From the NCBI GenBank assembly GCA_035486415.1, contig DATHNC010000057.1, positions 119-64,118 of the forward strand: a DNA stretch of 64,000 nt. The letters are read 5' to 3'. Origin of the DNA: Candidatus Saccharimonadales bacterium. Lineage in GTDB: Bacteria; Acidobacteriota; Terriglobia; Acidiferrales; UBA7541. The notes beneath the pieces were generated by a model. The model searched no databases. It saw only the letters and a program-made list of their open reading frames with translations, and was not told where the DNA came from. Positions 1 through 64,000 of this stretch are shown in pieces. Position numbers and translations under genes: made by a program. Every line of letters starts with the position of its first letter. Position 1 is the stretch's first letter.

Positions 1-719
1 AGCGTCCCGATTTCAAGATGAAACTTTTCGCGGATATGGATGATGCCACTCCTGTTGATTCGCTCATTGCTTCGAGTTCATCAGGAATAACGCCAAGCGT
101 GATGCAATCCAAGTGCAAGCATCCCGAGCGCGTTGTCGTCGGGCATCCGTTCAATCCTCCCCACATTATTCCACTCGTCGAAGTGGTTGGAGGAGCCAAG
201 ACATCGCCCGGTGCGATCCAACGCGCGATGGCATTTTATGCGTCAATCGGGAAGAAACCTATTCACTTGCTGAAGGAACTTCCTGGGCACGTCGCGAACC
301 GGTTCCAGGCCGCGCTCTATCGAGAGATGCTTTACATCATTGAGCAAGGCATTTTGAGTGTCGAAGAAACGGATGCGGCCGTTGCTTATGGACCGGGACT
401 TCGCTGGGGCGTAATGGGGCAGAGCCTGCAATGGCACCTGGGCGGCGGCCCGAGCGGGATCCAACACTTTATGGAGCACCTCATGGATCCACTACAGGGA
501 ATGATGAAGGTGCTGGGAACTCCGAACATCACTCCCGAGCTGAAGCAGGCCGTCGTTGATGGGGTCATTCGCGAAGCGGGTGGGCGCTCCGTCGATCAGC
601 TCGCTCAAGAAGAAAATGAGGTGCTGGTGGGACTTCTTAAGCTGCGGAATAAATACTTCGAACACGGCACTCAAGCTGACTCAATAAAGAAACCAATAAG
701 TTCGGAAGCAAGCGCATAA
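1..719 (+). CDS. 3-hydroxyacyl-CoA dehydrogenase family protein (L-carnitine dehydrogenase-like), 5' end outside the window
   Basis: The frame is open from the window edge (RPDFK precedes the first Met at 18). HPERVVVGHPFNPPHIIPLVEVVGG and GLRWGVMG...HLGGG resemble the C-terminal half of NAD-dependent 3-hydroxyacyl-CoA / carnitine dehydrogenases. Stop TAA at 717-719. Confidence 0.8.
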   Translation, partial: RPDFKMKLFADMDDATPVDSLIASSSSGITPSVMQSKCKHPERVVVGHPFNPPHIIPLVEVVGGAKTSPGAIQRAMAFYASIGKKPIHLLKELPGHVANRFQAALYREMLYIIEQGILSVEETDAAVAYGPGLRWGVMGQSLQWHLGGGPSGIQHFMEHLMDPLQGMMKVLGTPNITPELKQAVVDGVIREAGGRSVDQLAQEENEVLVGLLKLRNKYFEHGTQADSIKKPISSEASA

Positions 720-825
720 GACCTGCGACCAAAGAGCGTCTACATTTTGATGCTCCCCGGTGTAGTCGATCCCGTTGAATTCACGAGGTGAGAGGGGCGC
801 AAGTGCCACACGTAGTGAGGGCCAC

Positions 826-2316
826 ATGATTTACGTTCATTCACTTGGTCGGGCTTGGCGATTTTACGGTGACCGGACGGCGCTTTCTCCCGGCGGCATC
901 CGGTTAACGTTTCAGGAACTGCACGAGCGCGTCGAGGGCATCGCAGTGGCGCTCAGCAATCAAGGTTTTCGCGCGGGCGACCGGCTCGCGTTGCTCCTGC
1001 CCAACGGACCCGAATTTATCGAGCTCGTGTACGCCTGCAGCCTGATGGGTGTCATCGCGATTCCTTTAAACACGAGGCTTTCCACAGCAGAAATAGACCA
1101 CGTGCTCACAGATGCAAGTCCGCACGGCATGGTGCGGCACTCCTTGTTGCCAAGCCCGACAGTGCAGCTCCCGTGGCAGCGGCTGCTCGACCAAGAACCC
1201 TGGCAGGCTCAAAACGATTCCTATCCCAACGCTTGTTACGATCCTGAGGCTGTTCTGGCCCTCATCTACACGAGTGGCACAACCGGCCGGCCAAAGGGCG
1301 TCAAGGTGACGCACGCTAATATTCTGGCGAACGTCGACCACTTCAACTATTGGATGGGATACAAAGAAGGTGGCGTCTATCTGCATGCCGCGCCGATTTT
1401 TCATATTGCCGATTTTCCGGCCATGTTTGCTGCACCGGCTTTCGGTGCGAAACAAGTCACGATTCCGAAGTTCAGTCCGCAAGGTTTCTGTGAATTAGTG
1501 GAACGCGAACGCGTGACTCACACGGTGCTTGTGCCGACCATGCTCAATCTGCTGACCCAGATGCCCGAAGGAAAATCGTATGACTTGAGCAGCCTCCAGG
1601 TCCTGGCATATGGCGGCTCTCCCATGGCGCCAGAACTTGTCCATCGTGTGAGAAAACTCCTACCAAACGTGAAACTTCTCCAGTGCTACGGACTCAGCGA
1701 GACCGGGTTCCTCACAGGCCTCGAAGATAAGGATCACGTCGAAAGCAAGCTCCTGTCCTGCGGACGGCCTTGCCCAGGTATTGATCTGCGAGTCGAGGAC
1801 GAAACGGGAAAGGAAGTCGAAGTCGGGCAGCACGGTGAACTGGTAGCGCGAGGCGCTAACGTGATGCATGGCTACTGGAACGATCAACAAGATACGACTC
1901 TCGCATTTCGAAACGGAATGTTTCGCACAGGAGACATTGGCTATCAAGATTCCAACGGATATTTCTACATCCTGGACCGTCTGAAAGACATGATCGTCAC
2001 GGGTGGCGAAAATGTTTATTCCGGCGAAGTCGAAGCGGTTATCTACAAACATTCCGCGGTACGTGAAGTGGCGGTCTTCGGAGTTCCTGACCGCCAGTGG
2101 GGTGAACTGGTGATGGCTACCATCGTGGTGAAGCCCGAAATGGTTCTGAGCGCGAACGATCTGACCAGCCATTGCAAGCAGTTCTTAGCGAACTACAAAA
2201 TCCCCCGCCGAATTGAGTTTTCCGATACCGAACTTCCGAAAAGCGGTTCCGGAAAAATCCTCAAACGAGTTCTTCGCGAACGATTTTGGGCACAAGAAAA
2301 GCGAGCGGTAGGCTAG
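826..2316 (+). CDS. AMP-dependent acyl-CoA synthetase/ligase
   Basis: ORF 775-2316. ATG at 826 is preceded by GAGGG. AMP-binding signature YTSGTTGRPKG; GDIGY...GYFYILDRLKDMI and C-terminal SGKILKR are typical of fatty-acid--CoA ligases. Confidence 0.85.
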   Translation: MIYVHSLGRAWRFYGDRTALSPGGIRLTFQELHERVEGIAVALSNQGFRAGDRLALLLPNGPEFIELVYACSLMGVIAIPLNTRLSTAEIDHVLTDASPHGMVRHSLLPSPTVQLPWQRLLDQEPWQAQNDSYPNACYDPEAVLALIYTSGTTGRPKGVKVTHANILANVDHFNYWMGYKEGGVYLHAAPIFHIADFPAMFAAPAFGAKQVTIPKFSPQGFCELVERERVTHTVLVPTMLNLLTQMPEGKSYDLSSLQVLAYGGSPMAPELVHRVRKLLPNVKLLQCYGLSETGFLTGLEDKDHVESKLLSCGRPCPGIDLRVEDETGKEVEVGQHGELVARGANVMHGYWNDQQDTTLAFRNGMFRTGDIGYQDSNGYFYILDRLKDMIVTGGENVYSGEVEAVIYKHSAVREVAVFGVPDRQWGELVMATIVVKPEMVLSANDLTSHCKQFLANYKIPRRIEFSDTELPKSGSGKILKRVLRERFWAQEKRAVG

Positions 2317-2781
2317 GCGAAAAGAATCCGTTGCATTCAGGAATGCCTCAAAGGTGTTTGATATGCCAGTAGTTCTGACAATGGAGAGCGTGCTTCCATG
2401 AAATCCTGGTGCGACATAGAGTTTGCCGCGGGGAACGGAAAAAATCGGCGGTCTGAAAAAGCCCGCCCCGACAGATCGTCTGCGATTTTCTCCCCTTTGA
2501 AATAATCACTCCAAAATTCCGAATAAAAATATCCAGACCGTCTCTATATCAAAGGTTGCTATTTTGGAAAATCGTTGCGAGAGGGATGAACATCACGGAT
2601 AATCAATCTGATTTTACAAACTTGAAAATCAATTCGACTTGCACGTAGTTCACGCTTTCGACTGTAACATTGCTGTAACATGGGCAGGGCTATCATTGCA
2701 GGACGTCGAAATGCAAATGCCGGCTTCATCCGCAGGCAAATTACACATGTGAATTGGCAGTCGTTCGGGAGGTAACCCAGC

Positions 2782-3117
2782 GTGCAACTTTCTATGGAAG
2801 AACTCGAAGGTCAGATCACGAAAGTGATCCTCGATGGCCGAATGGATATAACCGGCGCTGCGGACGTTGATTTGAAAATGAATGTGATTGCCGGCAGCAA
2901 AAAATTTGTGGTGATTGATGCGCAGAAAATTACTTTTCTCGGATCGATGGGCCTTCGAACGATTGTAAACGCGGTGCGCGCGGTTAAGGGCCGCGGCGGT
3001 AAAATTGTCATGTATGGAGCAAGTCAGGAAGTCGAGAAAGTCCTCACGGTGAGCGGCGTCAGCACACTCCTGCCCCTCCTCCCTGATTTGCAGAGTGCTA
3101 TCGCATTAATGAAGTAA
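2782..3117 (+). CDS. STAS-domain anti-sigma-factor antagonist (SpoIIAA/RsbV-like)
   Basis: 111 aa. GTG start preceded by GGGAGG. FLGSMGL motif has a Ser at the SpoIIAA Ser58-equivalent position (Ser55, codon 2944-2946). Gap-free paralogue of 15351-15686. Confidence 0.85.
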   Translation: MQLSMEELEGQITKVILDGRMDITGAADVDLKMNVIAGSKKFVVIDAQKITFLGSMGLRTIVNAVRAVKGRGGKIVMYGASQEVEKVLTVSGVSTLLPLLPDLQSAIALMK

Positions 3118-3350
3118 ACCGTGGCGCAATTGGGTTACAATACCCCCGCCTTTGAATCACTTAACGACAACGAATAGCACGATTCAGATCTACGATGAGC
3201 GGCAGCTTGTGCCCACTGTTCTTGGTGATTTGGGCCACGCGCACTCTTGGATTGAACGCATGATTTGGGCACGCCAAATTCCAACCTCCTACAAATTTGC
3301 GATAACCTTGCGCTTGAAAAAAAATCCGTCCTGCGTAATCGGGCAAGGGT

Positions 3351-5045
3351 ATGCAAATGAATAACTCGCCAGCAGACGACGGGGCCGTCCTCGAGCTTAT
3401 TTTTCCGGACAAATCCACGCGCAATGTGCCGATGAACTCCTTCCCATTTTTTATTGGCCGCGGCGCCGAAGGAAATAATCTCCAACTGGTTGATGCGCGG
3501 ATCTCCCGCCAGTGCGCCTCGATTGATTTCGTCAATGGAAAGTATCGCCTGGAAAATCGCGGGCATCGCCGCGGTTTATTCGTAAATAAAAATAAAGTCG
3601 AACAATGCGTATTGGAAAATAGAGACGCGATCACGTTCGGCCTGGATGATTCGTACGAAATTATTTTCCGCGTTCCGACGGCGGACACTTCCATCCAAAC
3701 CATTCTCAGCCGCATCGACGGTGTTTCCACGGAAGAAACGGTTTCCGGCGGCCTTAGCAAACTGAATTTGCTTCTTGCCGCGACCTCCCTTCTGCATTCC
3801 GAGCTTCCCCTGGACTCCGTTCTGGGCACGATGCTCGACCATGCAATTTCCGTCACGAACGCCGACCGCGGCCTGTTGATCGAAGCCGATTCGCCGGCCG
3901 CGTTTCGAATCCGGCTGGCACGTCAAAGCGGCGGATTGCAATTGTCATCAGAAAACCTCGCGCCTAGTCAGACTGCGCTTCGCCAGGCGTACGAACTGCA
4001 ATCCAGCGTGATTACCGAAGACCTCGCTCAAGCGGACACCGAATTGCAAGCGGCGATGAGCATCGTGGCCCAGCACCTCCGCGCCATCGTCGTCATTCCG
4101 CTTTATGCCATGCATCGCGAGACTCCATCGGATGCAGTTACACCCGTGCGGCGAAATGATTTCCTGGGCATGCTGTATCTGGATTCCCGGCGTCCTACGG
4201 CATTTTCAAAAATTGATCGCGAGATTCTGGATGTTCTCGCCGTGCAAGCCGCCAGCATTTTGGACAACGCCCGGCTCGTCGAACATGAGCGCGAACGCCA
4301 GCGCATGGAGCAGGAGCTGGATATTGCCAGGAACATTCAGCAGGCTCTCCTGCCAAGAGGATTCCGCGATTTTCCGCAACTGGCCATTTCCGGCGTGAAT
4401 TATCCTTGCCACGCCGTCGGTGGAGATTACTTCGATGTGTTTCCGATGGGCGAAGAACGCACCGCGTTTGTCGTTGCCGACGTCGCCGGAAAAGGACTTG
4501 GCGCGGCCCTTGTTACAACCATGCTGCAAGGCTCCTTAACAGGTGTGGGGATTGGCGCTGATCCTGTGCTCCTGTTTCAGCATATGAACAAGTTTCTGTG
4601 CGAGCATGCGGAAGTCGGCCGCTATGCGACGGTATTTTTCGGAATCGTTGACCGCGCGGGAAATCTTGAATATCTGAATGCCGGTCATCCATCGCCGATT
4701 GTGATGCGTGGCGCTCAAGTCAATGAGTTGTTTGAAGCGGGTTCGTTCCCTGTCGGCCTGGTTCCCGAAGCAACGTATAAGACGGACCATGCCAAGCTCG
4801 AGCCCGGCGACACTTTGGTATTGTTCAGCGACGGCGTAACAGAGGCGACGGATCCTGCCGAACAAATGTACGGAGTTCCGCGGCTTTGTGAAACGCTTGC
4901 GGGCATGCAGGACGTTCCACTCGAACAAGTTCAAAAGAAAGTTGTGGATTCTGTCAACTCTTTCGCGCGCGGGGCCAGCCAGGCGGATGATATTACGTTG
5001 CTGCTGGTTCGTTATCTGGCGGCGGGGCAATCCGCGGCAACCTGA
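3351..5045 (+). CDS. FHA-GAF-PP2C (SpoIIE/RsbU-type) serine phosphatase
   Basis: N-terminal FHA signature (FFIGRG...ISRQCASI...NRGHRRGLFVN). Central GAF-like region. C-terminal PPM/SpoIIE motifs GGDYFDV, VADVAGKG, NAGHPSP, LFSDGVTEA, DDITLLL. Confidence 0.85.
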   Translation: MQMNNSPADDGAVLELIFPDKSTRNVPMNSFPFFIGRGAEGNNLQLVDARISRQCASIDFVNGKYRLENRGHRRGLFVNKNKVEQCVLENRDAITFGLDDSYEIIFRVPTADTSIQTILSRIDGVSTEETVSGGLSKLNLLLAATSLLHSELPLDSVLGTMLDHAISVTNADRGLLIEADSPAAFRIRLARQSGGLQLSSENLAPSQTALRQAYELQSSVITEDLAQADTELQAAMSIVAQHLRAIVVIPLYAMHRETPSDAVTPVRRNDFLGMLYLDSRRPTAFSKIDREILDVLAVQAASILDNARLVEHERERQRMEQELDIARNIQQALLPRGFRDFPQLAISGVNYPCHAVGGDYFDVFPMGEERTAFVVADVAGKGLGAALVTTMLQGSLTGVGIGADPVLLFQHMNKFLCEHAEVGRYATVFFGIVDRAGNLEYLNAGHPSPIVMRGAQVNELFEAGSFPVGLVPEATYKTDHAKLEPGDTLVLFSDGVTEATDPAEQMYGVPRLCETLAGMQDVPLEQVQKKVVDSVNSFARGASQADDITLLLVRYLAAGQSAAT

Positions 5046-5259
5046 CGGAATAATATCTTCATTGCTGAATGACTCAGGTTCCGATTAGAATTTGGCGATT
5101 CAAAGCAAAGTAGTGAGTTTGGGTTGATGAATTTGAATAGGGAATGGTTGATCCCTGTCGATCATTCGTATTTTCCCACCTGGTAAGAATAGTATCCGGA
5201 TTCCTTGTGATTGTGCCCTGCGAATCACGAGAAAAAAAGCTGTTTTAGAGGAGGTCCAA

Positions 5260-8200
5260 ATGGAGAGGCTTACCCAGTCGATCCGCTACATTTTCAATTT
5301 TGTGCTTCTGGTTGCCATGTGCCTGTCGACGGCAAGAGCGCAGGATTCAGGTGGACGCATCATCGGCAACATCACGGACCAGGCAAAGGGAGTGGTTGCC
5401 GGTGCAAACGTAACTGTGACGAATGAAGGCACGATGAAATCCGATCGCACCGTTACGAACGCGGAGGGTTTCTATCAAGTCCTCGCTCTGCCTATCGGTT
5501 CTTACAGCGTGACCATCGAAGTGGCAGGGTTCGAGAAACAGGTTTTTGAGCATCAGGGATTGGAGATCAACCAGACGCGGCGTGTCGATGCGCAACTTAA
5601 GGTCGGCGTGGTAACCGAATCCGTGATCGTGACCGAACAGCCGGTGGCCATTGAAACCGTCAACCAGACGATCGGCGGCACCATCATTGGCGCAGCGATT
5701 CAGGAAGCTCCATTAAATGGGCGCGACGTTTTGCAACTTGCATTGCTTCAACCTGGCGTGACCGAAACCAATCCCGATAATCAGAGCCAGGGTGCCTTCA
5801 GCATCGCTGGCGGCCGCACCGACAGCGTCACGTTTTTGCTGGACGGAGCTGAGAATAACAATCTACTCAACAACGGTGTTGTGTTTAATCCGAATCCGGA
5901 CGCCATCGCCGAATTCCGTATTCTTGAAAGCAATTATTCCGCGGAATATGGGCGCAATAGTGGCGGGATCGTCAGCGTGGTGACCAAGTCTGGGACGAAC
6001 GTATATCATGGGACTGTTTACGATTACCTGCGCAACGATGCATTCAACGCCAACACATTTTTCAATAATGAGCAAGGAATCCCCCGGAATATTCTGAAGC
6101 GCAACCAGTTCGGCGGTACTTTGGGTGGGCCTCTTTCCGTTCCTCATTTGGTCAACGGGAAAGACCGTTTCTTTTTCTTCGTAAGTTACCAGGGTCAAAG
6201 ACTTTCAGAGCAGGAAACTACCATTCCCTCGCAAACGCGCGTATTCACGAAGGCGGAATTGGGGGGCGACTTTTCGAAGTCTGGGCCAAATGGCACACCA
6301 GATCCTAATGTTGTGTGCTTTCTGACTGGATTTCTCCCCGGCGGCGTCACACCGTGCGGATCGACAGCTCAATCTTTCTTCCAATCGAATTCGCAGATGG
6401 CTGCCCAGGGAATACTGGACCCGACGAAATTCAATCCAGCTTCAATGAAATATATAGCTGCGGGACTAATACCTTCGACAACAAATGCGGACGGCCTCGT
6501 AACGCCAGTCGGTTCGCACATAGATAATCGCAACGAATTGACCATGAAGTTCGATTTCCAGATCACGGAAAAGGACAAGCTGACTGCAACCATCGGCGGC
6601 TTCCGGAATCCGGTGCTCGATCCTTTTATAACGCCTGCAAGTCCAGTGGCGTTCGCGAATGTTGCGGGTTATGGAGTAAATGAAAATTATAATTCTTATT
6701 TAGTAAACCTGGCGTACAGCCGAACAATTAATTCCGGTATGCTGAACGAACTGCGCTTTTTCACGCAGCGCCAGCACACAACGCAGGGAGTGCCCTCTAC
6801 ACAACTGCCAACAGCCAGCCAACTTGGAATTGCCATTACTCCGGACAACCCATCTGGACCGCCGCTACTGCAGTTTGATACAGGGCTCGAAACGGGCTTC
6901 AGCTACCAGGGCCCGACGACGCTGGTAAACAATACATTTGGCGCCACAGATACTTTCAGTTGGATTCATGGCCGACATAATTTGAAGTTCGGCGGTGGAA
7001 TTTCTTCCTACCAGAACAATGAAGTTTACGATTTCATTGTGAATGGCGTATTTACGTTCATCGGAGCAGGCGGAACGGGGACAGGAAATTCATTTGCCGA
7101 TTTCCTTCTCGGCCTGCCCAACAACTATCAGCAAGGTCCTGCCGCGCCTTCCAACATTCGCACCAAATCATTTTACGGCTTCGCACAAGATGAGTGGCGC
7201 GTGGCCAGGCGCCTTACTTTGACTTTGGGCTTGCGCTACGAGTACAACAGCCCGAAATACGACACCGAAGGCCGCACTTTTTCGATTATCCCGGGCCTGC
7301 AATCCTCCATTTTCACGAATGCGCCCCCTGGTCTTGTTTTTCCCGGAGATCAAGGCGCGCCGCGCGGCGTGAATTTTCCTGTGAAGAACAATTGGGCGCC
7401 GCGATTCGGATTTGCGTGGGACCCGCGCGGGGACGGAAAAACAAGTCTTCGCGGCGGTATTGGGGTTTTTTATGACATCCTGAAGGCCGAAGACAATTTT
7501 CAATTTAATGGCCAGGCTCCATTTTTTTCCGGGGCATTCTTCGGATTTAATAGTTTGCCTCCGGGCCAATCCAGCATCGTTACCAATTTTTCAGATCCCT
7601 TCGGATCGATTGGCATACCGAATACTTTTCCGTCCACACCGCCTCCGTCGACCCTGGACTTCAGCCCTTATCTGCCATTCGGTGCGGGCAGTTTGTTCTT
7701 CGTCGATCCACATCTCCGGACTCCTTATACCTATCAATACAATCTCAGTTTGCAGCGGCAACTGACGTCGAATTTGTCCCTTGAATTGGGCTATCTTGGA
7801 AGTTCTTCGCACGGACTGACTTCCCTTCAGGATGTCAACCCATTCATATTGGGAACGACGAATAGAGTATTAAACAAGGGCGCGGGCGATTCGACATGTG
7901 CCGATGAGACGGGCGGAAATATCAATCTTTCTGGATGCAGCTTTGCCGGAATTTCCGAATTTAAAAATGTGGCAAACGCCACCTATAACGGGCTCGATGT
8001 AAATCTTCAGGAACAGCTTCACAAGTCGGACAGATTTGGCGGAGTTTATTTTACGTTGGGCTATACCTACAGCCACGGAATCGACAACGCCTCGGGCTTC
8101 AACCAGCGGAACAGGAATGTCCCATCCTATGATCCGGGATTGTTTCGAGCGTCGAGTGACATGGACCTTCGCCATCGATTTACGTTCAGCGGCAACTGGG

Positions 8201-8802
8201 ATTTGCCATTCGGCCACATGTGGCGCGGGGGCCCGAAGCGCCTGACGGAAGGCTGGAGTTTGTTTCCCATTATCAGTTGGAGATCCGGCTTCCCCCTGGA
8301 CATCTTCGCGGACCTCCCTGACAGAAATTTAGCCGGTACGGAAGGACCGTCGGGCGCAGGCGATCCTCAGGTCGTCCATGCCAATGTTGTGGGTCCAACG
8401 AATACGAAGAACCCCCGAGCGAATGGAAATTTGTGGTTCAACCCAACTAGCTTTAGCAATGCTCGTTGCTTCGATCCCCTAAATCCGCCGCCTTGCACTC
8501 CCGGTCCCGGCTTGTTTCCTGCCGATTCTCAGGTCGTAGCCAATCCGGCGCTGGCAACTTACGGTTCACTGCCGCGCAACTTTCTGCGCGGCCCGGGCCG
8601 CTTCAATTTTGATCTAACCGTGGCCAAGTCCATAGCAATTACAGAACGGATGAAGCTGCAATTCCAGGCGGACATTTTCAACGTATTCAACCAGGCTGAA
8701 TTCCTGAATCCCGATACGACCATTACAGATCCAACGTTCGGGCAAATCACCAACACGTCCGACCCGCGCATCATTCAACTCGCTGCGCGTTTCAGCTTCT
8801 AA
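5260..8802 (+). CDS. TonB-dependent outer-membrane receptor with N-terminal carboxypeptidase-regulatory-like domain
   Basis: 1180 aa. GGAGG RBS and signal peptide ending ARAQ. N-terminal GRIIGNITD...GANVTVTN...GFYQV..LPIGSY beta-sandwich. Plug-like region (NGRD...LQPGV). Terminal aromatic residue (RFSF), as in beta-barrel proteins. Confidence 0.85.
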   Translation: MERLTQSIRYIFNFVLLVAMCLSTARAQDSGGRIIGNITDQAKGVVAGANVTVTNEGTMKSDRTVTNAEGFYQVLALPIGSYSVTIEVAGFEKQVFEHQGLEINQTRRVDAQLKVGVVTESVIVTEQPVAIETVNQTIGGTIIGAAIQEAPLNGRDVLQLALLQPGVTETNPDNQSQGAFSIAGGRTDSVTFLLDGAENNNLLNNGVVFNPNPDAIAEFRILESNYSAEYGRNSGGIVSVVTKSGTNVYHGTVYDYLRNDAFNANTFFNNEQGIPRNILKRNQFGGTLGGPLSVPHLVNGKDRFFFFVSYQGQRLSEQETTIPSQTRVFTKAELGGDFSKSGPNGTPDPNVVCFLTGFLPGGVTPCGSTAQSFFQSNSQMAAQGILDPTKFNPASMKYIAAGLIPSTTNADGLVTPVGSHIDNRNELTMKFDFQITEKDKLTATIGGFRNPVLDPFITPASPVAFANVAGYGVNENYNSYLVNLAYSRTINSGMLNELRFFTQRQHTTQGVPSTQLPTASQLGIAITPDNPSGPPLLQFDTGLETGFSYQGPTTLVNNTFGATDTFSWIHGRHNLKFGGGISSYQNNEVYDFIVNGVFTFIGAGGTGTGNSFADFLLGLPNNYQQGPAAPSNIRTKSFYGFAQDEWRVARRLTLTLGLRYEYNSPKYDTEGRTFSIIPGLQSSIFTNAPPGLVFPGDQGAPRGVNFPVKNNWAPRFGFAWDPRGDGKTSLRGGIGVFYDILKAEDNFQFNGQAPFFSGAFFGFNSLPPGQSSIVTNFSDPFGSIGIPNTFPSTPPPSTLDFSPYLPFGAGSLFFVDPHLRTPYTYQYNLSLQRQLTSNLSLELGYLGSSSHGLTSLQDVNPFILGTTNRVLNKGAGDSTCADETGGNINLSGCSFAGISEFKNVANATYNGLDVNLQEQLHKSDRFGGVYFTLGYTYSHGIDNASGFNQRNRNVPSYDPGLFRASSDMDLRHRFTFSGNWDLPFGHMWRGGPKRLTEGWSLFPIISWRSGFPLDIFADLPDRNLAGTEGPSGAGDPQVVHANVVGPTNTKNPRANGNLWFNPTSFSNARCFDPLNPPPCTPGPGLFPADSQVVANPALATYGSLPRNFLRGPGRFNFDLTVAKSIAITERMKLQFQADIFNVFNQAEFLNPDTTITDPTFGQITNTSDPRIIQLAARFSF

Positions 8803-8821
8803 GTTAAGAAAAATACGTGCG

Positions 8822-8859
8822 AACCCTGCGCGGGGTTGAATTGCCGCTTGCGCAGGGTT
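8822..8859 (+). terminator. Hairpin downstream of the TonB receptor gene (possible terminator, no U-tract)
   Basis: AACCCTGCGC (8822-8831) pairs with GCGCAGGGTT (8850-8859), 20 nt after the stop. No T-run follows, so intrinsic termination is uncertain. Confidence 0.3.
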
Positions 8860-9058
8860 TGCTCAGCAGACGAAAAAAATCCAGAAAATATTTTGAAGCG
8901 CGGATCGTCTCTCCATTTCTGGATAGTCGAGCACTCCAGTTGGAACCTGTCGGGCAAGCCTACACCATCAATTTGAACCCCTAACTGCAAATGCTGCTTG
9001 TATTTCCTCAACGAAATCCCATAATTAGGAGTGATTTGGAGTTGTTGATTCCCTGTCT

Positions 9059-12000
9059 ATGCAATGCATTCAATGCAAGGCGGAAAACCCGCCCACCGTA
9101 GCCCGATGTGTAAAGTGCAATACCCCCTTCTCGTTTGACGGCCAAACTCGCTACGAAACAATATCCGGCGGCATGCTGGATGCTGAAACGACTCCGCCAG
9201 GAACCTCCGCAGCTTGGTCCATGGTGGTCACTCCACCAGCGGGTGCCGCAGCCGGCCAAGGCGGCGAACTTGTGGGAACGATTTTGGCCGATCGTTACGA
9301 AATCATTTCTCTGCTGGGCCAAGGCGGAATGGGTGCGGTTTACAAAGCGCACGATAAAGAATTGGAGCGCATGGTGGCGCTCAAACTGATTCGTCCTGAC
9401 CTGGCCAGCAACCCGGAAATTCTGCGGCGATTCAAACAAGAGCTGATTTTGGCCCGCGATGTCACTCACCGGAACGTCATCCGCATTTTTGATCTGGGGC
9501 AAGCCAACGGAATTAAATTCATCACGATGGAATATGTGGAGGGCCGCGACCTTCGCGCCCTTCTGCACGAAAAAGGAAAAGTTTCACCCGAAGAAGCGGT
9601 CGAGATTATTGCGCAGATTTGCCGAGCGCTGGAATCCGCGCATTCCGCTGGCGTGGTTCACCGTGATCTAAAGCCGCAAAACATCATGCTGGACGCGAAA
9701 AATCGCGTTTACGTGATGGACTTCGGCATCGCGCATTCGCTGGAAACGCCGGGCATGACGCAGACGGGCGCCCTGATGGGCACTCCCGAATACATGTCGC
9801 CCGAGCAGGCTAAGGGATCAAAGATCGACGCGCGGTCGGATCTTTTTGCCGTTGGCATAATTTTTTATGAATTGCTCACTGGTGTTTCCCCTTACAAAGC
9901 GGACTCAGCGATCGCCACGCTCCTGAAGCGCACGCTGGAGCGGCCCTTGTCTCCTACCGAGGTTGATCCTGCTATCCCGCAGAGCATCAGCGACGTGGTG
10001 ATGAATTGTCTGGCAATCGATCGCGAGCATCGGTATTCCAGCGCCAGGGAAATCCTGGAAGATCTCGGGCACGAAGGGCCCACATCGGGGCGAACGATGG
10101 CGAGAACCCTCGCGCCGTCGTTCCCCACCATTGCGCCGACTCCTCCACAGGCAAAAGTTCCGTTCTGGGTTCACAACCAAATCTGGATCGGGACGGGCGT
10201 CGGAATATTTTTGCTTGCGGTTGCGGGGTTTGTTTTCCGAGGAAAAATATTTTCTGGATCTTCCCCCCAAAGCGGCACGCCGGTAGAACAAGCTTCTCTC
10301 GCCATTCTGCCTTTTCGAAACGGGTCCGGCGAAGCATCGCTCGATTGGCTTGGGCCGAGTCTTGCGGACATGGTCAGCACGGACGTCGGGCAATCTGCGG
10401 GACTGCGCACGATCTCTCCCGATCGTTTGCATCAAGTGCTCACGGACTTGCGAGTCAGTCCGGGCACGGCTATCGATTCCGGCATGGTGGGCCGCATCGC
10501 TGAATTCAGCAATGCTGACACAGTGGTTTCCGGGCAATACGCAAAATTCGGCGACCAGATTCGCATCGATGCCACGCTGACGGACGTGAAGCACAATCGA
10601 ACTGCGTCTTTGACGATCAACGCCGCGAGCGAAAAAGAAATCCCGGGCACGGTGGACGGCCTTGCGGAACTCATCCGCAAAAATCTGGCGGTGTCTTCGG
10701 ACGTATTGAAAGAACTGAAGGCCAGCTCTTTCCAACCGACATCCAAATCCGTTCCGGCGCTCCGCGATTACGACCAAGGCGTGCAGCAGCTTCGTGACGG
10801 CAAGAACCTGGAAGCCGTAAAAATGTTTCAGTCCGCGATTCAGGAAGATCCGCAATTCGCGCTTGCTTACTCTCGTCTGGCGGAAACCGATTCCGCGCTT
10901 GGATACGACGACGATGCGGATAAATACTCGCGTCAGGCCGTTGACCTCAGCCAACAGCTTCCGCTCGCCGAGAGATACCAGATCGAAGGCAATCGCGCGC
11001 GCGTGATGAAGGACACTAAAAAAGGCATTGAAGCATACGAAAATCTTGCCAAGACTTTTCCCAACAACGCGGACGTCGAATTCGCCCTCGGCAGCCTGTA
11101 TGAGGATGACGGCAATTTTGAAAAAGCTCTCATGCATTACGGCAACGTGTTGAAGGCAGATCCCAAAAATCTGGATGCCCTGCTGGCTACGGGCCGCGTG
11201 GAAAGCAAACGCGGAGATCCACAAGCCGGACTTGATTCTTTGGGGCGCGCTCTGAGCATTGCCGTTCAGCTTCAAAATCCTGAGCAGCAGGCCATGATTC
11301 TGCAGGCTACGGGCATTTCGTACAAATTGCTTGGAAGATCCGATGACGCTCTGAACAACTACAAGCAGTCGATGGACATTAATATGCGCATCGGCAAGAA
11401 GCGCGGCGTCGCCGCCAATCTGAGCGAAATCGCGCAGGTGCAGGCGCGCATGGGCAAATCGGATGAGGCGCTGGCCAACCTGACCAAAGCGCTCAGCTTG
11501 CAGCGCGAGATCGGCGTGAAAAAAGAAGTGGGAGACACGCTGATCGACCTGGGCCAGATGTATGAAGATCGCGGCAAGCACGAACAGGCTTTGCAGCAAT
11601 TCAAGGAAGCATTGCAAATTGAGCGCGACAGCGGAGACGAGCGCGACCAGGCTTACTGCCTGAACGACATCGGCAATGTGGATTTTGCAAAAGGCGAATA
11701 TCAGGACGCTCTGATTTATTTCCAGCAGGCTCTTGAGCTGCGCCAAAAACTGAATATTCCGGATGAAATCGCGGAAGCACTTTCCAATGTTGGCGAGACT
11801 CTCGCCAAGATGGGGCAATACGACAAGGCCATAGAGAACCATCTGAAGGCGCTGGATCTGGAACGCAAGGCGGGTGATAACCGTGCGGCCGCCATTGATT
11901 CTTCCAATCTCGGCCTTCTATTTGGCTATCAGGGGCGACTCGGAGCAGCCGTCAATTCCACGGCGGACGCAGTCAAAACATTGCGCGACTTGAAAGACAG

Positions 12001-12688
12001 AAGCCTATGGATGGATCAAGCGTTGAGCGGCTATGCCAACGCGCTTATCCAGGCCGGGCGCAGCGCGGAAGCTCAGCCGATCATCAAAGAAGGAACGGAC
12101 CTGGCCAAGGAACTGAAAAGCGACGTTACGCTGGCCGAAATTTTAATTTCACAAGGCGACGATGCGTATTACCGCGGCGATTCCAAGGCTGCCGCCGCCT
12201 CTTATCAACATGCATGGGAAGCAGCCAAGAGCGCCAAGTCTCCCGAAGATACGATCACCGCACAGATTGGCCTGGCAAAAACCCAATTACTGGAAGGCGA
12301 TTCCCGCAAGGCGCTGACTTCATTTCGAAGTTTGGCAGGACAAGCGAGCGCGGTCGATTTCAAGTACGCGGCACTGGAATCTTCCATTGACGCCGCGCTG
12401 GCGTTGCTGCATGACAAGAATTATTCGGACGCCAATCGAGAAGCGCAAAAAGCGCTCGGCCAAAGTGATGCGCAATCCTTGCGCATGCAGCTCGCGAGAG
12501 AGCATTACGTTCTGGGCGTGGCCACGCGCTCGGGCGGAAATCAGACGGAGGCTGCAGGCCACTTTCGCGACGCAGTTCAGATTTGGGATGAAATTCGCAA
12601 GGAACCCGGCGCAGAAAAAATCCTCGATCGTGGCGATTTAAAATCCATGTACGCGGAATCCTCGCAAGCAATCGCCGGAAAGAACTAA
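9059..12688 (+). CDS. Receptor-type Ser/Thr protein kinase: zinc ribbon, kinase domain, one TM helix, extracytoplasmic sensor-like domain and long TPR region
   Basis: CIQC...CVKC zinc ribbon. Hanks motifs GQGGMGAVYKA, HRDLKPQN, DFG, GTPEYMSPE. Hydrophobic segment IWIGTGVGIFLLAVAGFVF. ASLAILPFRNGSG...VVSGQYAKFGDQIRIDATL module, then about 650 aa of TPR-like repeats. Confidence 0.9.
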   Translation: MQCIQCKAENPPTVARCVKCNTPFSFDGQTRYETISGGMLDAETTPPGTSAAWSMVVTPPAGAAAGQGGELVGTILADRYEIISLLGQGGMGAVYKAHDKELERMVALKLIRPDLASNPEILRRFKQELILARDVTHRNVIRIFDLGQANGIKFITMEYVEGRDLRALLHEKGKVSPEEAVEIIAQICRALESAHSAGVVHRDLKPQNIMLDAKNRVYVMDFGIAHSLETPGMTQTGALMGTPEYMSPEQAKGSKIDARSDLFAVGIIFYELLTGVSPYKADSAIATLLKRTLERPLSPTEVDPAIPQSISDVVMNCLAIDREHRYSSAREILEDLGHEGPTSGRTMARTLAPSFPTIAPTPPQAKVPFWVHNQIWIGTGVGIFLLAVAGFVFRGKIFSGSSPQSGTPVEQASLAILPFRNGSGEASLDWLGPSLADMVSTDVGQSAGLRTISPDRLHQVLTDLRVSPGTAIDSGMVGRIAEFSNADTVVSGQYAKFGDQIRIDATLTDVKHNRTASLTINAASEKEIPGTVDGLAELIRKNLAVSSDVLKELKASSFQPTSKSVPALRDYDQGVQQLRDGKNLEAVKMFQSAIQEDPQFALAYSRLAETDSALGYDDDADKYSRQAVDLSQQLPLAERYQIEGNRARVMKDTKKGIEAYENLAKTFPNNADVEFALGSLYEDDGNFEKALMHYGNVLKADPKNLDALLATGRVESKRGDPQAGLDSLGRALSIAVQLQNPEQQAMILQATGISYKLLGRSDDALNNYKQSMDINMRIGKKRGVAANLSEIAQVQARMGKSDEALANLTKALSLQREIGVKKEVGDTLIDLGQMYEDRGKHEQALQQFKEALQIERDSGDERDQAYCLNDIGNVDFAKGEYQDALIYFQQALELRQKLNIPDEIAEALSNVGETLAKMGQYDKAIENHLKALDLERKAGDNRAAAIDSSNLGLLFGYQGRLGAAVNSTADAVKTLRDLKDRSLWMDQALSGYANALIQAGRSAEAQPIIKEGTDLAKELKSDVTLAEILISQGDDAYYRGDSKAAAASYQHAWEAAKSAKSPEDTITAQIGLAKTQLLEGDSRKALTSFRSLAGQASAVDFKYAALESSIDAALALLHDKNYSDANREAQKALGQSDAQSLRMQLAREHYVLGVATRSGGNQTEAAGHFRDAVQIWDEIRKEPGAEKILDRGDLKSMYAESSQAIAGKN

Positions 12689-12724
12689 TTTTCGGTCGTC
12701 AGCAAGCAAATCGATTCCCACAAT

Positions 12725-12765
12725 AAAAAATGGGCCGGACATTTCGTCCGGCCCACTAATTTTTT
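12725..12765. terminator. Bidirectional rho-independent terminator between convergent genes
   Basis: A6 run, stem GGGCCGGAC (12732-12740), loop ATTTC, stem GTCCGGCCC (12746-12754), then a T6 run. It sits between the kinase stop (12688) and the stop of the minus-strand gene (12785). Confidence 0.65.
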
Positions 12766-12784
12766 ATCTACCTACAAATCCTGT

Positions 12785-14434
12785 TTAGAATAACAGGAAT
12801 TTGACATTGTGGGGCACGTTGTCACCCATATTCCCGGTTACGACCACGCACTGATCATCGAGGGATTTGGGAGTCTTCCAATTGAACTGGTAGTACCCGC
12901 TGCCCTTGTTAATCAGCCCTGTATTGGTTTCCGTGTCGACAGGAAGGGTCTCGTCAAGGCTGGCATTGCTGGACTTCAAACAAATGTTCGTGACAGCGAA
13001 GCCCAAATACCCGAGTGGTGGGAAGTTAAGATTCGTGACTGGGCCTCCGTTGAAACCCAAGCTCGCATTGACAGGGTAAAGGAGCCGCCACTTGAACGGA
13101 ATGGTTGAGCCCGCCAGTGCCAAGTTAATGAAGGGCGGGTTAAGAACCGGTACATCGAATCCGTAGAACGTGAATGGCGGTATTGCATAGGCCGACGGTG
13201 AAGTCGAAGAGCTCGGAAAATCCGCTGAAACGACAAGAGAGTTGTAGGAACTCCCGCCGCTGCCACGTGTGCAGCAATCAGACTGGAATCCGACTCCAAA
13301 TGCCACCCAGTCATCATTGCCCTCATGGGCAGTTAGCATTTGAGGAGCGTAACCGGTAAGGTTATCCGTCGAAGAATAGGTCAGAATGTTGCTGATGTCC
13401 AAGTTGCTATGCGGCACTGGCGGGTTAGCGAGCGGGTCAAAACCGCCCGTCGCGGGGCATTGGCTTGATGAAGAGGATGCCCCATTCAGCGAACAGGCGA
13501 CATCGAAGATAACTGAAAAGTTCCCAGGATTAGTGTTGCTGAACGTCGTGCATCTTGGTTCGTCGCCAGAGAAACTAGAAATATTAACGGCAGAAGTGCA
13601 GTCGGCGGGACTCAGTACGTTTGCATAAAGAGTCATTGTTGTATTCGCCGGAACATTGGAAGCGGCTGGATAGACCACGATATATTTTGCGAATCCGAAG
13701 TCGAATGTATTGGTAGCCCCATTTCCCAGCAGCGAATGTGTAATGGCTGCCGGCCCAGTGCCCACGGCGCTGAGTTCCTGGTCTGTATTCCCCTGAGCAG
13801 CCGTGCTCGACCCGAATGCATAGTATTTGTAAGCTGTTCCGAAATCAAAAAACGCTTCATATCCGACAGATCCATTGGGGCCATTACCAGTGGTCCCTAT
13901 ATAGCCAGAGCACGCTCCATACGTGGAAGCCAATGGACATGTGCTGACATTGTTTACAATTAATGGCTCAGTCCCGGTGTATGTACCGAGCGTAAATGGT
14001 TCAGCGGTGCCATTCACCGTTTGCGGGTCAAACAGCATCGTCCAGTTCACACCGTCAGTGCTGCCCGCGATTGAATATTGATAACCATCGTATGCCGATC
14101 CTAAGTGATCCATGCTTGGAAATACAATGATCGTCGATACCGGAGTCAGAAAGGTCGCCTCGATCCAATTATTACTAGCAGATAAGCCGGTGCCTGTAAG
14201 ATTCCCGCCGTAAATACGCAAACCGCTCGCTACAGTGGCTGCTGTCGGAGTGTATGGCGTAGAAACATCACCGCCAGAAAAATTACTGAGCGTGGCATAG
14301 CTGGTAATTGGTCCGGTGAAGTTAGAGAGTGTACTGTCATTGATGTAAATCTGCGCATGGGCCACCGGGGCAAAACCCAGAATGGCGCCCACAGCAAGCA
14401 AACCAATTTTTTTAACAATGTTTTGAAAATTCAC
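12785..14434 (-). CDS. Secreted Asn/Ser/Thr/Gly-rich protein of unknown function (possible galactose-binding-like N-domain and Ig-like C-domain)
   Basis: ORF 12785-14503. GTG at 14434 is preceded by AAGGAG and followed by a signal peptide (KKIGLLAVGAILGFAPVAHA/Q). NWIEATF...YQYSIAGSTDGVNWTMLF resembles discoidin/F5-8-type-C domains. C-terminal AGSTIPFKWRL...GYYQFNWKTPK resembles PxKF-type Ig-like domains. Both resemblances are by eye only. Confidence 0.6.
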   Translation of the reverse strand: MNFQNIVKKIGLLAVGAILGFAPVAHAQIYINDSTLSNFTGPITSYATLSNFSGGDVSTPYTPTAATVASGLRIYGGNLTGTGLSASNNWIEATFLTPVSTIIVFPSMDHLGSAYDGYQYSIAGSTDGVNWTMLFDPQTVNGTAEPFTLGTYTGTEPLIVNNVSTCPLASTYGACSGYIGTTGNGPNGSVGYEAFFDFGTAYKYYAFGSSTAAQGNTDQELSAVGTGPAAITHSLLGNGATNTFDFGFAKYIVVYPAASNVPANTTMTLYANVLSPADCTSAVNISSFSGDEPRCTTFSNTNPGNFSVIFDVACSLNGASSSSSQCPATGGFDPLANPPVPHSNLDISNILTYSSTDNLTGYAPQMLTAHEGNDDWVAFGVGFQSDCCTRGSGGSSYNSLVVSADFPSSSTSPSAYAIPPFTFYGFDVPVLNPPFINLALAGSTIPFKWRLLYPVNASLGFNGGPVTNLNFPPLGYLGFAVTNICLKSSNASLDETLPVDTETNTGLINKGSGYYQFNWKTPKSLDDQCVVVTGNMGDNVPHNVKFLLF

Positions 14435-14679
14435 GATTTTCTCCTTGAAGAAATTGAACAGGATCCCGTTGCAATACTGGACGCAAGTGGCGATACACCC
14501 CACCCGTACATCGAAATCAGACCGAACACTTAATCTCCTCGAATGAATCCGGAATGTCTACGTCACAATACATTCACAACCATTGCGGCAAGGGATACGC
14601 GGGGGAAACGCACCTTGCACTGTTGCCAATGGAAGAAGAAGCGAATGATGCCTATAACAGTCAATTAAATCAATAAGAT

Positions 14680-14707
14680 AAAAGTCATAGACGTACTATG
14701 ACTTTTC
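14680..14707 (-). terminator. Rho-independent terminator after the RsbW-like gene
   Basis: AAAGTCATAG / CTATGACTTT stem with loop ACGTA, flanked by an A-run and a T-run. On the minus strand it lies about 170 nt downstream of the 14876 stop and is followed by TTTTAT. Confidence 0.55.
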
Positions 14708-14875
14708 CCCCTGCATTCCGCTTATATAAACTTGGCATGGAAAGGTGACGATTAACCTCGCTTTGTTACAACAATAGGACGGGGGCGTTAAGATCTCATT
14801 ACACCCAATTTAATCTCCCGGCACCCGCCACGTACCGCGCGATGATTTGTTCTAAACTTTTGCTTTGAATGGACC

Positions 14876-15328
14876 TTAGGTTCCGGAATCCGCACCTGCA
14901 AATATCATCGTCAACCGGTTGCCCGTAGGCGTCATTGTGTACTCCAACTTCTCCGTGAAATGCCGAAGAAAGTGAACTCCCTGCCCCCCAACGCGAGGAG
15001 TTCCCCTGGTGTCGGGCGTAGGGGCATCAAGAGGATTAAAGTGTTGCGCTTCATCTTCCACAACGAATTCAAACGATTCTGGCGCTGGCATCGCAAAATG
15101 GACCGTCACCATGCCCTCCTCGCCGTCGCCATAACCGTGACGAATCACATTCGATACCGCCTCTTCCAGACAGACATTTATGGCGAACTCCACGTCTTTG
15201 GAAATGGCGTGCCGCAGGGCGAGTTCTCCAATCCATGAGGGAAGTTGAGCGATCTCCGAGAGCTTGCTTTGCAAGGAAAGACACGCCTCGGGTTGATTCG
15301 GTTCGCGTACCGTCATACATCGCGTCAC
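14876..15328 (-). CDS. Anti-sigma regulatory factor / STAS-phosphorylating Ser kinase (RsbW/SpoIIAB-like, HATPase_c)
   Basis: 150 aa. N-box-like EEAVSNVIRHGY, FNPLD segment and GGQGVHFLRHF G2-like box. Lies 22 nt downstream of a STAS gene on the same strand. Confidence 0.8.
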   Translation of the reverse strand: MTRCMTVREPNQPEACLSLQSKLSEIAQLPSWIGELALRHAISKDVEFAINVCLEEAVSNVIRHGYGDGEEGMVTVHFAMPAPESFEFVVEDEAQHFNPLDAPTPDTRGTPRVGGQGVHFLRHFTEKLEYTMTPTGNRLTMIFAGADSGT

Positions 15329-15350
15329 TTTCTTTAATTTTCATGGTTCT

Positions 15351-15686
15351 TTACAGTAATGCGGCCAAAGCCGTGTTCATTTCGTGATGAACGGGGATCA
15401 TCGTTTCGATCCCACTGATCTTCAAAACTTTGGCCACCATCTCATTCGGAGCAAAGAGAACCATCTTGCCTCCCCGCCCTCGAATTGCCAATGCAGGCCC
15501 AACAAGTGCACGAAGGCCCATCGATCCAAGGAAGGAAACATTGCTCATATCCACCAGAACCGAATTCCGGCCGCCGGCTATTGTTTTCATCTGTGAATCA
15601 ACGGCAGGCGCGTTTTCAATATCCAACCTGCCATCTAAGACCACTTTTGTAATGCCGCCTTCAAGTTCTTCCGTCGTGATTGCCAT
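15351..15686 (-). CDS. STAS-domain anti-sigma-factor antagonist (second paralogue)
   Basis: 111 aa. Strong RBS (GGAAGAGGGAG). FLGSMGL with Ser55. About 45 percent identical (hand count, no gaps) to the STAS protein at 2782-3117. Confidence 0.85.
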   Translation of the reverse strand: MAITTEELEGGITKVVLDGRLDIENAPAVDSQMKTIAGGRNSVLVDMSNVSFLGSMGLRALVGPALAIRGRGGKMVLFAPNEMVAKVLKISGIETMIPVHHEMNTALAALL

Positions 15687-15821
15687 TTAGCGATCTCCCT
15701 CTTCCTTGTTGATTGGGTCTTCAGCCTGGAGACTGGCTCAAAAATATTCTGCAGGAACGTAATCCCCGATTTGTGCCGCCCGTATTCAAATTACTTCGGC
15801 TGTCAAAATGAAAACACGACC

Positions 15822-16787
15822 TTAAAGCATCGATTCCATAAAATTTGAGCCGACATTCGTAAATTCGAATGCATGTAGTCCTAGTTCGTTGGCGAGATCC
15901 TTGCACGCCAGAATTCCGCGCGCGCTGTTTCCGTGCGAATCCAGTTTTGGCGAGTACACGGCGAAACCCAATTGCCGGTTGACGACGCCCAGAATGCCAC
16001 CACTCACCCCGCTCTTGGCAGGCATGCCCACACGGTAGGCCCAGTCTCCCGCAGCGTCGTACAATCCGCATGTGAACATGACGGTCAGCACATCTTTAAT
16101 GAACGTAAAATCGAAGACGTGCTCGCGCGTCACGGGATTGGTGCCCATGTTTGCGAGTGTCGCGGCCATCAGTGCCAGGTCCTGGGAATTCACCAGGAGA
16201 GAGCACTGCGAGAAATACTGTTGAAGCGTCTTGTCAACCTCGCTGTCGATAATTCCAAAATTGAGCATCAGGTAGGCAATAGCGCGATTTCGATTTCCAG
16301 TAAGGCTTTCCGAGGCTAGAACCGCATCGTCGATTCGCAATTTTCTGCCGGCGGCCAACCCCATTTTGTTAACAAATTCCTCAACACCTCCTTCCGGCGG
16401 ATCTTTTTTAATAAGCGACGAGATGGCGATGGCGCCCGCGTTGATCATCGCGTTATAGGGGCGTTTGGTTTTCGGATCGAGTTCAATGGAATTGAAAGCT
16501 TCGCCACTAGGCTCAACGCCGACATGTTTTAATGTGATATCGCGACCGAATTTTTCCAGCGCCATTTGAAAAGCGAATGGTTTGCAAATCGATTGAATCG
16601 TAAATTCCTGTTCCCAGTCGCCCACGTGAATGACCCGACCATCCACCGTGGCGAGGCAGATCCCAAAGTGCTCCGGATTTGCCTTGGCCAATTCAGGGAT
16701 GTAGGTTGCGACTTCCCCGTCGTCGAAATTTTTATACTTTTGATAAATATGCTCAAGAATATGCTGAATCTGAGATATGCCGCTCAT
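15822..16787 (-). CDS. glsA: Glutaminase A
   Basis: ORF extends to 16850, but the ATG at 16787 follows CAGGAG. YIPELA, SICKPF, GVEPSG, NAGAI, SGV(S)GGI and the overall length match glutaminase A. Confidence 0.9.
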   Translation of the reverse strand: MSGISQIQHILEHIYQKYKNFDDGEVATYIPELAKANPEHFGICLATVDGRVIHVGDWEQEFTIQSICKPFAFQMALEKFGRDITLKHVGVEPSGEAFNSIELDPKTKRPYNAMINAGAIAISSLIKKDPPEGGVEEFVNKMGLAAGRKLRIDDAVLASESLTGNRNRAIAYLMLNFGIIDSEVDKTLQQYFSQCSLLVNSQDLALMAATLANMGTNPVTREHVFDFTFIKDVLTVMFTCGLYDAAGDWAYRVGMPAKSGVSGGILGVVNRQLGFAVYSPKLDSHGNSARGILACKDLANELGLHAFEFTNVGSNFMESML

Positions 16788-17000
16788 GATCTCCTGAACC
16801 GGATCTGATTTTGGGTATTGGTCCCGCCAGACCAAGACATGTGGCGCCATACCTTATCGGACGCTGTCCTTCTGGTCTAATCCAACTTTTAGATTAGAGG
16901 GAATTGATTCGTGGATTCGATTTTTTTATGAGGAATAGTCGACTAGTCGAAAGTGCTGGGTGCGTTTGACTAATTCCGATTATCGGGCGTACGCTGGTGA

Positions 17001-17456
17001 ATGCAACTGGGGACAAGTGTTATGGCTTTCCTTGCTGTCTTGATCTTTCTTTTTAGCTTCCGGTTGGTTGGCTTCCTACCCTTCGATCAACCGCCGCTCT
17101 CGCCCATCCACACCAGTTCATCCACGGCCCTTGCAGCAGCTAACTTTGCTGCCTCAAACGAGACCCTCTCCCACCCTGCGATGAATTTACAAAACTATAA
17201 AAAAAATAAAAAGCAGGAACAAAGGGTTCAGACACTGACCGGCACGATCGAATGGGAATACGACCCACATGCCTGGGATTGCGATGTCCCAAATTGCGAT
17301 CATTTCGCGTTGTACGACGACGCCACTCGATCCAATTTTCATGTGGACGATGCGCGTGCTGCACTTCCTTACGAAGGAAAAAGAGTGAAGTTGACGGGAG
17401 TAGTAGACGAAAAGAACAGGTCAATCCATCTGGTGTCCATCGAATCCGAGAAATAA
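17001..17456 (+). CDS. Hypothetical protein with N-terminal hydrophobic anchor
   Basis: 151-aa ORF with hydrophobic N-terminus MAFLAVLIFLFSFRLVGFL. No recognisable motif. Start uncertain (17001 or 17022). Confidence 0.45.
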   Translation: MQLGTSVMAFLAVLIFLFSFRLVGFLPFDQPPLSPIHTSSSTALAAANFAASNETLSHPAMNLQNYKKNKKQEQRVQTLTGTIEWEYDPHAWDCDVPNCDHFALYDDATRSNFHVDDARAALPYEGKRVKLTGVVDEKNRSIHLVSIESEK

Positions 17457-17648
17457 TTAGCGGCGGATTCCCTCCTTCCGAGTTATTGAAAACTTAAATC
17501 TGAAAAGTTTGTCTCATGCATTAAATTTGAAACAAAACTGTGCGTCCGTGCGTACTGGATTGCAACGGTTTGGAACTCGCACCCAGGCTCCGGGACCCAA
17601 ATGACTTTGAAAAACGCCAACGACCAGGAGAAAGATCAGGAGCGCAAT

Positions 17649-18665
17649 ATGAAAAAACTGGCTGTATTCCTCGTGAAGGCTATTGTTGGACTGGTTGTAT
17701 TCCTGGTTGTTGCCATCATTGGCCTGAATCTCTACGTTGCTTCCCGTCCCGCGGGCAAAACAGTGAAGCCTGCCGGGACGATTTCCATTCCAGTGCCGTT
17801 TCATCTGGGGCGGCCATTCATTGATTACATGACCATCAATGGCACGCGGCTTTACGCTGGATACGCCAGCCAGGGGACGGTCGGCGTGGTCGACACGACA
17901 ACAAACACGACAGTGGCAACGATTGATGGCCTTACCCGGGTGCATGGAATCGCAATCGTTCCTGACCGCCATCTGGGCTTTGCATCCTCGAGCGGCGACA
18001 ACGTGGTCGGCGTTTTCGATCTGAATTCCAATCATCTCCTACAAAAGATTCCCGCTGGGGACGGCGCGGACGCCATCATTTACGATGCGCAACCTGGCCT
18101 GGTTTACCTCGCAAATCATGCGGGAAAGACGGGCATGCTGATTGACCCTGTGGCCCTAAAAGTAACAGCAACAATCCCCTTGGGCGGAGAGCCCGAATAT
18201 CCCCAAGCGGATCCGGAAACTGGACTGATCTATCAGAACCTTGAGGACACGAGCGAACTGGTGGTGATTGACCCGCTGAAACAGGCGGTGATTAAACGCT
18301 ATAAACTCGACCCCGGCGAAGGACCTACCGGGTTGGCTCTGGATGCAACCAATCACCGCTTGTTCAGTGCCACGGGAAACAAAAAGTTGATGGTGCTGGA
18401 CAGCCAAACAGGCTCAATCGTCGCTGCGCTACCGATTGAAGCAGGTTGCGACGGCGCAGGCTATGATCCTATCCTGCACCGTGTTTATACGGCGAACAGC
18501 ATTGGCACCATGACCGTCATCCAGCAGGATTCAGCAGATCAATATCATGTGGTCGAAAATGCCAGGACGCATCTGGTCGGGCATTCACTGGTCGTGGACC
18601 CTGCCACTCATCGCATTTTCGTAGCCTACTTTGGGTCAATCGCTGCGTACGATCCTGCAAATTGA
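17649..18665 (+). CDS. YncE/YVTN-like beta-propeller repeat protein, membrane-anchored or secreted
   Basis: ORF 17601-18665. ATG at 17649 follows AGGAG. N-terminal hydrophobic helix, then repeated ...LY(L/T)AN... / V(V)D blades typical of YVTN-family propellers. Confidence 0.7.
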   Translation: MKKLAVFLVKAIVGLVVFLVVAIIGLNLYVASRPAGKTVKPAGTISIPVPFHLGRPFIDYMTINGTRLYAGYASQGTVGVVDTTTNTTVATIDGLTRVHGIAIVPDRHLGFASSSGDNVVGVFDLNSNHLLQKIPAGDGADAIIYDAQPGLVYLANHAGKTGMLIDPVALKVTATIPLGGEPEYPQADPETGLIYQNLEDTSELVVIDPLKQAVIKRYKLDPGEGPTGLALDATNHRLFSATGNKKLMVLDSQTGSIVAALPIEAGCDGAGYDPILHRVYTANSIGTMTVIQQDSADQYHVVENARTHLVGHSLVVDPATHRIFVAYFGSIAAYDPAN

Positions 18666-18757
18666 ACTCATGAAAAGAGGCCCAGACTGTCCTGATGTGG
18701 TTAAGACAGAGTCTTCTAAAGAAACTATGATGCTTTGCCGCACAGTATGACAGTTCC

Positions 18758-18960
18758 GGTGCTGTCCTAAATTGAAATGAATTTGGCTGGCACGATTCTT
18801 TAGGAGGTCGGGACTTCAGTCCCGACGATGAGCTTGGTTTGAAAGGGGTTTTAACCCCTGAGGCTTCAGGGGCTGAAGCCCGCGAGAATATGCAACTCAA
18901 ATGGCCGAGTTGAAACTCGGCCCTCCTAAATTCAAGCGATTTTCAAATTAGGACAGCACC
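18758..18960. repeat. About 200 nt multi-hairpin element bounded by 20 nt terminal inverted repeats (MITE-like element or structured RNA)
   Basis: Terminal IRs GGTGCTGTCCTAAATTGAAA (18758-18777) and TTTCAAATTAGGACAGCACC (18941-18960). Inner IR TAGGAGG / CCTCCTA (18801-18807 / 18923-18929). Four perfect hairpins at 18807-18826, 18844-18859, 18862-18880 and 18903-18922. Confidence 0.6.
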
Positions 18961-19084
18961 AGAGTTCCAGGGGCGAGACAACTAGCATATTCATACGTTA
19001 CAATGTCGGCTCAATCGAAACTCTGCACGGCGCATTGCAAGAGCGACTGGACCGCAAAAAGGCATCACAGTCCAATTGAACGGG

Positions 19085-19159
19085 TTGGGGATGGTGCAAT
19101 CGGTAGCACAGCGGCCTTTGAAGCCGTTAATCTTGGTTCGAGTCCAAGTCCCCAAGCCA
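19085..19159 (+). tRNA. tRNA-Gln (anticodon UUG)
   Basis: A 75 nt cloverleaf can be drawn. Acceptor TTGGGGA/TCCCCAA, U8, D-stem GTGC/GCAC with GG in the loop, anticodon stem GCGGC/GCCGT, loop CTTTGAA, T-arm CTTGG-TTCGAGT-CCAAG, discriminator G, encoded CCA. Confidence 0.9.
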
Positions 19160-19304
19160 TATTTTGGAATTACTCGTAAGTTTGGCTTCAAGAAAGTAGC
19201 AAGTCTTTTGTTTGGTCGAATTTGGCCCGTGAACACCGCTCCCTAAAGCTAGCTGTCCCGTTTGGTGTCCAGACCCGGAGCCACTTTCTTAAATTGCCAA
19301 AAAA

Positions 19305-20024
19305 ATGAATATTCATGACCTAGCCCTCGGCGCGATTTGGTACATCGTTTTTCTTTTTTCGACGACGTGCCACGAAGCCGCGCACTCGCTGGCCGCCAAA
19401 CTTGGCGGGGACATGACTGCGGCTGAGGGCGGACAGGTGACGCTCAATCCCCTTCCGCACATTCGCCGCTCGCTGTTCGGTATGGTCATCGTTCCGATTC
19501 TTTCCTACGTGCTGGGAGGATGGATGATCGGATGGGCTAACGCGCCGTTCGATCCGGCCTGGCAGCAGCAATATCCCCGGCGCTCCGCGTGGATGGCTCT
19601 TGCGGGTCCAGCCGCCAATTTTTCTTTAATGATCTTGGCTGGAGTTGCGATACGCATCGGCCTGATGGCCGGATACTTTGCGCCGCCCAAATTTATTCAG
19701 GGTTTCGGAGGGCTGGTGCTGCCCGCAAATAGTTCGGAACCGAATTTCATTACTTCCGCGCTCAGCATACTTTTCATACTTAATATGCTGCTGGGGACAT
19801 TCAACTTGCTGCCAGTTCCTCCACTGGATGGGAGCGCAGGAATAATGGTCTTGATGCCTGACGGCTTGGCGCATCGCTATCTCGGCTGGGTGAATCAGTC
19901 CAAGAATTTCGCCATGCTAGGTCTTTTGGTCGCGTGGTCTCTTTACAATCGTATTTTCCAGACGGTCTTCTTCTTTGCACTGCACAGCCTCTACGCAGGT
20001 GTCCACAGCAGCCAATCGCTCTAG
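19305..20024 (+). CDS. Site-2 protease family (peptidase M50) membrane metalloprotease
   Basis: Polytopic hydrophobic 239-aa protein with HEAAH (HExxH) in the first TM segment and NLLPVPPLDG (the second M50 motif). Confidence 0.8.
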   Translation: MNIHDLALGAIWYIVFLFSTTCHEAAHSLAAKLGGDMTAAEGGQVTLNPLPHIRRSLFGMVIVPILSYVLGGWMIGWANAPFDPAWQQQYPRRSAWMALAGPAANFSLMILAGVAIRIGLMAGYFAPPKFIQGFGGLVLPANSSEPNFITSALSILFILNMLLGTFNLLPVPPLDGSAGIMVLMPDGLAHRYLGWVNQSKNFAMLGLLVAWSLYNRIFQTVFFFALHSLYAGVHSSQSL

Positions 20025-20172
20025 GAGCCAGCACTAGTAAACATTAGTGAAACCAATTCCCTTCTGTTCCAAACTTGCACGCATGTCTCAAATTGTTCGA
20101 TTTCACCATGGCTTCAAGCCGAAACACATGCCTTAACCCCTTATCTTTCAATACCATCTTTTTTTGTAACTG

Positions 20173-20188
20173 TGGCACTTCAGCTGCA
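20173..20188 (+). promoter_or_regulatory. Candidate sigma-54 (-24/-12) promoter P1
   Basis: TGGCAC-TTCAG-CTGCA matches TGGCAC-N5-TTGCA with one mismatch. GG and GC have the canonical spacing. The C of GC is at 20187, 14 nt before the ATG at 20201. Confidence 0.5.
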
Positions 20189-20200
20189 TTTAATACCTAT

Positions 20201-20620
20201 ATGAAAGATACGTTGACAAGTAACTCGTTCCACGTGCCGGGAGAATACCGCATTGAAATTTCTGGCTGGGGAGCGGATAACAGCTTCTTTGTTGAAAGAG
20301 CGAACTTAATATGGAGATCGGGTGGTGAAAAACAAGTCCACCTGTTTCGCGCACTGCCCGAAGGTGCGATGATTTTTGTCCGATCGATTTCCAGCGATCC
20401 GTCAAATCTCTCCGTACCAGTTGCTTACAAAGTTAGAACCGTACTGCTCATGGATTCTGAGGGCCGCTACCCGATGAATCTGGTGCAAATGCACCCGCGC
20501 AGCATGGAAGTTAAGGAATCTTTAACCCGCGGAATTGCATCGAATAAACAGGAGGCAAGGAGACAATGCGAAACGAACGTCTCAGAAACGACATTGGAAC
20601 AAGAGGAGATCCTCCGATGA
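20201..20620 (+). CDS. Hypothetical protein (139 aa)
   Basis: ORF 20075-20620. The first plausible ATG is at 20201, and the upstream part of the ORF overlaps promoter-like sequence. Stop overlaps the next start (ATGA at 20617-20620). No motif recognised; a PilZ-like beta-barrel is only a weak impression. Confidence 0.5.
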   Translation: MKDTLTSNSFHVPGEYRIEISGWGADNSFFVERANLIWRSGGEKQVHLFRALPEGAMIFVRSISSDPSNLSVPVAYKVRTVLLMDSEGRYPMNLVQMHPRSMEVKESLTRGIASNKQEARRQCETNVSETTLEQEEILR

Positions 20621-20841
20621 AACATGAAGCGTTGTATCGCACGAGGGAAGATCGTTTGGCCACACTGGAAGAAGTTCGCTGCGCAACGATTTCATCGCGT
20701 GAAAATCTCCTGGATCTTTGCCAGGTGCAGGGAAACTACTGCCAGATGGACTCGGACACCGGAGGGATCATTCGGTACCCCAGTGAGGAATTCGAGTTTT
20801 TTGCCTACTTGAGCGAAATGGACGGTGGAGTTCCGAACTGA
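20617..20841 (+). CDS. Hypothetical small protein (74 aa), translationally coupled to the preceding ORF
   Basis: ATG at 20617 overlaps the upstream stop by 4 nt. No motif recognised. Confidence 0.45.
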   Translation: MKHEALYRTREDRLATLEEVRCATISSRENLLDLCQVQGNYCQMDSDTGGIIRYPSEEFEFFAYLSEMDGGVPN

Positions 20842-21101
20842 TCGTCGAATGATTCGAACGATAAGAAAGAGTTAATTCAAAATTGGCACAGATGCACAGT
20901 GATTCAATCCAATTCGGGACAGCGCTTCGGACTCAATGGGGTAAGATTGAGCCAGAAGTGGTGTGCCCGTTCATACGCCGCGACTGCGTTTGCTCTCCCG
21001 CCCTGTACAACTAGTAGTATGCAGAAGACTTACTGCGAGTTTCCCCCAAGCTTAAAATTCACTTCATAATTTAATTCTTCCAATCATCTTGTCGGTGATT
21101 T

Positions 21102-21117
21102 TGGCACACGCCGTGCC
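21102..21117 (+). promoter_or_regulatory. Candidate sigma-54 (-24/-12) promoter P2
   Basis: TGGCAC-ACGCC-GTGC with canonical GG/GC spacing. The C of GC is at 21116, 13 nt before the ATG at 21129 of the activator gene. Confidence 0.4.
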
Positions 21118-21128
21118 AGTGATTCATC

Positions 21129-22550
21129 ATGGACACTTTGACAGCACCATCTCATGCAGGAAATTTTGTTCGAGGCAGTTCAGAAGATGCCATGACCGTT
21201 TGCGTCCTGGACGATGAACCGGCCATGGTTGAAATGCTGCAGGAATCGCTGCGATGCCTCGGCTTCAATTCTATTGGCACGAGCGACCCGCACTTCGCGC
21301 TTGAGCTGATCGAGCAGAGCCGCGTGCGCGTTGTGATGTCAGACATAAAAATGCCGGGGATGGATGGCCTCAAATTTCTTGAACAGGCCATCCAGCGCGA
21401 TCCCGGCGTTTACGTGATGCTGATGACGGGCTACTACTCCATTGACAATGCCATCGCCGCAGTGAAACGCGGCGCCTACGACTACGTTCCCAAACCGGTT
21501 GACCGCATGCGCCTCAAAAAATCACTCGACGAACTTTCCGAATCTTTCCACAAACGGAAACGAATACGCAGCCTCGAACAACAACTGTTGAGCGACCTCG
21601 AGTTCCACGGAATCGTGGGCCGAAGCCCGGCCATGGTGGAAGTATTTGAAATGGTTCGCAAAGTCGCGCGGCATTACACCAACATTCTGCTGATTGGCCC
21701 CACAGGAACCGGCAAGGAACTGATTGCCAAATCGATTCACCAGATGAGTCCGGTATCGCAGCAGCGATTTGCCGTCTGCAATTGCTCCGCGATGGTCGAC
21801 ACGCTTCTCGAAAGCCAACTGTTCGGGCACGTGCGCGGCTCATTCACGGGCGCCACGGACACTCGCCCCGGACTGTTTGAATACGCAAATGGCGGAACGG
21901 TTTTCCTGGACGAAGTGGGGGAAACATCGCTCGCCATGCAAGCCAAGTTGTTGCGCGTGATTCAAAACCGCGAAATCCAGCGCGTCGGTTCTCCGGAAGT
22001 GCGTCACGTGGATGTACGGCTCGTAGCGGCGACGAATCGCGATTTGCGCGCCGAGGTTTTGGCCGGGCGCTTCCGCGAAGATTTATTTTACCGGCTCAGC
22101 ACCATACAAATCCGCGTTCCCAATCTGGCCGAACGCCTGGACGACATTCCCTTGCTCATCCAGTTCTTTCTTAAAAAATATAATGAAGCTTACTCCAAAC
22201 AAATCAGGGGGCTTACACGGCGGGCCCAAACAGTCCTTTACCAACACGCGTGGCCCGGGAACGTCCGGGAACTCGAAAACGTTATTTCTTGCGCGTGTTT
22301 AACCTCCGTCAATGAATTCGTCGATGTGGACGATTTGCCGGAGAACCTGCAGAAACCCAGCATCGGCCGCAATGGAGATGCCTGGAGGCCGGTACCTTTG
22401 GAAGAGGTTCGCCGCCAGCACATTCGGCGAGTGATGGATGCCTGCGAAGGCAACCGCGTTCGCGCCGCGCAAATGCTGGGCATTGGCCGAACGAGCTTGT
22501 ACCGCTTCCTGAAGCGCGCCGAGAAAAAATCGGCAACTTCGGGAGCGTAG
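21129..22550 (+). CDS. Sigma-54-dependent response regulator (NtrC family: REC, AAA+ and Fis-type HTH)
   Basis: REC domain with VLDDEP and phospho-acceptor context VMSDIKMPGMDG. AAA+ motifs GPTGTGKE, GAFTGA-like GSFTGA, ESQLFGH, VRLVAATN. C-terminal HTH AAQMLGIGRTSLYRFLK. An alternative start at 21192 (M22) is possible. Confidence 0.9.
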   Translation: MDTLTAPSHAGNFVRGSSEDAMTVCVLDDEPAMVEMLQESLRCLGFNSIGTSDPHFALELIEQSRVRVVMSDIKMPGMDGLKFLEQAIQRDPGVYVMLMTGYYSIDNAIAAVKRGAYDYVPKPVDRMRLKKSLDELSESFHKRKRIRSLEQQLLSDLEFHGIVGRSPAMVEVFEMVRKVARHYTNILLIGPTGTGKELIAKSIHQMSPVSQQRFAVCNCSAMVDTLLESQLFGHVRGSFTGATDTRPGLFEYANGGTVFLDEVGETSLAMQAKLLRVIQNREIQRVGSPEVRHVDVRLVAATNRDLRAEVLAGRFREDLFYRLSTIQIRVPNLAERLDDIPLLIQFFLKKYNEAYSKQIRGLTRRAQTVLYQHAWPGNVRELENVISCACLTSVNEFVDVDDLPENLQKPSIGRNGDAWRPVPLEEVRRQHIRRVMDACEGNRVRAAQMLGIGRTSLYRFLKRAEKKSATSGA

Positions 22551-22578
22551 TGTTTGATGTGGATTCCAGATCAGGCTG

Positions 22579-22609
22579 GCGGGTTTGAATTCGTCCGCTT
22601 CAAACCCGC
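22579..22609 (+). terminator. Hairpin after the activator gene (possible terminator, no U-tract)
   Basis: GCGGGTTTGAA (22579-22589) pairs with TTCAAACCCGC (22599-22609), 29 nt after the stop. Confidence 0.35.
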
Positions 22610-22758
22610 AAAGCTTTCACTTGTTTAACTCACCACGAATTTAAATCCCCCCAGTTAAGCCAGGCGTTTTGTTCAACTCAATCCGGCCCCGTTTCATGGG
22701 AGTATAATCCTGCCGTGTTTCAGGCCAGTTCCTAAATTGTGCTTCTGGAGGATTTGGT

Positions 22759-23754
22759 ATGCAAAGCAATCCCAAAAAACAATTCATGACACGCCGCGAG
22801 CTGATGCGCGTCTCGGCCGCACTGGCTGGCGGGGCGGTTGCGGCACGATTCTATCCTGATGCTCTTGTGCGCGCAGCTGCGCCTGGATTTCCGCAGAAAT
22901 CACCCGCCGAGCAAGTAGCGGCGATGCGCGCGCAATTTGGCGGTAATCCCATCGAGGTGCAAAAGCTGACGGAGAACGTCACACTTCTCTCCGGCCCGGG
23001 CGGCAACGTAGTCGTGTTGAACGGCGCGGACGGAAAGCTGATGGGCGACACCTTTGTTCAGCCCGCATGGGCGCACCTGAAAACAGCGCTGGACAATATC
23101 AGCAAAGCGCCAGTGAAAACAGCAATCGACACGCACTGGCACTTCGATCACGCGGACAACAACGCGTCGCTGCACTCTGCCGGCGCAACACTCGTCGCGC
23201 ATGAAAACACCAAAAAGCGAATGTCCGAGAGCCACACGCTCGCGGTTCTGAATCTAACGTTTCCTCCATCTCCGGCGGATGCCTTGTCGGAGCAGACTTT
23301 CAAGGAGACGCATAAGATTACGACGAACGGCGAAACGGTATCGCTCATCCACATTCCTCCTGCGCACACCGATTCCGACATTTATCTTCATTTTGAAAAT
23401 GCCAACGTGCTGCAATCGGGCGACGTTTTTTTCAATGGAATGTATCCCTACATCGATAATGGAACCGGCGGCAGCGTCAGCGGCATGATCGCGGGCGCGA
23501 CGAAAATTCTGGCAGTGGTTGACAACAACACCAGGATTGTTCCGGGACACGGGGCGCTCGGAAACAAAGCCGACCTCACGAAATATCGCGACATGCTGAC
23601 AACCGTGCGTGGGCGGCTGCAAAAAATAAAGTCTTCGGGCAAAACCGTGGAAGAAGCTGTTACCGCAAAGCCTCTGGCTGATCTCGATCCCGTCTGGGGC
23701 AAGGGCTTGTTCAACAGCGACACGTTTATCCAAATCGCTTATCCGGCGCTGTGA
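22759..23754 (+). CDS. Exported MBL-fold metallo-hydrolase (Tat-type signal)
   Basis: GGAGG RBS. MTRRELMRVSAALAGGAVAA twin-arginine leader. HWHFDHADNN (HxHxDH) and later PGHG. Confidence 0.8.
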   Translation: MQSNPKKQFMTRRELMRVSAALAGGAVAARFYPDALVRAAAPGFPQKSPAEQVAAMRAQFGGNPIEVQKLTENVTLLSGPGGNVVVLNGADGKLMGDTFVQPAWAHLKTALDNISKAPVKTAIDTHWHFDHADNNASLHSAGATLVAHENTKKRMSESHTLAVLNLTFPPSPADALSEQTFKETHKITTNGETVSLIHIPPAHTDSDIYLHFENANVLQSGDVFFNGMYPYIDNGTGGSVSGMIAGATKILAVVDNNTRIVPGHGALGNKADLTKYRDMLTTVRGRLQKIKSSGKTVEEAVTAKPLADLDPVWGKGLFNSDTFIQIAYPAL

Positions 23755-23902
23755 AACGCATGGCCGCGGGAAAACGATTGGAATTATTTTCATTTTTTCT
23801 TCGGCTGAATATTTTTTCGCAAGGTGTTTTCTTTTTTTCATGCGCATGGCTGTGCTAGACTGCCTTTGCAGCCGCTTCCTATTGGAGCGACTGCCGATGC
23901 GT

Positions 23903-24006
23903 GGAACTTCGGGCTCTGTGCGACGAAGTCCCGCGAACCCCGCCAGGCCCGGAAGGGAGCAACGGTACCGGGATCACTTCGAGTGCCACAGAGTACCCGA
24001 AGTTCC
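23903..24006 (+). ncRNA. ffs: Signal recognition particle RNA (4.5S / small bacterial SRP RNA); ends approximate
   Basis: CCAGGCCCGGAAGGGAGCAACGG matches the conserved domain IV (helix 8) core CAGGUCCGGAAGGAAGCAGC. It is closed by a long helix GGAACTTCGGGCTCTGTG / CACAGAGTACCCGAAGTTCC. It lies immediately upstream of dnaX, the same order as in Bacillus. Confidence 0.8.
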
Positions 24007-24051
24007 TCTCATCTAAATGTATCGGAATTATTCTTCGGCGATCCAACTGCT

Positions 24052-24125
24052 GTAGCCCGCCTCTTTAGAGGCGGGGGTTTAGACGACGGAACATCTAAAC
24101 CCTCGCCTCTAAAGAGGCGAGCTAC
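24052..24125. repeat. 74 nt palindromic intergenic element: variant of the GT(A/G)GC...GGGGTT(T)AG family with a different internal palindrome
   Basis: GTAGC-CCGCCTCTTTAGAGGCGG-GGGTTTAG...CTAAACCC-TCGCCTCTAAAGAGGCGA-GCTAC. The arms are 29/31 complementary and each arm is itself a hairpin. Confidence 0.7.
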
Positions 24126-24178
24126 AATAGCGAGCAACAAAGCGGGATGAATTTTTATTACGGCTGGGTGCATACGGA

Positions 24179-26038
24179 ATGAGCTACCAGGTTATCGCGC
24201 GAAAATGGCGGCCCCAAACGTTTGCCGACGTGGTTGGGCAGCAGCACGTCACGCGCACGCTTTCCAATGCAATCCAATCCGGGCGCGTCGCGCATGCGTA
24301 CATTTTTTCTGGCGCGCGCGGCGTGGGCAAAACCACTACGGCGCGCATCCTGGCCAAGGCTCTGAATTGCGCGAAGGGTCCAGCCGCGGAACCCTGCAAC
24401 GAATGCGACTCCTGCCGTGAAATTGGCCAGGGAAATTCCCTCGACGTGATTGAAATTGATGCGGCTTCCAATCGCGGCATTGACCAGATTCGCGAATTGC
24501 GCGAAATGGTGCGCTACGCGCCAGCCGGCGGCCGCTACAAAGTCGTAATCCTTGACGAAGCCCACGCGCTGACCGGCGAAGCTTCGAACGCGCTTTTAAA
24601 AACTCTCGAAGAGCCCCCCGACAAAGTTATTTTCATCATGGCTACGACTCAGCCGGAAGATCTGGTCGACACGATCCGGTCGCGGTCGCAACATTTTCAC
24701 TTCCGCGCACTTTCGTTCGCGGAAATTTCCGATGCGCTGAATGATATTTGCGCAAAGGAAGGATTGACCGCGGAGCCAGGCGCCATTGCCGTGATGGCTC
24801 GCGCCGCGGAAGGCAGCGTGCGCGACGGGCTTTCACTTCTTGAGCAGGCGCGCGCCTATTGCGGCACGACGATCACCGATGCGCAGGTTCGCGAATTGCT
24901 CGGCGTGGTGCCCGGAGAAATTCTGGATGAACTGACTCACGCAATCGAAGAGCAATCCGCCGAACGAGTCCTCTCGCTCGTCCACCGGCTGCTGGCCGAA
25001 GGACAAAATCTCCAGCATTTTTGCCGCGAAGCGATTGGCCACTTTCGCAATCTGCTTGTCGCGCGAGTTTGCGGCGCCAATTCGGAATTGATCGCCGCTC
25101 CGGTCGATGAGCGCCCGCGATTGAAGGAAGCAGCCGAATTTTTTAGCGAGGAAGACCTGACACGTTTTTTTCAAATCCTGCTGCATACGGAAGACGATGT
25201 CCGCAAGAAGCCCGACCCGCGATTGCATCTGGAGATGGGCTTGCTACGCATGGTGAATGCGGCACGCCTCGCGCCGCTCGAAGAACTGCTTGCCAACCTT
25301 GACAGTGGCACGCCTGCGACACCAGCGCCGCATCGGACATCCAGCGCGCTGCCGCAAACTCCCGCTCCGATTCGCTCGAGCGCGTCGCCCGCCACTTCCG
25401 TTTCTGCTACCTGGCAAAGCTCGGCAATTTCCCAAGGAATGGCAACCGCCGCTGCGCCCGCGAAAATACAGCCCGCGCCTGTCGCGCTCATCGAAACGCC
25501 AATTCCCTTCACCGCCGGGCGCGAGGAAGCAAAGTCTTCGCCGAAACAAATTGACGCGACACCCGCTCCGCTACCCACTATGACGACCGATACGGTTGCG
25601 CGGGCCGCCGCCGTCGGCGCTGAACTCTTAGTGGAACAAATTAATTCCATCAAGAACGCGATCGCCGCGCAGGAGAAATTTTTGGGCGAACTCGTCGTGC
25701 ACGCGTCACGATGGGAAATCGCCGGCGGCGAAGTACGGATATTTTTTCCGACGGAGAACCGTGTATTCGCGGATATGCTGCAGGCACGTGATCCTATGGA
25801 ACGTTTGCGCAACATTGCCAGTCGCACAATCGGCCAACCCGTGCGCGTCTGTGTTAAACTTGAAGACGTGCCGGTGACCGGAACTCCTTCGAGCAGTTCG
25901 AGCGGTTCAGGAGGATCAAACGGTTCGAGCGGCACACGTGAGTTGCGCGCAAAGTTCGAGCAGGATCCGATCGTGCGCGCGATGATGGAACGATTCGGCG
26001 GTCAGATTTCCGACGTAAAACGCCGGGGCGAGGAGTAG
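24179..26038 (+). CDS. dnaX: DNA polymerase III subunit gamma/tau
   Basis: YQVIARKWRPQTF, GARGVGKTT (Walker A), zinc module CNECDSC, VVILDEAH, SRSQ. Confidence 0.95.
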   Translation: MSYQVIARKWRPQTFADVVGQQHVTRTLSNAIQSGRVAHAYIFSGARGVGKTTTARILAKALNCAKGPAAEPCNECDSCREIGQGNSLDVIEIDAASNRGIDQIRELREMVRYAPAGGRYKVVILDEAHALTGEASNALLKTLEEPPDKVIFIMATTQPEDLVDTIRSRSQHFHFRALSFAEISDALNDICAKEGLTAEPGAIAVMARAAEGSVRDGLSLLEQARAYCGTTITDAQVRELLGVVPGEILDELTHAIEEQSAERVLSLVHRLLAEGQNLQHFCREAIGHFRNLLVARVCGANSELIAAPVDERPRLKEAAEFFSEEDLTRFFQILLHTEDDVRKKPDPRLHLEMGLLRMVNAARLAPLEELLANLDSGTPATPAPHRTSSALPQTPAPIRSSASPATSVSATWQSSAISQGMATAAAPAKIQPAPVALIETPIPFTAGREEAKSSPKQIDATPAPLPTMTTDTVARAAAVGAELLVEQINSIKNAIAAQEKFLGELVVHASRWEIAGGEVRIFFPTENRVFADMLQARDPMERLRNIASRTIGQPVRVCVKLEDVPVTGTPSSSSSGSGGSNGSSGTRELRAKFEQDPIVRAMMERFGGQISDVKRRGEE

Positions 26039-26041
26039 ACC

Positions 26042-26368
26042 ATGGAAGTGAAAGCGCTACAGCAGATTCTCACGCAGTTTCGCCAAATGCAGGAGGGCTT
26101 GCAAAAGCAGGTCGAAACCGTGCACGTGGAAGCTTCGGCGGGTGGCGGCATGGTCACCGTCAAAATGAATGGACAGAAACAACTCACCGACGTTCACATC
26201 GATTCCGAAATTTTTGCAGGCAAGGATCAGGAACTGCTGCAGGATCTGGTGCGCTCGGCCGTGAACGAAGCCAGCCGCCGCATTGATGAAGAGCTGACCA
26301 GCCAGATGAAGAATCTGACCGGTTCGATTCCAGGAATGGCCGGACTGAAGATTCCTGGATTGTTTTAA
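26042..26368 (+). CDS. ybaB: YbaB/EbfC family nucleoid-associated protein
   Basis: 108 aa. GGGMVTVKMNGQKQL..V.ID motif. Conserved position between dnaX and recR. Confidence 0.9.
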   Translation: MEVKALQQILTQFRQMQEGLQKQVETVHVEASAGGGMVTVKMNGQKQLTDVHIDSEIFAGKDQELLQDLVRSAVNEASRRIDEELTSQMKNLTGSIPGMAGLKIPGLF

Positions 26369-26457
26369 GCCGCTACCTTTGAGAAATTTTTTGAAGCCTA
26401 CATCACGAGTGAATTCGGAATCTCTACCCCGCCTCACTCCGTCACGGATTAAAACCC

Positions 26458-27057
26458 ATGCCTGATTTCGCCGAGCCCGTAGAACGTCTGATCGATCAGC
26501 TGAAACATTTGCCCGGCATCGGCGCGAAGACCGCGCAGCGCCTGGCATTTCATATTCTGCGCGCCGACTCGGAAAACGCGCTGGCCCTGGCCGATGCCAT
26601 TCGCGACGCGAAGATGAACATGCGCATCTGCACCGTGTGCAATAACATTACGGATGTGGATCCGTGCCTTTACTGCACGAGCTCTACGCGCAATCGCAAA
26701 ACGATTTGCGTGGTCGAAGAGCCGCACAACATCATGGCCATCGAGAAAACGCGCCAGTACAACGGCATGTATCACGTGCTCGGCGGATCGCTCGCGCCAC
26801 TGCGCGGCGTTGGCCCCGACCAACTGCATCTGAAAAATTTGATTGAGCGGCTCAAGGGTGGCGCGGTGGAAGAAATCATCATCGCCACCAACCCGAACGC
26901 CGAAGGCGAAGCCACGGCCATGTATCTTTCCAAGCTGCTGAAGCCGCTGGGCGTGCGCGTGACGCGCATCGGCGTCGGCATTCCCGTCGGCGCAGACCTC
27001 GAATACGCCGACGAAGTTACTATGATGAAAGCCATGGAAGGCCGCCGCGATTTGTAG
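26458..27057 (+). CDS. recR: Recombination protein RecR
   Basis: [15 protein letters not shown] helix-hairpin-helix, C4 zinc finger CTVCNN...CLYC, Toprim region VVEEP.D..AIE. Confidence 0.95.
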
Positions 27058-27171
27058 TTTCTGGTTGTGCCCGAGTCCCGCCGGTGGGTTTTCCATCGCT
27101 TTAGCGCAGAATGACGTCTGAATTCCAATCAAGCAAAAATTATCGCTCTTACTGATGCATTGTCGCCTGAT

Positions 27172-27202
27172 TTACACAAAAGAAAACAGGCTGAGTCCTG
27201 TT
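27172..27202 (-). terminator. Weak rho-independent terminator after the GT39 gene
   Basis: AACAGG / CCTGTT stem (27185-27202) abuts the stop codon at 27203-27205. A T-rich tract follows on the minus strand. Confidence 0.4.
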
Positions 27203-29182
27203 CTACTGGCGGCCCTGCGCCAGAATTTTATTTGCAAGGGAGTCTGCGATGCGGAGTTCGTCGTCGGCTTCCGCGCTTCTACCCATGGCCAGAAGAATTC
27301 TGCCGCGCGTCACCTGCGCGATCGGTCGGTTAGGCGCAACGGAGACAGCTATATCCGCTTCGGCAAGTGCTTGATCGAGTTTGTTATCATTTAAAAGTTG
27401 CAGAGCCACGTTTTCGTGAGTCAGGGCGGAAACTTCCGAAAGATCCACTTTCCCATCGTAGACTAATATGGAATCAGCAATCAAAGCGGTAGGACGCACT
27501 CCCTGAAATGGTAAATACGGATTAATCCAATCCGCCCTCCAATACGTCCGCGTCACTTCCGTGGCGCTGATGAATACGGGCCCATCGACTTGCGGCGGAA
27601 CAATGGGCATGGGCATGTGAATCATGTCGGCGAAAGCCGTGGGCAGCGGCTTGCACGGAATTCCGTAATAAGAAACGTCCACAATTAATTTTCCGAAATA
27701 GGCGAACCAGCAATTCTCGATGTGCCGCTGGTCTATGTACTGCTTCATGGCCACCAGGCCTTGGCCCCAATCGACGTTGGAATCCGCCAGAATTTCATGC
27801 GTCTTTGACGGGCCGCCCCACAATTCATTTGAGTAGGGGATGTAATTGGGAAACGCGCGGAGGGAGGACGCCGCGTGGAAAACAATCAGGGCTGCGACAA
27901 GCGCAGCCAGGGCCCGGTGACGCTGGCCGATATTCCATGCGGCAAACGAAACGAGGACAATCAGAAACGGATAGATCGGAAGCAAATGGCGGATGCCGTA
28001 ATTGATGCCGGAAGACATGGCCACTGCCAGGTAAATCAACGTGGGAATGACAAGAAAGAACATTTCACGCTGCAACGGATTGCCCCAAAGTTTTGTGCAC
28101 AGCGGCAGGAGACAACAGAGAACGAGAAATGCCAGCGTGGACTTCACGATAAAAACAGACGGAAAATAAAACCATTGCGCCGAAGGATAATATTTTCCGA
28201 AGATCACGGTCGGAATCGTGCCCACGGAAGAAATATCCGCGATGCCATACAAGTAAGATTCTGGCAGCAGGTGCAGACGATCCATCAGCAGCACTATTCC
28301 GGAAGAGTTATGTCCCATCTGCGTCGCAAATTCGGGTAGCGGCGGAATTACTTTCAGTCCAGCGGGACGCGCGGCGAAGCGAAACCCGTACATGGACCAT
28401 AGCATTGCGACCGAAATCGCAGAAATCGTCGCAAGGGCTGCGGTAAGGCGCAGCGCTTTATTTGCGAAATCAGGAGCCAGCTTTCGCGCGACAATATCTT
28501 CCCAAGTCACGAGATCGGTAAGCGAAAGTAGAAGCAGCATGGGAAACAGAAGAATTCCGGAGTGCTTCGAGCAGAGGCAAAGGCCCGCGGCAAGCCCCGC
28601 GGCAATAAGCCGGAGCGCGGTGGGCTTTTTCAAATAAAGATAGAAGCTGCCAACGCCCAGGAAAATTCCAAGGGTCACTGCGATGTCGGTCGTAACCAGT
28701 GCGCCGTGAGCCAGGAAATTTGGATCAAACGCGAAAAGTGCCAGTGCGAGAAACGCAGGTCCATTGCCCCACATCGATCGCGCTAAAAGAAAAATACAAA
28801 GGGCCAGGCACAATGTGAAAGCAGCCGCAGCCATCCTTGCCCTGAATAAAATAGTGCTGGCGTCATTGCCATATAAAAAATCCCTGCCTGTCCTGAACTC
28901 GACCATTTTGAAATCGGCATCGGGAATAGGCGGCGTTCGCAGGGGCAGACTCAGAAGAGGAAGGGCGGCGATAAGCTTCACGAGTGGAGGGTGCTCTGGA
29001 TTAAATCCGAAGTCGAAATTCCTCCAGTAGCGGTAGCCAGAAAAAATATGGGCCCCTTCATCAAAAGTCTGGGACTGGTGTCGGGCCGAGAGCGCCAATT
29101 GCGTGGCCATGGCGGCAAGTAGCAGAACAACTCCTGCAACGACCAAGATTCGAGGCGAACCCGTTAGTTTTTGAGTTTCCAT
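27203..29182 (-). CDS. Glycosyltransferase family 39 (ArnT/PMT-like) polytopic membrane protein with C-terminal TPR
   Basis: ORF runs to 29236; the ATG at 29182 gives METQKL. FDEGAHIFSGYRYW and FNPEHPPLVKL loop motif, more than 10 hydrophobic segments, and a TPR-like tail. Confidence 0.8.
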   Translation of the reverse strand: METQKLTGSPRILVVAGVVLLLAAMATQLALSARHQSQTFDEGAHIFSGYRYWRNFDFGFNPEHPPLVKLIAALPLLSLPLRTPPIPDADFKMVEFRTGRDFLYGNDASTILFRARMAAAAFTLCLALCIFLLARSMWGNGPAFLALALFAFDPNFLAHGALVTTDIAVTLGIFLGVGSFYLYLKKPTALRLIAAGLAAGLCLCSKHSGILLFPMLLLLSLTDLVTWEDIVARKLAPDFANKALRLTAALATISAISVAMLWSMYGFRFAARPAGLKVIPPLPEFATQMGHNSSGIVLLMDRLHLLPESYLYGIADISSVGTIPTVIFGKYYPSAQWFYFPSVFIVKSTLAFLVLCCLLPLCTKLWGNPLQREMFFLVIPTLIYLAVAMSSGINYGIRHLLPIYPFLIVLVSFAAWNIGQRHRALAALVAALIVFHAASSLRAFPNYIPYSNELWGGPSKTHEILADSNVDWGQGLVAMKQYIDQRHIENCWFAYFGKLIVDVSYYGIPCKPLPTAFADMIHMPMPIVPPQVDGPVFISATEVTRTYWRADWINPYLPFQGVRPTALIADSILVYDGKVDLSEVSALTHENVALQLLNDNKLDQALAEADIAVSVAPNRPIAQVTRGRILLAMGRSAEADDELRIADSLANKILAQGRQ

Positions 29183-29397
29183 AGACTCGAGCGAACGAAG
29201 CAAAAGTATCGATGCGTGAGATTCCCAACTTAACATGAGGCCGTATCGGATCGTTCAAGAGAGTGGCGGGATGTTTCCTGATCAAAATGCGCACATGCGA
29301 GGGCCGAACTTGCGGCCTTCTGGTGCCTGAAACTCGGGAAGCGACGGCCCTCGCAAAACTTTCACGCTCGCGCTTCCGGATGATAAAGTAGTCTTCC

Positions 29398-30588
29398 GTG
29401 GAATATCAGACTTCAGAGACGGAACAGCAGAAACGCCTGCGCGCATCGCGCCGCGCGGTCATCAAGCTAGGAACCGGGATCGTGACCGGCAGCAACGGCC
29501 ATTTTAATATCGCGCAGCTTGAGCCCGTGGCTCGCGGCATTGCGCAATTAAAAAAAGATGGCCGGCAAATTGTGCTGGTGTCCTCGGGCGCGGTTGGATT
29601 GGGGCGAGGCCGTCTCGGCCTGCATCGCGACCGGTTGAACGACATGGTGATGCGCCAGGCCTGCGCGGCTGTGGGACAAAGCTTGCTGATGCACGAGTAC
29701 GAAAAGCTGTTCCAGCAATTCGGCGTGCACATTGCACAGGTATTGCTCACCGAAGGCGACTTCGTCGACCGCACGCGCTATTCCAATTTGCGTGAAACGA
29801 TGGAAGCGCTCCTGAAACTTGGTGTGCTGCCTATTGTGAACGAGAACGATACGGTTTCCACCGCGGAACTGGATTACCTGAACATTCGCGCGGGCGAGCG
29901 CATCTTCAGCGACAACGATCGTCTTGCGGCTCTCGTTATGAGCCACGTCGAGGCCGACGCACTGGTCTTGCTGACAGATGTCGATGGCTTGATGCAACTT
30001 GGGCCTACCGGCTCGATTGACGTCGATGCAAAAATAATTCCGCTGGTGGAGGAAATTACGCCGGAATTGAAAGCGCTTGCGCTGGGCCCCTCCGAAGGTG
30101 GCCGCGGCGGCATGCTTACAAAACTTGAAGCCGCGGAAATCGCCATGCAAGCGGGCGGCGTTGCTGTGATTACAAATGGCACGAAGCCGGAAGCATTGGT
30201 CAAAGTTTTTGAAGGTGAGCCGGCAGGCACGGTATTTGTTTCGAAAACGCGCATGGCAGGCAAGCGGCGCTGGATTGCTTATGCCGCAGGAGTGCGCGGG
30301 CGCGTGATCGTTAACGCCGGCGCGCGCGAAGCGCTGACTGGAGGCAAAGCAAGTTTGCTGGCGTCAGGCGTCACCGGCGTTGAGGGAGAATTTGACGCGG
30401 CGGAAGTCGTAAGCATCGTGGACGGCGAAGGTCTGGAATTTGCGCGCGGCATTACGGATTATTCGCGCGGCGATGCGCAAGGATTGATCGGCAACGGTTC
30501 GCGTGCCGCAGAGGTTCCCGGTCAAACGAGCAAGCGTGCAACTGTCCTCGTAAAGCGCGATAATATCGTTCTACTGGATCGCAAATGA
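29398..30588 (+). CDS. proB: Glutamate 5-kinase (with PUA domain)
   Basis: VIKLGT, VLVSSGAV, NENDTV, SDNDRLAA motifs and a C-terminal PUA-like region. The stop overlaps the proA start (ATGA). Confidence 0.92.
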   Translation: MEYQTSETEQQKRLRASRRAVIKLGTGIVTGSNGHFNIAQLEPVARGIAQLKKDGRQIVLVSSGAVGLGRGRLGLHRDRLNDMVMRQACAAVGQSLLMHEYEKLFQQFGVHIAQVLLTEGDFVDRTRYSNLRETMEALLKLGVLPIVNENDTVSTAELDYLNIRAGERIFSDNDRLAALVMSHVEADALVLLTDVDGLMQLGPTGSIDVDAKIIPLVEEITPELKALALGPSEGGRGGMLTKLEAAEIAMQAGGVAVITNGTKPEALVKVFEGEPAGTVFVSKTRMAGKRRWIAYAAGVRGRVIVNAGAREALTGGKASLLASGVTGVEGEFDAAEVVSIVDGEGLEFARGITDYSRGDAQGLIGNGSRAAEVPGQTSKRATVLVKRDNIVLLDRK

Positions 30589-31922
30589 GCACCGTACAAA
30601 AACAAGTGGAAGCTTCCGACGTTCGGCACATGATCAAGCGCGCGCGCAAGGCTGCGCATGTCCTCGCGACACTTTCCGGCGAACGTCGGAACGAAGCGCT
30701 GATCGCTGCGGCAAATGCGATTGAAGCGCGCGCCGCCGAAATTCAGGCCGCGAATGACAAGGATTGCGCGGCGGCACAAAAAGCTGTTGAAAGTGGCGAA
30801 CTCTCCCGCGCGATGTTCGCGCGTTTGCGAACCACCGAGCGAGGCATCGCAGACATGGCTGCGCGCGTGCGCGATGTCGCGCGGCTGCCCGATCCCCTGC
30901 ACCGGCGGCTTTCTACAATGGAGTTGGACGACGACCTTGTCCTGCACAAGGAGACATGTCCGCTGGGAGTTGTCGGCGTCGTATTTGAATCGCGCCCGGA
31001 CGTTGTTCCGCAAATTTCTTCGCTCGCTTTGAAATCCGGAAATGCCGTCTGCCTGAAGGGCGGCGCGGAAGCTGCGGAAACGAATGCCATCCTCGTTTCC
31101 ATCTGGCGAGACGCGTTAAGCGGCTTTCCTGAAGTTCCTGCTGACTCCGTTGTGCTGATTCACACGCGCCAGGATGTGGCGGAAATTCTGAAGATGCACG
31201 AAGACATCGATTTAATCGTGCCGCGCGGGTCGAACGAGTTTGTGACTTACGTCATGCAAAACAGCCTGATCCCCGTGCTAGGCCACGGCGAAGGCATCTG
31301 CCACGTTTACGTACATAGCGATGCGGACCTCCAAAAAGCTATCGACGTGTCCTACGATTCCAAGGTCCAGTACCCTGCCGTGTGCAACGCCATGGAAACT
31401 TTGCTAGTGCATCAGGAAATCGCGCCACTCTTTCTGCCGCTGATGATTGATGAGTTTCACAAAGCCGGAGTGGAAATCCGCGGATGCCCCCGCACCATTG
31501 CACTGGCTCAGGGACGCGAAATAATTCCTGCGATGGAAGAAGATTGGAAAAAGGAATATTCCGACTTGATCGTTTCCATCAAAGTCGTGGACGGAGTGAA
31601 TCAGGCCATCGAGCACATCAATAAATACGGCTCACGTCACACGGAATCCATCGTGACCGAAAGTCATGACGTTGCCTCGCGCTTCATGGAATTTGTCGAT
31701 GCGGCCAACGTTTTTCAGAATGCATCCACGCGATTCTCCGACGGTTTCCGCTACGGACTCGGCGCGGAAGTGGGAATCAGCACAGGAAAATTGCACGCCC
31801 GCGGCCCCGTGGGCCTCGAAGGTCTCACCATTTACAAATATAAGTTGTTTGGAAAAGGGCAGACCGTAGCCAGCTACAATAAGGGCCAGCGCACCTTCAA
31901 GCATCGCCTGATTCCCGGTTAG
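30585..31922 (+). CDS. proA: Glutamate-5-semialdehyde dehydrogenase
   Basis: PLGVVGVVFESRP, LKGG.EA, CNAMETLLVH (catalytic Cys), HINKYGS.HTE. Confidence 0.95.
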   Translation: MSTVQKQVEASDVRHMIKRARKAAHVLATLSGERRNEALIAAANAIEARAAEIQAANDKDCAAAQKAVESGELSRAMFARLRTTERGIADMAARVRDVARLPDPLHRRLSTMELDDDLVLHKETCPLGVVGVVFESRPDVVPQISSLALKSGNAVCLKGGAEAAETNAILVSIWRDALSGFPEVPADSVVLIHTRQDVAEILKMHEDIDLIVPRGSNEFVTYVMQNSLIPVLGHGEGICHVYVHSDADLQKAIDVSYDSKVQYPAVCNAMETLLVHQEIAPLFLPLMIDEFHKAGVEIRGCPRTIALAQGREIIPAMEEDWKKEYSDLIVSIKVVDGVNQAIEHINKYGSRHTESIVTESHDVASRFMEFVDAANVFQNASTRFSDGFRYGLGAEVGISTGKLHARGPVGLEGLTIYKYKLFGKGQTVASYNKGQRTFKHRLIPG

Positions 31923-31926
31923 GTTT

Positions 31927-32004
31927 CCAGTAGCACAGGCTTCAGCCTGTGGGGATTAGTACTTGCATGGACTAAATTCCACAGGCTGAAGCCTGTGCTA
32001 CTGG
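31927..32004. repeat. Palindromic intergenic element, copy A (78 nt, perfect 26 nt arms)
   Basis: CCAGTAGCACAGGCTTCAGCCTGTGG ... CCACAGGCTGAAGCCTGTGCTACTGG, between convergent proA and the ABC-2 permease gene. Confidence 0.85.
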
Positions 32005-32008
32005 AAAT

Positions 32009-33100
32009 CTACCGCCACCGAAAAAGTTTCAACGCCAGCGCATAACAAATCACCAACCAGAACATGATGATGCCGGTCTGCGGCATCATCTGCGATAAAT
32101 TCGCCCCTTGCAGCATGTTCGAGCGCAACGCATCGATGACGGCGGTTAGCGGTAGCGCTTTGATGAATGGCTGCATCAGGCTGGGAAATTTTTGCGAGGA
32201 AAAGAAAACTCCGGACGCGATCCACATTGGCATCATCACGACATTCATCAGCCCGGATGCCGCTTCAATCGTTTTTACGCGCGAGGCCAGCAAAAGTCCG
32301 AGCGCGGAAAATGAAAGTGAGCTCAGCACGCACAAAATGAAAAGAGTCAACAACGAGCCGCGAAAGGGCACGTGAAAAAACAGCGCACCGAAACCAACAA
32401 TCACTCCAACCTCAATCACCAGCATCAATATCCGCGAAAGCAGAAACGAAATTAAATAGTAGGGGCGCGGCATGGGGCTCGCCACCAGACGCTTCAATAA
32501 TTTTTTTCGCCGCGCATCGACGATCGCAAAACCAATCGACCACATCGCGCTGCCCATCAAATTCATGCCCAGAAGTCCGGGGATCAGAAAGTCGATATAA
32601 CGCGAACCGGGTTCGCGCATCAACTGGTCGCTAGCCGCAACCGGATCGGTGCGCCCCGCGGCTCTCTGGATCGCGCGGTCCGCAAGCAGACGCGCGGCGC
32701 GTCCTTCCGGATTCGTATCGTCGTACCGGTATTCAACGCTGCCGGCCAATCCCGGCAAAACTAGCAGCGCCACTTTGCCTGTGCGCAGGGCATCTTCAGC
32801 AGCGTTCTCATCAAGCTGTTGCACTTCGAGAAGTTTTTCCCACTGCAAAGATTGCGCCAGCCCGGGAGAGACCACCGCGATTTTCAAAACGTCAGCAGGC
32901 CGATTGCGAAAAGCGATGCCCAATCCTGCCGCCAGCAAAATAGGAAATGCGAATACCCAGAAGAGCGCCTCCGGTTCGCGAATAAATTCGAGAAACCTCA
33001 CGAGCGTGAGTTGCACGAGCGGATGGTCAGCAAACGAATGTGTGCGCGGAGATTTCTTCTCGGCCGCCGCGCGAACATCGGGAATCGTGTTTTCACTCAT
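32009..33100 (-). CDS. ABC-2 type transporter permease
   Basis: 363 aa. One N-terminal TM helix, a large loop, then 5 C-terminal TM segments as in ABC-2 permeases. 8 nt overlap with the upstream ATPase gene. Confidence 0.75.
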   Translation of the reverse strand: MSENTIPDVRAAAEKKSPRTHSFADHPLVQLTLVRFLEFIREPEALFWVFAFPILLAAGLGIAFRNRPADVLKIAVVSPGLAQSLQWEKLLEVQQLDENAAEDALRTGKVALLVLPGLAGSVEYRYDDTNPEGRAARLLADRAIQRAAGRTDPVAASDQLMREPGSRYIDFLIPGLLGMNLMGSAMWSIGFAIVDARRKKLLKRLVASPMPRPYYLISFLLSRILMLVIEVGVIVGFGALFFHVPFRGSLLTLFILCVLSSLSFSALGLLLASRVKTIEAASGLMNVVMMPMWIASGVFFSSQKFPSLMQPFIKALPLTAVIDALRSNMLQGANLSQMMPQTGIIMFWLVICYALALKLFRWR

Positions 33101-34037
33101 CGCGCAAATGCCGTCCCGTCAAATTCACAAATACGTCTTCCAGCGTGGCCGAATGTGTCCGAAATTCAGTGAGGGGAACATTTTGGCGCGTCAACTCCGC
33201 GAGCAATGCCGGAACAGCGGTATGAAGTTCACTCACCTGCAAATGCACAGCCTCATTCTGTCTGCGAACTTCGCGCACGCCTTCGATGCGTCGCAGCGCA
33301 GACTCATCGAGCGCGTGGGAAGCGTTGCCCGCCGTAAACTCGACCACATGCTCCGCGCAAGTGGAAGCGATTAGTTCACGCGGCGAGCCCATCGCGATTT
33401 CTTTCCCGTGATCGACAATCGCCACGCGGTTGCAAAGGCGCTCCGCCTCATCCATGTAGTGCGTGGTGAGCAGAATCGTGCGCCCGGACTCTTTAAATTC
33501 CTCTATCAATTCCCAAAGCTGGCGGCGGGCTTGAGGATCAAGGCCAGTCGTCGGTTCGTCGAGAAAAAGAAAATCGGGGTCGCCAACCAGCGCGCAGGCC
33601 AGCGCCAATCTCTGCTTCTGCCCGCCGGATAAATCTCCCACGCGCGAATTCTCTTTTTCTTCAAGCTGCACACGCGCAATCACTTCAGAAGCTTCCGCTC
33701 CCTGCTGAAAAAAGCTGCGGAATAATCGCACCGTTTCATGTACGGTCAGTTTTTCGGAAAGCTGCGTGTCCTGCAATTGAATGCCAAGGCGCTGGCGAAG
33801 CTGCGCCGCGTCCGAACTCCACCGCATGCCCAGCACTTCCACATCTCCCGAATCCGGATCCGTCAAACCCTCACAAATTTCAACGGTCGTCGTCTTCCCC
33901 GCCCCGTTCGGCCCGAGCAGGCCGAAACATTCTCCGGCGCATACTTCGAGGTTCAGACCGTCAACCGCGCGCACATCCTTATATGATTTGCGGAGTTGGC
34001 TGACGCGAAGCGCGGAATGCGATGCGTTTTCAGGCAT
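33093..34037 (-). CDS. ABC transporter ATP-binding protein
   Basis: Walker A GPNGAGKTT, signature LSGGQKQR, Walker B FLFLDEPTTGLD, H-loop TTHYM. Confidence 0.9.
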   Translation of the reverse strand: MPENASHSALRVSQLRKSYKDVRAVDGLNLEVCAGECFGLLGPNGAGKTTTVEICEGLTDPDSGDVEVLGMRWSSDAAQLRQRLGIQLQDTQLSEKLTVHETVRLFRSFFQQGAEASEVIARVQLEEKENSRVGDLSGGQKQRLALACALVGDPDFLFLDEPTTGLDPQARRQLWELIEEFKESGRTILLTTHYMDEAERLCNRVAIVDHGKEIAMGSPRELIASTCAEHVVEFTAGNASHALDESALRRIEGVREVRRQNEAVHLQVSELHTAVPALLAELTRQNVPLTEFRTHSATLEDVFVNLTGRHLRDE

Positions 34038-34084
34038 TGCGCAAGTATCGCGTCAGCAGGCAGGAGATTCAAGGCAGGATTCAC

Positions 34085-34117
34085 GTGGCGCGGGCTTCAG
34101 ACTGCGGGGGTTAGTCC
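34085..34117. repeat. Half copy (left arm only) of the palindromic element, copy B
   Basis: GTGGCGCGGGCTTCAGACTGCGGGGGTTAGTCC. There is no matching right arm. Its last 7 nt overlap the stop codon and final codon of the aquaporin gene. Confidence 0.75.
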
Positions 34118-34830
34118 TCGCGAGAATAAATGGTCGCCGCTTCTTTCAGCGGCGTCACATGCACGTCACTGGAACGAACCATCAGCCAATCCGAAACGAT
34201 CACAGCAGAAAAGCCCCCAGCCACTTGCGCGGCAATAAAACCGGGAACGTCCACCGGGCGAATTCCCGCAAAGGTATCGCTTAACATGCGCGCAATGGTC
34301 ACGGCAGGATTCGCGAAAGACGTCGACGCAGTGAACCAATATGCAGCGACAATGTACCCAGCAACCGCGAAAGGCAGCCATTCGGAAGTATATCGAGCGC
34401 ACAGTCTGATCACCAGCAGCAGCCCGAATGTAGCGACAAATTCACTGAACCACTGCGGCCGTCCTGTTCGTGCGTGATGCGATATTGAAATTGCTGGAAG
34501 CGCGAACATTAAATTGGCGCTCACCGTACCGCCAATTCCTCCGCAAATTTGGGCAACGACGTAAAGTGTCGATTCTCGTCCGTTGATTTCCCCTCGACTC
34601 CATTCCGCCAGCGATACTGCCGGATTGAAGTGGGCGCCGGAGATTGGACGAAACATCAGAATCAATGTGGCCAGCGCTGCGCCTGTCGCAAGGGTATTGG
34701 AAAGCAGGGCGATGGCAACATTTCCACCCGCAAGAAGTTCGCCCATTATGCCCGAACCGACAACCGCCGCCACCAAAAATCCTGTCCCCAGAAATTCCGA
34801 CGTGACACGTCTGCTGAGCGAAAATTTCAT
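34111..34830 (-). CDS. MIP-family channel (aquaglyceroporin, probable As(III) channel given its context)
   Basis: Two NPA boxes (HFNPAVS, FANPAVT) and six hydrophobic segments. The start overlaps the arsC stop (ATGA at 34827-34830). Confidence 0.85.
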   Translation of the reverse strand: MKFSLSRRVTSEFLGTGFLVAAVVGSGIMGELLAGGNVAIALLSNTLATGAALATLILMFRPISGAHFNPAVSLAEWSRGEINGRESTLYVVAQICGGIGGTVSANLMFALPAISISHHARTGRPQWFSEFVATFGLLLVIRLCARYTSEWLPFAVAGYIVAAYWFTASTSFANPAVTIARMLSDTFAGIRPVDVPGFIAAQVAGGFSAVIVSDWLMVRSSDVHVTPLKEAATIYSRED

Positions 34831-35312
34831 AGCAATCCTATTCGGTCAATTTCTGTCTTGACTGCTAATTGCGTGAGAGTTGAAAGGGGCAGCGATAAAA
34901 ACAGTGAAATTCGGCGATCCAGAATTAGAAAAGCTTCTCGAAACGCACGCTCAATTTCTTCGGGCGAGCCTTGAGCGGCCGCCGGGTCGTTCACCCCCCA
35001 ATGCGCCGTAATAGGCTGGCCAGGCCATAAAGGGCAAACTTCGCCGGCTGCGTTGTCGCATACGGTGATCACAAAATCCATTTTCGGCGCGCCGGCTTTC
35101 GCGAATTCATCCCAGCTTTTGCTCCGAACTTTTTCCGATGACATCCCTGACTTTTTAATTTGCTCCAGTGCTTCGGGACGTACTTCTCCTGAGGGGTGAC
35201 TGCCCGCGCTATAGGCGTTAAAATTCGGCTTTCCCTTATGATTGAGTATGGCCTCAGCCATTATCGATCGGGCCGAATTTCCGGTGCAGAGAAATAGAAT
35301 ATTGAATCGCAT
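34827..35312 (-). CDS. arsC: Arsenate reductase, LMW-PTPase / thioredoxin-coupled type
   Basis: ORF runs to 35429, but MRFNILFLCTGNSARS (CX5R P-loop) begins at the ATG at 35312, which clears the upstream gene. CDNAAGEVCP provides the Cys82/Cys89-type pair. Confidence 0.85.
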   Translation of the reverse strand: MRFNILFLCTGNSARSIMAEAILNHKGKPNFNAYSAGSHPSGEVRPEALEQIKKSGMSSEKVRSKSWDEFAKAGAPKMDFVITVCDNAAGEVCPLWPGQPITAHWGVNDPAAAQGSPEEIERAFREAFLILDRRISLFLSLPLSTLTQLAVKTEIDRIGLL

Positions 35313-35352
35313 TTTGATCCAAATCCCCGCTGTAAGTGAATCAGATTTTGCG

Positions 35353-35805
35353 CTAGACATTGGGCGCACAACAGTCGGATGCGCAACAAGTTTTTTCCGC
35401 GGGCATCTTTTCCGGAAGATTGTCTTCAAGCACGGCGAAGACTTCCCATTCGTTTCCGTCCGGATCGCTGACCCACGATTTATCCTGCAACGCGTAGCAG
35501 CACACCGTCTTCATTTCGTCTCGCGCATGAAGCCCCTGTTCTTGCCATTTTTGGCGCATAGCCAAAACCTCATCTGTGGAACCAACCTGGATTCCCAGGT
35601 GGGATAGTGTTCCGTGCCCTCCGCCCGCACTTTCATTTAGTGCAAAGTTAAGCGGCGGATTGGAGACATCAAATTTTGCGTAGCCGGTGCGTACCTTGCT
35701 CGGTTCAATTCCGAAAAGTTTGCGGTAGAACGCAACGCTGGACTCCACGTTTTTCACATGGATTGCGATATGCGCTTTGGGTACGGATGAGGAAATGGTT
35801 GTCAT
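35353..35805 (-). CDS. arsI: ArsI/CadI-family glyoxalase-fold (VOC) protein, candidate C-As lyase
   Basis: ATG at 35805 follows GGAGG. VOC fold (AHIAIHV...LSHLGIQV). Vicinal Cys pair in KTVCCYALQDKSWVSDPDGNEWEVF, as in ArsI/CadI. Cys-rich tail CCASDCCAP. Confidence 0.7.
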   Translation of the reverse strand: MTTISSSVPKAHIAIHVKNVESSVAFYRKLFGIEPSKVRTGYAKFDVSNPPLNFALNESAGGGHGTLSHLGIQVGSTDEVLAMRQKWQEQGLHARDEMKTVCCYALQDKSWVSDPDGNEWEVFAVLEDNLPEKMPAEKTCCASDCCAPNV

Positions 35806-35825
35806 GAGGCCTCCATAGAGGAACA

Positions 35826-35847
35826 ATACATACGTTCATGCGTATAT
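35826..35847. promoter_or_regulatory. Inverted repeat in the arsI/arsR divergent intergenic region (candidate ArsR operator)
   Basis: ATACATACG-TTCA-TGCGTATAT. The core ATACG...CGTAT lies between the arsI start (35805) and the arsR start (35900). Confidence 0.35.
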
Positions 35848-35899
35848 ATTCACATTAAGGGCGTTTGCTCATATTTGTCAAGCCATATACAATATTTCC

Positions 35900-36307
35900 G
35901 TGGTGCCAAAACTCAATCCCTTTACCCTCGATCTTCTCTTCCGCGCCTTAGCCGACCGCACCAGACTTCGCCTCCTGAATCTGATTGCCGATAAAGAGAT
36001 CTGCGTCTGCTATTTCGTCGAAATTTTGCGAATGAGCCAGCCGAAAATCTCGCGCCATTTGGCTTATTTACGCCGGGCAGGAATCGTGACCGCGCGCCGG
36101 CAGGGTCGCTGGATGCACTATAGGCTTGTAGTTCCCCAAGACGCAGCGGCGGCAGGAATATTGAAAGAAACTTTGTCCCATTTGCGGAAAATGCCCGTGA
36201 TGCAGATCGATGTGTCAAAGCTCGAGATAAGCTGCTGCGGCCCGAGCCCTGCCGATGCGACGCGGCAGGCACCCCAACCCCTGGTTTTCCCGACATTCAC
36301 TCCATAA
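35900..36307 (+). CDS. arsR: ArsR/SmtB family metalloregulator
   Basis: Winged HTH. LADRTRLRLLNLI...EICVCYFVEIL carries the CVC metal(loid) site, and ISRHLAYLRRAGIV is the recognition helix. Confidence 0.85.
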   Translation: MVPKLNPFTLDLLFRALADRTRLRLLNLIADKEICVCYFVEILRMSQPKISRHLAYLRRAGIVTARRQGRWMHYRLVVPQDAAAAGILKETLSHLRKMPVMQIDVSKLEISCCGPSPADATRQAPQPLVFPTFTP

Positions 36308-36429
36308 AATAAAACCTCAAATGAAGATTACTCTTTCGGGGTGTAACCTTTACGAAATTGGCACCCCAGACTTCTCGACGGGTGAGCGATGTGGTGGTAC
36401 CCTTTGGGCTTAGGTCAGCAGGAGTAATT

Positions 36430-39279
36430 GTGGCGGAATCCAACATCCATCCCGAACAGGAAGCACAGAAGCGCCGCAGCACGCGCATTGTGCAAGCTGT
36501 CCCCCTGACGGTTACAGGTGTGGACGCTCTCGGCCGCCCATTTCAGGAACGCACTTCCACGCTGATCATCAATTGCCACGGCGCGCGCTATCAATCCAAA
36601 CATTACGTTCTGAAAAATATGTGGGTCACGCTGGATGTCCCTCACAACGAACCCGGACATGCAGCGCGTTCCGTAAGAGGGCGCGTAACATGGATTCAAC
36701 GGCCGCGCACGGTGCGCGAACTTTTTCAGATTGGCGTCGAACTGGAGGTTGGCGGAAACGTCTGGGGAATTGCTTTTCCTCCCTCCGACTGGTTTCCCTT
36801 CCCCGAAGGTGGCGCCGCATCGAGCACGGATATCCCCGCGCCATCGCAACCGGCCGAATTGCCGCAAATTCATGAAATCCCGGTCCATGAAAAAATCGCT
36901 GAGGATAGAGTTCATCTAGCACACTCGCCGGAGCCGGTAAAACCCAACGTCGTTTCGATTCCGTCCGCTCCTGAACATGCGGAACCTGTCGAGGACAACG
37001 TGCGTGTTCTTCCCTTGCCCGCCGGGGAAGATGCCTCACTGCAACTCACCAGGCAGGTCGCTCGCCTCGTGGCCGAAGCGAAACAGCAAATTGAAATCGT
37101 TGCGCGCGAGAGCGCCAATCAGGCTGTGGCAGCGGAAACGCGCCCCCTTCTCGCCGCTTTGCAATCGCAATTACAGAGTGCCGCTGAAAAATCCGTAAGC
37201 GCCGCGGCTGCCGCACAATTTGAAAAATTTCAGCAGGAAACCATTCAGCGCATAGAGAAGGAACGCGAAACAGCCGTGACAGGCGTCCTCGAACAATTGT
37301 CCACTGAACTGGACGCAAAATTGAACCAGGCCCGCCTGCAAATTGACAATCAACTGGCGGTTGTTGAGCGCACTCGGCGAATGGACTTTGAACAGCAGAT
37401 TCAGACCCAGCTTCAGGCTGCGATCCACAAGATGGAAAGCCTCAGCGGAAGCATGGGCAAAAATCAGGATGAAGTCCGGGCTGTAATGGATCAACTGCGA
37501 ATTTCCTCGGCACAGGCTGCGGCGGATGAAATTAGGCGCTGGAAAGAACAGATGGACCTGCGCACATCAGAGGCCCAGGCGCGGCTCGCGGAAATGGACC
37601 AATCCGCAAGGAAGCTTGGCGAACAGATCGCCGCTGCAACCGCCGTGGGAGAAGTTGGATGGCGCGGTTTGCTGGAGGCCGATCTCGAAGCGGCCAACAC
37701 ACGCTGGCAAGAAAAAATGCAGTCATCGATTGCGGACGCTTCTCAACGCGCAGCCGAGCAAATCGCGAAAAACGCGGAAGTTTCCGCCCAACAAGTCGAG
37801 CAACAACTTCAACAACGTTTCGGCGCGTTGAATCAGGCGCATTCGCAAATTTTCGCTGAAACTGAAGGCGTTCTCATAAAATTGCGCTCCGAAATTGCCG
37901 GCGAAGCGTCAAGAGGCGACGCGGTGATTTCACAATTTCATGACTCCATCGCAGAGCTGGAGGCAAAGCGCGGCGATTTCGCAGCCCTTTTGCAGTCGAC
38001 GTCGGATGAGTGGGCGCGGCGCGGCGAAGCGATGCTCGAAGGGCAAAGCGCGGAGCTGAACCGGCGTGCGGAGTCTGCCGTAACGGGAATGTCGCAGCGT
38101 TTACAACCCATGCTCGAAGCCGCGGGCCAGGAGTCAATCGAAAAGCTGGCTGCTGAATTTGAAAATCGTTTTTCGCCGCAGATTACACAGGCCACGGAAC
38201 TCTTGAGCAAAATCGCATTCGATAGCGATCGCGCGGAGAAGGCGGCTGCCGATCATCAGCAGCGCATCTGGCAAATGTCCGATCAGGGCTTGCAGGAATC
38301 GGCTGCGCGCAGCAAGGAAATTCTCGCGGGGATCGAAAAGGATTTCGCCGAATCCGCGCGGAATGCCTCGGCAAGATGGCTGGCCGAGCTTGAGACGCGC
38401 GCCACGGAAACTTCTCACAGCACTTTTGAAACGCTGTATAAGTCGGCCGATTGGTACGAGAAAAAAATTCAAACGCAGATGCAAACCACGCTCGAAAAGG
38501 GGATGGATCAGGCCGCCGCGCGGCTTCGCGAAAAAGCCGCCGAAATGTCCGGGTTGTTCGCCAGCGAGCTGGATCATTACAGCCGGAGTTACGTCGAGCA
38601 TGCTCATGGGCAAATGCAGGAGAATGCGCGCGACGCCGCCGAACATGCTTCCCAGAAAATGGCGGAAGCGGGCGAGTCGATTGCCGCCACTTTCACGGAA
38701 CGCGCGGGCCAATTGAGCGGCGAACAATTCGATGCCTTTACCTCCAGAACCAGGGCGGCAATGGAACAGAATGCCGCCGCGATGGACGCCCATACTTCGC
38801 AAATTCGCAGCAACCTCGAAAGCGACGCTCGCGGCTTTGCCTCGGAGTTCAAGAATGCGTTGTCGCAGCATGCGGAACAAACTCTCGCCCTCGGCAAGCA
38901 AGAACTTGGGCTGCAGATTGATCAGGCCAAAGATGCCCTGCTCATCGAATCGCAATCTCTTGAACGCCATTTCCAATCCGCGCTGACCTTGCACGGTAAT
39001 TCTGCTCTTGACGAACACAAGCAGCGCCTGGAAAACGCATCGAACGCGTGGCTGTTGACTACTGTCACGAAACTGAATCAGCAATCCGACCAGCTCATTT
39101 CCGAAATGTCCGACGCCACGGAAAAGAAACTGAAAGTGGTTTGCGAAAATGTGTTTTCGGAAATGGGCGAGATCCTTCGCCAGCGTCTCGCAGGACTGGC
39201 TTCCCCATTTTCCAGCACCGCAAAGCCAGATAGATCGTCTTCGGCTTCAGGCCCTGCGAAATCAGAAGAAAAGCAGTAG
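36430..39279 (+). CDS. PilZ-like N-terminal domain fused to about 800 aa of Ala/Gln/Glu-rich coiled coil
   Basis: ORF from 36358; the GTG at 36430 follows AGGAG by 5 nt. KRRSTRI (RxxxR) and the ...LIINCHGARY... beta-barrel segment resemble PilZ. The rest is predicted helical heptad/11-mer-like sequence with no enzymatic motif. Confidence 0.7.
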   Translation: MAESNIHPEQEAQKRRSTRIVQAVPLTVTGVDALGRPFQERTSTLIINCHGARYQSKHYVLKNMWVTLDVPHNEPGHAARSVRGRVTWIQRPRTVRELFQIGVELEVGGNVWGIAFPPSDWFPFPEGGAASSTDIPAPSQPAELPQIHEIPVHEKIAEDRVHLAHSPEPVKPNVVSIPSAPEHAEPVEDNVRVLPLPAGEDASLQLTRQVARLVAEAKQQIEIVARESANQAVAAETRPLLAALQSQLQSAAEKSVSAAAAAQFEKFQQETIQRIEKERETAVTGVLEQLSTELDAKLNQARLQIDNQLAVVERTRRMDFEQQIQTQLQAAIHKMESLSGSMGKNQDEVRAVMDQLRISSAQAAADEIRRWKEQMDLRTSEAQARLAEMDQSARKLGEQIAAATAVGEVGWRGLLEADLEAANTRWQEKMQSSIADASQRAAEQIAKNAEVSAQQVEQQLQQRFGALNQAHSQIFAETEGVLIKLRSEIAGEASRGDAVISQFHDSIAELEAKRGDFAALLQSTSDEWARRGEAMLEGQSAELNRRAESAVTGMSQRLQPMLEAAGQESIEKLAAEFENRFSPQITQATELLSKIAFDSDRAEKAAADHQQRIWQMSDQGLQESAARSKEILAGIEKDFAESARNASARWLAELETRATETSHSTFETLYKSADWYEKKIQTQMQTTLEKGMDQAAARLREKAAEMSGLFASELDHYSRSYVEHAHGQMQENARDAAEHASQKMAEAGESIAATFTERAGQLSGEQFDAFTSRTRAAMEQNAAAMDAHTSQIRSNLESDARGFASEFKNALSQHAEQTLALGKQELGLQIDQAKDALLIESQSLERHFQSALTLHGNSALDEHKQRLENASNAWLLTTVTKLNQQSDQLISEMSDATEKKLKVVCENVFSEMGEILRQRLAGLASPFSSTAKPDRSSSASGPAKSEEKQ

Positions 39280-39395
39280 CCCGCGATTCCATCTTCTCCC
39301 GATTTCTTGAAATGAAATATTTCAGCCCGAATTTCTCAGAAATGCGTTTTAAGGCGCCGGATGTTTCGGCGAATAATTTCGCATGTAGCGACGTC

Positions 39396-39423
39396 GTAGG
39401 GGCACGGCATGTCGTGCCCCTAC
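39396..39423. repeat. GTAGGGGCACGGCAT-G-TCGTGCCCCTAC palindrome (copy 1 of a second repeat family)
   Basis: 28 nt near-perfect palindrome. A perfect 32 nt copy is at 55071-55102 and a related half is at 40064. Confidence 0.7.
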
Positions 39424-39595
39424 TCTAACTTCGCTGCAATCCGCTTAGTCCTATGATCGCCAGCCAATTTCACAGCAATTTGCATGGGGAAATACATGGT
39501 TGCCTTCATTGTGAAGATTTGCACTGCAGCGGAAGATACGAATCGAGGCAAGGCAGCAAGCGAGCGAAGGCGATTCGTTTGAAAGGAGACTTGCG

Positions 39596-39748
39596 ATGTT
39601 ATTGCTGATCATCCTTCTGGTTCTTTTGTTTGGCGGCGGTGGCGGCTATTACGGTTATTCGCGGTGGGGAGCGGGCGGAGGCATCGGGATTCTTGGAACC
39701 GTCCTTCTCATCGTCCTGGTCTTCTATTTGTTAGGCGGCGTACGTTAG
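39596..39748 (+). CDS. Small hydrophobic Gly-rich membrane protein (DUF3309-like, 50 aa); absent from the ORF track
   Basis: AGGAG lies 7 nt before the ATG. Translation: MLLLIILLVLLFGGGGGYYGYSRWGAGGGIGILGTVLLIVLVFYLLGGVR. Two hydrophobic helices flank a Gly/Tyr loop. Confidence 0.6.
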   Translation: MLLLIILLVLLFGGGGGYYGYSRWGAGGGIGILGTVLLIVLVFYLLGGVR

Positions 39749-39790
39749 CTGCACAGAACTGGAGCGCGGTGAACGAATAAGGGAGGAGCC

Positions 39791-39973
39791 ATGGCAAAAG
39801 AGAGTACAAAAGACGAAGTGAAGGGCAAGGCCCACGAAATCAAAGGCAAAGTGAAACAAAAAGTGGGTCGGATGATGAATAACCCTCGATTGCAAAATGA
39901 GGGAGAAGATGAGGAATTGAGCGGCACGGTCCAAAAGAAGGTTGGCCAGGTCAAAAAAGTTTTTGGAAAGTAA
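39791..39973 (+). CDS. CsbD-family general stress protein
   Basis: 60 aa. GGAGG-like RBS. KDEVKGKAHEIKGKVKQKVG...GKVQ-type Lys/Gly repeats typical of CsbD. Confidence 0.8.
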   Translation: MAKESTKDEVKGKAHEIKGKVKQKVGRMMNNPRLQNEGEDEELSGTVQKKVGQVKKVFGK

Positions 39974-40003
39974 TCGCTTGGATTTTGGGAGGCCCGTAGA
40001 AAA

Positions 40004-40028
40004 GCCGCCCGCCCAAAAAACGGGCGGC
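40004..40028 (+). terminator. GC-rich hairpin after the CsbD gene (possible terminator)
   Basis: GCCGCCCG / CGGGCGGC stem with an A-rich loop. The U-tract is present only on the opposite strand. Confidence 0.3.
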
Positions 40029-40063
40029 GTCTACAAAACCAACTGCGAAGAATTTCGATTTTC

Positions 40064-40100
40064 GTAGGGGCAACTCCGTCCCGCGTTTTTCGGGGCGGAG
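40064..40100. repeat. GTAGGGGCA-initiated hairpin related to the 39396/55071 palindromes
   Basis: GTAGGGGCA is followed by ACTCCGTCCCG-CGTTTTT-CGGGGCGGAGT (11 bp stem with one G-T pair). Confidence 0.5.
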
Positions 40101-40184
40101 TGGGCGCTGTCCCACCCTCACCGATGTAATTTCATTCAATTGTCGGCATAGACCAGCGCTTCCCGCTCAGGTTATTCTTTTCGG

Positions 40185-41201
40185 ATGGATTTCAAGTCCC
40201 TTCCCAAGATTGAACTGCATCTGCATCTGGATTGCTCGCTAAGTTACCAGGTCGTTTCCAAACTAAAACCGTCCATTACTCGCGAAGAATATCAGCACGA
40301 TTACATTGCGCCCGCACGTTGTACAAATCTCGCCGAGTTTCTTTCCCGCGCGCCGATGGGATTTCGTCTGATGCAGTCGGAAGATTCCCTTTACCTCGTA
40401 ATCGAGGATTTATTCCGGCAACTCGTCGAGGATGGCGTGATCTACGCCGAAATTCGATTCGCTCCCCTCTTGCATCTTGAGAATGGGTTGAGCGTCGAGC
40501 AAGTAGTTGCGACGGTGGAGCGGTCAGTCGAGAACCTGATCCGCGAAACAGGCATGCAGGCAGGAGTGATTCTCTGTACGCTGAGGCATTTCACGGCGGC
40601 GCAAAGTATGCAAACCGCTGAGCTCGTGGAAAAATTTCGCGGCAGCCGGGTGGTGGCGCTCGACCTTGCAGGCGACGAAGCGGGATTTCCTTTGGACGCG
40701 CATATTCGTGCATATCGCTACGCGCGCGAGCATGGCCTGAATCGCACCGCGCACGCCGGCGAAGCGCTTGGCCCCGAGAGCGTATGGGAAACACTGCGCA
40801 TGCTTGATCCACAGCGCATCGGCCACGGAACGCGCAGCATTGAAGATCCCAAACTAGTCGAACATCTGCGCCAGAATCGAATTCACCTTGAACTTTGTCC
40901 CACTGCAAACGTCCAGATAATCCCATCGATCCGCAGCATGGAGGAACATCCCATCGACCGCCTCTACCGCGCCGGCGTTTCCTTAAATATTAACTCCGAC
41001 AGCCGCATGCTCACTCCAACAACACTGACGAAGGAATACGAATTTCTCCATCGCGTTTTTAATTGGACCAAGCAAGATTTTCAGCGCGCGAATCTGATGG
41101 GATTAGACGCTGCGTTCCTTGACAACGAGGTCAAACCGCAACTCAGAGGGCGTTTTCTCGATGCGTATGGTGCGGAGACTCCTCCCTCCGGGCTGGCGTA
41201 G
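40185..41201 (+). CDS. add: Adenosine deaminase
   Basis: LPKIELHLHLD, HAGE and the SLNINSD(S) motif (metal and catalytic residues of the ADA family). Confidence 0.9.
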   Translation: MDFKSLPKIELHLHLDCSLSYQVVSKLKPSITREEYQHDYIAPARCTNLAEFLSRAPMGFRLMQSEDSLYLVIEDLFRQLVEDGVIYAEIRFAPLLHLENGLSVEQVVATVERSVENLIRETGMQAGVILCTLRHFTAAQSMQTAELVEKFRGSRVVALDLAGDEAGFPLDAHIRAYRYAREHGLNRTAHAGEALGPESVWETLRMLDPQRIGHGTRSIEDPKLVEHLRQNRIHLELCPTANVQIIPSIRSMEEHPIDRLYRAGVSLNINSDSRMLTPTTLTKEYEFLHRVFNWTKQDFQRANLMGLDAAFLDNEVKPQLRGRFLDAYGAETPPSGLA

Positions 41202-41237
41202 AGCCAGCCTTTAGCCACCTAAAACTAACGCCGCAGG

Positions 41238-42707
41238 GTGATGTATCGATGTAAGACTCGCTATGGTAGCATGCAGTACACAATGAGTACGAACGGGATA
41301 CCTCCCCAGCCAAGTTCGCATCCCGCCGAAGCTGGTGGACCATGGGCCCGTCGCAGTATGGCTGCGAAGGTCATTTCGCTGGTTCTAGGGACCTTAATCA
41401 TAGCAGCAGCGCTGTTGCTTGGCATCGATGTGATACGGCAGCCCTGGATGTGGAATCATTACATCGAGGTTCCCGCGCCACCGCGCGACATTTCACAGCA
41501 AGAAATACTGCTCCGCGAGAAACTCAACAATTATGAGAAGAGCGCGGAGGATTTGAAATCACTCGTATCATTGCTTCTCGGGTTGTCCTCACTCTACGCT
41601 CTGTCGCTGGGCGTGGCATCGTATTTCGGCGTACAAGAAGCGAAAGACCGCGCTGATGAGACCATTAGTGGACTCACCAGGTTGGAAGTAAATGCCAGGA
41701 CAAATGTGCAGGACTACGAGCGCCGTCTGGAAAAACAAACTGAAGAAGTTGAAAAACGCATCGAGACGGAAGTCTTGAATGTCCACCGGCAATTCCCGCT
41801 TTTTCGCGACATGCAAGAATCCATTCAAAAGATTGGCAATAATCTAGGGCAGTTTGTCCCCGACGGCGATTTCGGCCGGGATGTCTTTCAAAAAATCGAT
41901 GTCAAACAGCGCGTGATGATCGAATACTTTGAGAGTTCCGTCGCGGCCTTCGAATTCTTCGACCTACAGCCCTTCGAAAAAGATGTCTCGCGCGTCTACG
42001 TTATGCTGGGAAGCTACTACAGTCATAAGTACGCTCGCGAAGCCACGGAGAACAGGAGCGATTCCAAAAAGAACCCGCCGCCGGATCCTGCGGACCTGGA
42101 ACGCGCTACTTTGTATCTGAATCGCGCCCACGATGTGTTGCCAAAAAGTATCGCCCCGCTCAATGAGCTTGGCTATCTGTACGTGATTGTGATGAGCCAA
42201 AATGAAAAGGCTGTGGATTTTCTCAAGACGTCGCTCGAACTTCAAGCCAACCAGCAAAGAGCCAGACATCTTATGGCGATCATCGAGCACACGCGAGGAA
42301 CTGAAGAATTGTCGAAGGGCAATTCAGCGAATGCCATCCCACGATTCTTGGAAAGCCTCAAGTTGCTAGATTACGCGATTGACAAATGTACTCGATGGCA
42401 GGCGACCCGCGAGCATCCCCGCTATGGTAGGGCGCTCCTCTACAATCGAGCCTGCGCGCTGGCTCGGCTGGCAGAACTTGGAATCGAGACAGTCACGTAT
42501 GCCACCCGGGCAATGGACGATTTGGAATTCGTTTTTCCTACGGGACAAGAGCCTGAAGAACAGCGGGTATCAGACTTTCGAAACGATGTGAAAGACACAG
42601 GCGACCTGTGCATACTTCTTGGAATCGCAGCGACTCGGAAGCGCTTAGGGGCATTAATTCGAGAGGTATTGCCTAGTACACTAACGGATCAATCGGTTTG
42701 CCAATAG
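41238..42707 (+). CDS. Hypothetical two-TM protein with coiled-coil and TPR-like C-terminal region; start uncertain
   Basis: Hydrophobic segments VISLVLGTLIIAAALLLGI and LVSLLLGLSSLYALSLGVASYF, then a charged helical stretch and helical repeats. No catalytic motif recognised. Candidate starts at 41238, 41241 and 41358. Confidence 0.55.
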   Translation: MMYRCKTRYGSMQYTMSTNGIPPQPSSHPAEAGGPWARRSMAAKVISLVLGTLIIAAALLLGIDVIRQPWMWNHYIEVPAPPRDISQQEILLREKLNNYEKSAEDLKSLVSLLLGLSSLYALSLGVASYFGVQEAKDRADETISGLTRLEVNARTNVQDYERRLEKQTEEVEKRIETEVLNVHRQFPLFRDMQESIQKIGNNLGQFVPDGDFGRDVFQKIDVKQRVMIEYFESSVAAFEFFDLQPFEKDVSRVYVMLGSYYSHKYAREATENRSDSKKNPPPDPADLERATLYLNRAHDVLPKSIAPLNELGYLYVIVMSQNEKAVDFLKTSLELQANQQRARHLMAIIEHTRGTEELSKGNSANAIPRFLESLKLLDYAIDKCTRWQATREHPRYGRALLYNRACALARLAELGIETVTYATRAMDDLEFVFPTGQEPEEQRVSDFRNDVKDTGDLCILLGIAATRKRLGALIREVLPSTLTDQSVCQ

Positions 42708-42976
42708 TCATTGTCATTGTTCCTCACCAATCACCAAAGAAATGTGGGGCTGGCAGCCGTACTCGCATAGCACACTTCCACACATATTTTCCCCCTGCTC
42801 GGGGGCAAAGTCAATGGTTCTTCCGCGCAAAACAGGAATACCCTAAATCCACTTTCAGCAATCACTTACTGCAAAATTCACCGGCTGTTGCCGCCCATTT
42901 CAGGCAATCGAAACCGCGTTGGGAAATTGACTTTCAACCCAAAGCGCGCCCCGTTTCGGTCCCAACGCCGGTTGCC

Positions 42977-42984
42977 TGTATAAT
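42977..42984 (+). promoter_or_regulatory. Extended -10 promoter element (TGTATAAT) positioned for a leaderless transcript
   Basis: TGTATAAT ends 6 nt before the ATG at 42991. There is no Shine-Dalgarno sequence in between. Confidence 0.35.
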
Positions 42985-42990
42985 ATCCGA

Positions 42991-43665
42991 ATGCCGAATC
43001 GTGCTTACGCCAGTGTATGGGTCCGTGATTTCACTGAAGAAAATATGCTCGCGCACTTCGGCCGTTTTCTGGCCACCGTGCCGCTGGCTGCCGTGCCGCC
43101 GGGTTTTACGGGGCTGATTATCCGCGCCGTGGATTTTGCGGAAACTCCGCTCGAAGAATTCGATTTGCGCGGTTACGTAACAACTCCGGAAGAACTTATC
43201 GCTCTGGCCAATGAACAACACGCCGCCGATGTGTGTTATGAAGTTCCGGCGCGTTGGGACCTGTGGATTCGCGACAAGGAAACCGCTAGCTGGAAAATTC
43301 AGCCGGAGCACATGGATATTTTCTGTTTCGGCCCGGAATACGATCAAGGCGTGTATGGCGAATCGGGCCACATCATGATCGACCTGGGCTTTGAGCATTT
43401 ATTTACAGGCCACGCGGGACTTCTGGCCGCGCAAACGGAAAAAGTTGCGGAGCCGCAGCATCCCGAAGAGGCGCGGTTTCTGATGTGGATGTCGCAACCG
43501 CAAAATTTACGCGAATATCAGGAGAAAACGAGAGAGAATATCAAGAAACTCATGGCTTGGATGCGCGCCGTGGAGGAAGCCCTGCCCGTGGATCGCTTCC
43601 GCCTGTGGTCCGAGGGAGAAGAAAACTTTGAAGCGCGGCTCGATGAAATTCTGGATTTGCGTTAG
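42991..43665 (+). CDS. Hypothetical cytoplasmic protein (224 aa)
   Basis: Clean ORF with codon usage like its neighbours. No motif recognised. Its 3' end overlaps the next ORF by 23 nt. Confidence 0.6.
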   Translation: MPNRAYASVWVRDFTEENMLAHFGRFLATVPLAAVPPGFTGLIIRAVDFAETPLEEFDLRGYVTTPEELIALANEQHAADVCYEVPARWDLWIRDKETASWKIQPEHMDIFCFGPEYDQGVYGESGHIMIDLGFEHLFTGHAGLLAAQTEKVAEPQHPEEARFLMWMSQPQNLREYQEKTRENIKKLMAWMRAVEEALPVDRFRLWSEGEENFEARLDEILDLR

Positions 43666-44236
43666 TCTGGCGCTGGCCGCGGCCTGCGTTACCGCAGCAT
43701 CCCAGCAGCAAGCCACCCCAGCTAGCGCTGGCAAAAGTCCGGCAGTAAAACGCGTCAACGAAACGCTTTTGGCCGGGCTGCGGCCGGGCCGGGACACGTT
43801 TGCCGTGGCGCAAAAGCGGCTGAAGCCGAAGGAACTGTCGGACGACTCGACTTCGGGCTCGAAAGAATGGCGGGATGCCTGTTCAGGACGATCCATACGG
43901 CTGGATATTGACGCCAAGGCCGTGATTCAAAGCGTCACTTTGACGACCGTGGGCAAACAAGAAGGAAAGTGCAGCGACCGTCGCCCGGATTTTCTTGATC
44001 CAAAATTTTGGCTTACCGGGCTTGGCTTGCGAATGGGCGATTCACAAGATCGGGTTGTTACCTTGTACGGAGAACCGAATTCCGGCGGCCCAGCATCTAA
44101 AAATGGCCAGGAACTCGATCTCATGTATTATCAGTTTGATTGGGCGGGGTCGGACGTACCGCAAGTGATGGAAGTCCTGTGCGCGCGGGATACCGGGCGC
44201 GTGGTAGAAATTACGCTGGCTTTTCCAAGCTTATAG
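43643..44236 (+). CDS. Hypothetical secreted protein
   Basis: ATG at 43643 gives signal peptide MKFWICVSLALAAACVTAAS. Confidence 0.6.
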   Translation: MKFWICVSLALAAACVTAASQQQATPASAGKSPAVKRVNETLLAGLRPGRDTFAVAQKRLKPKELSDDSTSGSKEWRDACSGRSIRLDIDAKAVIQSVTLTTVGKQEGKCSDRRPDFLDPKFWLTGLGLRMGDSQDRVVTLYGEPNSGGPASKNGQELDLMYYQFDWAGSDVPQVMEVLCARDTGRVVEITLAFPSL

Positions 44237-44250
44237 TGCGCCGATCCACG

Positions 44251-44904
44251 ATGAAAAATTATAAACTTCGCGCAGCTCTGCGCATTCTGCCCTGGGTCAT
44301 GGCGCTTTGCCTCGCCGGATGCCAGGCGGCTCCGAAGCAGCCACCGAACACAGAGAAAGCAGCGGTGGCGAGCGATAAGCTGGCAGAAGAGGCCCAAAGA
44401 GTTGCCGAAGCCTCCCTGGGCAAGCAGTCTGAAATATTGGCGCAGGGAGACCTGGCGCTGAACGGGCGTGAACAATTGCTGGTAGTCAATCGCATTGCGG
44501 TCGCGGCACCTTCAAACCGGGAAATGACAATTTCTTCCCCAGTATATATTATGCGGGCCGCTGTGCTGGAGAAGAATAACGGCAAGTGGTCTCAAATTTT
44601 GCTTTGCGATGAACATTTGAAGAACACGAATGGCTATTTAGAAGGCTCGCCCAGGACGCGCATAACAGGCTGGCATCTGGAATACAGAAAAGACCAGCAG
44701 TTGGGGCTGGAAATGAGTTTCACGCCGGCCACTAAATATGGCGTGGAGAACACGAGCGCTGACGAGGGGTCCGAAGAAAAGCAGCCTACTTATAATGTAC
44801 GCTGGAATAAAAATACGAAACGCTATCAGTCGTTCGACAAGTCTCATGAAAGGTACCTGGGCGAAGTACCATCGCTCGAAGCTCCCGAATCCATTCTGAA
44901 ATGA
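44251..44904 (+). CDS. Hypothetical lipoprotein
   Basis: ATG at 44251. Lipobox LAGC in MKNYKLRAALRILPWVMALCLAGC. The stop overlaps the ABC exporter start (ATGA at 44901-44904). Confidence 0.65.
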   Translation: MKNYKLRAALRILPWVMALCLAGCQAAPKQPPNTEKAAVASDKLAEEAQRVAEASLGKQSEILAQGDLALNGREQLLVVNRIAVAAPSNREMTISSPVYIMRAAVLEKNNGKWSQILLCDEHLKNTNGYLEGSPRTRITGWHLEYRKDQQLGLEMSFTPATKYGVENTSADEGSEEKQPTYNVRWNKNTKRYQSFDKSHERYLGEVPSLEAPESILK

Positions 44905-46826
44905 GCACTGCGGCCAATACCATCTCCGTATCCGAACCGAAGACTGCGCCGAAGCGGGTCTCCGGATGGGCGCACCTTTCCCGTTTGTACCCGTACGTGA
45001 TGCGGCACAAGACGGAAGTCGTGATCGGCTTCATCACGCAAGCTGGCATGGGAATTACCGGTACGCTGCTGCCGCTGATTCTTGGAGTGATCACCGACTG
45101 CATCAAGGGAGCCGAGACGCCGCTGGCGCAGTTGGGGCGGCTCACTCAAATCACTTTGGGGCCGCTGCTTCCCTACTATCACCCGAAAGATCCGCATACC
45201 CTGGAGGTATTTTGTATAGCGCTCGTGGCCATTTGCACCGCGCAAGGGGTGTTTTCCTATTGGACGCGGCAAATTTTAATTGGGCTGTCGCGCGATATTG
45301 AGTTCGATCTGCGCAACGATCTTCTATCGAAACTTGTGCAGATGGAGCCGGAATTCTACGTGCGAAATCGCACAGGCGAATTGATGTCGCGTTGCACCAA
45401 CGATTTGAACGCTGTGCGCATGGTGCTCGGCCCGGGAATCATGTACAGCGCCAATACCATGGCGACCATGGTGCTCGCCGTGATCCTGATGTTCTGGATT
45501 TCGACGACGCTGAGCGTCTACGTTTTGCTGCCTGTGCCGGTTGTCGCCGTTACCGTGTGGCTCTTCGGGCGGCAGATTCACGCGATGTACGGAAAAATTC
45601 AGGCTTCGCTCGCCGTGCTTTCCGCGAAGGCGCAGGAAAATCTGGCTGGAGTGCGCGTCGTGCGCGCGTACGGGCAGGAAGAAGCGGAAATTCGCGGATT
45701 CGACGCGCCCAATAAGGAATACATCAACCGCAACCTGCGCCTGATTTATTTCTGGAGCATGTTCATGCCGCTGCTTCAGATGCTCTTCGGGCTGACGTTT
45801 ATTCTGGTTCTGTGGCAGGGCGGGCGCCTCGTGGTGCTGGACCGCATTACACTCGGCGAACTGATCGCGTTCTATACGTTCATGACGCGGCTGATTTTCC
45901 CGATGATCGCACTCGGATTTGTCACCAATATTTTTCAGCGCGGCGGCGCGTCAATGGGACGCCTGAATTACATTCTCGATTCCGAGCCCAAGGTTAACGA
46001 TTCCACTGCGAAGCAGACTTCGCAGGAAATTCGCGGCGAAATAGATTATCGGAATTTGACTTTCACTTATCCGACCGTCAGAAGCGACGTCGACGGAATG
46101 AAATCGAACGGAAACGGCGCTCCGAACAAGCCCGTCCTGGAAAATATTTCGCTGCATGTTCCTGCCGGGTCGATCCTGGCCATCGTTGGGCCGACGGGCA
46201 GCGGAAAATCGACACTTGCGGCGCTGATCGCCCGTTTGTGGGAAGCGCCTGAAGGCACACTTTTTGTGGATGGCCGCCCGATCCGCGAATGGCCGCTCGA
46301 AACGCTCCGCCGCGCCGTGGGATATGTGCCGCAGGATACTTTTCTGTTCAGCGAAACGCTGCGCGAAAATGTCGCGTTCGGAGTGGACAGCGCCACGGAC
46401 GAAGAAATTCGCGAGGCCGCTGACGTCGCCAGCATTCTTGCGGAAATCGGCGAATTCCCGGCGCAGTTCGACACCATGGTGGGCGAGCGCGGGATCACAC
46501 TTTCGGGCGGGCAAAAACAGCGCGCCGCCATCGCGCGCGCCGTCATTCGCGATCCTAAAATTCTGATCCTCGACGATTCTCTTTCGAGCGTGGATACGGG
46601 GACCGAAGAGCGCATCCTGCGGCGGCTGGACGCGATTCTGCGGCAACGGACGACTGTGCTGATCTCGCACCGCATTTCCACCGTGCAGCACGCCGACCAG
46701 ATTGTTGTACTGCGCGATGGACAGATTATTGAACGTGGCAATCATGCCGAGCTTCTGTCGCAGGGCGGTTATTACGCCGATCTGTACCAGAAACAATTGC
46801 TCGAGGAAGAATTGGCGCGCGAATGA
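44901..46826 (+). CDS. ABC exporter half-transporter (TMD-NBD), subunit with degenerate Walker B
   Basis: Six-TM exporter domain. Walker A GPTGSGKST, signature LSGGQKQR, Walker B ILILDD-S (Asp in place of the catalytic Glu), H-loop SHR. Confidence 0.9.
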   Translation: MSTAANTISVSEPKTAPKRVSGWAHLSRLYPYVMRHKTEVVIGFITQAGMGITGTLLPLILGVITDCIKGAETPLAQLGRLTQITLGPLLPYYHPKDPHTLEVFCIALVAICTAQGVFSYWTRQILIGLSRDIEFDLRNDLLSKLVQMEPEFYVRNRTGELMSRCTNDLNAVRMVLGPGIMYSANTMATMVLAVILMFWISTTLSVYVLLPVPVVAVTVWLFGRQIHAMYGKIQASLAVLSAKAQENLAGVRVVRAYGQEEAEIRGFDAPNKEYINRNLRLIYFWSMFMPLLQMLFGLTFILVLWQGGRLVVLDRITLGELIAFYTFMTRLIFPMIALGFVTNIFQRGGASMGRLNYILDSEPKVNDSTAKQTSQEIRGEIDYRNLTFTYPTVRSDVDGMKSNGNGAPNKPVLENISLHVPAGSILAIVGPTGSGKSTLAALIARLWEAPEGTLFVDGRPIREWPLETLRRAVGYVPQDTFLFSETLRENVAFGVDSATDEEIREAADVASILAEIGEFPAQFDTMVGERGITLSGGQKQRAAIARAVIRDPKILILDDSLSSVDTGTEERILRRLDAILRQRTTVLISHRISTVQHADQIVVLRDGQIIERGNHAELLSQGGYYADLYQKQLLEEELARE

Positions 46827-48700
46827 GCGACTTCCGAGAAGAGGAAGCTCTAGGAAAAGCCTACGACTCAAAGTTATTGGGTCGTCTGATGACGTATCTG
46901 CGGCCGTACAAGTGGACCGTTGTGTTCGCCGTCGTGTTGACTTTGCTCGTCGGCCCTCTTGAAGTTGTCGGCCCCTACTTGTTCGGCTATACCGTCGATA
47001 AATACATCGTCCCGGGATCCAATCATTCCATCGCACTTGCCGAAGCATTGCGCGGCGTTACGTTTATTTCTCTCGTGTCGCTGGCGGCGCTGCTTTTAAG
47101 TTTTGCCGTTCAGTATTTGCAAGTGCGCATGATGCAGAACGTGGGCCAACAAACGCTCTACGATTTGCGCAAGGAAATTTTCGAGCGCATGCAACGCCTG
47201 CCCATGAGTTTCTTCGACCGTAGCCCGGTCGGACGACTGGTTACGCGCGTGACGACCGACGTGGACGCGCTGAATGATTTATTTGCCGCCGGCATCGCGG
47301 CGATGGCTAATGATGCAGTCGTCCTGCTGAGCATCGGCGCGGTGATGGTTTGGAAAAATTGGCGGCTGGCGCTGGCCACGTTTGCCGTTTTGCCGTTGAT
47401 CATGGTTTCCACTTGGCTGTTCCGCAACCGTGTGCGCGACGCGAACCGGCGCATCCGCACAGCCATCGCGCGCATCAATTCGTTCCTGCAGGAACATCTC
47501 AGCGGCATGAGCATCGTGCAGATTTTCAACCGCGAAAAAAAGTCGCGCGAACAATTCGCGGAATTAAATCGCATCCACATGGAAGCGTACAAGGACGCGA
47601 TTACTGCTTTCGCCGTTTTCTTCCCTGCTGTCGAACTGTTCAGCACCGCGGCCATCGCCATTGTTTTCTGGTATGGAGGCTTGCTGTCCTTCGCCGGCGC
47701 CGTAACGGTCGGCACGCTGATTACGTTCATGCAATACGCTCAGCGCTTCTTCCGCCCGATTCAGGACTTGAGCGAAAAATTCAACATCCTGCAATCGGCC
47801 ATGGCCGCCTGCGAACGTATTTTCAAATTGCTCGATGAGCCGCTCCCTGCGCCACCGAAGGAAGCTCCGCTCTCACTAGCCGCCCCGCGCGGCGAAATCG
47901 AATTTCGCAACGTGTGGTTCGCTTACACGGGCGGCGCAACTCCGGGCGATGAAGATTGGGTCTTGCGCGATGTTTCCTTCCACATTGCGCCGGGACAAAC
48001 CCTCGCCATCGTCGGCCACACCGGCGCGGGAAAAACCACGCTCATCCAACTGCTGCTGCGCTTCTACGATATCCAGCGCGGCCAGATTTTGCTGGATGGC
48101 TTGGACATCCGAAAATATGAAGTTCACCAGTTGCGCCGCCAATTCGGCATCGTGCTGCAGGATCCCTTCCTCTTTACTGGCACCTTGGAATCGAACGTTC
48201 GCCTGGGCGATGAAGACATCAGCCGCGAGCGCGTCATCTCCGCGCTGCGCGAAGTGGGCCTAGGCTCGCTGCTCGATTCGTTAACAGAAGGCGTTGAGAC
48301 GAACGTGACGGAGCGCGGCGCGACTTTTTCCGTGGGCCAGCGCCAGCTGATCAGCTTTGCGCGCGCCCTCGCGCATAATCCGCGCTTCCTGATTCTGGAC
48401 GAAGCTACCTCCAGCGTGGACACGAAGACCGAGCTTCAGATCCGCGAAGCGCTCGACCGCTTGCTCGAAGGCCGGACCGCGCTCGTAATCGCGCACCGCC
48501 TCAGCACGATTCAGCATGCCGACCGAATTCTCGTTTTCCACAAAGGCAAGTTGCGCGAACAGGGTTCGCACCAGCAATTGCTCGCCGAGCGCGGCATTTA
48601 TTACCGTCTTTATCAGCTCCAATACAAAGATCAGGAAATGCGCGCGCCTTTTGAAACCGCAGGCAGCGAAGCTGGCAAGTCCGTTCCGGGGAATGATTAA
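46823..48700 (+). CDS. ABC exporter half-transporter (TMD-NBD), subunit with degenerate signature motif
   Basis: Walker A GHTGAGKTT, signature FSVGQRQL (not LSGGQ), Walker B FLILDEAT with the catalytic Glu. Start overlaps the upstream stop (ATGA). Confidence 0.9.
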   Translation: MSDFREEEALGKAYDSKLLGRLMTYLRPYKWTVVFAVVLTLLVGPLEVVGPYLFGYTVDKYIVPGSNHSIALAEALRGVTFISLVSLAALLLSFAVQYLQVRMMQNVGQQTLYDLRKEIFERMQRLPMSFFDRSPVGRLVTRVTTDVDALNDLFAAGIAAMANDAVVLLSIGAVMVWKNWRLALATFAVLPLIMVSTWLFRNRVRDANRRIRTAIARINSFLQEHLSGMSIVQIFNREKKSREQFAELNRIHMEAYKDAITAFAVFFPAVELFSTAAIAIVFWYGGLLSFAGAVTVGTLITFMQYAQRFFRPIQDLSEKFNILQSAMAACERIFKLLDEPLPAPPKEAPLSLAAPRGEIEFRNVWFAYTGGATPGDEDWVLRDVSFHIAPGQTLAIVGHTGAGKTTLIQLLLRFYDIQRGQILLDGLDIRKYEVHQLRRQFGIVLQDPFLFTGTLESNVRLGDEDISRERVISALREVGLGSLLDSLTEGVETNVTERGATFSVGQRQLISFARALAHNPRFLILDEATSSVDTKTELQIREALDRLLEGRTALVIAHRLSTIQHADRILVFHKGKLREQGSHQQLLAERGIYYRLYQLQYKDQEMRAPFETAGSEAGKSVPGND

Positions 48701-48707
48701 GGTTTTA

Positions 48708-48779
48708 GTGGCGCGGACTTCAGCCTGCGGGTTTTATTCCATCCGAGGACGAAACCCCGCAGGCGGAAGCCCGCGCTAC
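48708..48779. repeat. Palindromic intergenic element, copy C (72 nt)
   Basis: GTGGCGCGGACTTCAGCCTGCGGG ... CCCGCAGGCGGAAGCCCGCGCTAC, between the ABC exporter stop and the lpxB start. Confidence 0.8.
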
Positions 48780-48784
48780 ATACA

Positions 48785-49918
48785 ATGCCTCAAACACAAA
48801 TCCTCATCTCCGCTGGAGAAGCTTCCGGTGACATGTATGCGGCGCGGCTCGCTGCAGCCCTGCAAGCGCGCGCGGACGTGCATCTTTTCGGCATGGGCGG
48901 CACGCGGATGCGCGATGCTGGCGTTGAAATTGTGGCGGACAGTTCAGAAGTCTCCGTCGTGGGCATCGTGGAAATCGCAAAAAAATACCCCGCACTGAAG
49001 CGCGTCTGGAATCGCCTGATAGGTGAAGCCGCCCGCCGCAAACCCCGATATGCAATCCTCACTGACTTCCCCGGCTTCCACCTTCGCATGGCACGCGCGC
49101 TAAAGCGCGAGGGCATTCAATGCATCTACTTTGTGTGCCCCCAATTCTGGGCATGGCGCCCGTGGCGCGCCAATCTGGTGAGGCGGCGATTCGTTCTCGG
49201 GCTATGCATATTTCCGTTCGAAGAACAGTGGTACCGTTCGCGCGGGGTGAAAGCCGATTTCATCGGCCACCCACTTGTCGGAAATGTTTTTGCGAAACGA
49301 ACGCGCGCCGAGTTTGCCGACGCTTACGGCCTTGATGCGAGCAGGCCGATCATTACAATTCTTCCTGGAAGCCGCTCAGGCGAAATCGCGCACCACATGC
49401 CGACGCTGATGCGGGCCGCCGCGCAAATCCAAAAACAGCACTCGGCGCAATTTGTTCTGGCATTGGCACCGGGCATGGCGAAGCAGCAGATCGCAAAGCA
49501 TCTCAGCCCCGAAGTGCCTGTGCATCTCGTGGAAGATGCCACTTATGACGCTCTGGGAGCCGCCGACCTATCGATAGTCTCGAGCGGCACGGCAACGGTG
49601 GAGGCCGCTCTGATGGACTCCCCCATGGTCGTTGTGTACCGCCTGTCGCCACTTACGGCGGGGATCGCGCGCCTGCTGGTGCGCACGCCAATGTTCGCTA
49701 TGGTCAATTTGATTGCCGGCAGAAGGGTCGTCCCGGAACTCGTACAGAAGGATTTCACGCCGGACCGGCTTGCAAACGAAGTAATTCGCCTTCTCGATTC
49801 AACCGAAGCGCGAGCGGAGATGCGCCTGGGCCTTGCAGAAATTCGCGAAAAGTTGGGTCCTCCCGGCGCCATTGAACGCGCTGCCGACCTGATTGCAGGG
49901 ATGTTAAGTCAACCTTAG
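48785..49918 (+). CDS. lpxB: Lipid-A-disaccharide synthase
   Basis: ILISAGEASGDMYAA N-terminus, YF..PQ.WAWR, LPGSR..E, SGTAT.E motifs. Confidence 0.92.
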   Translation: MPQTQILISAGEASGDMYAARLAAALQARADVHLFGMGGTRMRDAGVEIVADSSEVSVVGIVEIAKKYPALKRVWNRLIGEAARRKPRYAILTDFPGFHLRMARALKREGIQCIYFVCPQFWAWRPWRANLVRRRFVLGLCIFPFEEQWYRSRGVKADFIGHPLVGNVFAKRTRAEFADAYGLDASRPIITILPGSRSGEIAHHMPTLMRAAAQIQKQHSAQFVLALAPGMAKQQIAKHLSPEVPVHLVEDATYDALGAADLSIVSSGTATVEAALMDSPMVVVYRLSPLTAGIARLLVRTPMFAMVNLIAGRRVVPELVQKDFTPDRLANEVIRLLDSTEARAEMRLGLAEIREKLGPPGAIERAADLIAGMLSQP

Positions 49919-50166
49919 CTCTCAAGGATCGACCGGGCTCGACGGAAACAGTGACCATCAGTCTCGAAAGGCAAGTGACGCATGACCGCTTCCAAACCGG
50001 TTTCGCAGTGGCCACAAGTTTTTTTTTGGCGGGCACGGTGCTACCTGGTTCCGATCCACATCAATGAGAGAAGAGGTTATCGCGAAGCTAGGGCTGGCAA
50101 CTCATCAGGTCAAGTTGGTATCCTAATGCTTACGAAGTAGTCTCCGGAAAGAGGCATCTGAAGCTC

Positions 50167-52398
50167 ATGTCGAAATTTCGCCTATTCCTGTTTCTGGCAA
50201 GCCTTGCAAGCTTCGCATCACCTGGCCGCGCCCAGTCTCCCGGAGCGCCGCAAGGCCCAAGCCGCGGAGTTGCACCGGTTCAGACGGCACCCGTGGCAGC
50301 TTTTCGCGCGACGAATTACGAAATCCGCGCATCGCTCGATACTTTCGGCCAGGTCATGAACGCGCAAGCCAAGGTGGACTTCGCGGCGAGTGACGCCTCC
50401 CGCGTCATCGAAGTGGAATTAAATCAAAATTTGCGCGTCAATTCGATTCGTGACCTCTCCGGCAAGCCTGTGAACTTTGACCGTGACGATCAGTCCGCGC
50501 AGAAACTGCGCGTCACCCTGAACGACACGGTGCCGGCCGGATCGAAGATCACTTTGGTTTTCGACTACGGCGGCCCGCTTTCCAGCCGCGTAGTGAATCC
50601 CGATCAGGGCACGCGCATGGCCTACATTGGCAAGGACGGCGGCTATTTGCTGCTTCCCTCGCGCTGGTTTCCCCTGACCGATTTCCCTTCCAATCGCTAC
50701 ACGGGAATTTTTCAGATCGAAGTGCCCGGAAATATGACCGTTGTGGGAACTGGAACTTTGGCTGGCGCTCCTACCTCGGTAACCCCAAAACCAGTTGCAC
50801 TGCCTGCTCCCGCAAATTCAAAATCTGCGCCCTCTCCGGGTGCGCCTCCTGCACTCGGCAATTCGCGGTCAAAACCAGACGCGCCTGTATCGCCGAGGAA
50901 TGCTCCCCTGCCTCCGCCGATGGAAAATGAACGCATGCTGTACACCTATCGAGTGGACAAGCCGGAATCCGCGGGAACTTTCGTAATCTCACCGCTGCAA
51001 CTGAATCCCGAGCACGCGCAGGGGATGTCGTTTTCCATTTACACGCCGCCGGCGGCCGCTAAAACGGCAGTGGATTACGCGAATTCTCTCGCGCAAGTGA
51101 TCGATTATTTTAATGACACGTTTGGCCCTCTCCCCGATCCCGCTATGACGGTTGCGCAACTCCCCGACGGCACTGTAGACGGATACGCCGCACCGGGCTT
51201 GCTGCTGATGAGTGCGCGGCAGTGGTCTGCAAAGCCGAACGAACGCCTGCTGGCCGACCTGGCAGCGCACCAATGGTGGGGCTCGCAAGTCACGGCCGCA
51301 ACAACGTCCGATGCGTGGATCACCGACGGACTCTCGCGTTACGCCGAGGGCATGTATGTGGAGCAAACTTCGGGCAAGGATGCGCTGAACAAAGCGATCG
51401 AGGATTTCGCTGTGGGCGCGCTGATGTTTGACGATTCTGCGCCCATTGCCGATGCGGGCCGCCTGGATTTCGGGACCGAGGAATATCAATCCGTTGTCGT
51501 GAATAAAGGCGCAATCGTGTTTCACATGCTTCGCGCGATTATCGGCGATGCGAATTTTAATGCGCTGCTCAAGGATTTCTATACGCGGTACGCCGGAAAA
51601 TCGGCCCGCATTCAGGATTTTGAGCAGCTCGCGGAATTGCACAGAACCAAGGCCGCGCCAGCTGAATTCAAAATGGGCAACTCTGCCCCGGCTTCGGAAG
51701 ATCTGGGTAGTTTGCGTCCGTTCTTCACGCAATGGCTGCACTCGACAGGTGTGCCGGAATTCAACATCGAGTACGTGGTTTACCGCACCAAAAAAGGTTT
51801 CCGGATTGTCGGAAAAGCGAAACAGAATCTGGACGTCTTCCACATGGATGTCGAAATTGAAGTGCAGACGGAAGGAAATCCGGAATTCAAGACGATTACG
51901 ATTTCAGGAAAAGAATCCCCGTTTACCGTGGAGACTTTCGGGCGCCCAAAGCCGGACGGAATTATTCTTGACCCGCACGATTACATTTTGAAATCGAACC
52001 AGCGCCTGCGCGTGCGAGGAATTATCGCGCGCGGCGAATCGTTGGCCGGCCTGGGCCGCTATTATGACGCCGTCATTCAGTACCAAAAGGCCCTCGAGCA
52101 GGATCGCCTCAATGCGCTGGCCGAATTTCGCATGGGTGAGGCATTCTTCTACCAGCGGAATTATGCTGCCGCTGCGCAATCCTTCCGCGACGCGCTCGAC
52201 GGAGCGACAGACCTGACCACCAAATGGACGGAAGTCTGGTCGCACATCTACCTTGGCAGGATTTACGATATTCAGGGAGACCGTACACGCGCCGTGAATG
52301 AATACAACAAAGCCAAGCAGACCGCGGATGACACAGGTGGCGCGCAAGCCGAAGCCGAAAAATCCATGAAGAAAGCGTACAGCGAATCAGGATCGTGA
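50167..52398 (+). CDS. Secreted M1-peptidase-fold protein with degenerate catalytic motifs and C-terminal TPR
   Basis: Signal peptide ...ASPGRA/Q. M1-like core with AAHQWWG and WITDG. HExxH reads DLAAH (51256-51270), GAMEN reads GYAAP (51181-51195), and the third ligand Glu is Asp (51325-51327). TPR-like tail. Confidence 0.75.
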   Translation: MSKFRLFLFLASLASFASPGRAQSPGAPQGPSRGVAPVQTAPVAAFRATNYEIRASLDTFGQVMNAQAKVDFAASDASRVIEVELNQNLRVNSIRDLSGKPVNFDRDDQSAQKLRVTLNDTVPAGSKITLVFDYGGPLSSRVVNPDQGTRMAYIGKDGGYLLLPSRWFPLTDFPSNRYTGIFQIEVPGNMTVVGTGTLAGAPTSVTPKPVALPAPANSKSAPSPGAPPALGNSRSKPDAPVSPRNAPLPPPMENERMLYTYRVDKPESAGTFVISPLQLNPEHAQGMSFSIYTPPAAAKTAVDYANSLAQVIDYFNDTFGPLPDPAMTVAQLPDGTVDGYAAPGLLLMSARQWSAKPNERLLADLAAHQWWGSQVTAATTSDAWITDGLSRYAEGMYVEQTSGKDALNKAIEDFAVGALMFDDSAPIADAGRLDFGTEEYQSVVVNKGAIVFHMLRAIIGDANFNALLKDFYTRYAGKSARIQDFEQLAELHRTKAAPAEFKMGNSAPASEDLGSLRPFFTQWLHSTGVPEFNIEYVVYRTKKGFRIVGKAKQNLDVFHMDVEIEVQTEGNPEFKTITISGKESPFTVETFGRPKPDGIILDPHDYILKSNQRLRVRGIIARGESLAGLGRYYDAVIQYQKALEQDRLNALAEFRMGEAFFYQRNYAAAAQSFRDALDGATDLTTKWTEVWSHIYLGRIYDIQGDRTRAVNEYNKAKQTADDTGGAQAEAEKSMKKAYSESGS

Positions 52399-52408
52399 TT
52401 CGCTTTAA

Positions 52409-52480
52409 GTAGCACAGGCTTCAGCCTGTGGGGTTTAGTCCTTGCAAGTCCTAAAACCCGCAGGCTGAAGCCCGCGCCAC
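52409..52480. repeat. Palindromic intergenic element, copy D (72 nt, hybrid arms)
   Basis: Left arm GTAGCACAGGCTTCAGCCTGTGGGG (CACAGG subtype) and right arm CCCGCAGGCTGAAGCCCGCGCCAC (CGCGGG subtype). Lies between convergent genes. Confidence 0.8.
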
Positions 52481-52505
52481 TTAATCCCAAGTCATACAAA
52501 TTCAA

Positions 52506-53684
52506 TTAGTATCCAGACAATCCTGTGAGCTGCGGCGTTGCAATTCCCTTGTGTTGGATAAGCACCTGAAACTTCTCACCCAAACCTTCCGGATGAATCA
52601 AGTTTTTCAGCAATAACCTCGCTCTCAATTTCTCCATTTCCGTCTGTCCCGGCTCGTATAAATCGGCGAACTCGTTCGCCCGTCCGAGCGCCACCAGAAA
52701 TTGAGATTGTGTAACAAGCCCCGTGCGAGCGAGGCCGGCGCGGCGTCCCCATATATCCATGGCCGTAAAATTAACGTGCGAGGTAAGATCCTGCTCGCCT
52801 GGCGCATCCAGAATATTTTCTGTGACCGTATGATCGCGGTAGGCGAGCAGCGTGCCGCGATTGTGGTGTTCGTTATACAAAATGCCGGCCTCATGGCCAT
52901 AATCGATGGTCAAAACAAATCCGTGCTCTAACGCTCGCCCAGCGCATTCGATCCAGTCGCAAGCTTCAAAGCACACTTCCGCCTGCTGACCTTCTGCAAG
53001 CGTAATTCCCTGCTCGCTGAAATAGTTCTCCAGCGCCGGCATGGATAGTTTTCCCCGATGTTCGATGAAACGTCCATTCTCGAAGCCGACAAACATTTCA
53101 CGAAGCGAACCGCGTTCCATAATCACGCGGTGCACGGGCAAAGCATCCAGCAATTCATTTGAAAAAATACAACCAGCGGAAATTTTCTCCGGAATCTCGG
53201 CTGCACTTGAGGCATTCCCTGCGGTTTCGTGCGACGCGATGTGCGACGCTTGCTCCGCCCTGCGAGCTACCGAGCGCTCGATCGCCACATATTCCAGCGC
53301 CGCGTAAAATTCAGGCAATTCGCGCGCGCTGAAATCAAGAATGTGGCCCGCAAGCCGTCCCACGCCCGCAGCCGACTCAGCCACAACAAACTTGCGCGGC
53401 GAACCCAGCAGCTTCCACATTTCCGCGAATTGCCGCGCGAGCATTCGTCCGAAAATCGGATGCACATCCACGCTGGTGTAATAATCGCCAAAACGGCGCG
53501 CGCTCGTCCGCGAATAGTAGCCGTGAACAGGGTGGTAAAGGCATTCGCGCATGAATTCAGTGAACGATAAGGGGCCGCCAGCGCGAATGCGCCTCGCCAG
53601 AATTTCGGTCAGCGCGCGCGCGTGCTCGCCGGGTGCGGAAGATTCGCTTCGCGCGCTTGATTCGGAAGTTGGACCGGTCGTCAT
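52506..53684 (-). CDS. Class I SAM-dependent methyltransferase, MidA/NDUFAF7 (COG1565) family
   Basis: ORF runs to 53741. The ATG at 53684 overlaps the upstream stop (ATGA). FTEFMRECLYHPVHGYY, a GDYYTSVD-type motif and ESAAGVGRLA (SAM-binding Gly loop) are typical of this family. Confidence 0.75.
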   Translation of the reverse strand: MTTGPTSESSARSESSAPGEHARALTEILARRIRAGGPLSFTEFMRECLYHPVHGYYSRTSARRFGDYYTSVDVHPIFGRMLARQFAEMWKLLGSPRKFVVAESAAGVGRLAGHILDFSARELPEFYAALEYVAIERSVARRAEQASHIASHETAGNASSAAEIPEKISAGCIFSNELLDALPVHRVIMERGSLREMFVGFENGRFIEHRGKLSMPALENYFSEQGITLAEGQQAEVCFEACDWIECAGRALEHGFVLTIDYGHEAGILYNEHHNRGTLLAYRDHTVTENILDAPGEQDLTSHVNFTAMDIWGRRAGLARTGLVTQSQFLVALGRANEFADLYEPGQTEMEKLRARLLLKNLIHPEGLGEKFQVLIQHKGIATPQLTGLSGY

Positions 53685-53959
53685 GCGTCCTGGCGCTGTG
53701 GATTGGACGTAAACATCTCGACGATGAAATCGTGGAGGCAATCGTAAAGTTGCTTTTGAAAAATCCAGGGAAATTGTTTGCTTTCGATTTCGCGCGGCCG
53801 CATCAGAAACACGTAGGTGTGAACCTGCGGTTCAGGCGGCGAATACTGGATGAGGACTTCGACCCCTTCGGCAGCCGGACGCGCGTCGAAAGTAAAGAGT
53901 GGATGTTCGTATTGTTTTAATTCACCTAGAACCTTTTCAGTCAGCGCAATCATTTTCAT
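53681..53959 (-). CDS. Hypothetical small protein (92 aa), translationally coupled on both sides
   Basis: ATGA overlaps at 53956-53959 (with the macro gene) and 53681-53684 (with the methyltransferase gene). No motif recognised. Confidence 0.6.
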   Translation of the reverse strand: MKMIALTEKVLGELKQYEHPLFTFDARPAAEGVEVLIQYSPPEPQVHTYVFLMRPREIESKQFPWIFQKQLYDCLHDFIVEMFTSNPQRQDA

Positions 53960-54507
53960 TCCGCCTGAGGCACGGCGTCGAATTCACCGCCCGCAGCCAT
54001 TTCCGCGCGCACTTTTTCAAATTCAGAAAGGGCCTGAGCGTCGAATAACACGAAGTAGATTTTCTTGAGAGGTGTAGGCTTCTTCAAATGTTCAGCGACC
54101 TCGCGCAGCATGATTCGTGCGCAATCCGGAAGTGGAAAGTCGGCAATGCCGGTTCCGACGGCCGGAAATGCGATGGTGCGCAACCCCTGCTCCGCCGCGA
54201 TGCGCAAGGAATTCGCAGTTGAACTTCGCAGCGCGTGCGTCGTGGTTACTCCGCCCAATTGCATGCTAGCTGCGTGAATCACAAAGCGTGCGGGTAGCTT
54301 GCCGCCCGAGGTGATGGCTGCGCCGCCCACGGGAATGCTGCCGATGTCATCGCATTCCCGCTGAATTTGATCGCCGCCCTTGCGACGGATGGCGCCGGCC
54401 ACGCCACCGCCAAGCTGCAAATCATTATTCGCGGCGTTCACAACGGCATCGACGTCCATTTCCGTCAAGTCGCCTTGCAGCAACACGATTTTTTCTTCGA
54501 CGCTCAT
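53956..54507 (-). CDS. Macro-domain protein (ADP-ribose / O-acetyl-ADP-ribose hydrolase family)
   Basis: GDLTEMDVDAVVNAANNDLQLGGGVAGAI, VIHAA and the AFPAVGTG motif. Confidence 0.88.
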   Translation of the reverse strand: MSVEEKIVLLQGDLTEMDVDAVVNAANNDLQLGGGVAGAIRRKGGDQIQRECDDIGSIPVGGAAITSGGKLPARFVIHAASMQLGGVTTTHALRSSTANSLRIAAEQGLRTIAFPAVGTGIADFPLPDCARIMLREVAEHLKKPTPLKKIYFVLFDAQALSEFEKVRAEMAAGGEFDAVPQAE

Positions 54508-54544
54508 AAATATTCTTCCTGAATCTCTTCCTGAATGAAGGACG

Positions 54545-54898
54545 CTACTTCGCGATGCGCTTCAGCGCTTCCTCATCGTATCCCAGCACCAGTTCGCTAC
54601 CGCGCAGCACAACGGGCCGGCGAATCAAATTCGGTTCCGCCGCCATTAATTTCAAGGTCTCTTCGCGCGATGGCGGATTCTCTTTCATTTTCTTCTCCCG
54701 GTAAAGCTCGTTGCGCGTATTTAGAAACATCCGGTGGTCGCGCTTGCCAATTAGCTTGTCCAGCTCTTCGACCGACAGCCTGTCTTTTCCGAGATCGCGC
54801 AAATCCAATTCCACTTCATGTTTTTCCAGGAACGCTTTGGCCTTACGGCAACTGGTGCAAGATGGCTTCTGCAGAAATTTGATTTTCGCTTTCGCCAT
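54545..54898 (-). CDS. ArsC/Spx/MgsR-family thioredoxin-fold protein
   Basis: ORF runs to 55087. The ATG at 54898 follows GGGAGA-A9-T. KFLQKPSCTSCRKAKAFL (CxxC) and LIRRPVV are family motifs. 117 aa. Confidence 0.75.
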   Translation of the reverse strand: MAKAKIKFLQKPSCTSCRKAKAFLEKHEVELDLRDLGKDRLSVEELDKLIGKRDHRMFLNTRNELYREKKMKENPPSREETLKLMAAEPNLIRRPVVLRGSELVLGYDEEALKRIAK

Positions 54899-55070
54899 AT
54901 TTTTTTTTCTCCCTGGAAAATAGAATTGCCGGAAAGCCTCCAACGCAAGAAGCGCTGCGTAGGAATTTCCTCCGGCATATTGTATGGATTTCGCGCGCGA
55001 AATGGAATGAATCGCCGACCGGATTGTTGGATATTTCGATGAATGACTTCCCATTTTGCTGGTAACGAGG

Positions 55071-55102
55071 CCGTAGGGGCACGGCATGCCGTGCCCCTAC
55101 GG
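55071..55102. repeat. Perfect 32 nt palindrome CCGTAGGGGCACGGCATGCCGTGCCCCTACGG (copy 2)
   Basis: Self-complementary over all 32 nt. Same core as 39396-39423. Confidence 0.8.
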
Positions 55103-55207
55103 CTTACGCACGACTACAAGGATCATCCGTGGATGTGCGTCAAGACGAAATTGCGCTCTCACTGCTTGTGAGAAGGCCGGTTAATGGTAGCGGCTGCACC
55201 CCCCCCC

Positions 55208-55218
55208 CCGCCTCTGAC
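55208..55218. repeat. Homopolymeric C11 tract (intergenic)
   Basis: GCTGCA-CCCCCCCCCCC-GCC, counted directly from the sequence, between the mug stop (55306) and the 55071 palindrome. Confidence 0.9.
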
Positions 55219-55305
55219 CCTTCGTATTCACGCAGGACAAGTGAGGCCGGCTACGGAAGGTCAGTTGCACGGGCAGAATCAGATTCACTGGGAATCGGTG
55301 CCGCT

Positions 55306-55815
55306 TTAATCGGGCAATTCGGAGAGAAGCTTTGCCAGTTGCTTGAAATAACGTATTTTTGAAGCTTCCCCTTCTGAACTCTGTGCGCCGGTCAACGGAA
55401 GAACAAACACCTGCGCGCCATATAACCGTTCTTTTTGCAAACCGGGTTTGCAAGGACGCTGTGCAAAATTCTCAAACGTTCCCACGCCATTGAATGCAAT
55501 CACATTCGGCGCGAACTGCTCCAGCTTCTGCGAAAGCAGGATACGCCCTTCTGCATATTCCTCGCGGGTCAGTTCGTCAGCCCCGCGTGTTGGACGCTTG
55601 ACGAGATCGGTAAGCCCAATGCCAAATTCGATCATGCGCCTGTCGGTTCGATGATCGAGAAGTTCCGGTACCACGCCAGAATCGTAGAGCATTGGCCAAA
55701 ACTCGTTCCCGCGCCCGGCATAATAGTGGCCAACGCGAGCGGAACGGTCGCCGGGATTACATCCGACGATGATCATTTTCATGCCGCTGCGTAAATAGTC
55801 AGGTAATGTTCGCAT
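55306..55815 (-). CDS. mug: G/U mismatch-specific uracil-DNA glycosylase (family 2 UDG, Mug-like)
   Basis: MIIVGCNPG (GINPG-type motif), NEFWPMLY, GLTDLVKRPT and a VLPLTG(A) C-terminal motif. 169 aa, as in E. coli Mug. Confidence 0.8.
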   Translation of the reverse strand: MRTLPDYLRSGMKMIIVGCNPGDRSARVGHYYAGRGNEFWPMLYDSGVVPELLDHRTDRRMIEFGIGLTDLVKRPTRGADELTREEYAEGRILLSQKLEQFAPNVIAFNGVGTFENFAQRPCKPGLQKERLYGAQVFVLPLTGAQSSEGEASKIRYFKQLAKLLSELPD

Positions 55816-56091
55816 TTAAGGTCACTAACTCCCACGCACTCCCCATTTCCAAGATTGGCCTATCAGCTTGATTCGCGTTTATCCGCAACAGCAAATCATG
55901 GCAAGCTTGGGACCAGATGGCGAATACCATTTATGGAACTCAATTAAATTGAACAGATTGTATCATCGTGAGATACACTAACAGCACAGACCTCTAACCG
56001 TTGTGTTAATAAGATAAATACTTGAATCGACCCCGAGGGCCACTGCATCTGAAGGTAGGAAGCTTTCCGGCAGGAAATACAAAGGAGAAAT

Positions 56092-56784
56092 ATGGTAACC
56101 TGCCAAATGAGTGCAACTGGCCGTGGCATGAGGCCGCCTGGAGCACATTGGAATTTGAGCGCTAGCGAACCCAAACCGTTGGCTTCCACAATCGTCCGCG
56201 AGGACGAGTCGCTATTGGTGTCTGCCGCCAAGGGCGGGGATATCAATGCGTTTGAAGAGCTCGTGAACCGATATGAGCGCAAGATATTCCGTCTGGCCAT
56301 GAACATCACGCAAAACCGCGAGGACGCGGAAGACGTGATGCAGGACGCTTTCCTGAAATCCTACCAGCACCTGGACCGCTTCCAGGGCGATTCCCGGTTC
56401 TATACGTGGCTGGTGCGTATCGCGGTTAACGAAGCGCTGATGAAGCTGCGCAAACGGCGCCCCAATCAGGTTTCGCTCGATGAACCGCTGACGGATAACA
56501 ATGGAGAGGATTCGGTGTTTCGCGAGATCGTGGACTGGGGTCCGTCTCCTGAAAAGAAATTTGCGCAGACCGAACTCAACGAAATTTTGACCAATGTGAT
56601 CGGCGAACTCGATCCGATTTTCCGGGTCGCTTTCCTGCTGCGTGATGAAGAGGGTCTTTCGACGGAAGAGACCGCGCAAATCCTGGGGATTTCTGTAGCG
56701 GCGGTGAAATCGCGCCTCTTGCGGGCGCGGCTGAAGCTCCGCCAAAAACTCAACAAATATTTTCGACGGAGTGAAACGCAGTGA
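56092..56784 (+). CDS. ECF-type RNA polymerase sigma-70 family factor with an N-terminal extension of about 35 aa
   Basis: AGGAG lies 4 nt before the ATG at 56092. Region 2 (FEELVNRYERKIFRLA...DAEDVMQDAFLK...F.TWL.RIAVNEAL) and region 4 (EGLSTEETAQILGISVAAVKSRLLRAR). Confidence 0.85.
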   Translation: MVTCQMSATGRGMRPPGAHWNLSASEPKPLASTIVREDESLLVSAAKGGDINAFEELVNRYERKIFRLAMNITQNREDAEDVMQDAFLKSYQHLDRFQGDSRFYTWLVRIAVNEALMKLRKRRPNQVSLDEPLTDNNGEDSVFREIVDWGPSPEKKFAQTELNEILTNVIGELDPIFRVAFLLRDEEGLSTEETAQILGISVAAVKSRLLRARLKLRQKLNKYFRRSETQ

Positions 56785-57029
56785 ACTGCAAGAAAGTAAT
56801 TCTAGAATTGACGAGCTACCTCGACGGCATACTCGACACCGAGATGCGAACCGATCTCGAACTCCACCTTTCCCGCTGCACGGATTGCCGAGTCGTTGTA
56901 GACACCACCCGCAAAACCCTCCAGATTTTTTGCAACTCTGAACCCGTTCCCCTCCCCGAAGATGTCCGCAAGCGGCTACACACTGCGCTCCTGGAACGCT
57001 GCCGCCGCAGTATCAAATCTTCCACTTAG
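56781..57029 (+). CDS. Zinc-binding anti-sigma factor (zf-HC2 / ZAS), short and without a TM segment
   Basis: GTG overlaps the sigma gene stop (GTGA). HLSRCTDC fits the Hx3Cx2C motif. 82 aa with no hydrophobic helix. Confidence 0.75.
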   Translation: MNCKKVILELTSYLDGILDTEMRTDLELHLSRCTDCRVVVDTTRKTLQIFCNSEPVPLPEDVRKRLHTALLERCRRSIKSST

Positions 57030-57078
57030 AAATTTTTTGCCCGCATATTTTCGATCAAGTGCGCATTCACAGGTTTAC

Positions 57079-57293
57079 GTGGCGCGGGCTTCAGCCTGCG
57101 GGGGTTAGTCCCTGCATGGACCAAATTCCGCAAGCTGAGCAGGCTGCGGAAAAACCCAATACTCTGTAATTCTGAGCGAAGCGAAGAATCTCTCCTTGTT
57201 TCATTTCGTATACTTAAATCGAGGATAGATTCTTCGCTTCGCTCAGGATGACAGAACAAGGCCTTTTTTCCGCAGCTTGTAAAGCCCGCGCTA
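57079..57293. repeat. Composite palindromic element, copy E: left arm, truncated right arm, about 120 nt insert, second right arm
   Basis: Left arm GTGGCGCGGGCTTCAGCCTGCGGGGGTTAGTCC at 57079. CCGCAAGCTGAGC at 57128. Full right arm CCGCAGCTTGTAAAGCCCGCGCTAC at 57270-57293. Confidence 0.65.
57167..57251. repeat. Unrelated 30 nt inverted-repeat pair nested inside copy E (third repeat type)
   Basis: GTAATTCTGAGCGAAGCGAAGAATCTCTCC (57167-57196) against the reverse complement of 57222-57251, GTCATCCTGAGCGAAGCGAAGAATCTATCC. Confidence 0.75.
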
Positions 57294-57450
57294 CGTACAC
57301 CTGCACCGCTATTCCATTAAAAAGATTGAATGAAACTTCCCAACGTAAATTCTTGTTTCCTTTTACAAATGGGCACAGAATAGGGCGCATATCGCGCCAC
57401 AATAAACGCCACGCATCAGGAATTGCGTTGGCATGCCCAGGAGATACTCG

Positions 57451-59478
57451 ATGAGACGGCTCTCTCGTTGGAAGCTTTTTTTCGCGCCGGCCTTTTTTGT
57501 AATTTGCCTCGCCCTGTCCGCGAACGCGCAGACCGGCGCAAAAAACGGAGAATGGCGAACCTACGGGGGAGATCTCGCGAGCACGCGTTACTCCGCTCTC
57601 GATCAGATCAATGCGGAAAATTTCAACAAGCTGGCCGTCGCCTGGCGCTTTAAGACCGACTCGCTCGGGCCGCGCCCCGAATTTAAGTTCGAATCAACCC
57701 CTCTGATGGTAAAAGGCGTTCTGTACTCCACGGGCGGAACGCGCAGGGCCGTCGTGGCGCTGGACGCAACCACAGGCGAACTCCTCTGGATGCACAGTGA
57801 GAACGAAGGCGAGCGCGCGACGAATGCCCCAAGGCAGCTCTCCGGTCACGGGCTGGCGTATTGGACCGATGGGAAGGAGGAGCGAATTTTGTATGTCACG
57901 CCCGGTTACAGGCTGATTGCGCTCAACGCCAAGACGGGTATTCCAATCCCGAGTTTCGGCGTTGGCGGCGTGGTCGACTTGAAAAAAGATGACGATCAGG
58001 TCATTGACCTTGTCACCGGTGAAGTGGGCCTGCATTCCACGCCGGTTGTGGCGCGCAATGTGGTGATCGTCGGCGCCGCGCACCTCACCGGAGGCGTGCC
58101 CCATAGCAGAAAAAATGTGAAGGGCTACGTCCGCGGGTTCGATGTGCGCACCGGCAAACGTCTCTGGATCTTCCATACGATTCCGCTGCCCAACGAATAC
58201 GGTAACGATACCTGGCTCAAGGAATCCTGGGCCTACACGGGTAACACGGGCGTGTGGGGACAAATTTCCGTGGATGAAACGCTCGGGCTTGTCTACTTGC
58301 CAGTGGAATTGCCCACGGGCGATTATTTCGGCGGAGACCGTCCCGGCAACGGATTGTTTGGCGAGAGCCTGGTTGCAGTAGATCTCGAAACCGGCAAGCG
58401 AAAATGGCACTACCAGCTTGTGCATCACGGCTTGTGGGATATGGACATCCCATGCGCGCCGATCCTCGCGGATATCACCATCAACGGCCGCACGGTGAAA
58501 GCCGTTGCGCAGCCCACAAAGCAGGCTTACCTCTACGTTTTCAATCGCGAGACTGGCGAACCGATCTGGCCCATCGTGGAAACTCCCGTGCCGCAGGGAG
58601 ATGTTCCGGGAGAATGGTATTCGCCGACGCAGCCAATTCCCAGCAAGCCCCCCGCTTTCGACAATCAGGGGATTTCGAAAGACTCCTTGATCAATTTCAC
58701 GCCAACCCTGCACGCTGAAGCAGAGGAACTTGTTTCGAAATATCGAATTGGTCCGCTCTTTACCCCGCCGTCGGTGAGCAAGGCCGATGGTACGCTGGGC
58801 ACACTCGTGTCGCCGGGAGCGCTTGGCGGCGCCAACTGGCCCGGCGGTTCCTACGATCCCGACACGCACATCTTGTACGTATATTCGCGGACCGATTTGT
58901 CCGCGCTGGGATTAGTTCCGTCACCCAATGCGAATATTTCGGATATGGAGTACGTGCAAGGCGTGGCAAACAACATGCCACGTGCAGGGAGACCGATGGG
59001 CGCCCCCCCCGTCCCCGCGCCAAATCCCGAGTCCGGAGAACCTGTGTTGCTTGTCAGAGGATTGCCGCTGCTGAAGCCGCCTTACGGGCGCATCACTGCG
59101 ATCAATCTGGATAAAGGCGAAATCGTTTGGCAAGTTGCGCACGGCGAAACGCCGGACAGTGTTCGAAACAATCCTGCGCTCGCCGGGTTAACGATACCGC
59201 GCACTGGAAGCACCGGGCTCATCGGCACACTGACGACTAAAAGTCTGGTGATTGCCGGGGAGTCCATAAACGTAACGATGCCATCAGGAATGAAGGGGGC
59301 GATGCTGCGCGCCTATGACAAGGCCAGCGGGAAAGATGCGGGAGCTGTCTACATGCCTGCGCCGCAGAGCGGCTCGCCAATGACTTACATGCTCAATGGA
59401 CAGCAGTACATTGTCGTCGCCGTTAGCGGCCCTGGCTACCCCGGCGAATTGATCGCGTACAAGGTGCCAACCAAGTAG
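57451..59478 (+). CDS. Exported PQQ-dependent dehydrogenase (quinoprotein beta-propeller)
   Basis: ORF from 57433; the ATG at 57451 follows AGGAGA by 6 nt. Signal peptide ...ALSANA/Q. NGEWRTYGGD..STRYS opening and repeated W-motif blades are typical of glucose/quinate-type quinoproteins. Confidence 0.78.
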   Translation: MRRLSRWKLFFAPAFFVICLALSANAQTGAKNGEWRTYGGDLASTRYSALDQINAENFNKLAVAWRFKTDSLGPRPEFKFESTPLMVKGVLYSTGGTRRAVVALDATTGELLWMHSENEGERATNAPRQLSGHGLAYWTDGKEERILYVTPGYRLIALNAKTGIPIPSFGVGGVVDLKKDDDQVIDLVTGEVGLHSTPVVARNVVIVGAAHLTGGVPHSRKNVKGYVRGFDVRTGKRLWIFHTIPLPNEYGNDTWLKESWAYTGNTGVWGQISVDETLGLVYLPVELPTGDYFGGDRPGNGLFGESLVAVDLETGKRKWHYQLVHHGLWDMDIPCAPILADITINGRTVKAVAQPTKQAYLYVFNRETGEPIWPIVETPVPQGDVPGEWYSPTQPIPSKPPAFDNQGISKDSLINFTPTLHAEAEELVSKYRIGPLFTPPSVSKADGTLGTLVSPGALGGANWPGGSYDPDTHILYVYSRTDLSALGLVPSPNANISDMEYVQGVANNMPRAGRPMGAPPVPAPNPESGEPVLLVRGLPLLKPPYGRITAINLDKGEIVWQVAHGETPDSVRNNPALAGLTIPRTGSTGLIGTLTTKSLVIAGESINVTMPSGMKGAMLRAYDKASGKDAGAVYMPAPQSGSPMTYMLNGQQYIVVAVSGPGYPGELIAYKVPTK

Positions 59479-59486
59479 CGTCTTAC

Positions 59487-59560
59487 GTGGCATAGGCTTC
59501 AGCCTGTGCGAGGTTAGGCCTTGCAAGGCCCAAAACCGCACAGGCTGAAGCCTATGCCAC
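59487..59560. repeat. Palindromic intergenic element, copy F (74 nt, perfect 24 nt arms)
   Basis: GTGGCATAGGCTTCAGCCTGTGCG ... GGCCTTGCAAGGCC ... CGCACAGGCTGAAGCCTATGCCAC, between convergent genes. Confidence 0.85.
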
Positions 59561-59591
59561 TCAAACCAGGCAATCAAAACTTCTGATTTAG

Positions 59592-60482
59592 CTAGCTCCG
59601 CAGATATTTATTAAAGAAGTCGAGCGTGCGTTGCCACGCCAGCTTCGCCGCAGCTTCGTCATAGCGCGGTGTTGTGTCGTTGTGGAAGCCATGATTCGCG
59701 CCATCGTAAATGTACGCGGTGTAAGTAACGTGATTCGCTTTCAGCGCTTCTTCCCACGCAGGCCAGCCGCCGGTGATCCGCGTATCGAGCGAAGCGTAGT
59801 GAAGCAAAAGTGGCGCCTTGATCTTGGCTGTGTCATCGGCTGAAGGCTGGCCACCATAAAATGGCACAGCAGCAGCGAGATCCGGCAAACGAACCGCCAA
59901 TTTATTTACCGTGGTCCCGCCAAAGCAGAAACCCACCGCGCCCATCTTCCCGCTGCACTCCGGACGAGCTTTCAACCAATTGTAGGACGCGACAAAATCT
60001 TCAAACATTTTGCCCCCATCCACTTTCGGAAACAGAGCCACCGCTTTTTCTTCATCGCCCGGATAGCCGCCGAGCGAAGTGAGCCCATCCGGAGCAAACG
60101 CAACAAAATTTGCGACTGCCAGCCGGCGCGCTACGTCCTCGATGTACGGGTTCAACCCGCGGTTTTCATGAATCACCAGCACTCCCGGCAATTTCCCGGA
60201 AGCTTTTGCGGGGCGAGCGAAATAACCCTTGATGCTTCCATTTCCATCCGGCGAAGATACCGTTTCGTACTCCGCTTTGATTCTGCCGTCGTCCTTTGGA
60301 ATTTGCTGGGCGAACGCGTAATTCGGCCTCAAGCTTTCCCAAATTGCCAAGGCCGTAACGCCTCCAACCGCGTATTTATTTGCACGATCCAGAAATTCGC
60401 GCCGGCTAATATCTCCGTGAACGTACTTATCAAATTGGTCGAGTAACTCCTGCGGAAAATCTGATGCCTTTTTTCGTTCCAT
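59592..60482 (-). CDS. Dienelactone hydrolase family protein with Tat-like motif
   Basis: ORF runs to 60530; the ATG at 60482 follows [17 protein letters not shown] twin-arginine-like motif. VIHENRGLN, nucleophile context GFCFGG and a late GANHGFHND. Confidence 0.8.
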
Positions 60483-60679
60483 TTGAGTTTCCTCCCTCGC
60501 TGCTGACAGCGAATATGCAATTCCGGCCAACCCGAAGCGGAGAATATCACTTTATTAGGTGTGGAAGAAGCTTTCGTAATTGCAACAACCGCACCCGTGA
60601 CGGATAACCGCAGTTCGCAGATAGTGTAGAATATCCGTTTACGTTCCAGGCCCTATAGCCTGCCACCCGCAAAGGACTC

Positions 60680-61765
60680 ATGGCTCAGACCATTCAGACG
60701 ATCGGAATTGCTAACGGAGGAGGAGACTGTCCGGGGCTGAACGCCGTCATTCGCGGCGTCGTGCGCTCAGCAATTCTAGGGCACGGGTGGAAAGTCATCG
60801 GCATTCAAGACGGATTCGACGGATTGATTTGGCCCGAGAGGTGCATCCCTTTAACAGTAGAGTCAATCGCAGGAATTTTGCCGCGGGGAGGAACGATTTT
60901 AGGCACCACGAATCGTGGAAATCCCTTTCACTATCTGGTTGAGGAAGGCGGGAAGCAAGTTACTCGCGATTTCTCCTTGAGGTGCTGCGAAAACGCGCGT
61001 GAACTGGGAATGGACGCGATCATAGCCATTGGCGGTGATGGCACTCTGATCATCGCTCGCGACCTGGGCCGCCTCGGAATTCCCATCGTAGGCGTTCCAA
61101 AAACCATCGATAATGATTTGTCTTCTACGGAAGTCTCATTCGGTTTTGACACTGCCCTGCACGTAGCGACCGAGGCGATTGATCGCCTGCACACCACGGC
61201 GGAATCGCACGGGCGCGTAATGGTCATCGAAGTCATGGGCCGCGATGCAGGATGGATTGCGCTGCATTCCGGAATCGCCGGCGGCGCGGACGTCATCCTG
61301 CTCCCCGAAATTCCTTTTACCATCGAAAAAGTTTGCGAGAAATTACGTGAACGCGCGGCGAAAGGGAAAAAATTCTCGCTGGTTGTTGTCGCAGAAGGCG
61401 TAAAGTTGCCTCCGACTGATACGCACGGAAATCCATTTCCCGTGCCGCGACCTGGGCAAGTGGGGTTTGTGATTGGCGATACAATCCATACAATATTGAA
61501 AAAGGATGTTCGCGTCACAGTCCTCGGACACATTCAGCGCGGTGGATCGCCCAGTCCCTTCGACCGTATTTTGGCCACGCGGTTCGGCGTCGAAGCCGTG
61601 GAGCTTGTTGCGCGCGGTGAATTCAATCGCATGGTTTGCCTGCAGGCTGGCGAAATTGAATCGGTCACTCTCGACGAAGCTGTCGGCGAAAATCGCCTGG
61701 TGGATCCTAAAGGAAGCATGGTCCGAACGGCGCGCGCTGTTGGCATCACTTTTGGAGATGATTGA
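60680..61765 (+). CDS. pfkA: ATP-dependent 6-phosphofructokinase
   Basis: GGGDCPGLNAVIRG, IGGDGT, PKTIDND, MGR..G..A and GH.QRGG motifs. Confidence 0.93.
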   Translation: MAQTIQTIGIANGGGDCPGLNAVIRGVVRSAILGHGWKVIGIQDGFDGLIWPERCIPLTVESIAGILPRGGTILGTTNRGNPFHYLVEEGGKQVTRDFSLRCCENARELGMDAIIAIGGDGTLIIARDLGRLGIPIVGVPKTIDNDLSSTEVSFGFDTALHVATEAIDRLHTTAESHGRVMVIEVMGRDAGWIALHSGIAGGADVILLPEIPFTIEKVCEKLRERAAKGKKFSLVVVAEGVKLPPTDTHGNPFPVPRPGQVGFVIGDTIHTILKKDVRVTVLGHIQRGGSPSPFDRILATRFGVEAVELVARGEFNRMVCLQAGEIESVTLDEAVGENRLVDPKGSMVRTARAVGITFGDD

Positions 61766-62895
61766 AAATGATTTGGCGTATCGTGCGCAGCCGTGGATTT
61801 ATTCCGATTGTTCTGATTCTAGCCGGGCTGCTGTACTGGAAATTGCATACGGGGCAAGCTAAAGCCATTTCGGTTGGTTACGTTGGCGATCGCGGAGTCC
61901 TCCTGTGGAACACGCTGGCTGAAGTGCGTGAATCTGTCGGCGAACTGCACTACGGCGACCGCGTGGAAGTTTTGAAAGTGGAAGGCCCGGCGGTTCAAGT
62001 TCGCACAGCTTCGGGTACGGTCGGATGGATGCGTGATTCGCACCAACTCATGGACTCCGATTTGTGGGGAAATATTGCCACTTTGTTGGAACGCGCTCGC
62101 ACGCTTCCCGTCCAGGCACGCGGGCGGACAAAAACCGTAAGCAACGTGCGCGCCGTTCCCGGGCGAGACGGTCAAAGAATTTTTCAATTTGGGCGCGATA
62201 CTAAAGTTCTAATTTTAGAGAGAGCAGTGGCGGACGCTCCATCAGGGCCTGAAGAAAATTCGCAGACAGAAAAGCCCGCCGCGCAGGATCAACAAAAGAC
62301 CAAGCCGGAGGATTGGCTGCTCGTCATGCGTGCGCCTAATTCCGCGGCTGTCGCTAATACCAAGGCTCCTGCAAGCAGCGCTCCAGCCGAACCGCAGCGC
62401 GCCACAACGGATTCCGTAAGCAGCGGACCAAGCCTCACGGAAACGGGGCCCGCGACAGTGGCGGAACCCTCTGGGCCGGTCGCGGGATGGGTGCTCGCGC
62501 GATTCATCGATCTCGATTTGCCTGACGCGGTAAAAGATTACGCCAGCTCCGCCGATTTGCACGTGGTGGCCTGGTTCGAGCTCAATCGCGTTGCAAACGG
62601 TTCTGGCGGCGAAGCGCCGCAATATCTCGTCGCCGGATCGCGCGGAGTTGAGGGCAGTCCTTGCGACTTCACTATGCTGCGCGTATACACCTGGAGCGTC
62701 GCGCGCAAACGATACGAAACCGCGTACGTGGAAAGCGATCTCTGCGGACGCCTTCCCATTCAAATTTCCGCCGGAGCAAAAGGCCCGGAGTTTCAATTTC
62801 CCGATGTTGACCAGGGTGGCGCAAAGCGAAAGTACGCGATGATTCAGACAAGCGTCCGCCTCGTAAAAGATCGCCCCGTACAAGCAGCTCACTAA
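61762..62895 (+). CDS. Membrane-anchored protein with bacterial SH3-like domain and low-complexity linker
   Basis: N-terminal helix GFIPIVLILAGLLYW. LHYGDRVEVLKVEGPAVQVRTASGTVGWM resembles SH3b. Ala/Pro/Ser/Thr-rich linker. Start is TTG 61762 or ATG 61768. Confidence 0.6.
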   Translation: MKMIWRIVRSRGFIPIVLILAGLLYWKLHTGQAKAISVGYVGDRGVLLWNTLAEVRESVGELHYGDRVEVLKVEGPAVQVRTASGTVGWMRDSHQLMDSDLWGNIATLLERARTLPVQARGRTKTVSNVRAVPGRDGQRIFQFGRDTKVLILERAVADAPSGPEENSQTEKPAAQDQQKTKPEDWLLVMRAPNSAAVANTKAPASSAPAEPQRATTDSVSSGPSLTETGPATVAEPSGPVAGWVLARFIDLDLPDAVKDYASSADLHVVAWFELNRVANGSGGEAPQYLVAGSRGVEGSPCDFTMLRVYTWSVARKRYETAYVESDLCGRLPIQISAGAKGPEFQFPDVDQGGAKRKYAMIQTSVRLVKDRPVQAAH

Positions 62896-62916
62896 TCCAT
62901 TTATTCGCAGAATTAT

Positions 62917-62988
62917 GTGGCGCGGGCTTTAGCCTTCGGGGTTTAGGCCTTGCATCGATCAACCCCCGCAGGCTGAAGCCCGCTCCAC
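62917..62988. repeat. Palindromic intergenic element, copy G (72 nt, diverged left arm)
   Basis: GTGGCGCGGGCTTTAGCCTTCGGGGTTTAGGCC ... CCCCGCAGGCTGAAGCCCGCTCCAC. Confidence 0.8.
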
Positions 62989-63104
62989 ATAAACCCACTT
63001 CATTCTTGTGAACACACCCGGCGCGTGTCGCACTTCCCTTCCCAACGCGCGTGGTAATATCCTTGTCGAAAAGTTTTTTCGATCACTGGATAAATATTTT
63101 TAAA

Positions 63105-64000
63105 ATGGCAAAAATGAATTATGAATTTACGCGATTGAAATTTCCTTACGCCGCACTCCTCGCCATATTTTTTCTGACGTCCTGCGGGAATCACGCAACC
63201 CCCACGGTCAAAGCACAGGCACCTCCGCCGCCACCCTTTGAGTTCCTGGGATCGTGGGGAGATAAAGGCGAAGGCCCTGGCAAATTGAATTCAGCCGTAG
63301 CTTTCTCGGCCGATACTTTGGACAGAATATTTTTCGTTGATCCGGCCGTTAATTTTGTTCACAAATTTGAATCCAAGGGTACGCCGCTGCTCTCATTTGA
63401 AGATCCGCGCGTGCGCCACGCCGCGGGCATTTCGGTCGACGCGGGCGGCGCCATCTACGTGATTGACCCTCAGCTAGGAAACATCATTGTTTTTTTCCCG
63501 GATGGAACTTTTTTTCAAGCCTGGCACATCGCGCCGCAACGGCATTTCTCCGGGCCAGTCGGCGTAGGCATCGATGAAGAGGGCACCATCTACTCGCCAG
63601 ACTTCGCGAATTCGCGAATCGAGAAATTTAACAATCATGGGCGGCTGGTAAAATCCTGGCCCGCTCCGCAGAAACCGGCTTCGCCGGACGAGCGGCCTTC
63701 GTGGGTTGCCGCGGAACCCGATAACGCCGTGTTCGTTGCGTATTTCGATACCGGGCGCATCGAGAAATTTTCGCCGGATGGGACGTCAATCGCTTCGTGG
63801 GTCGCAGGGGATACGTCCTCAGGAAATTCCGGGGCACTCTCAGCAATGACAGTGAACACCGATTTCGTATTTACGATGGGCGCTTCGTCCTCGACGATCC
63901 GCGTGTGGACTACGGATGGGCAGCATAAGCTCGATGTGGATTTGACTGCGAATCTTGGAAAAATAGCTGCGCCACAATTGGCCGTCACGCCCCATGGCGA
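63105..64000 (+). CDS. NHL-repeat beta-propeller lipoprotein, 3' end outside the window; absent from the ORF track
   Basis: My own translation of the frame starting at ATG 63105: MAKMNYEFTRLKFPYAALLAIFFLTSC (lipobox), then repeated ...G.L..P.G(I/V)(A/S)VD..G.IYV.D..N.RI..F... units. The frame has no stop up to position 64000. Confidence 0.75.
   Translation, partial: MAKMNYEFTRLKFPYAALLAIFFLTSCGNHATPTVKAQAPPPPPFEFLGSWGDKGEGPGKLNSAVAFSADTLDRIFFVDPAVNFVHKFESKGTPLLSFEDPRVRHAAGISVDAGGAIYVIDPQLGNIIVFFPDGTFFQAWHIAPQRHFSGPVGVGIDEEGTIYSPDFANSRIEKFNNHGRLVKSWPAPQKPASPDERPSWVAAEPDNAVFVAYFDTGRIEKFSPDGTSIASWVAGDTSSGNSGALSAMTVNTDFVFTMGASSSTIRVWTTDGQHKLDVDLTANLGKIAAPQLAVTPHG

What the first reader, a model, noticed from the sequence alone, without database searches (positions are those of the whole stretch)
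2782..15686. Partner-switching toolkit with no sigma factor, split around a TonB receptor, a receptor Ser/Thr kinase and a secreted protein
All the parts of an RsbV/RsbW/RsbU-type module are present. They sit at the two ends of a 13 kb block instead of in one operon. STAS-1 (2782) and an FHA-GAF-PP2C phosphatase (3351) are on the plus strand. STAS-2 (15686-15351) and an RsbW-like kinase (15328-14876) are on the minus strand. Between them lie a 1180-aa TonB-dependent receptor, a 1209-aa membrane Ser/Thr kinase with an extracytoplasmic sensor and TPR region, and a secreted Asn/Ser/Thr-rich protein. No sigma factor lies in or next to the block, so the output is unknown. The FHA domain on the phosphatase is a phospho-Thr reader. 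That suggests the Hanks kinase could gate the phosphatase and link an envelope or nutrient signal to the STAS phosphorylation state. This wiring is inference from domain content and proximity only.
Basis: partly seen in the sequence, partly recalled or inferred. Interest (0 to 1): 0.7.

Follow-up and report, generated by a model that had tools for sequence, protein, structure and literature searches.

The report
Two partner-switch modules, one glutaminase-linked
The genes are all there, but they are two related signalling modules rather than one split module: one has lost its kinase gene, and the other sits in a conserved trio with a glutaminase, which is probably what it controls instead of a sigma factor.

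Summary
The "one split toolkit" reading does not hold.

- **Left module.** Relatives with 86-88% identical PP2C carry a complete STAS–RsbW–FHA/GAF/PP2C operon. In the window, a deletion of about 280 bp has reduced that RsbW to a decayed 5' remnant (3113-3361).
- **Right module.** STAS-2 and RsbW-2 belong to a different clade of the same Terriglobia STAS/RsbW subfamily. That clade is nearly always linked to a glutaminase gene: 19 of 51 informative loci, including one with nothing else from the block.
- **Glutaminase link.** 47 of 77 sampled long (over 380 aa) homologues of this glutaminase are glutaminase–STAS fusions. Glutaminase is therefore the most likely output of the right module.
- **Hanks kinases.** They recur next to, or inside, FHA-PP2C/STAS/RsbW cassettes in distant relatives, as at least four non-orthologous kinase types. 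This supports the FHA–kinase idea.
- **Other genes.** The receptor kinase and the secreted lectin-family protein are conserved neighbours. The TonB receptor is shared only by close relatives.
- **Decay.** A 93%-identical relative has lost everything from the TonB receptor to STAS-2 but keeps the PP2C.

All biochemical links are inferred. This is a new variant of a known kind.

The parts
2782..3117 (+). STAS-1, an anti-sigma-antagonist-type protein of 111 aa. The phosphorylatable Ser55 lies in the subfamily motif FLG-S-MGLR. It belongs to the FHA-PP2C cassette clade.
   Evidence: Pfam STAS. NCBIfam ant_ant_sig scores 54.1 against a cutoff of 53.45. Ser position; clade. dN/dS against L085/L001 is 0.16-0.17, compared with 0.056 between those two relatives.
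3113..3361 (+). Pseudogene remnant of RsbW-1. Only the first ~66 codons remain. The N-box is destroyed and the G1/G2 boxes are deleted. There is no obvious start codon.
   Evidence: DNA alignment to the intact gene in L001 shows a deletion of about 280 bp. The remnant is 39% identical at protein level over 64 aa, E=5e-14. dN is 0.42, compared with 0.05 between intact orthologues. The gene is intact in L001, L085 and L172.
3351..5045 (+). Cytoplasmic FHA-GAF-PP2C (SpoIIE-type) Ser phosphatase, 564 aa.
   Evidence: Pfam. The FHA residues G36, R37, S52 and R53 are invariant across 14 orthologues, as are the PPM aspartates D359, D377, D494, D546 and D547. dN/dS is 0.07-0.09. The nearest solved structures are P. 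aeruginosa RssB-type PP2C, Rv1364c and SpoIIE.
5142..5167 (+). Terminator-like hairpin after the PP2C gene.
   Evidence: Consensus scan. This is weak evidence.
5260..8802 (+). TonB-dependent receptor of 1180 aa. It is a passenger shared only with close relatives.
   Evidence: Pfam. Orthologues appear only in L001, L085, L172 and L088. Elsewhere only paralogues are found, at about twice the background density.
9059..12688 (+). Receptor Hanks-type Ser/Thr kinase of 1209 aa. Its parts, in order: a zinc-ribbon-like N-terminus, the kinase domain, a Thr-rich juxtamembrane segment, one transmembrane helix (376-396), then an extracytoplasmic TolB-N-like region and TPR repeats.
   Evidence: Pfam; hydropathy. 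Orthologues lie near PP2C-STAS-RsbW in L001, L085, L172 and in the distant loci L048/L050. dN/dS is 0.05.
12729..12757 (.). Bidirectional intrinsic terminator between the convergent kinase gene and secreted-protein gene.
   Evidence: Stem of 13 bp with 8 GC pairs and T-runs on both strands.
12785..14434 (-). Secreted protein with a signal peptide and a C-terminal PxKF domain. It is the positional orthologue of the Lectin_legB proteins in relatives, but its N-terminal domain has been swapped.
   Evidence: No Pfam hit. NCBIfam PxKF domain. The C-terminal ~350 aa are 47% identical to the L001 lectin-domain protein and about 39% to the L087 one, and the whole protein is 72% identical to the L088 541-aa protein. 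L048 has a Lectin_legB gene in the same position.
14680..14706 (-). Terminator-like hairpin downstream of RsbW-2.
   Evidence: Consensus scan. This is weak evidence.
14876..15328 (-). RsbW-2, a SpoIIAB/RsbW-fold GHKL Ser-kinase-like protein of 146-150 aa. It belongs to the glutaminase-linked clade.
   Evidence: Pfam HATPase_c_2. Residues E55, E56, N60, D92, G114 and G117 are invariant in 44 homologues. The AlphaFold model has pLDDT 85.6. Its best structural matches are SpoIIAB (TM 0.74-0.78) and RsbW. dN/dS is 0.07-0.12.
15351..15686 (-). STAS-2, 111 aa with Ser55. It is 47% identical to STAS-1 and belongs to the glutaminase-linked clade.
   Evidence: Pfam. NCBIfam ant_ant_sig scores 71 against a cutoff of 53.45. 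Identity; clade. dN/dS is 0.05-0.07.
15822..16850 (-). Glutaminase A. It is the first gene of the conserved trio glsA-STAS-RsbW and the candidate output of the right-hand module.
   Evidence: Pfam Glutaminase, E=5e-113. TIGR03814 scores 345.7 against a cutoff of 255.4. The trio is conserved.

Best explanation
**What the block is.** It is a neighbourhood conserved at about genus level in Ca. Acidoferrales-like Terriglobia. It places two paralogous phospho-switch modules of one lineage-specific STAS/RsbW subfamily (motif FLG-S-MGLR) side by side.

**Module A.** This is STAS-1, RsbW-1 and the FHA-GAF-PP2C phosphatase. It was ancestrally complete. In this genome a deletion has reduced RsbW-1 to a dead 5' remnant, and STAS-1 is evolving faster.

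**Module B.** This is the operon-like trio glutaminase, STAS-2 and RsbW-2. It has no phosphatase gene of its own.

**Between them.** A receptor Hanks kinase and a convergent secreted lectin-family protein are recurrent partners of module A in relatives. A TonB-dependent receptor is a local passenger.

**Most likely mechanism (all steps inferred).**
1. RsbW-2 phosphorylates STAS-2 on Ser55, and possibly STAS-1 too.
2. The FHA-GAF-PP2C removes that phosphate.
3. The phosphatase is recruited or gated by phospho-threonines on the activated Hanks kinase through its FHA domain, and by an unknown ligand through its GAF domain.
4. The phosphorylation state of STAS-2 decides whether STAS-2, or RsbW-2 once freed from it, engages the glutaminase. 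The output is glutamine hydrolysis, not a sigma factor.

**Shown versus inferred.** Gene content, the pseudogene, clade membership, synteny, purifying selection and the domain fusions are shown. Every protein-protein and enzymatic step is inferred.
For: **Two modules, not one**
- NJ trees of 94 RsbW-like and 93 STAS sequences separate clades that match gene context. Window STAS-2/RsbW-2 fall with the glutaminase-linked pairs. Window STAS-1 and L001 RsbW-1 fall with the FHA-PP2C cassettes.
- RsbW-1 is intact in L001, L085 and L172. In the window it is truncated and degenerate.

**Glutaminase as output**
- The same-strand trio glsA-STAS-RsbW occurs in the window, L087, L088-90, L091-L100 and others. 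That is 19 of 51 STAS-RsbW loci with informative flanks.
- It includes L091, where no other gene of the block is present, and a subclade with the order STAS-RsbW-glsA.
- Of 77 long (over 380 aa) homologues of the window glutaminase, about 45-56% identical to it, 47 carry a STAS domain and 55 a cNMP-binding domain fused after the glutaminase domain.
- Glutaminase, STAS-2 and RsbW-2 are all under strong purifying selection.

**Hanks kinase and FHA link**
- Nine species-level loci have the order PP2C, Hanks kinase, STAS, RsbW.
- Other loci have PP2C-STAS inside arrays of Pkinase-PD40 genes.
- L048/L050 have the window-type kinase and a lectin gene next to PP2C-STAS-RsbW.
- Kinase density is 3-fold higher within 3 kb of the PP2C than at 3-10 kb.
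- All STAS phosphosites are Ser, so the pThr-specific FHA domain must read another protein.

**No sigma**
- No sigma gene is adjacent to any of about 170 related loci.

**RsbW-2 is kinase-like**
- The N-box and G2 box are conserved, and the predicted fold matches SpoIIAB.
Against: - No experiment supports any step.
- L086, with a 93%-identical PP2C, has lost module B, the kinase and the TonB receptor, and has a truncated STAS-1, yet keeps the PP2C. In addition, 36 of 59 species have an 'orphan' FHA-GAF-PP2C with no STAS or RsbW within 3 kb. The phosphatase therefore does not depend on these neighbours.
- The glutaminase trio lies next to the PP2C only in the window's own clade. In L091 and L106 no PP2C lies within 7-9 kb.
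- The fused STAS domains of glutaminases mostly lack the phospho-Ser and are only distantly similar to STAS-2. The fusion evidence is therefore an analogy, not orthology.
- The G1 box of RsbW-2 lacks the usual glycines.
- A sigma-B/F-type sigma elsewhere in the genome cannot be excluded from a 64 kb window.
- The promoter and terminator evidence is weak.
Confidence: 0.5

Rival explanations
1. This is one partner-switching toolkit split across the two ends of a functional 13 kb unit. RsbW-2 serves both STAS proteins, the Hanks kinase gates the FHA-PP2C, and the output is unknown. The TonB receptor and the secreted protein are part of the signalling unit.
For: - All parts are present.
- The whole block is syntenic in three related lineages despite saturated synonymous divergence.
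- STAS-1 and STAS-2 share the FLG-S-MGLR motif and 47% identity, so cross-phosphorylation is plausible.
- Hanks kinases recur near the PP2C.
Against: - The two STAS/RsbW pairs belong to different clades with different gene contexts.
- The split is a secondary deletion of RsbW-1.
- After that loss, STAS-1 evolves about 3 times faster, and it is truncated in the sister lineage L086. This argues that RsbW-2 does not fully replace RsbW-1.
- The TonB receptor is not conserved beyond close relatives.
Confidence: 0.2
2. RsbW-2 is a genuine anti-sigma factor for a sigma factor encoded elsewhere in the genome, for example a stress sigma. Glutaminase is next to it only because it is co-regulated, for example as an ammonia-producing acid-resistance enzyme. 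It is not the protein target.
For: - The predicted RsbW-2 fold is closest to the anti-sigma factors SpoIIAB, RsbW and UsfX.
- STAS-2 passes the anti-sigma-antagonist superfamily cutoff.
- Chlamydia keeps its rsb genes scattered and away from the sigma gene (my own knowledge).
- Glutaminase-dependent acid resistance is established in enteric bacteria (PMC6250119, listed).
Against: - No sigma gene was found next to any of about 170 related STAS-RsbW or PP2C loci.
- RsbW-2 scores far below the SpoIIAB and RsbW equivalog cutoffs: 28.7 against 135, and 25.2 against 145.
- Glutaminase-STAS fusion proteins show that a STAS domain can act directly on this enzyme family.
Confidence: 0.2
3. The FHA-GAF-PP2C is mainly the counter-phosphatase of Hanks-kinase signalling, acting on pThr/pSer kinase substrates. 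Its adjacency to STAS/RsbW genes is historical, and the partner-switch parts in this lineage are decaying leftovers.
For: - 36 of 59 species have the PP2C with no STAS or RsbW within 3 kb.
- L086 keeps only the PP2C.
- RsbW-1 is a pseudogene and STAS-1 is under relaxed selection in the window.
Against: - STAS and RsbW genes are 16- to 30-fold enriched next to the PP2C.
- The phosphatase domain is SpoIIE/RsbU-type, the class that acts on STAS~P.
- STAS-2, RsbW-2 and glutaminase in the window are under strong purifying selection, so they are not decaying.
Confidence: 0.1

Closest known systems
B. subtilis RsbU-RsbV-RsbW-SigB and SpoIIE-SpoIIAA-SpoIIAB-SigF partner switching
   Same: The same three protein types are present. 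There is a STAS antagonist with the conserved Ser, a GHKL Ser kinase of SpoIIAB/RsbW fold, and a SpoIIE/RsbU-type PPM phosphatase.
   Different: No sigma gene is in or near the operon in any relative. The kinase scores far below the RsbW and SpoIIAB equivalog cutoffs. The phosphatase has FHA and GAF input domains instead of RsbU_N or a membrane domain. The right-hand pair is linked to a metabolic enzyme.
Partner-switching systems without a sigma output: V. fischeri SypE/SypA, Bordetella BtrU/V/W, Rhodobacter RbaV/W, Nostoc HmpU/V/W, and Anabaena HenR/All4160/Alr3423. In the Anabaena system the STAS domain is fused to a glycosyltransferase.
   Same: A STAS phosphoswitch has a non-sigma or unknown output. 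In the Anabaena case the switch acts directly on a biosynthetic enzyme (PMC8256260; bioRxiv 10.64898/2026.04.08.717354).
   Different: Here the candidate target is glutaminase, and it is encoded as a separate gene. The input is through FHA/GAF and Hanks kinases, not a receiver domain. I found no paper linking glutaminase and STAS.
M. tuberculosis PknD and Rv0516c, where a receptor Hanks kinase phosphorylates an anti-anti-sigma homologue
   Same: A receptor Ser/Thr kinase feeds into a STAS-based switch (PMC1847690, listed).
   Different: In M. tuberculosis the kinase phosphorylates the STAS protein directly. Here the inferred contact is a pThr on the kinase read by the FHA domain of the phosphatase. 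The genes are also physically clustered, with the kinase often sitting between the PP2C and STAS genes.
Glutaminase-STAS-cNMP_binding fusion proteins of about 610 aa, widespread among bacterial GlsA homologues
   Same: A glutaminase of the same subfamily, about 45-56% identical, is coupled to a STAS domain.
   Different: In the fusions the STAS domain is part of the same chain, mostly lacks the phospho-Ser, and is paired with a cyclic-nucleotide sensor. Here STAS is a separate gene, is phosphorylatable, and is paired with an RsbW-like kinase.
P. aeruginosa SiaA/SiaB/SiaC/SiaD
   Same: A PP2C, an RsbW-like kinase and a small antagonist-like protein control an enzyme (a diguanylate cyclase) rather than a sigma factor (PMC7647112, listed). 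SiaB appears among the weaker fold matches.
   Different: SiaC is not a Pfam STAS protein and is phosphorylated on Thr. The target enzyme, the inputs and the taxonomy all differ.

Membership tests
Anti-sigma-factor antagonist (RsbV/SpoIIAA, STAS-only proteins) | STAS domain that reaches the curated family cutoff | tested here: met
   Pfam STAS scores 47.4 and 59.7 bits against a cutoff of 22.6. NCBIfam ant_ant_sig scores 54.1 and 71.0 against a cutoff of 53.45.
Anti-sigma-factor antagonist (RsbV/SpoIIAA, STAS-only proteins) | Conserved phosphorylatable Ser at the SpoIIAA Ser58 position | tested here: met
   Ser55 in both proteins aligns with SpoIIAA S58.
Anti-sigma-factor antagonist (RsbV/SpoIIAA, STAS-only proteins) | Is phosphorylated by, and binds, a cognate RsbW-type kinase | not testable with these tools
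   Only gene adjacency and matching tree topologies of the STAS/RsbW pairs are available.
RsbW/SpoIIAB anti-sigma factor Ser kinases | GHKL (HATPase_c_2) domain with the SpoIIAB-like fold | tested here: met
   Pfam E=3.4e-22. The AlphaFold model has pLDDT 85.6. The top Foldseek hits are SpoIIAB 1l0o (TM 0.74/0.78) and RsbW 6m37.
RsbW/SpoIIAB anti-sigma factor Ser kinases | ATP-binding N, G1 and G2 boxes | tested here: inconclusive
   The N-box (E55, E56, N60), the G1 Asp (D92) and the G2 box (G114, G117) are invariant in 44 homologues. The G1 box reads D-x-A-x-x-F and lacks the usual glycines.
RsbW/SpoIIAB anti-sigma factor Ser kinases | Reaches the RsbW or SpoIIAB equivalog score | tested here: not met
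   TIGR01925 scores 28.7 against 135. NF003144 scores 25.2 against 145. There is no PDB hit by sequence.
RsbW/SpoIIAB anti-sigma factor Ser kinases | Cognate sigma factor gene in the same operon or neighbourhood, and binding of that sigma | tested here: not met
   No sigma gene lies within 40 kb in the window. None is adjacent in about 170 related loci. Binding cannot be tested here.
RsbU/SpoIIE-type PPM phosphatases of partner-switching systems | SpoIIE/PPM catalytic domain with the metal-binding aspartates | tested here: met
   Pfam SpoIIE E=2e-48 over profile positions 2-191 of 192. D359, D377, D494, D546 and D547 are invariant in 14 orthologues. Nearest PDB relatives are RssB-type PP2C, Rv1364c and SpoIIE.
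RsbU/SpoIIE-type PPM phosphatases of partner-switching systems | Encoded next to a STAS protein and an RsbW-type kinase | tested here: met
   The gene order is STAS-RsbW-PP2C in L001, L085 and L172. It is PP2C-(kinase)-STAS-RsbW in 14 of 59 species loci. Enrichment is 16- to 30-fold. In the window itself the adjacent RsbW is a pseudogene.
RsbU/SpoIIE-type PPM phosphatases of partner-switching systems | RsbU_N (RsbT-binding) or SpoIIE-type membrane input domain | tested here: not met
   The N-terminus carries FHA and GAF domains instead.
Hanks-type (eukaryote-like) receptor Ser/Thr kinases | Pkinase domain with catalytic motifs, plus a transmembrane segment and an extracytoplasmic sensor | tested here: met
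   Pkinase E=1.2e-53. The sequence shows the VALK, HRDLKPQN, DFG and SPE motifs. One transmembrane segment lies at 376-396, followed by a C-terminal TolB-N-like region and TPR repeats.
Glutaminase A (GlsA) | Reaches the curated equivalog cutoff | tested here: met
   TIGR03814 scores 345.7 against 255.4. Pfam Glutaminase E=5e-113.
TonB-dependent receptor | Signal peptide, Plug domain and a large beta-barrel | tested here: met
   Plug, OMP_b-brl_4 (625 bits) and CarboxypepD_reg. An N-terminal hydrophobic segment is present.

The most novel reading that the evidence does not exclude
A receptor Hanks kinase that senses an envelope or nutrient cue recruits an FHA-GAF-PP2C phosphatase. That phosphatase sets the phosphorylation state of a STAS protein. 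Together with an RsbW-like 'anti-enzyme' kinase, the STAS protein then switches glutaminase activity on or off directly. This would be a partner-switching circuit whose output is glutamine catabolism, and so nitrogen, ammonia or acid homeostasis, rather than transcription. The widespread glutaminase-STAS-cNMP fusions would be its single-chain, cyclic-nucleotide-controlled counterparts.
Probability: 0.25. Interest if true: 0.75.

Novelty: new variant of a known kind. Interest (0 to 1): 0.55.

Why it matters
Partner switching is usually taught as a way to control sigma factors. Only a few cases with other outputs are known, and most of their targets are unidentified. This work yields two concrete, testable units.

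- **The glsA-STAS-RsbW trio.** It is conserved and backed by natural glutaminase-STAS fusions. It names a specific metabolic enzyme as the likely target of a STAS/RsbW switch.
- **The FHA-GAF-PP2C / Hanks kinase / STAS / RsbW cassette.** It recurs across Terriglobia and physically links eukaryote-like Ser/Thr kinase signalling with partner switching.

Acidobacteriota are abundant in soil and poorly studied experimentally, and they encode very many Hanks kinases of unknown function. A defined downstream pathway would therefore be useful. The locus also captures stepwise decay of such a module, going from intact, to RsbW-1 lost, to nearly all lost. That series shows which parts are dispensable.

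Tried and rejected
- **Reciprocal loss of the two RsbW paralogues.** I considered that the window lost RsbW-1 while L086 lost RsbW-2, which would imply redundancy. I rejected this because L086 shares the RsbW-1 deletion, has a truncated STAS-1 and has lost module B entirely.\n- **Thr phosphosite on kinase-array STAS proteins.** I asked whether STAS proteins without a local RsbW carry Thr that the FHA domain could read. All have Ser.\n- **Sigma factor next to related cassettes.** The downstream genes are variable: S41 peptidase with PBP1a, P5C reductase, ABC-F, amylase. A SigB probe and an ECF probe found no adjacent sigma.\n- **TonB receptor as a conserved component.** Orthologues occur only in close relatives, and the 2-fold near/far difference rests on 7 against 8 hits.\n- **Conserved RNA element between glsA and STAS-2.** Rfam found none, and only the ribosome-binding site is conserved.\n- **Promoter scan.** It found fewer hits than shuffled controls, so it was uninformative.\n- **Literature.** Searches for glutaminase with STAS, or for FHA-PP2C with partner switching, found no direct description.\n- **Sequence search of RsbW-2 against the PDB.** It found nothing, so fold comparison was needed.

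Full report
**1. The observation**

ORF listing and Pfam scans confirm every gene at the stated coordinates.

| Gene | Coordinates | Evidence |
|---|---|---|
| STAS-1 | 2782-3117 (+) | Pfam STAS |
| FHA-GAF-SpoIIE/PP2C | 3351-5045 (+) | Pfam FHA, GAF, SpoIIE |
| TonB-dependent receptor | 5260-8802 (+) | CarboxypepD_reg, Plug, OMP_b-brl_4 |
| Pkinase-TPR protein, 1209 aa | 9059-12688 (+) | One transmembrane helix at 376-396 |
| Protein with signal peptide, no Pfam hit | 12785-14503 (-) | Probable start at 14434 |
| HATPase_c_2 (RsbW-like) | 14876-15328 (-) | Pfam |
| STAS-2 | 15351-15686 (-) | Pfam STAS |

- Both STAS proteins have Ser55 at the SpoIIAA Ser58 position.
- The only sigma gene in the window is an ECF sigma at 56092-56784, about 40 kb away.
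- The window comes from an Acidobacteriota (Ca. Acidoferrales-like) metagenome contig.

**2.

*A dead RsbW gene.* The 233 bp between STAS-1 and the PP2C gene are not a spacer.
- Aligned to the closest relative with DNA in hand (L001, GCA_035696345.1, PP2C 86% identical), they match the first ~200 bp of an intact 155-aa RsbW-like gene.
- A gap of about 280 bp then removes the rest of that gene.
- The remnant is 39% identical at protein level, with E=5e-14. Its N-box is destroyed: CLEEILSNIIRHGY has become RLKKNPSCVIGQGY.
- Its dN is 0.42, compared with 0.05 between intact orthologues.
- The gene is intact in L001, L085 and L172.

*A glutaminase gene.* A glutaminase A gene (15822-16850, -) lies 135 bp upstream of STAS-2 on the same strand.

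**3. Synteny**

The ancestral block had this order: STAS-1, RsbW-1, PP2C, TonB receptor, kinase, secreted protein (-), RsbW-2 (-), STAS-2 (-), glutaminase (-).
- It is conserved in at least three lineages: L001, L085/L087 and L172/L088-90. Synonymous divergence between them is saturated, with dS above 1.
- The relative with the most similar PP2C behaves differently. L086 (93% identical, seen in two samples) shares the RsbW-1 deletion and has a 5'-truncated STAS-1. It lacks window positions ~5046-16422 entirely, leaving the PP2C beside a 51-aa glutaminase stub.

**4. Wider comparison of the phosphatase**

I scanned species-representative genomes with a PP2C alignment and annotated the loci with HMMs. 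Among 59 full-length FHA-GAF-PP2C loci:

| Context within 3 kb of the PP2C | Loci |
|---|---|
| STAS and RsbW (8 of these also have a Hanks kinase within 3 kb, usually between the PP2C and STAS genes) | 14 |
| STAS only | 7 |
| Kinase only | 2 |
| None of these ('orphans') | 36 |

- Densities within 3 kb against 3-10 kb, per 10 kb: STAS 0.66 against 0.04; RsbW 0.42 against 0.01; kinase 0.39 against 0.13; TonB receptor 0.21 against 0.11.
- The kinases are of several non-orthologous types:
  - short Pkinase proteins of about 550-690 aa;
  - arrays of Pkinase-Tricorn/PD40 genes around PP2C-STAS;
  - the window-type kinase with a TolB-like region and TPR repeats.
- In L048/L050 (PP2C only 51% identical), that window-type kinase again lies beside a convergent Lectin_legB gene and PP2C-STAS-RsbW.
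- The window's secreted protein is the positional orthologue of these lectin proteins, with a swapped N-terminal domain.
- No sigma gene flanks any cassette.

**5. The right-hand pair**

I scanned metagenome contigs with an RsbW-2 alignment. This gave 51 STAS-RsbW loci with informative flanks.

| Gene linked to the STAS-RsbW pair | Loci |
|---|---|
| Glutaminase | 19 |
| A different PP2C, without FHA or GAF | 13 |
| FHA-GAF-PP2C | 8 |
| Hanks kinase only (probably truncated cassettes) | 5 |
| None | 6 |

- NJ trees of both proteins give clades that match these contexts. Window STAS-2/RsbW-2 sit in the glutaminase clade. Window STAS-1 and L001 RsbW-1 sit in the FHA-PP2C clade.
- L091 (RsbW-2 59% identical, on a 1.5 Mb contig) has glsA-STAS-RsbW with none of the other block genes.
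- One subclade has the order STAS-RsbW-glsA.

**6. Domain-fusion evidence**

- An exhaustive HMMER search with the window glutaminase returned many homologues of about 610 aa.
- I scanned 77 long single-match homologues (over 380 aa, about 45-56% identical). Of these, 47 carry a STAS domain and 55 a cNMP-binding domain after the glutaminase domain.
- The fused STAS domains mostly lack the phospho-Ser.
- I found no paper connecting glutaminase and STAS.

**7. Are the parts functional?**

| Gene | dN/dS against orthologues |
|---|---|
| PP2C | 0.07-0.09 |
| Kinase | 0.05 |
| TonB receptor | 0.07 |
| STAS-2 | 0.05-0.07 |
| RsbW-2 | 0.07-0.12 |
| Glutaminase | 0.02-0.07 |
| STAS-1 | 0.16-0.17 (0.056 between the two relatives that keep RsbW-1) |

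- The FHA pThr-binding residues (G36, R37, S52, R53) and the PPM aspartates are invariant.
- RsbW-2 keeps the N-box, the G1 Asp and the G2 glycines, but not the G1 glycines.
- Its AlphaFold model (pLDDT 85.6) is closest to SpoIIAB and RsbW.
- It falls far below the RsbW and SpoIIAB equivalog cutoffs.

**8. Interpretation**

The block holds two paralogous modules of one Terriglobia-specific STAS/RsbW subfamily.
- Module A is the PP2C cassette. In this genome it is missing its kinase.
- Module B is a glutaminase-linked pair that never carries its own phosphatase gene.

The proposed working model is as follows:
1. RsbW-2 phosphorylates STAS-2 on Ser55.
2. The FHA-GAF-PP2C reverses this.
3. The phosphatase is positioned or gated by phospho-threonines on the Hanks kinase, in its Thr-rich activation loop and juxtamembrane segment, and by a GAF ligand.
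4. The STAS-2/RsbW-2 state controls the glutaminase.

All four steps are inference from domain biology, gene context and fusions.

Counter-evidence:
- Orphan PP2Cs are common, and L086 keeps only the PP2C. The phosphatase is therefore not tied to these partners.
- Adjacency of modules A and B is limited to the window's clade.
- A sigma factor elsewhere in the genome cannot be excluded.

**9. Comparison with known systems**

- Partner-switching systems without a sigma output are known. Examples are SypE/SypA, BtrUVW, RbaVW, HmpUVW, and HenR/All4160, where the STAS domain is fused to a glycosyltransferase (PMC8256260; bioRxiv 10.64898/2026.04.08.717354).
- A Hanks kinase acting on a STAS protein is known in M. 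tuberculosis (PknD and Rv0516c, PMC1847690).
- Two features appear undescribed: the glsA-STAS-RsbW trio, and the cassette combining FHA-GAF-PP2C, a Hanks kinase, STAS and RsbW.

**10. Verdict**

- This is a new variant of a known kind.
- Interest is moderate to good because it offers a specific, testable non-sigma output.

Noticed in passing
window 9059-9130 (+): The long reading of the kinase ORF starts with a zinc-ribbon-like CxxC...CxxC motif (MQCIQCKAENPPTVARCVKCNTPF). One gene call (1171 aa) skips it. The orthologue call in L172 (1209 aa) keeps it.
   Followed up: partly
window 12785-14434 (-): The secreted protein has a C-terminal PxKF domain (NCBIfam NF038114). Its N-terminal ~200 aa replace the Lectin_legB domain found in positional orthologues of L001 and L087, which is a domain swap.
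   Followed up: partly
window ~5046-16422; locus L086: An 11.4 kb deletion variant runs from the TonB receptor into the glutaminase gene. It co-occurs with the window-type contig in the same metagenome sample (3300050821). The mechanism and boundary repeats were not examined.
   Followed up: partly
L003 1836-21692 and L004 1-15126: PP2C-STAS pairs without a local RsbW sit inside arrays of 4-7 tandem Pkinase-Tricorn/PD40 kinase genes.
   Followed up: no
window 19085-19156 (+): A tRNA gene (Rfam, 67 bits) lies just upstream of the M50 peptidase gene.
   Followed up: no
window 21129-22550 (+) and 56092-56784 (+): A sigma-54-dependent response regulator, and the only sigma-70-family (ECF) gene in the window. 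Neither is linked to the block in relatives.
   Followed up: partly
protein P0121 (identical to window 14876-15316, -): NCBI labels the identical RsbW-2 on a 64,273-bp contig as 'Candidatus Saccharimonadales'. All relatives are Acidobacteriota, so the contig is probably mis-binned.
   Followed up: no
proteins P0230-P0248: The best-scoring glutaminase representatives are 600-1300 aa proteins that match the glutaminase query in two separate stretches. Their architecture was not examined.
   Followed up: no
loci L109, L112, L116-L118, L120, L123, L131, L142: A third clade of the same STAS/RsbW subfamily is linked to a different PP2C that lacks FHA and GAF. Its input domain was not characterised.
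   Followed up: no
L037 14431-18597 and L041 6956-10841: In Terracidiphilus-type loci, an S41 (Ctp-like) peptidase and a class A PBP follow the PP2C-kinase-STAS-RsbW cassette. This may hint at a cell-envelope link.
   Followed up: no
window 36358-39279 (+): A 973-aa ORF has no Pfam match. Several other ORFs (41238-42707, 42991-44904) also have none.
   Followed up: no
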